A stretch of 64,000 nucleotides of DNA from Octopus sinensis. Lineage: Eukaryota. Below the pieces are notes generated by a model that saw only the letters and a list, made by a program, of their open reading frames with translations, was not told the DNA's origin and searched no databases. Made by a program: the position numbers and the translations under genes. Every line of letters starts with the position of its first letter. The stretch's first letter is position 1. Positions 1-64,000 of this stretch are shown here, in pieces. The stretch covers positions 156,550,001-156,614,000 of the forward strand of contig NC_042998.1 in the NCBI RefSeq assembly GCF_006345805.1, given 5' to 3'.

Positions 1-2101
1 CATTGACTTAGGTATAATGATTCGGGATCCATCCATCAGGATTCCATTCTCCACTGATATATCATCATGGATGGCTCAATATTCACGAATTAGGGGCTGC
101 ACCTGATGTCTCTTTTCTGGCCACCCCTGAATCACCATCTGAGTAAGGAACTGAAGTTCTTCATCTTTGCTGGTCTCCTCTTTGATTTCTGCTAGCTTTG
201 TGGTTGTCACATTTACAATGTGGTGGACCTTTTTGCTTAGTCCTTCCATCTCCTGTTTGTTTGTGATTGGTGGTCGGTCTTTGATAGGCATATCACTGTC
301 AATCCTGCTTGGCGCTGCTTTCACTTCAGCATTGATTGATACAATATTTAACCTCATGCAGGTATCGAGTCCAAGAATTGCTGGCCCTTCTGTTCTTGTG
401 ACATAAAAAGAACACTTAATTATTTTTTCCCTTTGTGTGTCCCTGTGATAGTTGTTTTACCCAGTTGTGGAATCCTGGTACCTCCGCAATTCTTGGACTC
501 GATACCTGCAGGAGGTTAAATATTGTATCAATCAATGCTGAAGTGAAAGCATCGCCAAGCAGGATTGACAGTGATATGCCTATCAAAGACCGACCACCAA
601 TCACAAACAAACAGGAGATGGAAGGACTAAGCAAAAAGGTCCACCACATTGTAAATGTGACAACCACAAAGCTAGCAGAAATCAAAGAGGAGACCAGCAA
701 AGATGAAGAACTTCAGTTCCTTCTTTGGCTTTATCCTCTTTTGTCATGTGATGTGGGAACATCTTTTTGTAGAGGTTGACAGGTAAGATATCACTCTGGG
801 CTCCAGTGTCAATCTTTAGCCTTAAGTCTATGTTTATTCTTTTCCTTCCGGCCTTCTTTTGAATTCTTATTGTCGTGTATGCTTCATCTTTTTTCTTCCG
901 GTCGTCCTTTCCCATCTCATGCACATTTATTGTGCCGACTGCCAAGAATTCCTCCTCTGAGGTGTTTTGTTCCTGTTGTTGTGCATGTATATCTCTTCTA
1001 TTTCTGCTCCTCTTTGAAAATTGGGGCTTGTTTTTCTGGAATTTTATTAGCCTACACATTTTTTCCCAGAGGTTAAGTTTTCTACATGCTTTGCAGTGTG
1101 TACCGAATGCAGGACATTTCTCTCGGTTATTGAATTCATGCTCCATACCATAGTACTGGCATGTTCTTTGTTTGCGGGTATCTTTCGTCCTATGCCTAGA
1201 TACAATATCTACACTGCTGCCTAGTGAGCTTGTTTGTAAGCTAAGTGAGGCCATTTGTTTAATAGTAGCTTCGAATGCTCTTGCAGTGTCTATTGCTTCT
1301 ATCAACTGGAGAGCGTCCTTACCTATGAGGGATTTCTGAACTTCCTTATGAGCACACCCCCATTCTTTCGTCCTTATCTTTGAATTTGCATTTTTCGGCA
1401 ACATTCTTTAGTCTGGACAGGAAATTGTCAATCGTTTCTTGTGGGTCTTGTTTCAGGCCCTGGAATTCGTATCTGTGAATTCTATGGTTCGATCTGGGCT
1501 CTAGGTGCCTTTCGAATTTCTCCAAAAGTGTTTCTGGGTTATTGCAGTCCGATTCTGACATATCCCAGCTATTGAATAGGTATATTCCTTTATTGCCTGA
1601 CCATAAGAGGATATAGCTTACCTTCTCATCATCAGTTGTGCCTTTCAGGAAACTTTTGAAAGCCAGTTGAGTTTTCTGTTTGAATTTTTTAAATGCTTCT
1701 ACGACAATAAACGGAATCCCAATTCATAATCGGATGTAGATTCATCTGTACGGCGACGGGGGTCGCCATCTTGGATCGTCGTGTATGTTGTCCGAAGAAG
1801 ATGCGATGTTTTGTTTGTTAATTTCTGGTTCGTTGTGTTTATGTTTCGTTGTAAAGGCACAGTTTCCGATTAATTATTTACCGCTGCCACCATGTTGTGT
1901 GTAGTTTGTGTTCTAATGGGATAGACAACCAAATGAAAGCCATTGTTATTGTTTACGTGTTTATTGACTTTTCATGTTACACCGACTCGACCTTCAGCAT
2001 AGTAATACATTATATACTTTACACACAGTTTGTACTATTCACTAACAAAATAGTGCCAAGAGTGGGGATGCACGTATACACATAGATATGAATGTGTAAC
2101 A
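1..2101 (-). mobile_element. Ty3/Gypsy LTR retrotransposon copy 1 (Mag-like), RT/RNase H deleted, 3' part outside the window
   Basis: 5' LTR 1893-2101 (TG..CA) matches the LTRs at 10920 and 32899; PBS TGGTGGCAGCGGT (reverse complement at 1880-1892); gag with CCHC knuckles, protease KIDTGAQ, then direct junction to the post-RNase H/integrase region at about 256-258. Confidence 0.95.
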
Positions 2102-2490
2102 GTATTGTTTGCTCACTTGTTTTCCAATACTTGAAAGGCAATGTGACGTTTGTGATTTCGAAGCATAAATCAACACTAAAGTCTACCAATAATTTTTGTT
2201 AAATAAATGACTAAATTTATAAAAATAAATACTATTAAACTGGAGTGATAATTATTATTTTCAGATTTTAGCTCTTCTCATTTCTTGACCAAAAAAGAAA
2301 GTTAGATTAATAAGTGGGCGAATCTGCATGTATATCCCTCGGCTTTCTTAAGAGAGACAATTTAAAGAAATTCAAGTGTTCATCTTCGTAAGATATGAGT
2401 ATTACCGTTAATTGTCTTTAAAAGGCATGCAAACACATATTATGAAATATATTATAACTGGAGAGTAAACTTACTATTCATCATTTAAAA

Positions 2491-3691
2491 CAGGGGTGGA
2501 CAAACTACGGCCCGCGGGCCGCATGCGGCCCGCCATAGGTTTTCATGCGGCCCGCCGAGAGCTTTATGAATCCCAATTCCAAAATCTAAAAAAATTTGCA
2601 AGAAAGATGTTTGTGTTGTTTGCATCAACTTACATATGTGAGTGGAGGCGCAATGGCCCAGTGGTTAGGGCAGCGGACTTGCGGTCGTAGGATCGCGGTT
2701 TCGATTCCCAGACCGGGCGTTGTGAGTGTTTATTGAGCGAAAACACCTAAAGCTCCACGAGGCTCCGGCAGGGATGGTGGTGATCCCTGCTGTACTCTTT
2801 CACCACAACTTTCTCTCACTCTTACTTCCTGTTTCTGTTGTACCTGTATTTCAAAAGGGCCGGCCTTGTCACTCTCTGTGTCATGCTGAATATCCCCGAG
2901 AACTACGTTAAGGGTACACGTATCTGTGGAGTGCTCAGCCACTTACACGTTAATTTCACAAGCAGGCTGTTCCGTTGATCGGATCAACTGGAACTCTCGT
3001 CGTCGTAACCGACGGAGTGCTTCCACATATGTGAGCAGACTTTCTCCATCATGAAAATTAACAAGGGGAAGAATCTATCACTTCTCACAGACTCAAATCT
3101 TCAGTCAGTGTTAAGAATCAGCACAAGCAACTTGACACCTAATTTTGACAAACTGGTAAATGACAGTAGACAGCTGCATCATTCTCATTGACATTGTTAT
3201 TTACAGAGCCGCTTTGTTTTCAAATAAATGTTTCAGGTGACGTTTCTAATTTCAGATATCAATTCATATTAATAAACTGTTATTTCTCTTTAAAATCTTT
3301 TATTTTGGGTATCCTAGAATTTAAGTATAATATTCATCATGGTGTCCATAATATTAAAAGGTGGTTGTCCACAATTAGTGCAGATTTTACTAGGAAAATT
3401 CCGTTCCTGGCAATTTGTAAGCAATAACAGGCTGTCCAAAATAACCGAGGTTCCTGTAATAATTTCAACTATAGGAGCAAATAACCGAAAAACATGAACC
3501 CGATACTCTAAAAAATAAATTAAATCACTTAAACCAGGAATATTTCACAAAATTTCCTTTCAATCGATTGTGTGTTTATAGGTCTATAACCGCCTTTAAA
3601 AATATTTTCACTTGATTTTTATAAATGAGGCCCGCCAATGTTCCAAAGACGCACTGTGCGGCCCGCGATCAAAAAAGTTCGCCCACCCCTG
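2491..3691 (+). mobile_element. Non-autonomous hAT (Charlie-type) DNA transposon
   Basis: TIRs CAGGGGTGGACAAACT / AGTTCGCCCACCCCTG (2 mismatches in 16), exact 8-bp TSD ATTTAAAA (2483-2490, 3692-3699), internal transposase C-terminus ..FASTYICE/QTFSIMKINK..LRIST.. Confidence 0.93.
2643..3024 (+). mobile_element. tRNA-derived SINE (family A) inserted in the hAT remnant
   Basis: A box TGGCCCAGTGG, B box GGTTTCGATTCC; 11-bp TSD ACATATGTGAG (2632-2642, 3025-3035); second copy at 49213-49596. Confidence 0.92.
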
Positions 3692-3889
3692 ATTTAAAAC
3701 ATTCAAAACTAAGGAAATGATACATTCGGTTTATGTGCATAATCTATATACTTATAGTGATCTCTGACATTATTTTAATTTACATTTAACTCAACAAAGA
3801 TTTTCCTGGAGTGTGTATGGAACAGTCCAATCATAACATAATATACAATGATTTTTGAAGGTATATTATAAACATTTTTGTGCAAAACA

Positions 3890-4060
3890 CGTAGCGAAAA
3901 TGAAACAAAATTATCGTGAGTTTCTGCTTTCAACACCATTTAGTGTCAGATAGATGACATGGCAGAAGATGTTGAAATGCTAGTTGTAGCAACTAAGAGC
4001 ATCAACGCAAAATTTTGCTTTTCAGCTGAAAGAGTCGACTGATGTTTCTAATTATATTCA
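3890..4060 (+). pseudogene. Degenerate hAT (Buster/ZBED5-like) transposase fragment
   Basis: Frameshifted translation ..IDDMAEDVEMLVV../..QNFAFQLKESTDVSNY resembles the DDMAEDV..FALQLDESTDV region of Buster transposases. Confidence 0.6.
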
Positions 4061-4139
4061 ACCGATCTGCTTTTCTTTCTATATTGGTGGCAACTCTGGT
4101 CAACATTTTTTGAAAAGTTGTTTGCTTCTTAAATGAGAT

Positions 4140-5333
4140 TTTTAAATGAGTTTTCCATGAGCCCCAGTTTTGTGTAATAGTGGTAACAAAATTTTGTTTG
4201 GTTCAGTAAGCGGTGAATGTTGAAAATTTTTCATCCCAGGCTCCAATGACTGACTAGGTGGCCAGTCTCTCCTCGTATAGTGGGAACCTCTTGTACGTTT
4301 GTCCCATTCACACAGAAAGCAGCAGTACTTGGCGTATCCACCCTGCAAGCCCATCACAGAGCTGCCATTGATGTTCATCACATCTTATGCATTGCAACAT
4401 ATGGTTTATATTCTCATAAGTTTCTTTCATGTGTGGTGCATAGCCCACAGGAACTTCGCCATTGCCGTTATGCGGCAAGACACCTTTCAGACTCGTTTTT
4501 GATTAATCTATGAACAGCTCCCAGTGTCTAGTGCTTTCATCGGACCATTAATATTGTTGCAGGTCACTAAATCGCAGTCCATTATGAAGAAATCATTGAA
4601 CTACTGCTGACGGTCGCGAAATTTTAAAATTTTCACATCAGATGCTAGGAGATTCCATTGCCTAAGACGAGAGCCAAGCAGCTCTGCCTTATTCATGGGT
4701 AGTTGCAGATCCCTGACAACGTCACGGAGTTCCCCTTGTGTTATGAAATGTGGCCTAGAAGAGTGTGCTTCATCAAAATTTGGGTCACTCTGTAATCTTT
4801 TTCTGCTTCCTCACCACTTTTCTTATCTGACTCGAAGGATACCAAGCTGGTGCATCAGGAACAAGTCATCCTTTTCTGCTTCCTCCTCAGCACTTTCGAA
4901 GGTTACCGAAGTTGGTACATCAGGAACAGGTGGACCTTCTCCATATAGAACTGGGCGAATAGCTGATGGAATGTTTGAACATTCAATAGACTCCTTTTTC
5001 TTCTTTGACAAACTCTTTTGTACTGCAGAAATAGCAATTGTCAGTATGATCTGGTGGCTCCCGCCACGTCATTGTTACAGCAAAAGGTATTATTTTCCTC
5101 TTCCTGTTCAACCATTGGTGACGGTTAATAGCACAAGTGTTGCAGCATATGTGAGGAGCCCAGTTCTTATTCTGGTCACCAATCTTGCATCCAAAATATA
5201 GGTGATATGCCTTTCTAACTATAGCAGTTATACGGCGCTTCTGTGATGCAAAGGTCACCCTACCACAAATGTAGCAGAAGTTGCCTGCCTTATTCACACA
5301 AGTACAAGGCATCTGAAAGAAAAAATACAACAA
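4140..5333 (-). mobile_element. Chapaev3-type (CMC) transposase remnant, 3'-truncated
   Basis: Motifs across frames: CVNKAGNFCYICG, YFGCKIGDQNKNWAPHICC, WREPPDHTDNCYFC, PHFITQGELRDVVRDLQLPMNKAELLGSRL, GLQGGYAKYCCFLCEWD, KLGLM; splice-acceptor-like TTTTTCTTTCAG just before the MPCTC start. Ends not found. Confidence 0.7.
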
Positions 5334-5899
5334 ACAACTAGAAGATAAACAGAAAATTTATTCTTAAATTTATCATTATCATACAAAGCATGACAGCTTA
5401 GCAGAATTATTTATATTATTCAGTAGGAGAATGAAATTAATATAAAATGTCTCACATGCATATCAAAAGCTTGCTCGATGAATATTTATTACAAGTTTTA
5501 AAAAGTGTTTGACTAGGAAAAATCACCTATCTTTCAACTCAGAGTATAAACTTGCACAGCATAACCACCTTCTATTATTGCTAGAACGATACTGAAAGGT
5601 AGTGAGACTGTGAGTGCGGTAAAAAACACACTGCCGCAAGCGTGTTGGAACCTGTTGTGACACGTAGGTGTATCTTGAAAAGCGGAGTTAACAAACGAAT
5701 TTAACCAGGATATTCATTATCAGTGACTTAAAATTTGTTGGAAATTTCTACTCTGGTCTCGGAAGCAGTTTTGTTGTTGACCAGTGTAATCAGCTGAAAG
5801 ATGAGTACTTTTTGTTTTCTATTGAAGTAGCGACCGCTGTGCATGACATTATTCATATGCAATCAACCTCCTTGACAAAGTATGGAATACTGTGAAAAA

Positions 5900-6300
5900 G
5901 GCTAGGATCACTGCCAAAACTCGGAATAAAATCTGGTTTTGTTTCATAGGCAAAAAAGAAAGCTCCTTTGCTTACTTGTGCGCATTGCTCTATTCCCTGA
6001 TAAGTTATCACAACCCAAACTTCTTCCTGTGATGTTTAAAGACGAAAAGACCTGTGTTATATTAGGAATCAGTTTTGGAAATGGTTGAACACTTTACTCC
6101 TACTTGTTCAGAGAGAATTGTAAAGAATTTAGCTCTGAATAAATTGAACTGTTTTTACGAAATGGGATGAGATTCTTGCCTCGCGACAAGATTTTGGACC
6201 TACAATCAGAAATAGCATTTTTTATTTCTTAAAAGCACCCTGAAATCATTCCTTCCGTCACGACAATTTCACTCGCCTATGCTATGTTTACCAGTTTAAG
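5900..6300 (+). pseudogene. Second degenerate hAT (Buster-like) transposase fragment
   Basis: KSGFVS*AKKKAPLLTCAHC and LDLQSEIAFF resemble SGFV..K.AP...HC and ELR.EI..FL; likely continuation of 3890-4060. Confidence 0.5.
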
Positions 6301-7300
6301 CCAATTTCTTCAATGTAGCAAGATTGATTGCTTGGGGATCGAAATTAATGAACAACTGCTCATACTTTAGATGTCAATGACAAATATTTTCCCGAGCGTC
6401 GGTCGTTACAGGAGAAATACCACATAGATAAAGTAACCGAAGAAGCCATTTTTGATACCGGCACTGCAACAGACGAATTCATGAAAGTGAGAAATGTTTC
6501 CGTGACTCTTAGCAAATTTGATATTGTTGAGGCATTACATCTTTCTAGCATCAACAGAAACAATGAGAGACCCAAATTTAACGAATCAGTCTATCGATAT
6601 TCTTCTTCCAGTGTATGGACTTGGGTTCAATATACTACATCGTGTTGGAAACTAGAAATTGGCTTATCCTGAGCGCAGATATGACTCTCAACCATACATC
6701 CAAAATCAGATACAGACAAAACAATTTCATCCATGCCACTAAGATTCAGTCTATAACAGCATGGTGGAGCAAGTACTGAATCATGCTAGAACTGTGCACT
6801 TGTGTTTTGTATAAAACATCATTTTACATTTGTACTCAACAATTTTCTGAATTTTTTCCCCTAAACAACTGTGGTTCTTGGGGCCTCCTTCTTTGGAAAT
6901 ATGCTCATGTTATATACCAATCTATACCAATTCGAATTCAAATTCAACAACCTTCACTTCATCCAACCACAAAAATTATTTACGAAAAGACTAGTTTTGA
7001 TAGTTATATGATATTTATTACTGGGGGTTGGTTAAGACAACTGTTTTAAAATATTTCTTTTTTTCGCTATTTCTCAAATGGATACGACAATAACCAATCT
7101 CTTGCATTCTTTTGCTACAGTTTATTTAATACAGGAACTGTATGATTATAATTCAGAACATAAAATTTGAACTATATTTTATGAAAATCGAAGCACTATC
7201 AAATTTTAAAATAATTTAGAAACATAAATGTTTTATTGATAACCTCAGATATTTAATATTCTTGGAGTGTTAAATATATAGCTAATGAAAATTTATCATT

Positions 7301-7310
7301 ATGACGTCAT
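7301..7310. promoter_or_regulatory. Perfect CRE/ATF palindrome ATGACGTCAT
   Basis: Exact TGACGTCA core at 7302-7309, 246 bp upstream of the phosphorylase ATG; function not shown. Confidence 0.4.
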
Positions 7311-7554
7311 AAAGAAATTGAAAACCCTCCCACTTTCATTTATATGTTAGAACATAAAATACATTAAAGGAAGAGGAATCGGAAGCTAGCCAGTTCTACC
7401 AGTAATTCTTTCGTTTATCAATCTCTACGGTATTTTTTTGACTAATCACTTACATATAGACATATATTTATGCTTTATGTGTTGTGTGTAGAACGTATGC
7501 GAAGGCATATAAATCCAAAATTGTAAAATAATACTTCAACAATCGGTTATAAAT

Positions 7555-10062
7555 ATGGATGAGAGTGCTGTTATGAAAAGACGTATTACGATTCGTGGCA
7601 TTATAGAGAAAGATACTGTTGAGAATATAAAGAAAGCTTTCAACCGCCACATCCATTTCACTTTAATGAGAGATAGAAATGTGGCGACCCCAAGAGATTA
7701 TTATTTTGCTCTGGCGCTGACAGTAAAAGACCAGTTGATTGGGCGTTGGATTCGAACGCAGCAATACTATTACGATGTTGATCCAAAACGAGTTTATTAT
7801 ATTTCTATGGAATTTTACATGGGGAAGTTTTTGAAAAATGCCTTGATTTGTTTGAATAGTCTAGCGAATTATGAAGAAGCGATGAAGCAGTTAAACCTAG
7901 ATTTGAACAGTTTAATTGAACAAGAAGAAGAAGCAGGTTTAGGAAACGGTGGTCTTGGAAGATTAGCAGCTTGCTTTTTAGATTCCATGGCTACAGTGGG
8001 TATCGCTGGTTATGGATATGGAATTCGGTACAATTACGGTATATTTAAACAGTTCATAGAAAATGGATGGCAGTGTGAATCAGCCGACGAATGGCTTCTG
8101 TACGAAAATCCATGGGAAAAACAAAGACCGGAACACAAAGTAGATGTACATTTTGGAGGTCGCGTTGAATTGATTGATGAACGATTTCAGTGGGTTGATA
8201 CCTACAAAGTAATTGCAACGCCATATGACTACCCAGTTTCCGGTTTTGCAAATAATAAAGTAAACACACTTAGACTTTGGTCAGCTAAAGCACCACATAA
8301 TTTCCAAATGCAATTTTTCAATAATGGTGATTATATAAGAGCTGTTTTAGATAGAAATACGGCAGAAAATATCTCCTGTGTCCTGTACCCCAATGATGCT
8401 TTCTTTGAAGGTCAAGAATTGCGACTCAAGCAAGAGTATTTCCTAGTAGCAGCAACTTTACATGATGTTATACGAAGATTCAAAGCTGACATTTATGGAC
8501 GTAGTAAAAAAGGAAAAGCAATGTTCTTTAACCTACCAAAGAAAGTTGCAATTCAGTTGAATGACACCCATCCTGCATTGGCAATACCAGAGTTAATGAG
8601 AATTCTTGTAGATGAAGAATACATTGACTGGGACGCTGCATGGAGCATTTCCTGTCAGACATTTGCTTATACAAATCACACATTAATGTCAGAAGCACTT
8701 GAACGGTGGCCTGTTACCATATTCGAATCATTACTTCCAAGACATTTGCAACTTATTTACCATATCAACCATTTACATTTAGAAAAAGTTGCTAGAGAAT
8801 ATCCCAACGATCCTGATCGCATTCGGCGAATGTCCGTATTCGAGGAATACCCTTATAAGAAAATAAACATGGCATACCTTTGTATCGTCGGTTCACATGC
8901 AGTTAATGGTGTTGCACATCTTCACTCGGAACTGATAAAATCAAGTCTTTTCAAAGATTTCTATGAAATGTCACCCGAAAAGTTTCAAAATAAAACAAAT
9001 GGAATATCCCCAAGACGATGGATTCTCCAGTGTAACACTGCACTAGCGGATGCACTTGTGGACAAAATTAGTAATCAGTGGGTAACTAATTTATCAAGAT
9101 TAAGGGAGATTGAATCATTTATTTATGATCAAGACTTTGTAAGAACTATAATGTCAATAAAACGAGAAAATAAAAGAAAACTCGCCCAGTATATTAAAGA
9201 TCACTATGACAAAACTATAAACGAAGATTCCTTGTTTGACGTTCAAGTCAAAAGGATCCATGAATATAAGCGCCAGTTATTGAACTGTTTGCATGTAATT
9301 ACCAAATACTGTCGTATTAAATACGAAAAACAAAATGTGGTGCCCCGAACAGTTATAATTGGAGGTAAAGCAGCACCAGGATATAAAATGGCCAAACTCA
9401 TAATAAAGTTCATTAACAATGTTTCTCTTGTCATCAACAATGATCCTGACATAGGAGATCAACTTAAAGTAATCTTCCTGGAAAATTATTGTGTATCTTT
9501 AGCAGAACTAGTAATTCCAGCTGCTGAGCTAAGTGAACAAATTTCAACAGCTGGCACAGAAGCTTCGGGAACAGGCAACATGAAATTTATGGCTAACGGG
9601 GCTTTAACAATTGGCACACTGGATGGAGCTAATATTGAAATGGCAGAAGAAGTAGGGCAAGAAAATATGTTTATTTTTGGACATTGTGTTGATGAAGTAA
9701 ATAGAATCAGAGAATCAGGATATGATCCATCAGAATATTATCATGGATCAAATGAATTGAAAAGAGCATTAGATTTAATCAAAGATGGCTATTTTAGCCC
9801 GGAAGACTCTAGCTTGTTTACAGATATATTTAACAATTTGTTTTATAGCGACGAATATTTACTGTTAGCTGACTTCCAGTCATATATGGACGCACAGGAT
9901 CAAGTAGAACAACTTTACAGAAGGCCTGAAGAATGGACCAGAAAAGCAATCCTAAATATTTCTGCTTGTGGGCGATTTTCAAGTGACAGAACAATACGAG
10001 AGTACTCCAGAGATATTTGGAACGCAGAACTATCAGAAACCCTTCTTCGTCCAAACCTCTAG
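7555..10062 (+). CDS. GlyP: Glycogen phosphorylase, animal type, single exon, 835 aa
   Basis: Uninterrupted ORF with [63 protein letters not shown] (PLP lysine K677 = rabbit K680), FSSDRTI; animal N-terminal regulatory segment RRITIRG; Kozak-like AATATGG. Confidence 0.98.
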
Positions 10063-10434
10063 ATATTTGTAATCAATAACTTCCATTTTTGATTATCTTT
10101 ATTTCAAAATTATTCTCAAATTAGAAAGTACCATAAAAAGTTTTCGTTCACTTAATTTTTGTATTCATTTTATCATCCAGTCACGATCCTTAAAAAAGAT
10201 AGTTAAACTCAGAAAATTATCGTTTTTCTTTTGCTAATGCTTTTCATGACATAACTAGAAACGTTCCTTTTCCTTCCTTGTAATATTCTTTTTCATAAAA
10301 AGGGAACAGATGTAGTATGGTTTTCTTTTTGTTTCATTTTAGTCGTGATCAAACTCCACCATCAACGTGTTTTGTTAAAAAATGTAACATATTCAGTGCT
10401 TCTCTGAATATGTTTAAAAGCTTGTTGCTCGCTT

Positions 10435-10436
<2 letters not shown>

Positions 10437-10519
<83 letters not shown>

Positions 10520-10532
10520 CGTGTGTGCGTGT
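10437..10532. repeat. (TG)n microsatellite
   Basis: Direct reading. Confidence 0.97.
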
Positions 10533-10634
10533 TATTAATATATATAATACGTTTTGTGTTTATGGATACATTTTTGTTGGAGTAACACTTTGGCGTTTGA
10601 AACTGTTGAATTTCTTCCAATTTATATGAGACGT

Positions 10635-10919
10635 TCTCCGGCTCCAACTTTGTTGTATCGCTGCCCACGACGCAAAGGATAAAAAAAATCAGTAAATACA
10701 GGGGGTCTGATAGCGCGCTATCAGTTTGTCCCGGCTGTCTTCGAGGCATAAGGTGTTCTAGGACCTTGCATACCGATTTCCCCCGCAAAGTAGAAATAAC
10801 GGCGATTCGCTGGAGAAATGAACCCTGCGAAGAGGAGTGCCTGCTGCTACGAGTGTCGTTGGCTATTCTCCATGGCAATACCATCGCGGTCATTACCGCA
10901 AGGTGCGGCTGAGCACACC
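10635..10919 (+). mobile_element. CRE-like (RLE-type) non-LTR retrotransposon 3' fragment, continues after the Gypsy at 15695
   Basis: Frameshifted AAHDA..KKISKYRG/LIARYQFVPAVFEA*GVLGP/LLLRVSLAILHGNTIAV..RCG*; homologous copy at 63375-63680. Confidence 0.75.
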
Positions 10920-13900
10920 TGTTACACATTCATATCTATGTGTATACGTAGGTATACGTGTGTAGAATACATCCCCACTTTTGGTACTATTTTGTTAGTA
11001 AACAGTACGAACTGTGTCTAAAATATATATGTATTACTACGCTGAATGTTGACAGTTCGTGTAACAAATAAAGTAAATAAACACGTAAACAATAACAATG
11101 GCTTCATTGAGTTGTCTATCACCCATCAAGAACGAAACTGCACATAACATGGTGGCAGCGGTAAATAATTAATCGGAAACTGTGCCTTTACAAAACAAAA
11201 ACACAACGAACCAGAAAATTAACAAACTAAACATCGCTTCGTCTTCGGACACACATACACGAGGATCCAAAATGGCAACCCCCGTCGCCGTACAGATGAA
11301 TCTACATCCGATCATGAACTGGGACTCCGATGATATCGTGGAAGCATTCAAGAAATTCAAACAAAAAACTCAACTAGCTTTCAAAAGTTTCCTGAAAAGG
11401 CATAACTGACGATGAAAAGGTAAGCTACATCCTTTTATGGACGGGAGAAAAGGGCCTAGACCTATTCAATAGCTGGGATATGTCAGAATCGGGTTGCAAT
11501 AACCCAAATACACTTTTAGAGAAATTTGAAAAGCACCTAGAGCCCAGATCGAACCATAGAATTCACAGATACGAATTCCAGGTCCTGAAACAAGACCCAC
11601 AAGAAACGATTGACAATTTCCTGTCCAGACTAAAGAATGTTGCCGAAAAATGCAAATTCAAAGATAAGGACGAAAGAATTGTTGATCAACTAATATGGGG
11701 GTGTGCTCATAAAGAAGTCCAGGAATCCCTCATAGGTAAGGCCGCTCTCCAGATGATAGAAGAAGTAGACACTGCAAGAGCATTCGAAGCCACTACCAAA
11801 CAAATGGCCTCACTTAGCTTACAAACAAGCTCACTTGATAGCAGTGTAGATACTGTATCTAGGCACAGGACACATACCCGCAAACAAAGAACATGCCAGT
11901 ACTGTGGTATGGAGCATGAGTTCAATAACCGGAAGAAATGTCCTGCATTCGGTACACACTGCAAAGCATGTGAAAAACCCAACCACTGGGGGGAAATGTG
12001 TAGGGTAACAAAATCCCAGAAAAACAAGCCCCAATTTTCAAAGAGGAGCGGAAATAGAAAACAAAGAGATATACATGCCCAACAACAAGAACAAAACACC
12101 TCAGAGGAGGAATTTTTGGCAGTCGGTGCAATAAATGTGCATGAGATGGGAAATGACGACCAGAAAAAAAATGAGGCATACACGACGATACGAATACAAA
12201 AGAAGTCTGGCAAGAAACGAATAAACATTGACTTAAGGCTAAAGATTGACACTGGAGCCCAGAGTGATATCTTGCCTGTCAACCTCTACAAAAAGATGTT
12301 CCCAGAACACATAACAAAAGAGGATAAAGTCAAAGAAGGAATCCTCACACCAAGTGATGTAATCCTCAGTGCGTACGGAGGTACCAGGATTCCACAACTG
12401 GGCAAAACAACAATCACAGGGACACACAAAGGAAAATAATCAAGTGTTCTTTTTATGTCACAAGAACAGAAGGACCAGCAATTCTTGAACTTAATACCTG
12501 CAAAAAGCTAAATATTGTGTCAATCAATGGTGAAGTGAAGGCAGTTCCGAGCAGGATTGACAGAGATATGCCTATCAAAGATCGACCACAAATCACAAAC
12601 AAAGAGGAACTGAATGCTTTGACGATACAGTCGGGTGCTTTGTGAAATGTGGATACCATATAACAGTCGACCCCAATATCAAACCAATTGTTCACCCACC
12701 TCGCCGCGTCCCTCTAGAAATAAAAGAGAAGCTGAAGGCAGAGTTGGACAGAATGGAAAAAAAAGAAATAATCACCAAAGTGACACGACCAACAGACTGG
12801 GTGAATTCAATTGTAATCAAAGAAAAATTCAATGGTGCCCTACGGATATGCCCCGACCCAGGCATTAAAAAGAGAGTACCATCTAAATTCAACCCTTGAA
12901 GAAATCACACCATCATTGGCTGGATCCAAATTATTCAGCAAACTGGATGCCAGTAATGGGTACTGGAATGTAAAGATAGAGAAAGAGTCATCCATGCCCA
13001 CTACCTTCAACACACCATTTGGCAGATATCGATTCACCGACTCCCATTTGGATTGAAGGTGAGCCAAGATGTTTTCCAGCGCCAAATAGATGAGACCTAC
13101 CAAGGCTGCAAGGGAGAAATTGGGATAGCAGATGACATTCAAGTGCATGACAAGGATGAGACCACACATGACTTCAATTTACATGAAGCTATGGAGAAAA
13201 CCCGACAAGCAGGCATCAAACTCAATGCAGACGAGTGTGTGATAAAAGAAAAGGAGTGCAAATTCTTTGGAATTATATACTCTGTAGAGGGAGTTAAACC
13301 AGACCCCGCTAAAGTGGAAGCCCTCAGAGATATCAAAGAACCGAAAGACAAGAAGGAACTCAGGAGCTTCCTGGGACTCATCAACTACATGGGAGCCTTC
13401 ATACCCAAGCTGGCCGATCACACTGCAAATCTCCGAGAACTAAACAAAGATGATGTAGAGTTTGATTGGTGTGCTTCACACATACACAGGATTTCAAGAC
13501 AAAAAGCTCATCGGTAAGGAGAGAACTCTGCAATACTATGACAGACGCAAACCAATAATACTCCAAGTCGATGCTTCTATGAGAGGAGTTGGCGCAGCAC
13601 TGATACAGGAAGGTAAACCCATTGCATATGCCTCAAAAGCTCTCTCACCCACAGAGACAAGGTACGCGAATATTGAAAGGGAACTCCTGGCAGTAGTATA
13701 TGGATGCGAAAAGTTCCATACATACTTGTATGGCAGACATTTCAATATAGAAACAGATCATCGCCCGCTAGAACAAATACATAGAAAAAAACTCACGTAA
13801 GCACCAGCCAGACTGCAAAGATTACTGTTAAGGCTTCAAACATACAACTACGATATCAGGTACAAGCCAGGAAAAGACATGATATTGGCGGATGCTCTTT

Positions 13901-15689
13901 CCAGACTATCCTCACATGATAAACAGGAGATGGAATGACTAAGCATAAAGGTCCACCACATTGTAAATGTAACAACCTCAAAGCTATCAGAAATCAAAGA
14001 GGAGACCAGCAAAGATGAAGAACTCCAGCTCCTTACTCAGATGGTGATTCAGGGGTGGCCAGAAAAGAGACATTAAGTGCAGTCCCTCATTCGTGAATAT
14101 TGGGCCATCCATGATGATATATCAGTGGAGAATGGAATCCTGATGGATGGATCCCGAATAATTATACCCAAGTCAATGCAAAAAGAGATTCTTTACAAGA
14201 TCCACCAAGGGCATCTAGGAATGGAGAAATGCAAGCTCCGAGCCAAGTCAGCAGTATATTGGGCAGGCATGTACAAAGACATAGAAAAGACAGTTTCTAC
14301 ATGCCACATCTGTCAAAAGTACAGAAACTCACAACAAAAGGAGGAAATGATATCTAGTGACATCCCAAGAAGGCGATGGCAAACTATTGGATCTACATCT
14401 GTTCACAGAGAGCCAAGAATGGCCTGCTACTGCTCCAAATTTCCATTTGTGAGAAAAGTGAAAGACCTGACAGCCAAAACAATCACTACAGTGTCTCGAG
14501 GACTTCTAGCAGAGCAAGGAATACCAGAGTAGATCATATGTGACAATGGAACGCAGTTCACATCGCAAGAATTCAAAAAGCTAGTCGATGAGTATGGGTT
14601 CAATATCACAACCTCACCCCCACACTACCCCAAAGGTCATGGGTTTATAGAAAGACAGGTGCAGACAGTGAAGAGAACACTAGTCAAATGCCGAGAGACT
14701 AAGGAAGACCCACACCTGGTACTTCTGTCCTTACGAGTGACACCACTGAGAGCTGACGTGAAATCCCCAGCAGAAATGCTGAATGGCAGGAAGTACAAAA
14801 CTACCCTGCCAGCTAAGATCCAACCTCCTACTGACCAGGAAGAGACAAGAACAAAGCTAGCAGCCACTCAAGAACAATCACAGAAATATTACAACAAACA
14901 TGCACAATACTTACCTGAGATACTTGGAGGACAACATGTGCATACTCAAGATCCCATAACTAAAACATGGATCCCAGCACAAGTTGTCAGTAGAGCTGAA
15001 ACTCCAAGATCATATATAATAGAAACGGAATCTGGTGGGCAGCTGAGACACAACAGGGCCCACATCCGCCCAACACCAAAGCTGTCGAGGAAAACGTATA
15101 CAACACCTGCTGCATCAGTGACAACACCCACAGAATCATCACCCCAACGGGCACCAACCACATATCATCAGCCCAACAACACACCTCAGACACCGGTGCG
15201 AAGCACAAGATCTACCAGATGGAGATCGAACATTCTGCCACCGGTTCGATACCGTTAAAGAAAAAAAGAAGAAAATGAACGATAAATAACTAATTCTGCT
15301 AGATTACAAAGCAGAAAACCACGTGAGTAGACAGAATAATCTCACGGTTTCTGCTGCAGGATTGCCACCTTGCGCTGAAAATCCATTGGAGTAAGGGAGA
15401 CTACTTATATTTGTCTTCACTGCCAAAAGACCCCTTTATTTTTTTTCAAGAAGAAGGGATGTTACACATTCATATCTATGTGTATATGTAGGTATGCGTG
15501 TGTAGAATATATCCCCCCTTTTGGCACTATTTTGTTAGTAAACAGTACGAACTGTGTCTAAAATATATATGTATTACTACGCTGAATGTTGACAGTTCGT
15601 GTAACAAATAAAGTAAATAAACACGTAAACAATAACAATGGCTTCATTGAATTGTCTATCACCCACCGAGAACGAAACTACACATAACA
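10920..15689 (+). mobile_element. Ty3/Gypsy LTR retrotransposon copy 2, full length (4770 bp), decayed
   Basis: LTRs 10920-11149 and 15460-15689 (230 bp, 9 differences), 5-bp TSD ACACC (10915-10919, 15690-15694), PBS 11150-11162 complementary to the tRNA-Leu 3' end, PPT AAGAAGAAGGGA 15448-15459. Confidence 0.97.
11272..15258 (+). pseudogene. gag-pol of Gypsy copy 2 with several frameshifts and stops
   Basis: Gag CCHC x2, protease DTG, RT IADD, RNase H VDAS..ERELLA..ETDH, integrase H..H..C..C and DDE region split over many ORF-track fragments. Confidence 0.93.
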
Positions 15690-16218
15690 ACACCATTCGT
15701 TCTGGGGTATATAGCCCATCCCACCTTCTCTCTCTATCTTCTGCTGTTTAACTCCCGTTTTTTTCTTTTCTTTCTTTTTTCCTTTCCTTTCTTATTTCTT
15801 GTTTTTTGTACTTAAATTTCAATAAAAACATTATTATTGTTATTCATAAGATACTTTTTATAATGCTTTTGTCTCATAACGCTTCCAGTCTCTTGCTATA
15901 ACAACGTCTCTTTGCATTCGAAACGAAGGAAACTAAAACAACAAATGGAGTGGGAGTGAGGTGCAAAATGCAGGTGAACTATAATGAGATGTTTTGCTAT
16001 GAAGTTGATGGTATTTTAGTCAAAAACGACAATGAATTTTTATTGTAAATTATATCTATTTTATCTATTTCACACACACGCACACACAAATACGCGGGTA
16101 TACTTTCGTTACAACCAGAAATTACGCCAATTAAGCGCAAAAGAATGACAATATACATTTGTATGAGTGTATGTGTGTACAAACACGTGGGAGCATGTGC
16201 ATGTGTGTAGATATATAT

Positions 16219-16385
16219 AGCTGTATGGTAAGAAGTTTGCTTTCTTACCACATGGTTGTAGTTTCAGTTCCACTGCGCGACACCTTATGTAAGTGTCGTC
16301 TACTGTAGCACCACAGTAATCAAAACCTTGTGAATGGATTTGGCCGAAAAGTGAGAGAAGCCTGCCGTATATATATATATGTTTG

Positions 16386-16426
<41 letters not shown>

Positions 16427-16675
16427 ATATATATATATATATTATATATATATGCGCACGCGTATGTCTCTGTGTGTATTTTTGTCTGAGTTTGTTCACC
16501 ACAACTGCTTGACAACTGGTGTTGTTTGTTTACGACTCCGTAACTTAACGGTTTGGCAATAACCGCTTGAACAGATACCAAACTGAAAAGATAAGTACTG
16601 GGGTTGATTCGTTCGACTAAAAACTTCAAGGCTGTGCACCAGCATGGCCGCAGTCTGGGGACTGAATCAAATAAA
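16219..16675 (+). mobile_element. tRNA-derived SINE (family B), decayed, with internal microsatellite
   Basis: Head GCTGTATGGTAAGAAG.., body ..CCTTGTGAATGGATTTGG.., tail ..CCAGCATGGCCGCAG..; homologous to 51111-51490, 40735-40858 and 38110-38290. Confidence 0.75.
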
Positions 16676-16734
16676 TATATAACACACACACACACGTATA
16701 TCTACTATATTATATGCAAGTGTATCTGGTTATG

Positions 16735-16898
16735 AGCGAAGGTAAAGAATACGCGGTCAAACTAAATACTCCAGTTTGACCAAATACGCACACCCGGTGT
16801 TTATGGTTAGGGTTAGGGTTATGGTTTAGAGTTTCGGATTAATTTTAGGGTTAGGGTTACGCCCAAAATGGGTGGTGTGTGTATTCTTTAACTCCGCC
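16735..16898. mobile_element. Small MITE-like element containing TTAGGG-type repeats
   Basis: Imperfect inverted ends AGCGAAGGTAAAGAATAC / GTATTCTTTAACTCCGCC; flanks CTGGTTATG and TTAGTTATG match at 7 of 9. Confidence 0.45.
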
Positions 16899-17661
16899 TT
16901 AGTTATGTATGTGTGTTTAGCCTGGGGCTAAACATACATAACGGTACGTTCGCGAGAAAAGCGAATTTTCGAAATCTGTTAATATGCATAGGTTAAATAG
17001 CCAATATCTTAAATGACTGCTCCCTATCCCCAGTATAATTTTAAATATCGTTATATATTTAATATCCATACTTTAACGCAAACCTTGGACTAAATTTAAC
17101 TCGGACATGGAGTTTAGTTACTACTATTTTTTTAAAACTAAATTTATTTGATTCTGCGGATATATACCTTAATATCCATACAACAGGAATGTAAACACTG
17201 TGAAATCTAATATGCATATAACGGAGACTTATATTTTGTGGAATGGACCCTACCTGGACTTGTAATTTGGACTGAATGCTTTGGATGCTTGAATTTAGCC
17301 TATTCGTGTTAGCGGATGCGTTAAGTATTAATTGGATTTTGTTTGTATAATATATTCGTACGCAAATATCTTGTTTGTGCATATGTGTATATATATATAT
17401 GTGCAAGTGTGAACATTTATACTTGGTACCTTGCTTCATGAATTTTGTTACGTTGTTTAGTATTACCGTTAAAACAACATTACTGTTGGTTTTGTTAAAA
17501 ATGTTAGTATATTTAGTTAGAATGCATTTACTGAACTATACGAAGCATGATAATCCAATGTAATGTGATATACTGTTCATTGTTGTTCTTTATGTTTTTT
17601 GCACATGTGATTAATATGTACAATTTTCCTATGTGTGTATATGTATGTATATTTGTATATT

Positions 17662-17720
<59 letters not shown>

Positions 17721-17867
17721 CGTGTGTGTGTGTGTGTGTGCGTGTGTGTGTGTGTGTGCGTGTATTTTGAGTATCTGTCTTATTTATTTTCGTGTTCTTA
17801 TTGGATAGTATGGGAAGCATGTTTTTTATATATCAATATTATTATTATAATTTTATAGTTATGTATA

Positions 17868-17999
17868 TTCTCTGACGAGGCCTTTGGTTATTTAAACAGT
17901 CAAATAAAATCTTTAATGCTTAAGACTATACTACAATGGCATATATGGGCAATTTAAGTTGGATTGTCTCTTGACCATAGGTTGAAACAGCTGTAAGGA
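17868..17999 (+). ncRNA. Type I hammerhead ribozyme (Penelope-associated, minimal helix III)
   Basis: CTGACGA 17872-17878; helix II GGCCT/AGGTT closing a long loop; GAAA 17984-17987; palindromic CAGCTG; GTA cleavage triplet ending 17995; helix I TTCT/AGGA. Confidence 0.75.
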
Positions 18000-18154
18000 G
18001 CAGTTTATTTGTATTATTTTTATTTTATTATAATTTGCATATTGATGTATATTGTTCTGTTCGACTTTCATGTTCCTATTTGTATAATTGATAAATAATA
18101 TGAAATTGTAATATCCGTAAGTTGATGATCGAAATGAATTTGTTCCTCCATTTT

Positions 18155-18198
<44 letters not shown>

Positions 18199-18200
<2 letters not shown>

Positions 18201-19600
18201 AGATAAGAAAATGGAGAAATACATCTAAATCAAATATCAATTACCAGATAATACTCAATCACATACTTTATTAGACCACCACATAAGAGACTGTAGGGTT
18301 AAATATAAAAAGCAGAACAAATCAGTGTACATAAAGGAATGTACATTAAAAAGTGTACATAAAAGAGTAATGTTGTATAATAATTAGAATATATATAAAA
18401 AAGAATATAAATACAAGTAAATATAAATATAAGTATGAATTAGATCTTACAGCTGTTTCGGCCATGTCGATAATTATGTCTCATTTTACCAATATTAGCC
18501 CTTTATGGTTGGTCAATATATAGATATAAATGAGACATTAACAAAAATATCACAAGGCCTCTTCGGAGATTATGTAATATAACACAGTCTACACATATAC
18601 CCACATGGGCGTGGGTGCGTACCCACAATACAACATATATATATACATATGAGTGCATATACTCGCACTCCTATACATATAAAAAGAAAAATATACATTT
18701 ACATAATGATATAAATAAATAATATAAATTAGTAAACATATATGTGTTCCACACCCAATGTCTCAGTTTTACGACTTAATATTGTGATAATAAACATATA
18801 CAAATTAATACCTAGATGTAAATATACATAGTCAATAGTACATTATATTACTTCATAATAGTTTCCAAAGTGTCATTAAAGTTAGTATCATTATCGTTGT
18901 CAATACAATTAATGTTATCATTGTTATCATTCATAATATTATTAATAACTCTTACATTATGAACCAGAGCAGAATATATGTATATCCGTGTTGCAGTTAA
19001 TAATTTTCCTTATGGCATAAATATACTATTGGATTTGAATTTAAAATTATCATTATCTTCCTCACGGTTGGTCAATTGAGAACCGCCCGACCTCCACCAC
19101 ACCGTACAAGCAAAACATACACATCCACATCTAAACCCATACATCTACACAGAGACTCACACACACATGTACACACACATGAATACACCCCGACACCTCT
19201 CTACAATAAATTGGAGAGTGCATGTCTGTCATCGTGTTGCTTATAGACATATCAGTACCAGCAGCAGTGTCTAACACTAACACACACACTCACACGCACA
19301 TCCGCATATACGCATAAATATTAATACACTTTCCTATACTGTGTCAGGGAACTTTCGCACTCACACATATATATATATATATTTAAATATATATCTGCGC
19401 ACTCATACGTACAAATAAAACCCATATTTATATCTACCCATGAATGAATATATACACATCCAAGCACGCACCTGCGTGCCTATATGTGTGATAAAAACAT
19501 ACATCCGTACATCCACCCACGATCCTACCTATATGTACAAAACCATATATACTTACACATACACATTTTCACACACCTACAGAGGTTACTATTAATTTAG
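18199..19600 (-). mobile_element. Penelope-like element remnant ending at a (TA)n tract
   Basis: Carries the hammerhead at 18444-18570; ends ..CTCCATTTTCTTA like the + strand copy at 17868-18156; weak FKFKSNSIFMP similarity to the PLE pre-RT region; left boundary firm, right boundary approximate. Confidence 0.55.
18444..18570 (-). ncRNA. Hammerhead ribozyme with mutated core (CCGAAGA)
   Basis: On the minus strand ATCT-CCGAAGA-GGCC..long hairpin..GGCC-GAAA-CAGCTG-TA-AGAT; perfect helices I and II, core U changed to C. Confidence 0.7.
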
Positions 19601-20015
19601 AATAAGTTTATTAATTATAAGTTAAATTAATTATAGGGCGAAGTTTCGTATGTCGTAGATCAGATTTCCGTCGATTTCCGTAAAAAATTTTTATTTTTTT
19701 ACATAAGTAATGAGAGCGAAAGAGACTAAGAGGAAGCGATTTTACGACGAGAAGGTTTCACTTTAAAGTCGGCCTGTGTGCGTTTGATGGGGTGTGGGAG
19801 ACAGACAGTATGTTGTGTAAGTGAAGTGCTTCTGTTAGTGTGTGCGAAGAGACAGAGAGAGTAATGTGTGAAAGAGAGAGATAACTGATTTTTTACTCGG
19901 TGTATGTGTATATGTATGTATGCATGTATGTGTGTGTGTGTGTGTATGTATCTATGTATGTGTGTGTGTAAGTATGTGTGTGTGTATGTATGTATGTATG
20001 TATGGCCGAAAGAGG

Positions 20016-20352
20016 GTGGGACATTGAAATTGTAGCAGTCGTTTTGATAGTGATTCCTTGGGTTGTTCTGTTGATGACAACTGATGTGCTTGCTTATATT
20101 AAGACCCAGAAGGATAGATATATCATTGAGAACAATAAATTTAGTTGATTTAGCTTATGGTGTACTAGAAGAGGTTAGAAAGGGTCAAGTGGTGAAGACA
20201 TTATTTCGGCCTAGCTAAAGGCATCTGGAAAATGTAAAACTGCTGCCAGAGAATAACGATTCGCGACACATTAAACAAAAAAGGTTAAAACAATATTTTT
20301 TTTTCTTTTACTTGTTTTAGTCATTAGACGGCGTCCATACTGGAGTGCTTAT
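20016..20352. repeat. Inverted duplicate of 24833-25168
   Basis: About 336 bp, only one substitution and one 1-bp indel seen; contains a SINE tail and a Penelope-like block. Confidence 0.93.
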
Positions 20353-21302
20353 TTTTTTAAAGTCTGGTACTCGTTCTATCGGACTTCTTTTGCCGAACTG
20401 CTAAGTTATTTATTTTTTAAATGGCATCATTGAAATAAAAGAACAGTGGTGTGGGCTAAGTCGGTGGAGCGTTCGACAAAAAGCCACGCGCTCTTTTAGC
20501 TGTGTGTCCGAGGGAATTTCGAGTTGAGAATTTTTAGGGATATGTTTCCTTGCTTCAGTCAATAGATTGCGGTCAAGCTGGGGCACTGCCTTGTTGAAAA
20601 AATAGTCTTTCTTCTTCCAAACGTAATTACAAGTGTTCCAGAATATGGAATAATTCCTTAAAATAACGAAAGATAACGAAAAAAAAAAAAATTCATTTTA
20701 ATTGTGGCAGTTATTCCGAAGGAGCGATGGTGGGAGGGGGCAAGTTTGTAAAAACATGAATTTTTGAAAATTTTTTGTTACAGTGCAAATTACAGTGCAA
20801 ATTAATCGCCATATGGGTGATCCTTCGGTATTGATCTGCATGAATGTCAGTCATTTACTCTCTTTATCAGCTTAGTCCCTTTCTCTGTCATTATTGAAAA
20901 TTGTGTGGTGAATGTCTACCAATACCGAAAGATTGCTTTACAGGTGTTTTAGATTGTCTTACATGTGTTTTCTTGTAAAAATGACAGCAAAAAAATAGCG
21001 AGAAAAATTGAAGAAATTCCATTTTGTGTGAGACAGTTATTCGGAACGAAATTCTATCGTGTGCCTTAAACATTTTGAGTTCAAATCCCGCCACGGTCGA
21101 ATTTGCTGTTCGTCATTTCGGGGCTCGATAAGATAGAGTACCAAGAGTACCAATCAAGTACTGGGGTAATCGATTGCTGCTCTTCTCAGGAGCCATAAAC
21201 AAATACACGTTGTCAGTTGACGTAAACGGTACCAGAACCGTAACATCGCCTACTTTTCTAGTGCATAGTTTTCTAGTGTATATATATATATATATATATA
21301 TA

Positions 21303-21304
<2 letters not shown>

Positions 21305-21334
<30 letters not shown>

Positions 21335-24300
21335 CTAGTTTCAGCTCATGAGCTGAGGCCATGCTGGGGCACCGCCATTTGGTGTTGCTACATGGTTTTA
21401 CTTCACGAATGCTTTTTAGCAACTGCCATTTGGTGCATGAGAGAGTTCGATGCAGCTGTCCTCATCTGCACCTCCTGCCGTGAAGTTGGTTCATCTGGGA
21501 TACCTGACAGGAAGAGATCCAGTTTCATTTTAAAGACATCTGCATCCACCCCATGCAGGTCTCTTAGGTTCTTCGGGAGGATATTGAAGAGCTGTGGGCC
21601 TCGGAAGCCCAGGCTATCACAGTATCTTGTCCTACATCTTGATGGCAAATTTGGAGTCCTAGGCACCACGCAGTGGCGCCCAGTTCTGGCATTTGTGTAA
21701 CTCTCGATGCCAAAGTTCAGGACACTTCCCTCCAGGAGCTTCCAGATGTATATTATGGCATATCTTTCCCGCCTACGCTCCAGGGAATATAATTTTAATC
21801 TCTTGAGTCTTTCCCAGTAGCTTACATTCTGCATAGAGGCTATCTTCTTCGTGTAGCTTCGTTGGATCGCCTCAAGTTCTGTGATCAACTTGACACTGGA
21901 TGGTGACCATAGCTGAGAGCAATAGTCAAAGTGGCTTAAGACAAGTGTCTTCCAGAGGACCATCATGGTTTCTTGTTCTCTTGTTCTAAAGGTTCTAAGA
22001 ATCCAGCCAGCCAGCCGTCCGTCTACATTTCATCGTCATTTTAGCAACATGTACATGAAAGGTCACGTCATCACTCATGTGAATACCCAGGTCACGCACT
22101 GATTGTGCCTCTGGGATTGCAATCCCTCCGGGTCCAGTGTATTCATTGGGTATTGCATTCAGTTTTGCATGCTGATAGTATAAAGCTTGAAACTTTCCAG
22201 CATTGAACTGCATGCTATTCTTTTCAGCCCACTTGTATATTTCGTCCAGCTCACATTGCAGGTGTTTAGTGTCCTCAGGGTTCTGTATTGCCTGTGAAAC
22301 TTTTGTATCATCTGCATAACTTGTGATCGTGACTCTCTGCGTGGCTGAGGGCATGTCTGAGAGGGCCATTATGAACAGTAGTGGTCCCAGAACAGTGCCC
22401 TGCGGAACACCGCTCACTATTTGTGTGTTAATGGAGGTGGCCCCATTGGCTACTACCACCTGACTTCTATCCTTCAGAAAGTCATGAAGCCATTCTCCCA
22501 GTTTTCCAACTATGTTGAGATCACGCAGTTTGTGACATATCATTCCATGATCGACTTTATCAAAGGCCTTTGCAAAGTCGAGATATATCACTTCCACATT
22601 TGAGTGGTTGAGCAGCCGTTTCAGCACCCAGTCATAGTGTTGTAGGAGCTGAGTTAAACAGCTTCTCCCTGGTCGGAAACCATGTTGGGTGTCGGGCAGC
22701 AAGTCATTCTCTTCAAGGAAGGTGATCAGCTTCCTTCTGACTATTCGTTCCATGACCTTGCTGATGTGTGAGGTCAGAGAGATAGGTCTATAGTTCTTGG
22801 CTTCCGCTCTGCTACCTCCTTTATGAATGGGGCATATTTTACCTTCCTTCAGTTTTCCTGGAAGTTTGCCAGCTGCAAGGAAGCTCTGAAAGAGGAACTG
22901 CAGTGGTCTTGCTAGGACTCTCTTACATGCTTTTAGGAGGATTGCCGGGAATCCATCGGGGCCAGTAGCTGAGTCTGTTTTCATTTCATCTATAGCCTTG
23001 GTTACATCGTCTTCCTTTATATCGATGTAATCTATCGTCGCCGCCTCTGATTTTATATCTGCAGTGGTAAAAAAGTCAGTTGGATTGGTGATTTGGAGAT
23101 GCCCAAGGGGTGGAGTGAAAACACTCTTGAATTGCTCATTCAGTATTTCACTTACCCTCATTGGTTTTCCTGTAAGTGTGCCATCCTTTTCGAGGAGTGG
23201 CCCTATTCTACAGTGCACTGTAGCTGTTTCTTTGGCATACCTGTAGAAAGCTCTGGGGTTAGATTTTATGATTTCTATAGCCCAGGTTTCTTTGTCTGCT
23301 CTTTCTTTTTCATGGGAGAGTTGCAGACATTTTTCGATTTCCAACAGTTTTATTTTTAGGCGGGACTTTTCACTGCTTTCAATCTGTTTGTTTAGGCGAT
23401 TTGAAAATTTCGTACGCCGTCTCATTAAAATTTTCCTCTCTCTGGGGATTTTGTTCTTGTGTACAGTGGCCTTTCTCTCTGGGACACATTTGTAGCATAT
23501 GGCTTGCATTACAGACATGAATTGTTGAAGTTTCACGTCGATGTCTGGCGAGGAGAGACATTTAGGCCAGTTTTGTTTGAGGATCTCTTTCTCAATTTGT
23601 TTCCAGTTTGCCTTATGGTAGTTCAAGCTGGAAAGATTTTGAGGGTTTCCTGTAGGCTGCATGTCCGTGCTCTCTTTTGGCCCGTACATGGTCAGCTCTA
23701 TCATGTTGTGATCCGAGAGTAGTGTCGGTGTCACTTTCACATTATGGATGAGATCCATGTCATTTGTGAAGCAGAGATCCAGTGTATTACCTGCCCTGGT
23801 TGGTTGGAGTATTACCTGCTCCATGTACAGGGTGTTGATGAGGTTCAGGAGGGACCTCGCCTGTCCTCGTTCACATCTTGTCATTCCTGGGAGAGAAAGG
23901 CCCTCGGGCCATCTGACATTGGGCAGATTGAAGTCTCCCATAAGAAGCACACCTATGTGTTGTTCTAATGTGGTTAGAATTTCTTCTATTTTTATAAGGC
24001 AATCTTCAAACTTGCCCACATGGCTTGGGGCATCTGGAGGGCGATATGTAGCACACACAACTACATCAAGTTGCTTAATATGTACAATTAGTGTGTCACA
24101 CACCGAGTTTGAGTATGACAAGAGGACCTGGGGTGTGAGGTCCTCCCGGATGTACATAGCAACACCTCCATGACTCCTTTCTTTCCTGTCGGTCCGTAGT
24201 ACAGCATACTGTGGTATATGTAACTCCGCATCTGCTATGTCCGGTTTCAGGTGCGTTTCCGTAAGTGCTATGCATAAGGCTTGATTGCATGCAACAAAGT

Positions 24301-24690
24301 CTCTCAGGAACGGGATCTTTGTCCTGTTACTGAGTGTTTGCAGTCCTCTGATGTTCAGTAGGAGCATCGAGGTGAGGTGTACGTTGTTGCCGGCGGTGTC
24401 CATCCTGTGTCTGTTTGCTGTGGTGGTCTGGTATATAGTGGGTAGTCCCACCTGCGGGCTTGGGTTTGATGAAGCCAGGTCAGCTGCTGTACAATCTTTT
24501 GTGCCATGCACAAAAAAGATTGTTGCTCAGCAGCTGCTCTTTCGACAACATCATGTTGGTGGTTTGTGGCGCGCACAACATCTGCGTACCTCCGCTTTGG
24601 GGCAGGTGGTGCGTGGTCCATCCCTTTTCTTTGTGTTGATGGTTTGTCCATCTGCCTCGTGTCTCTGTGGCAGGGTCCCCGATGTGCATA
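21305..24690 (-). mobile_element. CR1-group LINE, 5'-truncated in ORF1, (AATC)n tail
   Basis: APE and RT domains in ORF2; tail (ATTG)n on + strand 21305-21334; (TA)n tracts on both sides. Confidence 0.92.
21403..24511 (-). pseudogene. LINE ORF2 (AP endonuclease + reverse transcriptase) with one frameshift
   Basis: LNIRGL, LTETHL, MGDFNLP, TLDL, SDHN, GPDG, QHGFRPGRSC, LDFAKAFDKV, GVPQGTVLGP, YADD; a 4-bp CCAG duplication at 22003-22014 separates ORFs 21995-24511 and 21403-21966. Confidence 0.93.
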
Positions 24691-24701
24691 TATGTATGTA
24701 G

Positions 24702-24803
<102 letters not shown>

Positions 24804-25419
24804 TTGAAGGAAGGTATGTGTGTGTGAGATATATAAGCACTCCAGTATGGACGCTGTCTAATGACTAAAACAAGTAAAAGAAAAAAAAATATTGTTTTAA
24901 CCTTTTTTGTTAATGTGTCGCGAATCGTTATTCTCTGGCAGCAGTTTTACATTTTCCAGATGCCTTTAGCTAGGCCGAAATAATGTCTTCACCACTTGAC
25001 CCTTTCTAACCTCTTCTAGTACACCATAAGCTAAATCAACTAAATTTATTGTTCTCAATGATATATCTATCCTTCTGGGTCTTAATATAAGCAAGCACAT
25101 CAGTTGTCATCAACAGAACAACCCAAGGAATCACTATCAAAACGACTGCTACAATTTCAATGTCCCACACTGTTTATCACCTTAATACCTTCAACGCACC
25201 TCTGTAACAACTTTGTCTTTCTCCACGATTGAACGAACAGACAGTTTGGAACGTAATATCTTATTTTATTTTATTTTTGTTTTGCACACTAACACACTCA
25301 CAAGCACACACACAGACACACAAGCACACACACACACACACATATCTGGCAACAGACTCTCCTGTACATTTTCTTAATTACTATTAATTACATCATATAC
25401 TCTTCCATAAGATCCCACT

Positions 25420-26333
25420 ATGGCTGGACGATATAGGATTGTTGACTCTGTCCTTTCCGTTGATGCGATAACTCAAAGATCTCACCATATGCGAGACATT
25501 TATGCCATGCGTTACGCGGATTCAACAATCCAATTCCTGGCATCTGTGGGATTGATCCACAATTCATCGGAATGTTGTAATGAGCAGATGTACCTTGCAT
25601 CACGCAATACAGTATCCGATGGGAAAATGTGGAGGTGTACTGTTTGCAAGCAATATCGTAGCATTAGGCGAGACTCGTTTTTCGCGGGTTCACACCTATC
25701 ATTGACTTGTATCCTCGAGTTGATGTATTACTGGGCGATAATTGACTGTAAACAGAAAGTTGTGATGGGCGAAGTTGAAATAGGACGAGAGGCAATTGTC
25801 AACTGGTACAATTACTTCCGCGATGTTTGTGCCATGTGGTGTTTTGACCACCCTGTGCAACTTGGAGGAGAAGATGTTGTTGTAGAGATCGATGAATCCA
25901 AGTTCATGCACAGAAAATATCATCGTGGTACTTATCGAGAAGGCCATTGGGTCTTAGGCATTATTGAGCGCAGTAGTCTGAGATGTGTCTTAGTTCCTGT
26001 GCAGGACAGAAGTGCAGCAACATTGTTGCCCATTATTACCATGTATTGCCAGGAACTAAGATTATCACAGATTCATGGCGAGCATATAACAGCCTACCCA
26101 ACCATTTAACTGTGAACCACAGTGTTAACTTTGTGGATCCCAACGATGCCTCAATCCACACAAACACCGTGGAAGGGATGTGGAGTCATGTAAAATCCAA
26201 TTATCGGAAAATGCATGGAACGTCCGATAATCTGTTTTCGACATATCTGCATGAATTTTGTTGGCGACGTTACAACAGCAGTAATACTTTTATGAGCTTC
26301 ATAAAATGTATTAGACAGTATTATCCTGTATGA
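25420..26333 (+). pseudogene. Merlin / IS1595-like (ISXO2) DDE transposase with one -1 frameshift
   Basis: Zn ribbon C..WRCTVC, SIRRDSFF, VVVEIDESKF.HRKYHRG, WVLG, TDSWRAY, TVNHS.NFVDP, HTNTVEGMW; frame change near 26040. Confidence 0.92.
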
Positions 26334-27941
26334 TTTCAAAAATGTTTTATGAAGTTCATAAAATGTGTTCTGTTGTTTAATTTAGCCTCAAATTCATGGG
26401 AATCTGTATAATTTTATATTTATTATTAATTTCTTCTTTTTGTATCTTAGTAATTTGCATTCCTTTCTTTTCTCCATGCGCCTTTCGGATCTTGTAACTT
26501 TTATGATTTTCGGAATTCTAAAATACCTTTACAAAATTGTCTTCTATTCACGGAAATAACCCGTGCAAGCAAAATTTGGTCTAATGTTTAATTTTTTATT
26601 TGTCTATTTTTTGTAATGGCTTCTTAATTTGGTATTCATTACATTGAGAGTCTGAACCAAATTTTTTTTAAAAATCAAACATGAAAAAATTTGCTACCAC
26701 GCACAGTTGATATTTCCAGTTTCTTCTCTGAAATTTGCTTCCACAATTCATTTTACAGAAATAAGAGAAATGGTTAGAACGAGCTGTAGCTACTTATACA
26801 TATGTAGTGCTTTGAGGGCAACGTGAGTTAACTTCATCACATGGCTTTGCTAAGTCAATTGGTGTGTTTTCCGTTTGACTTAAAACTTTTCCGCGTCTAC
26901 ACACAGACACCACACGAAAACAATAGGTGTCACAGTGATATACCTCTTTTTCTACAGTCGGCCAGAACGAAGAAGTGACAATGCCACCTTCACATTCTCT
27001 ATTGTCAGCATCGAGCATCGGCAGAGAGACGTTATTAGAATACATCAACCACAACGATACAACTGGTTACCCACAACGTGATTCGAACACAACAACCCTG
27101 CCACAATTGCTGACTCCCGAGCCACAGAACTGCAGTCTTCGTTACCTTATCCATTACATTTGGTGAGCTCGACTTCAAAGACTTACTGCTTTAGCATCGC
27201 ATGAACTCTTGAAAACAATTACAGTCCGTGCCAGTCGCATCAACAAGAATTATAGGACACGAACTTTCACGACGCATAGTTTTCAGTTCCATCGTCACAC
27301 GCCCAACACAACACGAAAGGAATGAAGTCACCGACTCAATGGACACACACCAATTACATTCCACATGTACTGCAACCCGATGCACAGATCCACGAGGGAA
27401 ACAGTTGCCATACATAAATGCAACACTTAGGACAGCTACCCAACCAAGAGAACTAACCTTTTCTCACTTTTCAGCATAAACTTTTCACACAGAACATTAC
27501 CAATCGGATTTTGTCACTTTTCCTTACACATTTTGTACTGTTCGTTCCTTTTGCTGCACAACACAATGTTTACACATGCATATATATGCATGCTTGCACC
27601 CAGTTTCTGTGCACCTCTATAGACTATTAACTTTTTTTTTCCTTTGAATGCAACTCTTTTCTCATGAGAAGAATATCTCCTCATTTTATAACTCTCCCAT
27701 CTTTTTCTTACCATTTCACCATCGTCACATCAACAGAGACATTAAGGCTGCACAGTAGCAGTCGACAAGGCATGTATAACGATTAAATAAAAAAAATTTT
27801 GTCTATATCTTCGATCACTGTCATTATTCCATTGAGTCAACCTCATTATTTTCTACATAGCAGACTGTTACATAAACAGGCGCCGCAAGGTAATCTTTCG
27901 TTTTAATTCGAAATAATGTAAACACTGAATCGGCCATACAT

Positions 27942-27973
<32 letters not shown>

Positions 27974-28463
27974 GTACTTACACACACACACATACATGCA
28001 GACATACATATTCACATACACCGAGTAAAAAATTACGATGAATCGGCCATACATACATACATACATACATAAACACACACACATACATAGATACATACAC
28101 ACACACACACATACATGCATACATACATATACACATACACCGAGTAAAAAAATCAGTTATCTCTCTCTTTCACACATTACTCTCTCTGTCTCTTCGCACA
28201 CACTAACAGAAGCACTTCACTTACACAACATACTGTCTGTCTCCCACACCCCATCAAACGCACACAGGCCGACTTCAAAGTGAAACCTTCTCGTCGTAAA
28301 ATCGCTTCCTCTTAGTCTCTTTCGCTCTCATTACTTATGTAAAAAAATAAAAGTTTTTTACGGAAATCGACGGAAATCTGTGCTACTACAACCGAAACTA
28401 TGCCAATTATAGATTAGTAAGTTCCAAATAAACAAAAATAAATAATTGAATAAATAAATATGA

Positions 28464-28508
<45 letters not shown>

Positions 28509-28673
28509 ATATATATATATATATATATACATACACATATCCATGTATAGATAAATAGATAAATGAAATGGGATACAAATTAAGGAAGGCATAAAGATAA
28601 ACCTAATATAGTAAGTATATTGGATATACGTTATCCCATAGAGGGTTGCATTTACAGCCCCTATCTCAATTTG

Positions 28674-28779
<106 letters not shown>

Positions 28780-29482
28780 CTTTCAAATGGCATGCATTAC
28801 GGATGCCTAATGTGCCGCAAACACCTTATTTTTTGTTCGGAAAAAAAGGGTGGGGGAGAAACCGGAATTACTGGAAAATGTATTTCTTTTTTTCGATGAA
28901 TGAATTACGGTAACCTAGACTAACGTGGTTTTTGTAAGGATTTTGTGTCATTCTTTCTCCTGTTCAGACTTCGTTACCACTAATTTTTTGTAACTTCAGC
29001 ATTTTCACTTATTATTCTTTTCAAACTTTGAATTTTCTATCTAATCTACACTCTAGAAAATGTATTTCTTCAAACTGTTATCTGAAAATATTGGTAAAGA
29101 AAAGGGGCTAATGCAGTTTCGCACCTCATCTTCAAAAACGCTTTTATTGGGGTGCCCCGCCTTTTTTTTTTCCGAACAAAAAAGAAGGGGGCGGGGTTAC
29201 TGCACATTAGGCATTCATAGTACATGTGTTTGAAAGGTATTTATATACAATTTCATTAAAAGATATTTATTTTCCTCAATGTTATGGGCGAAAACCTCGG
29301 ATCTTGTGAATTTTTCGAAGTCTTCTCCTCACCTTTCGGAAAAGATTTTATCCACAAATTTCTTTATAATCATAATGTATGAAAGGTATTTATATAAAAA
29401 TTTCATTAAAAAAACCCCCGAATCTTGCGAATTTTCCGCAGTCCTCTACCGCCCTCATTTGCTTTTTGCGCATTTATTTCAT

Positions 29483-29916
29483 ACTAGCAGCATAGCCCGG
29501 CATTGCCCGGGTATGTAAGAGCCCCTAGTAGGCAACGACTAATCCCAATCTAGTCCTTTCCCTCTTGGGAACGAAGGCGCATGTGCAGGTTGCAATATCT
29601 TCTCTTCACTCGAATACTTCTGTGTATACGATGTTCCTAGCTGTCCCTTTGGGCGATAAAAAGGTCGAGTTGTGTCCCCTAGACAGAAAATGTGTTGCAT
29701 ATAAAAAGCTTAGATTCTCGACCCCATGTCGAATTTATCGATCTTTTTCAGAACTGGGGGAACTTTTCAAAGTTTTCGCTGCGTTAGTTTTGAATTATGA
29801 CATTGGGCTATGTGTGTGTCAAGTTTCATCAGAATCGGTTGAAAGCCGTGGTCAGGGTGAGGGTACAACCTGACAGACACACAGACAGACAAACTGCCGT
29901 TTATATATAGAGAGAT
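29483..29916 (+). mobile_element. Non-autonomous Helitron/Helentron-like element (DINE-1/Lep1 style)
   Basis: Starts ACTAG with subterminal hairpin CCCGG-CATTG-CCCGGG; ends ..TTTCATCAGAATCGG..(ACAG)n..TTTATATATAGAGAGAT. Confidence 0.6.
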
Positions 29917-29996
29917 TCGTTCCCTACACATTCTTTTTACAACCGTTGCACTATTTTTTTTTATTTCGTTTCCGGGTATTATTGTAAACATTAATC

Positions 29997-30092
<96 letters not shown>

Positions 30093-31125
30093 ACTCACCT
30101 GGTGCGGGTTGGGAGTTAAAGATTTGAATTCCAGATTTTTTTGTCGTTTAATTTCAGCAATTGACCACCACATCATCATTCTATAAAATGTATTTATAAG
30201 GAAAACAATATCGAAAAACACTAATGAGTGACAAAGAAACTAGGAAGGTACCTGACAGGTGGTCGTGGGATGTGCTAGAAACAGCAGCCAAACTTCCCTA
30301 AAATCACACACTTTTTCATCTGATAAACAGAAATAAATTGCAGATTTGAACTGTCCATATTTTAAAGCTTTTATGGAGGAGCGGGATAAATACAAAAAAA
30401 AAATTGAAAACATTTCACTATTGTTCATTTTCTGTTTGAAAATAAAGGAAGTGAGAATTGAATTGGTAATCCATTTCAAATCATCTTTTTTAAACCTTCA
30501 AGTGCGCAGTACAGAAAAAAGAATTGCTGAGGGATGGGATTGAAAATAATTCATAAATTTTCAAAAAAAATTTTTTTCTTCCTAAAAGGCGTCCCCGACA
30601 AATAAAAGAAAAGTTAAGATATGGGCTTCAAAATATAATTCATAAATTTTCAAAGTTTATCGTTTTTTCTATCTAAAAGGCGTCTCCCATTGCTTTTAAG
30701 TGTAAAAAAAGAAAGAGATAAAATAGGTCTGGAAGATAGGAAGCGGGGACTCGTAGATTTTCAGAAAAATTTTCATTGAAAGTTTCCCCCCATCATTTGC
30801 AATGGCGAAGAAAAAAAAATTGAAAAATCCCTTTAGTAGGGTCCAGTTCTTTATTCTAGTTCGAATCAATAGATATTTACAGCCATGCGTTCAGATTTAG
30901 CAGCTCACAATTTTATGACCTTGTAATTACCTTTATCCGAGCCTTCCCAATATGAACATAAGGCCCACTGCCTTTTGGTAGCACCAAAAAGCTCGAGGAC
31001 TGACCTCCGCTTGTGGAAAAAAATGACCGGCACACTAAATTTTCTAGCGACAAACAACTGGTAACAAACACCTGCTGGGAACAAGCAAAAATATCCTTCC
31101 TCCCATCTGGATTGACATAGATATA

Positions 31126-31813
31126 TTGGATCATCCTATAAATAATGCGGTTTTTTCAATTGCATGAACTAAAAGTCGGAGTGAGACGGGATAAACTACC
31201 TGCATCAACTTGGTATAAAAGCAGGTCGTAATTTTACCTTGCACTTATTCTTAGTGCAAGTTTTGAAGAGTGCAGTTATTTTTCAAAGCTATAATGGAAG
31301 TGACAAAGGAGCATATTCAGCATATTTTGCATTATGAGTTCAATAAAGGTAAAAATGCAATAAAGGCAACAATGCAACGAGGAATATTAATGCAGTATAT
31401 GGGGATCAGACAATAAGCGTAAGCCAGTGTCAACAGTGGTTCCAGAAATTCAAAGCCGGAAACTACAGCCAAGAAGGATAATGCGCGACCATAGGTTGGA
31501 GCAGTTTGAATGGGAAACGAGGCCCCACCCACCATATTCGCCGGATATTGCCCATCTGATAATTCGCAGTCTTCAAAATCATTTGAACAGAAAAAATATT
31601 AATTCTGTAGACGAGGTTAGAACAGTACTGGAGGAGTACTTTTCGTCATAGACAAGTGAATTTTGGAAGAGGGGCCTTGAAAGTCTACCAGTTAGATGGA
31701 AGAGCATTGTAGAAAATGAAGAGAGTATATTTTGAATTAAAAAACAAATTTGCTTATCTTAATTTTGAAAAATAAACGTATAAACAAACTGCATTATTTA
31801 TGGAATGACCCGG
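31126..31813 (+). mobile_element. Internally deleted mariner
   Basis: Imperfect TIRs TTGGATCATCCTATAAATAATGCGG / CTGCATTATTTATGGAATGACCCGG; MEVTKEHI..YEFNKG, WFQKFKAGN, DNARP, HPPYSPDIA, RWKSIVEN. Confidence 0.85.
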
Positions 31814-32441
31814 CGAGCGACATGAAATTTTTTTATTGCATCTTCTGGCCACTGATATATTCGTAAATAATTTTGAATTGGTTACGATATATCCTGCGTA
31901 ATGTATTTTTACATTAATTCCTCTTTTATTATTTATTTTTCACTCATATCCAGTTTTTCGCCATGGCTCGTTTAACTACTCTCTTCTTATAAATGCTGTG
32001 CATGACGTTTGAATTCAGAATTTGAATTGAGTAGTTAGACGTTGACATTATTCTTGCCGGTCGGAACACATGTTAAGCCCCACGGTATGTTTTTTGTGTT
32101 AATTTCTATGTACAGGAATGTTCTCCTGACGAGAAGAATGAACCCACTTTTAGTTCCTAACTCCGAAATTGCAATAGAGGACTAACCATTTATTTTTTAT
32201 TTAAATTCTGTCATGTAGCTCGCCGACAGCTTTTGTAGTTGAGGAGATATAATATGTGTGGTTATAGTGGCTTTATAGCGATTTTGACCGCTTTTTCTAG
32301 ACATGCAATGGTTTTTAAAACCCTCTCCGTTATAATTGTGATTTATTCACAATTATACACTCTTCTTTTACACACACACACGCACACACACACACACACA
32401 CACACGCGCGCGCGCACACACACACACAACACACACACAAA

Positions 32442-32893
32442 CTAGCTTAAAAACCGCACGTAGTGCAGACTTTTAAGCTAGCTCCTGTGGAGGTTTAATT
32501 GGGCCTGTGGCCCAAAACTAAAGAAGAAAATAATAATAAACCATTTATTGATATCCTACCATCTCAGATTTATATCACAGAGTATCGCATTTGGAGAATT
32601 TTGTATCACTGTAACATATGAAGATCACTGTAAAGTAGCAGGATAAACAATATTCTTTGTTTTACCATTTGGTGTGAGTATGAAGAGATTGTTGTCATTT
32701 CCAACTCTGGAACAACCAGCATAGAGCTGACCACGGGAAAAGCATTGCTGCGTGAGATGAAGTCACTGTCCTTGACTCTTATTAACTGAAATTGCAAAAC
32801 TAACTCGTAATGGAAATTGAAGTCTCTTCAACTCAAAGGCATGTCTGCTGGAATCAATACAGATTTGAGACTGAAACAACCGTTCTTGTGTGG
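32442..32893 (-). mobile_element. Helitron 3' end with Pif1 helicase C-terminus, interrupted by Gypsy copy 3 (continues about 37630-37800)
   Basis: FELKRLQFPLRVSFAISVNKSQGQ, CFSRGQLYAGCSRV, TKNIVYP* (32625-32893); 3' hairpin GCAC-TAC-GTGC followed 10 nt later by CTAG|T at 32442; LCNG motif beyond the Gypsy. Confidence 0.85.
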
Positions 32894-32898
32894 GATGT

Positions 32899-35800
32899 TG
32901 TTACACATTCATATCTGTGTATACGTGCATCCCCACTCTTGGCACTATTTTGTAGTGAATAGTACAAACTGTGTGTAAAGTATATAATGTATTACTACGC
33001 TGAATGTCGAGTCCGTGTAACATGAAAAGTCAATAAACGCGTAAACAATAACAATGGTTTTCATTTGGTTGTCTATCCCATTAGAACCCAAACTACACAC
33101 AACATGGTGGCAGCGGTAAATAATTAATCGAAAACTGTGCCTTTACAACGAAACAGAAACACAACAAACGAGGAATTAACAAACAAAACATCGCTTCGTC
33201 TTAGGACAACAAACACGACGATCCAAGATGGCGACCCCCGTCGCCGTACAGAGGAATCTACATCCGATTATGAACTGGGATTCTAGTGATGTCGTAGAAG
33301 CATTTAAAAAATTCAAACAAAAAACTCATCTAGCTTTCAAAAGTTTCCTGAAAGGCACAACTGACGATGAGAAGGTAAGCTATATCCTTTTATGGTCAGG
33401 TAATAAAGGAATAGACCTATTCAATAGCTGGAATATGTCAGAATCGGACTGCAATAACCCAGACACACTTCTTGAGAAATTTGAAAGGCACCTAGAGCCC
33501 AGGTCGAACCATAGAATTCACAGATACGAATTCCAGGGCCTGAAACAAGACCCACAAGAAACAATTGACAATTTCCTGTCAAGAATGAAAAATGTTGCAG
33601 AGAAATGCAAATTCAAAGACGGAGGAGAGAATTGTAGACCAATTAATATGGGGGTGTGCCCACAAAGAAGTACAAAAATCACTAATAGGTAAGGACGCTC
33701 TCCAGTTGGTAGAGGCAGTAGACACTGCAAGAGCATTCGAAGCCACTACCAAACAAATGGCCTCACTTAGCTTACAAACAAGCTCACTTGATAGCAGTGT
33801 AGATACTGTATCTAGGCACAGGACACATACCCACAAACAAAGAACATGCCAGTACTGTGGTACAGAGCATGAATCTAATAACCGGAAAAAATGTCCAGCA
33901 TTCGGTATACACTGCAAAGCATGTGGAAAACTTAACCACTGGGGGGAAATGTGTAGGGTAACAAAATCCCAGAGATACAAGCCCCAATTTTCAAAGAGGA
34001 GCGGAAATAGAAGAGATATACATGCACAACAGCAGGAACAAAACACCTCAGAGGAGGAATTCTTGGCAGTCGGCACAATAAATGTGCATGAAATGAGAAA
34101 AGACGACCGGAAGAAAGAAAATGAGGCGTACACGACAATAAGAATACAGAAGAAGTCTGGCAGGAAACGAACAAACATAGACTTAAGGATAAAGATTGAC
34201 ACTGGAGCCCAGAGTAATATCTTACCTGTCAACCTCTACAAAAAGATGTTCCCAGAACACATAACAAAAGAGGATAAAGTTACACAAGGAATCCTCACAC
34301 CAAGTGATGTAATCCTCACTGCGTACGGAGGAACCAGGATCCCACAACTGGGTAAAACAACTATCACAGGGACACACAAAGGAAAAATAATTAAGTGTTC
34401 TTTTTATGTCACAAGAACAGAAGGGCCAGCAATTCTTGGACTCAATACCTGCAAAAAGCTAAATATTGTATCAATCAATGCTGAAGTGAAAGCAGCGCCA
34501 AGCAGGATTGACAGTGATATGCCTATCAAAGATCGACCACAAATCACAAACAAAGAGGAACTGTACCCTGAATGCTTTGACGATACAGTCGGGTGCTTTG
34601 TGAAATGCCGATACCATATAACAGTCGATCACAATATCAAACCAATTGTTCACCCACCTCGCCGCGTCCCTCTAGAAATAAAAGAGAAGCTGAAGACAGA
34701 GTTGGACAAAATGGAAAAAAAGGAAATAATCACCAAAGTGACACGACCAACAGACTGGGTAAATTCAATTGTGATCAAGGAAAAACCCAATGGTACCCTA
34801 CGGATATGCCTCGACCCAAGGAACTTCAACAAGGCATTAAAAAGGGAGTACCATCCAATTCCAACCCTTGAAGAAATCACACCATCATTGGCTGGATCCA
34901 AATTATTCAGCAAACTGGATGCCAGCAATGGGTACTGGAATATAAAAATAGACAAAGAGTCATCCATGCTCACTACCTTCAACACACCATTTGGCAGATA
35001 TCGGTTCAACCGACTCCCATTTGGATTGAAGGTGAGCCAAGATGTTTTCCAGCGCCAAATAGATGAGACATACCAAGGCTGCAAGGGAGCAATTGGAATA
35101 GCAGATGACATCCAAGTGCATGGCAAGGATGAGACCACACATGACTTCAATTTACATGAAGCTATGGAGAAAACCCGACAAGCAGGCATCAAACTCAATG
35201 CAGAAAAGTGTATAATAGAGGAAAAGGAGTGCAAATTCTTTGGAATTATATACTCTGCAGAGGGAGTTAAACCAGGCCCCGCTAAAGTGGAAGCCATCAG
35301 AGACATTAAAGATCCTAAAGACAGGAAGGAACTCAGGAGCTTCATGGGACTCATCAACTACATGGGAGCCTTCATACCCAAGCTGGCCGATCACACTGCA
35401 AATCTCCGAGAACTAAACAAAGATGACGTAGAGTTTGATTGGTGTGCTTCACACACACAGGATTTCAACGCAATCAAAAAGCTCATCAGTAAGGAGACAA
35501 CTCTGCAATACTATGACAGACGCAAACCAGTAACACTCCAAGTCGATGCTTCTATGAGAGGAGTTGGCGCAGCACTGATACATATGCCTCTAAAGCTCTC
35601 TCACCCACAGAGACAAGGTACGCGAATATTGAAAGGGAACTCCTGGCAGTAGTATATGGATGCGAAAAGTTCCATACATACCTGTATGGCAGACATTTCA
35701 ATATAGAAACAGACCATCGCCCGCTAGAACAAATACATAGAAAACACCTCATGAAAGCACCAGCCAGACTGCAAAGATTACTGTTAAGGCTTCAAACATT

Positions 35801-37624
35801 TGACTATGATATCAGGTACAAGCCAGGAAAAGACATGATATTGGCGGATGCTCTTTCCAGACTATCCTCACATGATAAACAGGAGATGGAAGGACTAAGC
35901 ATAAAGGTCCACCACATTGTAAATGTGACAACCACAAAGCTAGCGAAAATCAAAGAGGAGACCAGCAAAGATGAAGAACTTCAGCTCCTTACTCAGATGG
36001 TGATTCAGGGGTGGCCAGAAAAGAGACATCAGGTGCAGCCCCTAATTCGTGAATATTGAGCCATCCATGATGATATATCAGTGGAGAATGGAATCCTGAT
36101 GGATGGATCCCGAATAATTATACCCAAGTCAATGCAAAAGGAGATTCTTGACAAGATCCACCAAGGGCATCTCGGAATGGAAAAATGCAAGCTCCGAGCG
36201 AAGTCAGCAGTATATTGGGTAGGCATGTACAAAGACATAGAAAAGACAGTTTCTACATGCCACATCTGTCAAAAGTACAGAAACTCACAACAAAAGGAGG
36301 AAATGATATCTAGTGACATCCCAAGAAGGCCATGGCAAACTTTTGGAGTAGATCTGTTCACAGGGGGCCAAGAATGGTATTTGATAATGGCCTGCTACTA
36401 CTTCAAATTTCCATTTGTGAGAAAAGTGAAAGACCTGACAGCCAAAACAATCACCACAGTGGCTCGAGGACTTCTAGCAGAGCAAGGAATACCAGAGCAG
36501 ATCATATGTGACAATGGAACCCAGTTCACATCACAAGAATTCAAAAAGCTAGCCGATGAGTATGGGTTCAATATTACAACTTCATCTCCACACTATCCCA
36601 AAGGTCATGGGTTTATAGAAAGACAGGTGCAGACAGTGAAGAGAACACTAGTCAAATGCCGAGAGACTAAGGAAGACCCACACCTGGCACTTCTGTACCT
36701 ACGAGCGACACCACTGAGAGCTGATATGAAATCCCCAGCAGAATTGCTGAATGGCAGGAAGTACAAAACTACCCTGCCAACTAAGATCCAACCTCCTATT
36801 GACCAGGAAGAGACAAGGGCAAAACTAGCAGCCACTCAAGAACAACCATAGTGGTATTACAACAAACATGCACAGTATTTACCTGAGATACTTGGAGGAC
36901 AACATGTGCATACTCAAGATCCCATAACTAAAACATGGATTCCAGCAAAGGTTGTCAGTAGAGCTGAAACTCCAAGATCGTATATAATAGAAACGGAATC
37001 TGGTAGGCAGCTGAGACGCAACAGGGCCCACATCCGCCCAACACCAGAGCTGTCGAGGAAAACGTGTACAACACCTGCTGCATTGGTGACAACACCCACA
37101 GAATCATCACCCCAACGGGCACAAACCACATATCATCAGCCCAACAACACACCTCAGACACCGGTGCTAAGCACAAGATCCACCAGATGGAGAAAGAACA
37201 TTCTGCCACCGGTTCGATACCGTTAAAGAAAAAAAAAAGAAAGAAAATGCAAAGATAAGTAACTAATTCAGCTAGACTACAAAGCAGAGGCAGAATAATC
37301 TCACGATTTCTGCTGTAGGATTGCCACCTCAGGCTGACAATCCATAGAGTAAGGGAGACTACTCATAATTGTCTTCACTGCCAAAAGACCCCTTTATATT
37401 TTTTTCGAGAAGAAGGGATGTTACACATTCATATCTGTGTATACGTGCATCCCCACTCTTGGCACTATTTTGTAGTGAATAGTACAAACTGTGTGTAAAG
37501 TATATAATGTATTACTACGCTGAATGTCGAGTCCGTGTAACATGAAAAGTCAATAAACACGTAAACAATAACAATGGTTTTCATTTGGTTGTCTATCCCA
37601 TTAGAACCCAAACTACACATAACA
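32899..37624 (+). mobile_element. Ty3/Gypsy LTR retrotransposon copy 3, full length (4726 bp), youngest
   Basis: LTRs 32899-33104 and 37419-37624 (206 bp, 2 differences), 5-bp TSD GATGT (32894-32898, 37625-37629), tRNA-Leu PBS 33105-33117, PPT 37407-37418. Confidence 0.97.
33228..37226 (+). pseudogene. gag-pol of Gypsy copy 3 with few lesions
   Basis: 686-aa and 256-aa open stretches with DTG, IADD, VDAS, H2C2 and DNG..E; short deletion near 33620, 19-bp deletion near 35582, stops at about 36058 and 36849. Confidence 0.94.
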
Positions 37625-38499
37625 GATGTATTGTCTATCTACATCTCCATTGATGTTGAATTCTCCTCTAACACTTACTAACTTGCGAGTTCGAACATCT
37701 ACTTGTGTTCTTGTAGTGACAAGTTCAAATGACCAAACGTGGGCGTGAAGACAGCCATTGCAAAGATGTTGTGTACGATACACTTGTAAGCCTACTATGT
37801 AAGTATGTATGTATGTATGTATGTATGTATGTATGTATGTATGTATGTATGTATGTATGTATGTATTATGTATGTTTTAACCAATAGCAGGTGTTTGGTT
37901 ATCGAATTTCTGACATTGCATATCAATAAATGGCTTTCTCTCAGGACTTCTATCCGTGAGTTTCCATTTGTTCGACTAACTAAACTACTTGTTCAGTGAA
38001 TTAATGTGTATGTGACTGCGGATTCTACAGACTTGTCCATCCTTAACAGATCTGTGTAATCTTGAGGCAGATTTAATATGATACAGCTTTTGACGATTCT
38101 GGACATTCAATTGACAATTACAGTCGTTCTGACCAGCTTCCGTAAAGTTTCCATCTACCTAGTTTCATTTAGAAGGCCTATGTCGACCCGAGGCTTATAA
38201 TAAAAGACATTTTCTCAAGATTCCACGCAAGTTGATCGAACCTAATATTTCGTAATTCTGAAGTGAATCGCTTAACCATTCGGCCATACTACGTACAGCC
38301 GTCAACGACAAGCCAATCTAGCCTGATTGGTGAGCAAGATATTTTTTTGTTAAATATCTTGAGAAAGGAAAAGCAAATCCTGTTAAAGATCGGATGAACT
38401 CTAGAAAGTCAATGACCATCCTATAGCGGGATTATATATGCACATCCTATAGCGGGATTATATATGCACATGCGGGATTATATATGCACTGTAACTATC

Positions 38500-39250
38500 T
38501 TGCCCAAGTTTGCGACCGTGAAATCAATAACATAACTGGAATAGCTAATGAACTAGAGAAGAGGCATGAAATAAGAGCTGTTATAGATCCTTCCCATAAA
38601 AGCATTGGTAAATTCTGTTATCAAAAGAACAAAATGATAAAAAAAAATGGACCAGTTCACTGAGGAAATAGCGCATGGGTAATTGGCACAAAAGGCACAA
38701 ACCACAGAATGAGATAATTATATCGAAATCTTGGCATGGAGTACCAACAAGTTTATGACATCCTACTTTGAAGGCTACCTGCATGCAATTCAAGAACAAG
38801 AGATCTCCACCATGTACCTGCAGCATAAAAGGTAGAAAATATTGACACAAAACAAATGTTGCTTGTACAAAACCAAGACTGCTGATTGCGAGAGAATATT
38901 TTCCACATATTATCTTTCCGTGAGGCATGATGCAGTGACCAGCACAGTCTGGAACAAGATAAGAATAAAGAAAACACCAACAAAAGTCGACTATATTGAG
39001 ACCGATGGGTCAAAAGAACTTTAAAAATTTTAAACAGTCACCAAGTTAAAAACCAACCGGCTAGATAGTGTAGTGAGGGACCATAAGAAAAAGATAGGCT
39101 CTGTTATGGAAAGCAGCTGCTCTCTAGACATCTATGTGGTTAGCAAAAGTACAGGTGAAAGAGGACAATTATGGACTATTGATAAGGTGTTTGCAAATCT
39201 TGTACACGTTAAGCATCATATTTATTATTATTGGAGTAACAAGATATGTA
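38500..39250 (+). mobile_element. Decayed RLE-type LINE fragment (R4/NeSL-like)
   Basis: MTSYFEGYLHAIQEQEISTMYL..NKCCLYK..YYLSVRHDAV resembles the EG...AIQDQ..CRLC..RHD C-terminal region. Confidence 0.6.
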
Positions 39251-39996
39251 CTGAACCGTTTGTTCAGTTGAACTTGAGTTCTTGGGGGAGAAAACGCAAC
39301 TCTAATTCATACTCTACGAATGATCACTATATCTGGGACTATAAAAAGTCTGCAAGATTTTCTTAAGATTTAAAGGATGATGAACAAATAAGATGCTTCT
39401 CTTTACAACCAAGCAGGTGGCGGGTCAAAATTAAAATTAGAGAAAGAAAACATACGTATCCGTATTTACCTGTGTATATACAAACACGCATATAAAATTT
39501 ATCTATACTGTTAAATCACACAATGAAGGCCTCCTTGCACTAAAACATTGTCTCGATTTACGTCCTGACCCTCAAACTAGCACATCTACCCTCCTCCACT
39601 TGGCCAAATTAGTCCGCTCTTTAAATTGTTTCTCGTTCGCTGAGTACACTTGCTTCGCCACTGGCTGAAACGCTGAATCAGAGCTGACCTTGGTAAGCAC
39701 AACACATGTAAAACAACAGTTGTGATTACATGAGATCAAACCTGACTAGAATAAGATTTTTGTCATTTTCTTAATCTGTGATAATATCAGTAATATTTAC
39801 AAAATACTGTTTGAAGTTTAAATATTGGTCAAATACGTGACAGAGAATAAATAATTTTAACAAACTGAAGTATATTCTGAAGTAATTAATAGTGGTTTCA
39901 AATTTTGTTTAGGGCGTGGGGTAAGTCGATTACATCGACGACACAAATACACAAGTATAATATACAAATACACGTACATACACACACACATGCACA

Positions 39997-40119
<123 letters not shown>

Positions 40120-41254
40120 GCATACAGACACAAATCCGTACTATATAAACATATGGAAATGTATTTTGTCGAGAAATTGATCTTTGTAACGTCGCGCAAC
40201 TTTCAAAGTGGTAAGTTATTTAGTAATATATTGTTATTTGGACAAACATAATGAATGATATAATAACAGTTCAACACGCACGCACGGGCACACACACACA
40301 ACCACACACACACACGCACACAGAGGAATGCTTACACAAGTGTGCCCCTAACCGACTTTATTTCTTCATAACATTCAGGAAAATGAATATTTATAATGAA
40401 ATTTTCTACATGTGCATCAGATGGTGTAAATTACGATTATATCCGAATTTATTGTGAACATTTTTTCTGAGGAGCAGGGGTGAGAAGAGTTTCAGAAAAT
40501 TCACACGAGTTGGCATTGTTCCTTCATAACCTGCGGAAAATTGGGAATTTAATTATAAAATTTTCTACAAATACCTTTCAAATGACTAGGATACGATTAT
40601 ATCGAAATTTAATGTGAAAAAGAATAGTGAGTGCTTACACACACACACACATATATATAGATAGATAGATATATATACACACTGACACATTACACTATCT
40701 TTTTCAGAATTCTAAATTTTGTTTTGTAGTCATAAGGCATGATTGTGTAGTGAGAAGCTTGCTTCCCAACCACATGAGGCCAGGTTCAGTCCAACTGCAT
40801 TGCACCTTGGGCGAGTGTCTTCTACTATAGCCTCGGGCCGACCAAAGCCTTGTGAGTGTATATATATATATATATATTGTTGTCTCTGGAGAATCATACT
40901 GCCTTAATGTAACACACACACACCCGTTCAATTTCCACTCATTTATTATTTATATTTCTTTTTCTTCCATTAAGTCATTAAGGTAGTATGACTCTCCCCA
41001 GATATTACAAAATTTGCTTCAACAAACGTATTCACATAAAGAATCTTGCAAACCAGATACAAAAACGAAGTGTATATTTATATATATGTAACGGTTATTG
41101 TTAAGGTATTGATTGCCAGTGTAACGGTTTGTATTACGATATATGTTGGAGTCGGCAGTTAGCGATTGTATCGAGTGTTGCTGTTGTAGATGTGCAAGAT
41201 GAACAAAAAACAGTGACCGAAGTCGTCAAGAAATATTTATTTACTGTTACTTTG

Positions 41255-42110
41255 GGATCTTTTCCTTTTGAACGGCAGTTTTCAACACAATTTCTAGTTG
41301 ACTAAACACTTTTAAACTTCGTATACTGGTAGAATGTGTTTATAAAACATCATTTTTTCTTGGCTTTATTGAGAAAAATCTATAGTTTGTAACATATTTC
41401 CACTTTAAAATCGAGCATTTCGGCAATTTTAATACGTCCATTTGGGGTGAAAACATACCGTGCTGTATGAATATGTCCCTTGTTTAAGAAACAGATTGGG
41501 TTTATTTACATTTGCGAAGAAAAAGAGATACCTTAACCCCACCCCTAACCCTAACCCTAACTCCACCCCTAACCCTAACCCTAACTCTAACTTACCCTAA
41601 CCCTAAAACAGATTGAAATGCAATAGATCGATACTAGGGTTATAATTATGGGTGACATTGTCATTTGACACCGCTAGAAAAAATCCCATTTTCCGTAGCG
41701 GTGTCGTATGAAATTGTCACCCATAATTATAACCCTAGTATCGATTTATTACATTTCAATCTATTTTAGGGTTAGGTTTAGAGTTATGGTTATGGTTAGG
41801 GTTAGGGTTAGGGGTGGGGTTAGGGTATCTTTTTTTCTTCGCAAATGTAAATAAACCCAATCTGTTTCTTAAACGAGGGACATATTCATACAGCACGGTA
41901 TGTTTTCACCCCAAATAGACGTATTTGATTGGTTAAAATTGCCGAAATGCTCGATTTTAAAGTGGAAATATGTTACAAACTATAGAATTTTCTCAATTAA
42001 GCCAAGAAAAAATGATGTTTTATAAACACATTCTACCAGTATACGAAGTTTAAAAGTGTTTCGTTAACTAGAAATTGTATTTACATATGCCGTTCAAAAG
42101 GAAAAGATCC
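41255..42110. mobile_element. 856-bp foldback MITE with telomere-like repeats
   Basis: Arms of about 415 bp inverted around a 19-nt spacer (41677-41695); ends GGATCTTTTCCTTTTGAACGGCA; exact 8-bp TSD TTACTTTG (41247-41254, 42111-42118); a lone identical 23-bp terminus at 54145-54167. Confidence 0.93.
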
Positions 42111-45100
42111 TTACTTTGTACATATCCAAAACCACGACGGGTTGGTATGTATAATTAGTAAATGGAAAAGCAAACGAAATAAAAAGAGCGAATTTCGGCC
42201 GGTATGTGGGTACATGTTCTTATTGTAGTAGTAAACCATGGACAGTGATAGCATAATGTCGTAAGAGGAAAGAAATTGAACTAGTGAAAGTTATAGAGTC
42301 GAGGGATGTTGTGTCTCATTTCCTCTTCCACACGTCACCTATATATCTCTTTCGATATGGCTACTACGCAAAAAAATGACGCCTCCTTATCCTTGTTAAA
42401 GGAGGAGGGCGGCACAATTTTGATGATAGATTCAGTCGATAACCGTACTCTTTCCGCATCTGACATCAGGTGTTCGACATAGGTTATCAGTCCTCTCAGT
42501 TTCTCACAATGTACGAAGGCGTGCGTGACAGTTTCACTGACACGCCCGCACCTTGGGAATATGGGTGGGGTACCAGCACCATGCTTTGACAACTTCTCTC
42601 GAACTGGCAAGGTATCCCTAACCCATCTTTTAACGGTTTCTGGTGGCTGATGGAGCGCCTCACAAGTGTTGATTTCCCATTCTACAAAAGGCGGAAAAGG
42701 ATCCGTTCCAGCTTGGTCAGCCACACCCCGGGGCAAGGCACAACGTTTAGGCGGTAGGTTATCACAGAGGCTATAAATACCTGTGCAATCTCGGCTCTCT
42801 CTAGCAAGGATAGCAACCTCCCAGACCAAGTCTGGGTTATGGCCGTCACCTTGCCTGTGACCTCCAGTTTTTCTGGAGGTCTGGTCCAAACCAGATCCCG
42901 AGCAATTTAACCGGACCCTCCGTCCAACGTCCCAGGACGCTGTTGGGAGGCATCAGCTTACCCCTCCAGGTGCCGAGTTGCAAGCCGACTGATTTATTCT
43001 GGTTAATTTTTGCTCGCGCCACCGCTTCGCATCTTTTGATGGCGTTTTCTACATGAGGTAACTGCCCTTCATTCGATACGATGATGGTGACATCATCCGC
43101 ATATGCTGTCGCGCTCCTACCATAACATAGATCACGCGGGTCTCCCCCCGTGGCCTCCAACCTCCGCAGCAGTGGCTCAAGAGCCAATACATACAGAAGC
43201 GGAGAGAGGGATTCTGTATGTATTGGCTCTTGAGCCACTGATGCGGAGAAGAAACCGTTCACCCGGACGATTGAATCGATGTCACTATACATAGCATTGA
43301 TCCATCCACAGAAAGTCGGGCCCAGTCCGACCGACCGGAAAACCGCCGCCAGATACGGATGGTCAAACTTATCGAATACTTTAGACTGGTCTAAATTCAC
43401 CAGTGCCCCACCTTTGTCAGAAATTTTACCCACCCGCTCTGTAGTGTAGCGTATGAGGTGAAGGTTGTTGTGTATTGTCCTGCCTGGGATGGCACATGTG
43501 TGTACCTCTCCCACCAGGTCGCCCACGACAAGCCTCATTCTCTTGGCTAACACCTTGGCCAAAATCTTTAACTCTGTGATTAGCAGAGTTATGGGTCTAA
43601 AGTTATTAATGTCATTCCCCTTGCTCGGGTCCTTCCTGATCAGTGTCACTACTCTCCGGCTCACAGATTTGGGAATTCTCCCGTTCTGGTGCCAGTTCGC
43701 GTATACACCGGCCAGTAAGTTCCCGAACAAGTCTGGCATACTCTTATAAAATTCGTAAGGAAGACCATCCAGTCCCGGCGACTTGTCCTCGGGACCCTCG
43801 GAAAGCACCTCTATGACCTCCACAGCTGTAATCGGCCCTTCATAGCGCTCCGCCTCATGTGTCAAGAGACACGGTCCACCGGCCAGGAAATCCCGAAGGG
43901 CATCCCCATGATCCAGCGTCCCGCCCCTCTTGAACAACGCAGCGAAATGCTCCTGAAAGGCCTTATACATCTCTTCTTGTCCGTCGATCTCCTATCCTTG
44001 TTCATTTACCACAGACCTTATCGTAGCATCTACGCCACGTTGGGTTTCTACCGAGCGAGCCCACCCGGCAGCGTTGATACTCTCGCGACCCAGTGCACGT
44101 ACTTTAACCCAGACCCTGCAACCTTCGTGTTTGGCATTGAGGTATCGGTCCAAGACCGATCTCGCCGCAAAAACTTGGGGTGCAGAGCCCACTCTCAGCG
44201 CCTCTTCTAATGCCTTAACTAGAGACTCTTCTACTCTAACCTGCTCTAAACTTAACTGTTTGCTAAATCTAATAAACTCAAGTCGAATGGCTCTTTTGAG
44301 GGCCACTCACCACCGGTTATTCAACATGGTACCGGTGAGTTCCCTCATGACTAACTCCTTAATCTGGTTACGGTATATTTCGCAAGCCAATAGGGTCTTG
44401 TTCAACTTCCAGTAACCAGATCCCTGTCTATAGACTTTATCTATATGCATCTTACACGTCAGCAATTTGTGATCCGTGTAGGGTATATACGTAAACTGTG
44501 GACAGCTAAAAGAGGACCTATCTCTAGTATTCACGACTATCCTGTCTATATAAGACCTGAGAGATCCGTCGTTATTACTCCAAGTCCACATTAGAACTCT
44601 TGGATTTTCGAGTCTGAATCGATCTGCCAGCCTAAACCGCCTCAGCAGATCGATGAGGCATTAGTTACTTTTCCTACCGGTTGAGCCAACGTTATCTAGG
44701 CGTGCGTCTAGAATAGCGTTAAAGTTTCCTAACATTAATATTGTCTTTGACGTCACAAGAAAATCCTCCAGGCGTCGGTAGAACTCATTCCGTTTGCCCG
44801 CTATGCAAGGCGCGTAAATGCCGATCAACCAGAAGGTCTTACCACTGAAAGTCAGATCCAGAACGACCGAATCACTTTCTGGGTCTACAAAGTTTGCACG
44901 TGTCTGCAGAGCCAAGCATTTTCGGATCAAAACCATAACGCCACCCCTCCTCCTTTCCGACTAGGAGACATGATTTTCTCATAGTCTTTTAGGAGGTTTG
45001 AGAAGGCCTGCAGCTTGTCCAGCTTGGTCTCTGTGGCAACCATAATATGAGTTTTACCTGACCTGAGGCTTGCTTCCACTTCGAGCTCAGGCCACGCACA

Positions 45101-47030
45101 TTCAGCCTACACGTAGTACAGCCATGTAAAAAAAAAAAAAAAACAAGAAAAGAAGGAAATTTGCATACCTTAATCCAAGGGGAACGTTCTCAGTACCACT
45201 GAGGCTGAGACCATCCCCTTCGTCTCTTCTTAGGTGGGTTCCATTGACGAGTGGTACACTTTGGGCGTGTCTGTTAGTTCACGTATCTCTTTAGGATACC
45301 TGCTTTTTAGGTCCATAAAAAGATCTCGTGGTATTTTCGCTATACTGTTCGGGTTTTTAGGGTTACTTGTCCAGAAAATGTTACTCTTTAAATGGGGCTT
45401 GAATATCCCCATCATTGTATTTTTAAAAATTACGGTTATCCTTTCTTCTAAATTGTGTGTTACTTCCACTTCTAGATGAAATAATTTTTTCCTCTTTTTT
45501 CTTTCCTCCGGGTTAATCTTCTTCCTTTCCTTCTTTTTTGGAGCCGCATCTTTATTTAGTGACTCCGTTACCTTTTTAAGCCTTTTTCGCGACACGGTTT
45601 CGAAGTTCAATTCTTCTACTACCGATGTCGCTCCTCTGTGGCTGGGGGTGCCGCCTCCTCTGTACTTTCCTCTTGTTCATTTTCTTGGTTTTTTTCCTTT
45701 TGTGGAGGGGAGCATTTTGACACCAGGTGCCCCTTTTTTCCACATTTGAAGCACCTGAGCTTCCTCCCCTCCACATGTACTGTTAACACGATATCCTCTC
45801 CGAATAATATCTTTTCGGGCAATTTTTCTAAATCGATCATTGTGGCTTTCACCAGGACTTCTAGTGTTTGGCCTCTTTTGCGGTGCATCTCTCGTTATTT
45901 AGATTATGTCTATTTTATCCTCCCTCTCGTACATTAGTGTAGCCAGTATCCAATTCATTTCCATCTCGGGTGGGGGGGGATATTTTTAATTTTAATCCCA
46001 GATATCGTACCAAATTCTAGTATTTATAACTATCCAAAAATAGCTAGAAGGATAGACATAGTGTTGAGATCAAGAGATTTCGTTGGGGGTCTGTTATCTC
46101 TATTCTAGCTTTTGGTGAAATAGACAAGGTTAGAGGGGTCAAGTGGCAAAGACATTCTGCTTAGCGAAGGCATTCGGCAAATGTAACTGCTGTCACGAGC
46201 GAACTCTGCCAATTCCACCGGCAGAAAATATAGCAGCCGTAGAACCAACAACAGAACCAACAATACCACCACTACCAGCGCAGCGAACAGCATTAGCGAC
46301 GTCAACGACAGCAACACCAACAACAGTGTCGACTACAGCCCCAACGGCACCATCACTAACAGCGACCACAGTGATGTCACCTCAAACACCAGCCTTACCA
46401 ACAGCTTCCCCAATAGCAGACATAACAACACACCACTGACAGGCCTCGCAGCCCTGATTATAACAGCATTAACAGACCCAGTGTCGATACCAACTATATC
46501 AGCGACAACACCAACAGCAGCAGCAGCGACCCTAGCGGGGGCACTGGCATAGACGCGAATAATGGTAACCCTGACAACAGTAACGGCACCCTCACCATCG
46601 GGGAAGATAGTAATAATAACAATAATAGTAACAACTTTGGCTACAGTGTTAGCAACTACATCGTCTCCTCTATAACCGGCAATAACTTTACCAACGCCAC
46701 CCCCACCTTCACCAACACCAACGGCCCCGACTCCAGCAACACCATTATCGACGACAGCAACAACGGCAACATTAATAACATCAACAGTTGCATCACCGGC
46801 TACGCACGCGGGAGCAGCAACACTACCGACGCAACCACCAACAGCCCTGGTTCCAGCATCAACAACATTAACAGCGGCACCGACGAGAGCAACGGCAGCA
46901 GCAACAACAACAACAGAAATAGGCGCCACCAATATCACGCATCCAAGGAAATACATTGAATGGACGGGAAATTCCTTTAAGAAACGTTTTTCCAGCCATA
47001 GATCTTCCTTCAGGGTCCTGAACACTTTTG
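42111..47030 (+). mobile_element. RT-less Penelope-like remnant split by the Tx1 LINE
   Basis: Parts 42111-42334 and 46070-46200 are contiguous in the paralog at 58940-59345; Asn/Ser/Thr-rich linker; RNRR..NIT; GIY-YIG-like KYIEWTGNSFKKRFSSHRSSF at 46946-47010. Confidence 0.55.
42335..46070 (-). mobile_element. L1 superfamily (Tx1-like) LINE, decayed, 3' end missing
   Basis: ORF1 with CFKCGKKGHLVSKC knuckle; endonuclease GIYAP, LGNFNA, WTW, IDRI, TDH, GYWKLN; RT SPGLDG, FRPITLL, YADD; C-terminal CG..ETVTHAFVHC. Confidence 0.92.
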
Positions 47031-49212
47031 TTAACGATTTAACTTTTAAGTTAACTTTGAAAATCATTATCGGACTAATCAACTTCCGTTACATTAAGCT
47101 TCCGTTAACTCAAGTCCGTTAACCCCAAAATTTCAGAAAAACCGGTAAACGTTTAAAAGTTTCTGTTGTTTTCATTTTGTCTTAGCATATTTAATACTGT
47201 ATGCATCATTCTTCCAACCCCAATATAACGCCACTTATTATAAATAACTTATAGGACCTCGCTTGGCCCTGCCTGGATGTGAAACCAAATCCACCCGGTT
47301 GTCGCTTGCAAAGACTGCCGGAAATTTCTTTGTCCTGTCAAGAAGGATCAGTGATTAATGTGTTTCCAGTTGATCCGTGACCTCGCTGAGGCGGATGTCA
47401 ACAGAAAAAAATATTGACTTCCATAAAGGGGAAAAAAATAAATGGAAGGAAAAAAGTTGGTAAATATTTTGGTGTGAACGTAAATATTTCAGTGTGAACG
47501 TAAATAGCTGTTACGTGGTAGTAGGGCATGCTAAAAATAACAACCAAATCTTTCCTTTTCTGGAAAAAGGAGCCGTCTACGCGTGATTTCGATGCCACAT
47601 TCGTTGAAAACATACAGAATAATCTGGAAAACAAAAATAGACCAGCAAAACAAAACTCCCTTGGTGGGAAACTTCGAGATCCTCACCACCCTCCCATCTT
47701 TCTTTTCCGGAAAAAAGTGGTTTGAGGTGAGTTTGGAGGTCAGATACTTTGAATGCACCTGAATAAAACTGAAAAAAAAATATTCCACACCGAGGTACGA
47801 AATATTAACCGAAAGAATACAGTCTTGTACTGATTATACCCGTATTGTAATTAATTCAAATTAATATACCACATCTGGAAAAGTGGCAAAATGTTAGTCT
47901 GTTGCCATCTGGGATAATTTTAGTAACAAATCATAACAAGTCATAACAACAACTTATTATAGTCACACCAGCTGACTCCCACATATCATAACAATGTTTA
48001 CAAATTAAATAACATGTTTATCCATAATGTTATTGCTTTTACACCTGTTAATTAAATTTACCTGCCCATAAAAGTCAAATTTACTCAGCATGATCAGCTA
48101 AAATTACATATTATAAACCAGTGGTATATAAAGCACCCACTGACAAAATTTCAAATCTGTATGTAAAAAATTTACAAAGTTAGAAGCAAATACAGTGGAT
48201 ACCCCTCTTGAACCTGAATAATTCAAAATAACGTGAATAAATAAGCATTACATTTGACAGATTAATAAGAACACTAAAGATGTTTTTAGGTGTTTTTTTC
48301 TTACACACAAAACATGGCCTCGCTCGGTTGATACTAACGTGTGTTACTTGACATCATCAGTCCATAAAATTTGTTTATGTGAAGAAAAATATTGAAAAAT
48401 ATTAATAGCTGTGTGAGTGTGAAAGAAGCGAGGAGGGAGGTTTGGGGATGTACTAGAAACAATAGCCAGATCTCGCTTTAAGACATTTTCATCTGAAATT
48501 ATTAACAATTATTTTTTCAACTGAAAACGTTTCTCTCACGGGTTTTAAGTGCGTAATGAAAAAAAAAATGATCAAAAATCATTTCGGACTGAGGTGGTGA
48601 GGGGGTGGGGGTGGCTGGAGTGAAAAAAATTTCAAAATTTAAAAAAATTTTTGTTTTTTTTTTTCTTGTGAAAAGATGCCTCCCATCATTCTGAAGACTT
48701 TGGTGAAAAACTTTGAAAAAAATCCCGGTCAAAACGGCGAAGTTCCAACTTATGTGGGCCGTCTGATCCGAAACCCCGTTTTCTAGAAACTCCTCCCCCA
48801 CGCTCCCTTCCCAAAATTTTGCCTGCAAATTTTTTGTAATCATAATCTACACCATTTGAAAGATATTTGTTTAAAATTTCGTTAAAAAATACCTATTTTC
48901 CAGAAAGTTACGAGGGGGAAAATGTCGGGTCCTGTGAATTTTCCAAAACTCCTCTCCTCAACCTCTCGGAAAATTTTTTCCAGCAAATCTTTACATATAC
49001 TCAATCCACAGGATATAGGTGATTATTTGGTGAAAGTTTCGTTAAAAATTATCCATATTTCAGGATGTTATGAGGCAACGAAGTCAGTAGGGCATTAAAC
49101 TGTAGTTATGCTTTTTTTTTCAGTAAAAAGTTAACGTTAACTTCCGTTACAAAAATTAATGGATTAACGATGCCAACCACTGTGTATGTATATATGCCTA
49201 TGTATGTATGTG

Positions 49213-49596
49213 TGGAGGCGCAATGACCCAGTGGTTAGGGCATCGGACTCGCGGTCATAGGATCGCGGTTTCGATTCCCAGACCGTGCGTTGTGAGTGTT
49301 TATTGAGCGAAAACACCTAAAGCTCCACGAGGCTCCGGCAGGGGATGGTGGTGATCCCTGCTGTACTCTTTCACCACAACTTTCTCTCACTCTTACTTCC
49401 TGCTTCTGTTGTACCTGTATTTCAAAGGGCCGGCCTTGTCATTCTCTGTGTCACGCTGAATATCCCCGAGAACTACGTTAAGGGTACACGTGTCTGTGGA
49501 GTGCTCAGCCACTTACACGTTAATTTCACGAGCAGGCTGTTCCGTTGATTCGGATCAACCGGAACCCTCGTCGTCGTTACCGACGGAGTGCTTCCA
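49213..49596 (+). mobile_element. tRNA-derived SINE (family A), second copy
   Basis: Colinear with 2643-3024; flanked by (TATG)n tracts. Confidence 0.92.
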
Positions 49597-49887
49597 TCCC
49601 ATCCATGCATGTATGTATGTATGTATGTATGTATGTATGTATGTATGTATGTATGTATGTATGTATGTATGTATGTATGCATGCATGCATACATGCATGT
49701 ATGTATACACACACATACATTATTTCACGTTCCCCTTCGTCGGACAGTTTTTCTAACAAAACTTCCCGACGAACGAGAACGCGAAACTCTGAGTAACAGT
49801 TTTTGTGATATTTCTGCAGCTTTTAAATAAAGCATGTTACTCTACATCTGGTATTTCAGTACTCTTTTTTCCCACCTTGTTTCATAT

Positions 49888-50837
49888 TGTTACGACCGTC
49901 GCTCAACTCAACTCAGAACTCTAAGTCGGCGACGACGTCTACGCTCAGTCAAACGGAAATCTACCACAGAAAGCGGAATTGGGCAGCGAACGCAAACCAG
50001 TGATCGGAGACAACAACAACAAAGGAGAGAGACAGCGGAGGCAGTTGCTTACATTTAACAACAGTTTATATAATTTTACAACATCAATTAAACGTAATAC
50101 ATTTCAAATACATTTAAAAACAAAAGCATTTAACAATTCATAACTTTACAAAATCAATCAAACATAATACACAAATCGCATTTTCCAATGACATGCAACA
50201 CAATACAGAATCAAACAAAGTCTTTCTCTTTTCTTAATGTTCTTTTCTCTCTCTTCTTTTAGAGACACAGAGAGTTCGTTCTCAATTTTCTTTAAACATT
50301 TACAAGCTCTTCTTTTTTCTTAAACAGATTACACGTTCTTTTTACAGAGTCTCTTTTTTTTTAAAACATCATAATTCAACATTAAAGTTCGAAACACAAA
50401 TCAAAACATAAACAACAATACCAAATATTCCTGAACCCACTATAAGTAGTCCAGCTTCTTCGCTGTCATCCTCTTCTCTACCTCTCGCCTGCCAATTTCT
50501 CATTATTCTCTGCCTGTCTTCTTCGCCTCGCCGTTGCCTCTCGCCATCACCACCTTCTTGGCTGACCGTCCGTATCGCTGTCTGTCTCTTGCCAACAGAA
50601 CCCTTCTCCGGCCCTTCGCTGTCTGATCTCCCTAACATCAGTTCGTCGCATTTTAAAGGGTGGCATTCCCATTTTTTTCAACTTTCCCTGACCGTGTAAG
50701 GGTCAGAAGTACTTCCTAAACTCAATCTTAACCTTGCCGTTGACAAGACAAAGAACCATTACTTTTTCCCCCGCCGGTTCGACTCCAACCCACGGAACTA
50801 GGGCATAGCGTTTTCCCGTTTATTCATCTCCGTAACA
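49888..50837. mobile_element. Solo LTR, 950 bp, unrelated to the three Gypsy copies
   Basis: TGTTACG..CGTAACA termini and 4-bp TSD ATAT (49884-49887, 50838-50841). Confidence 0.75.
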
Positions 50838-50914
50838 ATATATATGTGCTTACTCCGGTATATATATATATAAATTCGAAATATTACATTTCTAAATCTG
50901 GAGACATATCACTT

Positions 50915-50980
<66 letters not shown>

Positions 50981-51059
50981 TATATATATATAATCCTAAG
51001 TCTAATTTTATTTAATTTAATCTAATATATTATATTATATATAATATTATATATATATA

Positions 51060-51098
<39 letters not shown>

Positions 51099-51110
51099 TA
51101 TATATATTAC

Positions 51111-51490
51111 TCTTTTACTTGTTTCAGTCATTTGATTGCGGCCATGCTGGAGCACCGCCTTTAGTCGAGCAAATCGACCCCGAGACTTATTCTTTGTAAG
51201 CCCAGTACTTATTCTATCGGTCTCTTTTGCCGAACCGGTAATTGACGGGGACGTAAACACACCAGCATCGGTTGTCAAGCAATGCTAGGAGGACAAACAC
51301 AGACACACAAACACACACATACATATACATATATACGACGGGCTTCTTTCAGTTTCCGTCTCACAAATCCACTCACAAGGCATTGGTCGGCCCGGGGCTA
51401 TAGCAGAAGACACTTGCCCAAGATGCCACGCAGTAGGACTGAACTCGGAACCATGTGGCAAGCTACTTACCACACAGCCACTCCTGCGCC
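51111..51490 (-). mobile_element. tRNA-derived SINE (family B)
   Basis: Head GGCGCAGGAGTGGCTGTGTGGTAAG.., tail ..GGCGGTGCTCCAGCATGGCCGCAATCAAATGACTGAAAC; between (TA)n tracts. Confidence 0.88.
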
Positions 51491-51501
51491 TATATATATA
51501 T

Positions 51502-51532
<31 letters not shown>

Positions 51533-51613
51533 TATATATAATATAATATAATATATATATATATAATATATAATATATATATAATAATATATATATATAT
51601 ATATATAATAATA

Positions 51614-53265
51614 TTAGGGAGTAAATCCAAACTTACAGGGAAAAATTAGATTTAGGATTAAATCTAATTTTATAGTATAAATATATATTATATTAAATTA
51701 GAGATAAAACCACTATTAGGCAAATCAAACAGTGAAAATCATAAGCCAATACATAGAAATAAAATTAATTAAAAAATATAAAAAATATAAAATATAAAAA
51801 TCCAATTAAAATATTTAAATTAAAGTTAAAATTTTAAAAAATTATTTAAATTAATAATTCAAACTTATAAATTATATATATATATATATATTATTATTAT
51901 TATTTTATTTATTTATTTATTTTTTTATAAAAAACCTCACTAAGCTAAGTATATATTTATATTTAAGATCTTTAAATTTTAAATTTTAATATTTTATAAG
52001 TCTTATGGTATAATAGTATTGTTTTTTTTATGTAAATATCGTTGTTTATCTAATTATCGTAATTTTCTATATAATTATTAGATATTAACTTTAAGTTTAT
52101 TCGTAAGAATTTACTTAGCGATAGATATGTTGTTTGATAGCAAGTATACGAGTTGTTTAAAGTTAGATTCATGTATATACATGTATTAATAGCATTAATT
52201 GTAGTTTTAAATTTCTTATAATTATTATTTTAACTTATATATTGTCTTTTTAAATAGTTATTTGCTAGTTATATTATTCCCATTGATAAATATATTTATA
52301 GTATTTATATAACTACGAATTGATTATTTCTTTAAGTATTTTAAATATAAGATTTTTGAAAGTTATTATTTAGCCAACGAGATATAAAGATAGTTAATTT
52401 TCTATAGCGTTCGTTTAAGATTGTTTGTTTGTATTTTTGAAATTAGCTATTTCATCTTTAAATATGAAAAATTAATTTATTAGGTCTTTATTATACGTGC
52501 ATATATATTTATTTGTAGAGATTATTTTAGATTTTAATTACAATATTTAAATACATTTATATATTTTCATTGATAATTTATATATTATTTAAATTTTATA
52601 TTTTAATAATATGAATAGTCATTTTTTTGTAAAATATTTATATAATTAGATATTCACTATTACTGATATTAGATTATTTGTGGGTTTCTTACTTTAAAAA
52701 TGAATACTTAAAAATTAAAATTAATATTTAACATTATAATCGTTGTTTTGACATAATCATAATCGTTAAGTTTCTAGTTTGATAATAGTTTTTTAAGAAA
52801 ATTTATTATATTATTTATTTCTTAAAAAATATTGTTTAAATATTTCTGATTATTTATTAAAATATTACAATTAACCTGAAGATTGACTGTAACCATAATT
52901 CGAATTATTAATTGAATTTAAATTATTGTTATTCGAATTGGTTACGGGCATGAAACGATCGTAGTGTTTTTACTCTTTATCTTATATTAAACTTTTAATA
53001 CTTTTTGATAGTTATATAATAATAAATAAATAAATAAATAAAATAATAATAAATATATATATATATATTCAAAATTTATAAGTTTAAATTATTAATTTAA
53101 ATAATTTTTTTTAAATTTTAACTTTAATTTAAATATTTTAATTGGATTTTTATATTTTATATTTTATATTTTTTATATATTTTTTAATTAATTTTATTTC
53201 TATGTATTGGCTTATGATTTTCACTGTTTGATTTGCCTAATAGTGGTTTTATCTCTAATTTAATA

Positions 53266-53266
<1 letters not shown>
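51614..53266. mobile_element. Extremely AT-rich element with about 190-bp inverted arms, probably Penelope-derived
   Basis: 51686-51873 inverted at 53073-53268; same family as 54817-55140; contains a hammerhead core; embedded in (TA)n. Confidence 0.6.
52874..52965 (+). ncRNA. Degenerate hammerhead ribozyme
   Basis: CTGAAGA 52876-52882; long helix II TGACTGTAACCA/TGGTTACGGGCA; GAAA 52952-52955; palindromic CGATCG; GTA; weak helix I. Confidence 0.6.
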
Positions 53267-53343
<77 letters not shown>

Positions 53344-53889
53344 GTATACATGATATATATATATCTTTAGAAATATTACATTTCAAAATCTCGATATTTT
53401 GTTCCCAGAGACCGTTCGTAAAGCGAAGACTCTTAAAGCAGAGCGATAATTTCCGGTAATAACAATGTTACAAATCGTAATTCGTTCTCAGAAAAATATT
53501 GTACCAATAAAATTCATAACACTTGTAAATAAATAGCAATAAAACAACAGTATAATGTAGAAAATATTTTATGTAAAATATTAAAAAAATGTCAAGATCA
53601 TTTATAATAAAAAATATTATTATAATCTTTTTCTGTATCACCTTCACTCACACTAGACTCGTGCACACACACCATCACTTGTAGACGCGATCGCCGAATT
53701 GCAAGCACTTTTAGACGGACTTGTAAATTTCTTTTTAAAAAATAAGTCTAGAGTTGTTTGCTTAGAAGCTTTTCCGTTCTCGGTGACACGTAGAGGCATT
53801 TGTTATGGTAGAAGAAACTTTGTACTTCATTCAAAATTTGGATCTTGTGCTTGAAAAATAAAACTCATAAACTTAGGTTCTCGTAAAGT

Positions 53890-53916
53890 GGGTCCTCGTA
53901 AAGAGAGGTATTACTG
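53890..53916 (-). mobile_element. Single Tc1/pogo (Tigger-like) terminal repeat
   Basis: CAGTAATACCTCTCTTTACGAG on the minus strand next to TA; partner end not found. Confidence 0.35.
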
Positions 53917-54749
53917 TATACACATATATGCGCACGCCGAAGGAAGGGATATTTCAAATTACAATTTGTTATATTTGTGTCCGCCGAGAGACAATCACAT
54001 CATGTTGCATAGTATTATTCCTGTTTGAGAGGTAAGTGAAAATAATAATAATAATAATAATGATAATAATAATAATAATAATAATATAATAATAATAATA
54101 ATAATATAATAATAATAATAATAATAATTTAAAGTTAAAATTACGGATCTTTTCCTTTTGAACGGCACATGTCAACTAGAAAGGATAAAGGTGGCATCCC
54201 TTTCTTGCGACCAAAAACCTCTCTTCGCATGTCGAGCGAAGTGCTGCCCTTGATTAAAGCTGACGCAAAAGCGGGTGCTGCTAGTTGGTCTGGCTGACAC
54301 AAAAGAGAGGGTGTTGCTCCTTGGACATAGCTGACACATTAGAGGAAGAGATAGGAAATACTCTCTGTTATATAGACTATGGTTAGTAATGTAGGTCAAA
54401 CCCTAAACAAAGGACTGACCTTTCCTTGACCAGCACAGGTCCTAGCGGGGTATGCATATGTATGTACTTATGCACACGTAAGCGCGCGTATATGCGGAGT
54501 TGTAAGTGGGTATTTATGTATGCATGTGTATGTACTTATGCACACGTATGCGCATGTATATGCATATGTGTGTGTATATATATGTATATATCTGTATATG
54601 TGAGTAGATGTGTGTATGTAGCTATGCCGAGATGTGAGTAGGTGTATGTGTGTGCATGTATGCGTATGTATTCATATACAGGCGTGTATATACATGTATT
54701 TGTACATGAGTGCAAGTGTGTGTGTATGTATGTATGTATTATATATATG

Positions 54750-54806
<57 letters not shown>

Positions 54807-54816
54807 TATATTATAC

Positions 54817-55140
54817 TAAATTAGAGACAAAACCACTATTAGGCAAATCAAACAATGAAAGACTTAAGCCAATATATATGATTAATTTATATTATTTAAA
54901 TATGTAACAAAATTATCAAAAAATATAATTAATTGTGGGATATTAATTAATTATATTTTTTGATAATTTTGTTACATATTTAAATAATATAAATTAATCA
55001 TATGTATTGGCTTAAGTCTTTCATTGTTTGATTTGCCTAATAGTGGTTTTGTCTCTAATTTAATATAATATATTTTACTATAAAATTGGATTCAATCCTA
55101 AATCTGATTTTTCCCTGTAAGTTTGGATTTATTCCCTAAT
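54817..55140. repeat. Palindromic fragment of the 51614 family
   Basis: 118-bp arms 54817-54934 and 54945-55062 with one mismatch, 10-nt loop; 55063-55140 is the reverse complement of 51614-51690. Confidence 0.9.
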
Positions 55141-55146
55141 ATTTAT

Positions 55147-55178
<32 letters not shown>

Positions 55179-55188
55179 ATATATATAT

Positions 55189-55251
<63 letters not shown>

Positions 55252-55259
55252 TCTATCTA

Positions 55260-55352
<93 letters not shown>

Positions 55353-55941
55353 ATAAAAATAAGCAACAGGATATCAAGTAGTAATGCAGTACGACCGTTT
55401 CAAGCGACTCCATTTAATTGCTGCAGCTAATGGTGGTGTTGCCTTTAGTGTGTTTCGCGTTGCTAATGTTTGTGGATTTAGAGTTCCCTTCCTTCGCTAT
55501 GTTGACATTTATTTCTTGCGCGTTTCTTCTGCTGCTATGCTTGACCCTTGTTCTGTATGCTTCTCTCTCTCTCTCTCTCTCTCTCTGTTTGTTCTCATCT
55601 ATGTTATTATTATTATCCATGTTGTTGTTGTTCTACCAGCAAATGTTTTATACTTTTAGGATTGTAAATAAAGAGCGATTTGCAAATGAATGAGAATAAA
55701 GACTGACCAATCAATCAGGTACCTCTTATTCACCAATCACCTGTCTGTAATATTATGATCCAATTAATATCTTTTATATTTCTGGGTAAAAATTACTATA
55801 CCACAATGTATGAATATTAGTCAACTGCGTCCAAGTGACAGATGTCTTAAATTTATATTCTAGGATAGTTTCAGTCTGTACACCCCCGCCACACACATAT
55901 AAAATAAAACTTACTTGGAAGAGGATGCGTGGCGTTCAATC

Positions 55942-55994
<53 letters not shown>

Positions 55995-57693
55995 TATATA
56001 AATAAATATATATATAAAATAAAATACAAAATGGGGCAACAAAACATCCAGATAGACAATACACAAAAAAAAACCACGGACGGGTCATTCGAAGCCTTTT
56101 ATCTTCACTCAAGAACCGGTCATCCTCGCAATTTCGGCTGATTAATCTTCAGATTGCTCCAATCTGGCCAGCCCCCAAGGAAAAACTAAGCTAAGAGCAT
56201 TAGATCCCTTGGAAAAAAGTAACGAATGTATACGAAACAAGGACGAAAAAACAGACGATGTTACACGAATATAAATACAAAATACAATAAAAAAAAAAGC
56301 AATGATAATAATAATAACAGGACATAAGAACATGCGTCTTTTGACTGGGGACGAATTGAATTCAGCTGGCGTGTATGGAAATTAAGCCTCGTGGCAGAGG
56401 GAAGAATATTGACGTGGCAGTGACCAGTCAAACGCAAAAGGGCTAGCAGTCGGCCTCGGTCACGTGAGAAGAGAAGAGAGAGAAAAGAGGAACAAAGGAA
56501 TTAAGGAGGGGAGAAGAGAGAGAGTGTGTAGAAGTAGATAGACTGAAGAATCAAGGAGTGGCGAGAAAAAAAAAGAGAGACAGGGACATAGTGAAGTGCA
56601 AAGTAAGAAAGGCAGAGAAATGTGAGAGAGAGTGGGGATATATATGTTTAATAATATCAGGGTAATAAAGATTTTAGAAATTTTTACTACCAGTGGTCTA
56701 ACATAGAGAAAAAATTACCGTAAATCCTCGAGTATAATCCGCATTTTCCCCCCCAAATTTAAAGGTCAAAATCCCCAGTGCGTACTATATACGAAGTTAA
56801 AAATGAAAAATATTTTCTAAGCAATGTCCGAGTCTCTATTTGCTGTCCGGCAATGTTTATTCAGACGCATTTTGTGATGTCGGGCGCGAAAATAGCTTAA
56901 GCTAAGCCTGAAAGCAATGAAGTCATAAAAGAATCATCCATAACTTGCAGTAAGCAACATTTATTAAAATAAAAGTATTCAGAACACAGAATAACATGTA
57001 ACAAAAACAATTTGCAAACATATTTACATTCCCATATAACAGTTAAAAACATCACCATTATTGTATTACGCATGCGCGGAAGTGTTTGTTCGACTAGGTA
57101 CTGCTGGCTTAATTACTCGTGCTTTGTACAACAAAAGAAGTACGAAGCACGAGTACATGGAACATTAACTATTTTTTCGAACAACGAAAAACACAAATGG
57201 AAAACAAAACAATTAGTTGTTGGCTGTTTTTCTAGTCCCGTATTTCGAGCATTTAACAACAATTTACGCTTTCGATAAAACAGTTGCTCCCGCAAAGCAA
57301 ATTAAATAAAATTTGGGATTTTGCGGAGGGTCAAAATAGGTAACACAACCAGGACAGTGAAAAACAAACAGGAAGGGCTGTTAAGCCAAAACGAGGTTGT
57401 GGTGGCGAACACGTAAATCAAGCTAGGACAGGAGACTAACAAGAACACGTCTTCCTTGTTCCAGAGAAAGAAAGATGGCCGACGGTCACGTGGGAGCCAC
57501 GTGAGCAAAGGAGGAGTGAAGGAGAGAGTGACAGAGTAATAGGATAGAACAGTGGGAGAAGAGGAGGTATAAGAATAAGAGAGAAAAACAAAAGAGTAAA
57601 AAGATCGTATAGAGTGCCCATCAGAATTATTAAGATAAAACTTACTTGGAAGAGGATGCGTGGCGTTCAATCATAATATATATATGCATATGT

Positions 57694-57726
<33 letters not shown>

Positions 57727-57848
57727 CATATATGCATATATACATATATATATGCATATATACATATATATATGCATATATACATACATATATATATGTT
57801 TATATGCATATATATATATATATGTTTATATGCATATATATATATATA

Positions 57849-58928
57849 CGAGGGGCGTTCAATAAGTAATGCCCCTGACCCACTTCCTATAGCAGTAGAG
57901 CAACGACACTTGGCACAGTTATTAGTCTTTTCCTACATAGGAACTACCCAGAGTTTTGCATTTCTCCCATCGTTTGATACAGCTCTGGAGACCGTTTTTT
58001 GTAGAAGACCCCAGCTTGGTCCTCCAACCACGATGTGACTTCAGAAATCAAGGCTGCATCATCTGGGAAACGCTTTCCTTTCAAAATCAACTTCATGGCT
58101 GGGAAGAGGTGAAAATCAGAGGGTGCAAGGGGAGGAGTTCATAGCTGCACGCCTGTGCTTCTGATCTGGCGACACGCGAGTTGTGGACCGGAGCGTTGTC
58201 CTGCAGGAGGAGGATGCCTTTGCTGATCTTGCCCCGCCTCTTGATTTTGATAGCTTCTCTTAATTTCCTCAAAAGTGAAGCATAATAGGCTCCTGTAATT
58301 GTGGTACCCTTTACCAGGAAATCTGTCATCACTACTCCGTCCTGGTCCCAGAAGACTGTGAGCATAACCTTGTCAGCGGAGGGCTGCACCCTTGCCTTCT
58401 TTGGAGGAGGTGAGTCACGGTGCTTTCACTGCATTGACTGGGCTTTGGTCTATGGATCATAGTGATGGACCCAGGTTTTATCCTGTGTGATCAGTCTTTT
58501 GAAAAATTTTGACTCATCTTCTTGGCACATCTCCAAATTCATCCTTGAGCACTCAACGCGTTCTTGCTTCTGGAAAGGTGTGAGCAACCTGGAAATCCAT
58601 CTGGCAGACACCTTTTGCATATGCAAATGGTCATGAATGATAGTTTCCACAGACCCGGTACTAATCTTGACCTTATGGGCTATTTGGCGAATAGTTATGC
58701 GTTGACCTTCCAAAATGGCAACCTCAACTTGACGGACAGACGTCTCATCAACGGCAGAAGGGGGCGACCAGATCTGGGAGCTGTTTCCACAGAGTTCCGA
58801 CTATGTTTGAATTCATAATGCCAGCGTTTTACAAGGTCATATGATGGGGCATCATCACCATAAGTTACTTTCATTTCATCAAAAGTCTCCCGTGGTGTGC
58901 GTCCTTTCAAATACAAAAACCAGATCAA
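57849..58928 (-). mobile_element. Mariner (D,D34D, Hsmar2/irritans-like), 5'-truncated
   Basis: TA + TIR CGAGGGGCGTTCAATAAG; SGRP, KVSARW, ITQDKTWVHHYDP, KVMLTVFWD, LQDNAP, APSDFHLF; stops and deletions. Confidence 0.92.
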
Positions 58929-58939
58929 TAGTTTTTCTG

Positions 58940-59345
58940 TGACAGCAGTTAAATTTGCCAGATGCTTTAGCTAAGCAAAATAATGTCTTCGCCACTTGAC
59001 CCTTCTAACCTCTTCCATTTCACCAATAGCTAGAACAGATATCACAGACCTCCAACGAATTCTATTGTTGAAGAAGCGAGTTGGTGAAAACGCAGTGACA
59101 GCGACCATTAGGGACAGAGAGAGAAAGAAGGTTATGAGACACAACATCCTTCGACTCTATAACTTTTACTAGCTCGAGTTCTTTTCTCTTACATCATTCT
59201 ATCTTTATCTGTGGGTTACTACTATGAGAACGTGTACACACATACAGGCTGAAATTAACTTTTCTTTTTACCTTGCATGCTTCTCCATTTACTAGTTATA
59301 CATTCCACCACATCGTGGTTTTGGGTAACGGTAAATAAAATAACC
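58940..59345 (-). mobile_element. Penelope-like fragment paralogous to 42111-42334 plus 46070-46200
   Basis: Shared blocks GAGACACAACATCC.TCGACTCTATAACT and GTCAAGTGGC.AAGACATT..CTTAGC.AAAGCAT..GGCAAAT; a related block lies in 20130-20250 and 24945-25050. Confidence 0.55.
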
Positions 59346-59399
59346 TTTTCTAACCTAATAAAGAAATAGGTAAATAAAATAACCTTTTCTAACCTAAAC

Positions 59400-60620
59400 A
59401 TTAACCTCTACATCTTGACCCGCAAAATTCAGGTCTTGTGAATTTTCCGAAGTCCTCTCCCCACCCTCTTGGAAAAGATTTTCCCCACAAATTTCGGCAA
59501 GACATTGCCCACCCCCACAAAAAAATCCACCCTTAAAAAAATTTTTTTTCAACACAAATCCCCCTTTTCGGCTACGGGGAATACGAATCTGCAAAAAATT
59601 GACAAAAATCGACATTTCTAAATTACCACCCCCATTTCCTTTGTTTTAAACTTTTTTCACAATTTTTTTTTTTCAAAATATGCAGAAAAATACGGAGATT
59701 ATAATTCTGAAAAATCTTTGTAAAATTTTTTTAAAGAATTTTTTTTATTTTCTAAATATGCGGAAAAATACGGACATCATGATTCGGACAAAAATTTCAA
59801 AACATTTCTGTACTTACGGTTACGATTTTAGGGTTAGGGTTTTAGGTTAGGGTTTAAGGTTAGTGTTGGGGAAAAAAGTCAAAATTGAAGAAGTTGGGGG
59901 AAAGGTGGGGAAGTTCACAATGCCGATTTTTGGCAATTTCCTGGAACCTTCGTATCCCAAAACGGGTGTTTTTGGCAAAAAAAAAATTTACAAAACTAAA
60001 CAAATTTGGGATAAAATGGGAGGGGGGGGGGTCGGAAGTCTTTCCCAAATTTCTTTATAATCGTAATGCATGCCGTTTGAACGGTATTTCTATAAAATTT
60101 TATTGAACAAAAACAAACCCATATTCCTAAAAGTTACGAGGGAAAAGCTCGGATCTTGTGAATTTTCCGAAGTCCCCTCCCCAGCCCCTTGGAAAGGATT
60201 TTCCCCCAAAATTTCTTTATAATTGTAATGTATGCCGTTTGAAAGGTATTTCTATAAAATTTTATTGAAAAAAAAACACATTGTTTTACCACCATTCCAG
60301 TATATTTTTTAGATTTTCATTTCCCGGTCGAGATGTAAACATAAACCACTATGTATGAATGTATGTATGTGTGTGTGTGTGTGTAAGATTTTTCAGTGGA
60401 GTTTCGGATCAGGACGTCCACATAACTTGAAATTTCTCCGTTTTGGCGGGGAATTTTACAATTTTATTTTCACTTTGGCCTTCGAAATGATAGGGGGCGT
60501 CTTTTTATCCCCTCCCTTCCAGATCAATTTTTTTAGCACTACGCACCAGGTACAACCAAACAGAAAAGATCCCCCTTCGGTAAAAAAGAAAAAAAAAAAA
60601 AGAAAATTTGTAAATATTTT
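59400..60620. repeat. Dispersed homopolymer-rich repeat family, unclassified
   Basis: Motif GATCTTGTGAATTTTCCGAAGTCCTCTCC..GGAAAAGATTTTCC recurs near 29300, 29420, 48930, 59432, 60150 and 62910; includes TTAGGG-like repeats at 59828-59862. Confidence 0.7.
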
Positions 60621-63374
60621 TTGACGAAGATGTGCTATTTAAGACTTGGCTGTTGTTTCTAGCTCATTCGAAGACCACCTTCCTCGTTTCTTTGTTACTG
60701 AGTAAGACAGTATAATGTAAATTTACCGCTTCAATTCTCCAGAAAACAGACTCATACTCATTAATATCCATCTCTAGACATCAGAAATAAATAAATAAAT
60801 AAAATAAAAATAATATCTAGGTCAACTGAAAGAGGATCAAGGGAAAAATGACACTCATGAAATAATATTAACTGCTAACCAAAGTGGAAGTTATATATCC
60901 TAAACTCAGATTGCCCAGCAATGTTTCAAATTTATTATTGTGAGAATCGCTGGCGCATCAGATAAAATGCTTAGTGGCATTTTTTTTCTGACTTTTTAAC
61001 GCTTTCGCTTCAAATTCCGCTGAGGTCGATTTCACCGTTCATTCATTCGAAATCGAGAAGTTGAGAATTGGGGGAAGGGGAATGTAAGCAAATAACTAAT
61101 TCTAAAATTATTCGCTTTGTGCCAAAATTTGAGAGAATTATTATTAGCTGCTGAAGCTGTTAAAAAGCGAAATGAGATCGTGCGTGGATTTTGATTAGTA
61201 GTAGTAATCGCGGTTAATGTTTACATCTTGATAGTTAATGTCAAGATGTAAACATTAACCATAATCGCTACATATCGTTATTAATTTTAGGAAAAGCAGT
61301 GACTAGCATGTGAATAATAAAAAGATATGTATAATTATAACGAAAAGGTTCCTGTAAAATGTTTATCTGATAAAAATAAAATTTAAGCTATATAATATAT
61401 CGATTCGTGAAGAAAGATAACTGTGTCATACAGGCATAAACAAACACCATAACATTATGTTGTGTCTCGTCTTTACGTTGTGAGTTCAAATTCCGCCGAG
61501 GTCGGCTTTGCCTGTCATCCTTTCGACTTACCCACCACAAAAAAAAATGCAGGCCTTGTGTCTATAGAAGAAAGGATTATTAATACGCACTGGTTCCATT
61601 CCACGCCTTTATTATTAGTCAGTTGATTGTTATTTATTATTACTAATATAATTCATCTGCAAAACCTCGGAGGGAAATTAAAGTCTGAAAGACAAAAGAC
61701 AAAAATAAAGTTTGTGAAAGTAAAAATGGTACGCTAAACTTACATGTATAATTTTGTGTTGATGTTGAAAAAGATTCATAAATACGTGCTGAATATGGTT
61801 TCACTATTGTTTTTTTTAATTCATTTTTACTGTTGGTGTTAAAAAACAAATTACGTTTAATTTTCTGATTGAAAGAAAGGTAGGATTCCAAAGTAATGGA
61901 TTTTCATGGATTTCAACTATTTTCATGTTTCTTTTGAAAAAAAAAATGCTTGTCTCATTTTTATGAAGTGTGTAGTGCAAAAAGAGACAATTTGGAAAAA
62001 ATCCACCCTGAAGGAATGGGGCGGAAGGAATGTTTGTGTAAAATATAAATTTTCAAAAATTTATGCTTTCATAAATCGCTTCCCCCCGTCGTTTTAAAAT
62101 GAGTGGTAAAAGAAATAATTAAAGAGATTGAAAAATCCTCATCAAAACGTAGTAAATCCTACCTAAGTGGACATGCTATTCGTGACCTCTAACAGTGAAT
62201 ACATAGAAATAACAATATGTATAATCGTACGCATGCGGTGTTATAGAGGAAGTATACAGTCCAAAATTAAACACACATTCAATCATGTTTAGGACTTGGA
62301 CGTTGCATGTCAACTTATCAGGTGAATATTTGCTGTTTCGTACTTCTTTTTTCAAGTGAATTTAAATTGTTAGAAATCTATTACATCATTTCATTTTAAA
62401 CAATCAAGCACGTACGCTAGTTCTCTTTTACCCCGTAAAAAGTACAAAATTAAGCTATTGATATCTTTTGAAAGTTATACTATTACATAAGGGTACTCGC
62501 CTCAAGGGTTTCGACAGGCTTATGGAAGGATATACGGATATGGAACAGGCAGTCATTTAGAAGTCTCCAGTCGTGAAAATCTTAAGGCGCTCTGGGTTAA
62601 TGTTTACTTTAACACCCGGCGGCCACCGAAAAAAAAAAGTGTTACAGGTGTAAAAAAAAAATGTGTATGAAACGAAAATGAGAAAAAAATTTGCGCCTAG
62701 CGCAAATTTTCTTTTGTTAAAAATTTGTTTTATTTTCGGTAATGAAATATTTTTTTGCTGGAAGTTAAGAGACAACGAAGTCGGAGGTGGGGGTACATAT
62801 GCTGCATTTTTTTCTTAAACCTTTTTCCATTACTCAGATGTGTTTATGATCGCCCAATTTTTTTCCATTACATTCAAGTAAAAAAATAATTTATGAATTT
62901 CTTTCTCATTGAAAGTCCTCTCCCCAATCCCTCGGAAAAAAACCTTTTCCCCACAAATTTCTGGGGTTAATGCAGATTCGCACCTACTTTGAACAATGCA
63001 TTTTTCTGAAAAAGTTTATGCCCCAAAGTTCTTTATAATCGGTTCGTTGGCGCAAATGTTTCTCATATTCGTTTAGTACACATTTTTTTACGCCTATTAC
63101 ACTTGTTTTCGTGGCCGGGTGTTCGAGTAAACATTAGCCAGAACTCGTTTGACAATGTAATCCTACACGCGTAGATGCACACATAAAGGTAACTGATAGC
63201 CTGTAAATTTGAGTTGAAAAGCCACATATTCTGTACACATGACATTGGTAAGACGCCTGTCATGACTAGAGGGGATGTGGTTCGAGTCCTACAGGCAGCC
63301 TTCGATTTTCTCTATCTGAAAAAGTTTTTCAACCCATTATTTACATGCTGTTAATTCTTTTTTCGTTTTTCTTT

Positions 63375-63680
63375 TCTCTGGCTCCAAGCCTCGTGCATAG
63401 GCCGCAAACTCTGATATCACCGCCTGTAACATAGGGGAGAGGAAGGTAAGCAAATACAGGAGCCTGACTGGTTGCTGTTTGTTTGAGCCGGTCACCATCG
63501 AGACCTTAGGTGTTCTTGGATCCCACATTGCTGATTCTCTCTGCAAAATTGAGACCCATTTGAGAAACGATCCCCACGATAGGGTGGTTGTTGCAACGAG
63601 TGTTGCTGGCCATTCTCTGTGACAACTCCTTTGCAATTATGTCCACAAAACGTGGCTGAATACGCCATTTGGTCTGGGGG
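63375..63680 (+). mobile_element. CRE-like LINE 3' fragment, second copy
   Basis: ERKVSKYRSLTGCCLFEPVTIETLGVLG / WLLQRVLLAILCDNSFAIMSTKRG*; 3' UTR start matches the reconstructed 10910-15708 site. Confidence 0.75.
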
Positions 63681-64000
63681 CAGGGCCCTCAAGAGTGGGG
63701 TCCAACCGGTACTTTGTTCTGGGACCCAAGAGTTACAACAATCTTGTAACATCCATCCCCCCTTGAAAACAAGCACTTTCTACCACCCTCAGCCTGACAA
63801 AAACATCACTATACTTATCACACCACACTTCTCTTTATTAGTATTTGTTATTAATTATTATAGGCCTAGTTGTATAGATATATGATAGCATCAAGAGTAT
63901 CTTCCTACAGCCTGGGGCCCTCAAGGTGTCTTGTACCACCTTGCAAAATTTCCTTTCTAGGCCCTGTCTGGGAGTGTATAATCTGTTACCCAACTCCCGT

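Follow-up and report, generated by a model that had tools for sequence, protein, structure and literature searches.

Whether a glycogen phosphorylase (GP) gene without a single intron, lying among retroelements in Octopus sinensis, is a working gene, and how it arose, are the questions raised by the 64,000-nt stretch of DNA analysed here (CM016860.1:156,550,001-156,614,000; hereafter the window). The favoured answer, with a probability of about 0.8, is that the gene, here named paralog A, encodes a functional, catalytically competent GP isozyme of a family that would descend from one old retrocopy.

An intact reading frame among retroelements

The gene and the mobile elements of the window are the following:

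7555-10062, + strand: paralog A, intronless GP CDS, single exon, 835 aa
10920-15689 and 32899-37624: one element in two 4.8-kb copies, 90% identical
21995-24511, - strand: LINE ORF, EN and RT, 838 aa with both domains
33592-35652: Ty3-like RT/RNaseH
36081-36851: Ty3-like integrase
42846-43970: RT

The ORF starts with ATG and runs through 835 codons without a stop, for which a chance probability of ~2e-27 was calculated from the local base composition. The Pfam profile PF00343 matches the encoded protein with 1074 bits (cutoff 27) over profile positions 1-712 of 713, and the alignment with human brain GP (5iko) covers residues 7-833 with 1212 bits and one gap of a single residue; the ORF is therefore not interrupted by an intron or a frameshift. 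This bears out an earlier note on this DNA, which had described an intact frame without stop, frameshift or intron, and confirms that 7555-10062 (+) encodes a full-length metazoan GP. The sole GP match in the window lies at 7573-10047, and no further GP copies or exon fragments were found inside it. No residue of the protein differs between O. sinensis and O. vulgaris, and the O. bimaculoides ortholog (XP_052834373) is 98% identical to it. RefSeq already contains these gene models, which are named 'brain form-like'.

The neighbours of paralog A in the window are retroelements; the earlier note had considered all of them decayed, but the LINE ORF of 838 aa keeps both of its domains. As that note had also stated, neither a poly(A) tract nor a credible TSD was found at paralog A. 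The sole direct repeat flanking the gene, an 11-mer at 7107 and 10226, was rejected as a TSD because it is not conserved in L002, a contig from a more distant octopod, and because it encloses a promoter that is common to lineage C (see below). Without a poly(A) remnant or TSD, it is thus solely the absence of introns that carries the case for retroposition; an old event with a later duplication at the DNA level would be expected to have lost these hallmarks.

A family of three intronless lineages

Paralog A is not isolated, as had been assumed. Its intronless sister, paralog B, is 70% identical and lies head-to-head with it, 15.3 kb upstream in O. sinensis and just beyond the left edge of the window; the pair is also head-to-head in O. 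bimaculoides, with a spacing of 23.9 kb. A third intronless GP lineage, C, exists besides the octopod A/B pair; the three group together in the NJ tree with 100% bootstrap support. All three are single-exon genes whose span equals the CDS length. On the ENA contig that carries lineage C, the called neighbours are tiny ORFs. Among 5.8 billion proteins, the clade was found only in Octopus-named entries and unattributed contig sequences, and no further members were detected. Judged from these sequences, the three lineages make up a cephalopod family that is small and old; octopods carry A and B, and relatives carry C.

The canonical octopus GP (P0160/XP_029634504) consists of 17 coding exons spanning 42 kb and is located on a different chromosome: CM016862.1 in O. 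sinensis and OX597817.1 in O. vulgaris, compared with CM016860.1 and OX597815.1 for paralog A of the intronless pair. The multi-exon paralog for which the earlier note had proposed a search is hence present in the same genome, and paralog A is not its sole phosphorylase; the number of about 20 exons mentioned there does not apply to the octopus parent. Each of the 16 introns of the canonical octopus gene has a counterpart at the same position in Haliotis, and none is present in the window ORF, which is continuous across every position. The divergence of the protein, which had likewise been recognized, amounts to ~61% identity with any canonical GP (61% for octopus, 62% for vertebrates), compared with 71-77% among canonical GPs of different phyla. 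The absence of 16/16 introns, the location on another chromosome, the strong divergence and the conservation among octopods together fit an old retroposition that created an extra isozyme. The multi-exon parent is retained and intact in octopus and, since A and B exist besides it, there are three octopus isozymes; thus, the retroposition proposed by the earlier note is supported, but not its count of two isozymes.

Purifying selection

The A, B and C copies have been held under purifying selection since the A/B duplication. The ORF of paralog A is conserved in three Octopus genomes and in a fourth octopod, and omega (dN/dS) values of 0.243 (p 3e-5) and 0.215 (p 1.7e-21; Fisher) were obtained for it. 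These values of 0.22-0.24 are far below 1 and agree with the selection that had been suspected from the intact frame. For paralog B, omega is 0.124 (p 2.6e-12), for lineage C ~0.05, and for the canonical GP of the same species pair 0.18. The last value is a corrected one; the canonical GP model of O. bimaculoides contains a mis-modelled exon junction, which inflates dN/dS. By codon position, identity is highest at second positions, followed by first and third positions, the last being about as conserved as the flanks. Moreover, A, B and C have all kept the changes that arose on the stem of the intronless clade.

Catalytic and allosteric residues

The function of paralog A is inferred from selection and residue conservation only. 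All 28 catalytic and PLP positions checked in paralog A are intact with the exception of Asn284. The residues kept in A, B and C comprise Lys680, which forms the PLP Schiff base, Lys568, Arg569, Lys574, His377 and Asn484 as well as Glu672-Gly677, Gly134-Leu136 and Asp283, and glycogen phosphorolysis with PLP at Lys680 is most likely retained by paralog A. The N-terminal regulatory segment typical of animals, which the earlier note had recognized, is present as KRRITIRG, with Thr14 instead of Ser at the phospho-acceptor position; the same replacement is found in coleoid canonical GPs. Together with Thr14, the conserved residues Arg43, Arg69, Arg309, Arg310 and Tyr75 suggest that AMP and phospho-site allostery was most likely kept in paralog A. 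Gln71 and Gln72 are also conserved, and Tyr196 is replaced by His.

The gate-loop residue Asn284 is present in 100% of 198 canonical sequences and is replaced by Ala in A and C and by Thr in B. Asp283 and Phe285 of the 280s gate loop are kept in all three lineages, so that the otherwise invariant Asp283-Asn284-Phe285 triad is broken. Asn284 acts in glucose binding and closure of the 280s loop (PMC11465516). The invariant loop is a regulatory feature rather than a catalytic one that defines the family. In paralog A, glucose probably drives the closure of the 280s loop, and with it T-state locking, less strongly. Altogether, of 354 positions without variation among canonical GPs, 42 (~11-12%) are altered in paralog A, among them N284A, R649C beside Tyr648, N588C and a deletion of P594. 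Residues 81-135 show merely 56% identity to the consensus, and the N- and C-terminal tails are shortened and remodelled; the best-conserved part of the protein is the tower and gate region. In lineage C, the glycogen-storage site is altered by E433H and the deletion of K437.

Upstream and downstream flanks

Four conserved features flank the coding region of paralog A:

7282-7554, + strand: proximal upstream region, putative core promoter and short leader, from interspecies conservation
7302-7309, + strand: perfect palindromic CRE consensus TGACGTCA, 253 nt upstream of the ATG
7508-7513, + strand: TATAAA box, 47 nt upstream of the ATG, invariant in three octopods
10063-10135, + strand: 3' flank block conserved among octopods

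Between O. sinensis and L002, the proximal upstream region is ~85-97% identical per 40-nt bin, compared with 88% at the third positions of the CDS. The CRE of paralog A is identical in three octopods; TGACGTCA is also found in three lineage-C sequences, 155-166 nt upstream of the ATG, and lineage B has the near-CRE TGACGTAA at -152/-160. The number of CRE matches within the window (2 compared with 0.6 expected) is unremarkable, and each locus has one such 8-mer. Lineage C has a TATAAA at -38/-41, and its CRE and TATA lie in footprints whose conservation far exceeds that of third codon positions (59.5%). Neither a CRE nor a TATA was found within 1 kb upstream of the canonical GP ATG, which is weak evidence, as the distance was taken from the ATG and not from the TSS; a promoter carried over from the parent gene is thereby weakly disfavoured. 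That transcription of paralog A might respond to cAMP/CREB is a speculation based on these motifs.

Downstream of paralog A, the first 21 nt past the stop are identical in all three octopods. AATCAATAAC is found at 10071-10080, where lineage C has AATAAA, and this position could therefore be a poly(A) signal region; no canonical AATAAA or ATTAAA is present for 1 kb 3' of paralog A. The Logan contigs L002, L003 and L013-L017 were considered as transcripts and rejected; each has a microsatellite at its start or end and contains promoter DNA, which marks them as genomic. In a literature search, neither a description of the intronless A/B/C family nor a retrogene-derived GP copy was found. New observations are the compact CRE and TATA arrangement shared by A and C, the near-CRE in B and the loss of Asn284 in all three.

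Origin of the intronless clade

Two rare N-terminal states, Ser14 to Thr and Lys9 to Leu, are shared by the intronless clade and the coleoid canonical GPs, and among ~207 sequences neither Thr14 nor Leu9 occurs outside these two groups. A gene tree with molluscan phosphorylases, as the earlier note had suggested, gave a divided result. In an ML scan of 43 placements, the best one sets the intronless clade as sister to the coleoid canonical enzymes, with a RELL support of 0.49 compared with 0.34 for the vertebrate stem and KH-type z values of at most 1.2. The NJ tree, however, places the clade basal to invertebrates and outside all invertebrate canonical GPs. Since the stem of the clade is long (0.39 substitutions per site), a basal placement is an expected artefact, and after the ML scan the NJ placement was judged to reflect long-branch attraction and was not taken at face value. 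A genome-wide count of derived residues shared with cephalopods gave 3 of 23, no more than for control clades. Thr14/Leu9 and the best ML placement favour the coleoid canonical gene as the source, although this is not statistically secured.

According to the proposed scenario, a spliced canonical GP mRNA would have been reverse-transcribed and inserted on another chromosome, thereby losing all introns in one step. On the stem, the copy would have evolved rapidly, altering 21 positions that are invariant elsewhere, remodelling its N-terminal tail and residues 81-135 and losing Asn284 of the gate loop; it would also have acquired, or landed beside, a compact TATA and CRE promoter. A later inverted duplication at the DNA level would then have produced the head-to-head A/B pair.

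Alternative explanations

The clade could also go back to a DNA-level duplication older than the cephalopods or molluscs, with independent loss of the introns and disappearance from all other lineages. The NJ placement, the compatibility of the ML scan with mollusc, lophotrochozoan and deuterostome stems, an identity to the octopus canonical GP that is no higher than that to vertebrate GPs and the background level of shared derived residues would all agree with this. However, it demands 16 independent intron losses and many lineage losses, and it does not sit well with the restriction of the clade to Octopus-named entries and unattributed contigs, the exclusive sharing of Thr14/Leu9 with coleoid canonical GPs, the best ML placement and the artefact expected from the long stem; it is considered improbable. 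Somewhat less credit still is given to a protein that is selected but is no longer a GP, be it a pseudoenzyme, a glycogen- or PLP-binding scaffold or an enzyme of altered substrate specificity. Such a role could account for the burst of changes at invariant positions (including N284A, R649C, N588C and the P594 deletion), the divergence of residues 81-135 and the altered storage site of lineage C, but not easily for the retention of the catalytic and PLP residues from Gly134-Leu136 to Lys680 in A, B and C, nor for the tower and gate region being the best-conserved part.

The retroelement surroundings and the 42 altered positions could suggest a processed pseudogene, dead or dying, with an ORF that has stayed intact by chance or because the copy is young. 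This possibility is effectively refuted by the selection tests: omega is significantly below 1 and similar to that of the parent, and the ORF is still intact in at least four octopods at 39% divergence from the parent. The minute probability of a stop-free ORF by chance, the intact catalytic residues, the conserved promoter blocks and the stem changes conserved across A, B and C also speak against it. An assembly artefact, contamination or horizontal transfer has nothing specific in its favour, as the idea stems from an intronless gene in a repeat-rich region alone, and is already refuted. The identical protein is found in synteny in the independent assemblies GCA_006345805.1 (O. sinensis) and GCA_951406725.2 (O. 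vulgaris), B also neighbours the 98% identical ortholog of O. bimaculoides, the flanks can be aligned across species, and the metazoan regulatory N-terminus carries coleoid-specific states. The functional isozyme of retrocopy descent therefore remains the preferred reading. A bolder extension of it, which we regard as rather unlikely in this full form, is a coleoid-specific retrogene GP family that is driven by CRE and TATA and inducible by cAMP/CREB, and in which loss of Asn284 uncouples glucose T-state locking, thereby yielding a specialised 'fast-on' tissue isozyme. Candidate tissues would be testis, nervous system and the squid photophore, in which 'pygb' and 'phkg1' are reportedly highly expressed (PMC10225486).

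Relation to known systems and significance

Paralog A belongs to the same PF00343 family as the canonical metazoan GPs (vertebrate PYGB/PYGM/PYGL and the octopus gene) and has the same length, and it has the PLP lysine, the phosphate- and glucose-binding residues, the AMP-site arginines and the N-terminal phospho-acceptor segment in common with them; it differs in lacking introns, of which canonical genes have 16-17, and in having its own compact upstream region. The mammalian PGK2 and PDHA2 genes are retrogene-derived metabolic isozymes that are expressed in testis from compact promoters. Paralog A resembles them as an intronless copy of a multi-exon housekeeping metabolic gene that lies on another chromosome, is under purifying selection and provides an extra isozyme, but the octopus copy is much older, more diverged and itself duplicated head-to-head. 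Retroduplication followed by long-term retention is described for a moth opsin retrogene (PMC5070202) and for teleost intron-less opsins (PMC10339062), where the intronless copies later diversified; these belong to a different protein family, and the evidence for function in octopus is evolutionary only. Amphioxus SYCP1 is reported to be a single-exon retrocopy of a multi-exon gene that became functional through regulatory elements at its new locus (PMC5803294). Unlike in that replacement, the multi-exon parent is retained in octopus, and the intronless GP is therefore an addition.

The origin of the octopus intronless GP is an ordinary type of new-gene event and as such not surprising. Retrogene-derived isozymes of core metabolic enzymes, however, offer a clear view of how new genes gain new regulation, and the conserved CRE and TATA unit would add a core promoter to the few identified for cephalopod genes. 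A, B and C are natural variants of a textbook allosteric enzyme and have survived long selection; with their changed phospho-site context, changed residues 81-135 and missing Asn284, they could reveal which parts of GP allostery are dispensable.

An intact intronless glycogen phosphorylase gene among retroelements

An ORF scan of the window located an 835-codon ORF at 7555-10062 on the forward strand, which starts with ATG and has no internal stop codon; with the stop probability of 0.071 per codon that the local base composition gives, a stop-free stretch of this length would arise by chance with a probability of approximately 2e-27. The encoded protein matches the carbohydrate phosphorylase profile Pfam PF00343 (1074 bits, profile positions 1-712 of 713) and human brain glycogen phosphorylase (GP; PDB 5iko, residues 7-833, 1212 bits, one single-residue gap), and these end-to-end alignments show that the ORF is without intron, frameshift or truncation. 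The animal-type N-terminal regulatory segment is present as well, which confirms both features ascribed to this gene in the earlier note. Sequence comparison verified the window as CM016860.1:156,550,001-156,614,000, and exactly the same protein is encoded at O. sinensis CM016860.1:156,557,555-156,560,062 and on O. vulgaris OX597815.1. RefSeq already contains gene models, which are named 'glycogen phosphorylase, brain form-like'; all short contigs retrieved are genomic, not transcript.

The surroundings of the gene are made up of retroelements:

717-2102, partial third copy of the 4.8-kb Ty3-like element, inverse orientation
10920-15689 and 32899-37624, two 4.8-kb copies of an LTR/Ty3-like retroelement, 90% identical, carrying gag-like, RT/RNaseH and integrase ORF fragments
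21995-24511 (-), LINE-type endonuclease and RT ORF, 838 aa, Exo_endo_phos and reverse-transcriptase domains both present
33592-35652, Ty3-like RT/RNaseH
36081-36851, integrase of a Ty3-like element
42846-43970, RT fragment

The retroelement setting was thus described correctly, but the decay is not uniform as had been claimed: the LINE ORF retains both domains and, given its length, may be only lightly decayed. Simple repeats are found at 10437-10532 ((TG)48, 375 nt 3' of the GP stop codon), at 39970-40116 (a (CACGCACG)n array) and at 50900-55400, a very AT-rich region (GC 21-29%) with dense (TA)n, (AAT)n and related microsatellites.

Three intronless lineages

A homolog search revealed just three clusters which are closer to the window protein than the approximately 62% identity of every other animal GP. 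Lineage A comprises the window protein, O. bimaculoides XP_052834373 (98% identical) and a further octopod contig (91%). Lineage B (831 aa, 70% identical to A) consists of O. bimaculoides XP_052834372, O. sinensis XP_036356236 and an O. vulgaris model, and lineage C of three sequences of 827-837 aa, which are 68-70% identical to A and B. A C-seeded search of 5.8 billion proteins found no more family members. For every member whose locus was retrieved, the gene span equals the CDS length, and all of these loci are therefore intronless.

The gene had been regarded as isolated; however, O. sinensis B, which is also intronless (CM016860.1:156,539,710-156,542,205 (-), 831 aa), forms a head-to-head pair with A: 15.3 kb separate it from A's ATG, on the upstream side, and it lies outside the window, 7.8-10.3 kb to the left of position 1. 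The same divergent pair is found in O. bimaculoides, 23.9 kb apart, and a fourth octopod (SRR118693xx runs) has both A and B. In the O. bimaculoides locus L004, a run of N begins at 12582, 72 nt past the stop codon of A, which limits the comparison of the 3' flank to the Logan contig.

Full-text literature searches retrieved no papers on GP genes that lack introns or arose by retroposition, whether of cephalopods or of other organisms. The type of event, a retrogene-derived isozyme that was later duplicated, is well known, and PGK2 and PDHA2 are analogous cases.

The canonical gene and a probable retroposition

The earlier note had proposed an old retroposition, and a multi-exon paralog does exist in the same genome. 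A Haliotis-seeded search identified the canonical octopus GP P0160 (= XP_029634504, CAI9721930), a protein of 850 aa that is 77% identical to that of Haliotis. Its gene spans 42 kb on CM016862.1 (O. sinensis) and OX597817.1 (O. vulgaris), a different chromosome from that of A, and exact-match mapping yielded 17 coding exons. In Haliotis rufescens the GP gene is split into 18 coding exons within 49.5 kb, and 16 of 16 octopus introns are located at positions shared with Haliotis, which makes them ancestral. The window ORF is continuous across all 16 positions, and a tblastn search of the window with the canonical protein gave one continuous match and no other. From the simultaneous loss of 16 ancestral introns and the different chromosome we infer retroposition of a spliced mRNA. 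As noted before, neither a poly(A) tract nor a target-site duplication survives around the ORF, an absence to be expected if the event is old and the copy was afterwards duplicated at the DNA level.

In the O. bimaculoides canonical model XP_014774569 (CM046604.1), the exon 9/10 junction (around residues 394-417) does not match that of the O. sinensis model and includes approximately 22 read-through codons of non-conserved sequence; this splice site is probably mis-modelled.

Selection on the intronless copies

Nei-Gojobori estimates of dN/dS (omega) with Fisher tests

A, O. sinensis vs O. bimaculoides: dN 0.0099, dS 0.041, omega 0.243, p 3e-5
A, O. sinensis vs more distant octopod: dN 0.042, dS 0.197, omega 0.215, p 1.7e-21
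B, O. sinensis vs O. bimaculoides: dN 0.0084, dS 0.067, omega 0.124, p 2.6e-12
C, two sequences: omega approximately 0.05, dS saturated (approximately 1.4)

The omega values of 0.215-0.243 for A are well under 1, in line with the purifying selection claimed previously. Window A and the contig L002, which carries A of the fourth octopod, agree most at codon position 2 (96.8% identity), then at position 1 (94.4%) and least at position 3 (88.4%); third positions therefore diverge much as the flanks do, where identity is 87-88.5%. The canonical GP has an omega of 0.18 between O. sinensis and O. bimaculoides (calculated without the mis-modelled exon junction, which inflated dN), which is indistinguishable from A or B. 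Present-day constraint on the copies is thus about equal to that on the parent, and their large divergence was built up earlier.

Conserved promoter-like elements

Three octopods share a well-conserved stretch of 300 nt ahead of A's ATG. The following elements, including the palindromic consensus of the cAMP-response element (CRE), are found upstream of the intronless genes:

A, TATAAA, window 7508-7513, -47, in the region conserved in three octopods
A, perfect palindromic CRE consensus TGACGTCA, window 7302-7309, -253
C, TGACGTCA in three sequences (including L007:9865, L003:116 and L017), -166, -156 and -155 (L017 -155)
C, TATAAA, -41 or -38
B, TGACGTAA in three species (L008/L001/L013), one mismatch to CRE, -160 or -152
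B, TATAAT-like box, near -33

TGACGTAA is a putative functional CRE variant. Synonymous divergence between A and C is saturated, and both keep TGACGTCA and a TATA box. Within lineage C, the CRE/TATA blocks are nearly identical, whereas third codon positions agree at 59.5%, and 61% of the 271 nt ahead of the gene match (shuffles: mean 37%, maximum 45%). AATAAA follows the lineage-C stop codon by approximately 10 nt, and A has AATCAATAAC at the equivalent place. Apart from these promoters, TGACGTCA occurs at three independent sites in the approximately 330 kb of cephalopod DNA examined; its two occurrences in the window (0.6 expected) are unremarkable by themselves. The 1 kb preceding the canonical ATG contains neither a CRE nor a TATA box. 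This pattern suggests a compact CRE and TATA transcription unit that would be ancestral to the family, and it can be speculated that the intronless GP promoters are cAMP-responsive. A study of a flying-squid genome reports 'pygb' and 'phkg1' among 16 genes highly expressed in photophores (PMC10225486), a lead in that this 'pygb' might be of the intronless lineage-C type.

Phylogenetic origin

Neighbour-joining supports A+B+C with 100% and A+B with 86.5% bootstrap and attaches the clade basally to the invertebrates, by a long stem. A maximum-likelihood placement scan (28 taxa, 841 sites, species-tree backbone, 43 graft points; BLOSUM62-derived rate matrix, +F +G4) was run with custom code, in which both matrix and code are approximations. 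After full re-optimisation, the best graft point was sister to the coleoid canonical enzymes (delta lnL 0, RELL 0.49), which are represented by octopus and a Sepia-type sequence whose cluster includes Acanthosepion pharaonis 'PYG'. The vertebrate stem follows at -1.7 (RELL 0.34), the ambulacrarian stem at -5.2 (0.08) and the mollusc stem at -9.0 (0.016). Placement with the host's own canonical GP is the best but not a significant one (KH-type z <=1.2 for all alternatives); an overall tally of shared derived residues gave no information on this point.

Individual residues of the regulatory N-terminus favour the coleoid placement, as a qualitative and independent line of evidence. Position 14, the regulatory phospho-acceptor, is Ser in 99% of 198 canonical GPs, and only the coleoid enzymes P0160 (Octopus) and P0155 (Sepia-type cuttlefish) have Thr, the other 196 having Ser; Thr14 is present in 9 of 9 A/B/C sequences (window ORF residue 12, window 7588-7590). 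Canonical Lys/Arg9 is replaced by Leu only in coleoid canonical enzymes and by Leu, Met or Val in A/B/C, and 'IKK' ahead of FNRH as well as R60K follow the same pattern. The retrocopy was thus likely, though not provenly, born on the cephalopod or coleoid stem, after the change of Ser14 to Thr and before most other coleoid-canonical changes. The stems measure 0.39 (intronless clade) and 0.087 (coleoid canonical) substitutions per site.

Residue changes and likely function

The catalytic and PLP positions are kept at 27 of 28 checked sites, the exception being Asn284. Conserved residues include Lys680, Lys568, Arg569, Lys574, His377, Asn484, Glu672-Gly677, Gly134-Leu136 and Asp283, and the phospho-site contacts Arg43 and Arg69 and the AMP-site residues Arg309, Arg310, Tyr75, Gln71 and Gln72 are retained. 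In canonical GPs, 354 columns show at least 98% invariance; each paralog departs at approximately 11-12% of these columns, cephalopod canonical enzymes at just 0.8-1.4%. Twenty-one invariant positions are altered in 9 of 9 A/B/C sequences, most with one common new residue across the three lineages (altered positions include V40M, L87M, R93K, T98A, N101C, G116N, E123I, D128E, A154G, L380M, N588C, R649C, deletion of P594, and N284A, which is Thr in B). The shared replacements point to a burst of change along the stem, after which the sequences came under constraint. Differences cluster in the N-tail and in residues 81-135, the latter with 56% identity to the consensus (87-89% in canonical cephalopods), and the tower-helix and gate-loop region is the most conserved part.

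Thr14 in every coleoid GP examined implies that the phosphorylase-kinase target site is altered cephalopod-wide, and B is without the basic kinase-recognition residues (QQQITLCG). Asn284 forms a hydrogen bond with alpha-D-glucose; once glucose is bound, the 280s loop closes and the inactive T state is stabilised (PMC11465516). The intronless isozymes would be active phosphorylases with weakened glucose-driven gating.
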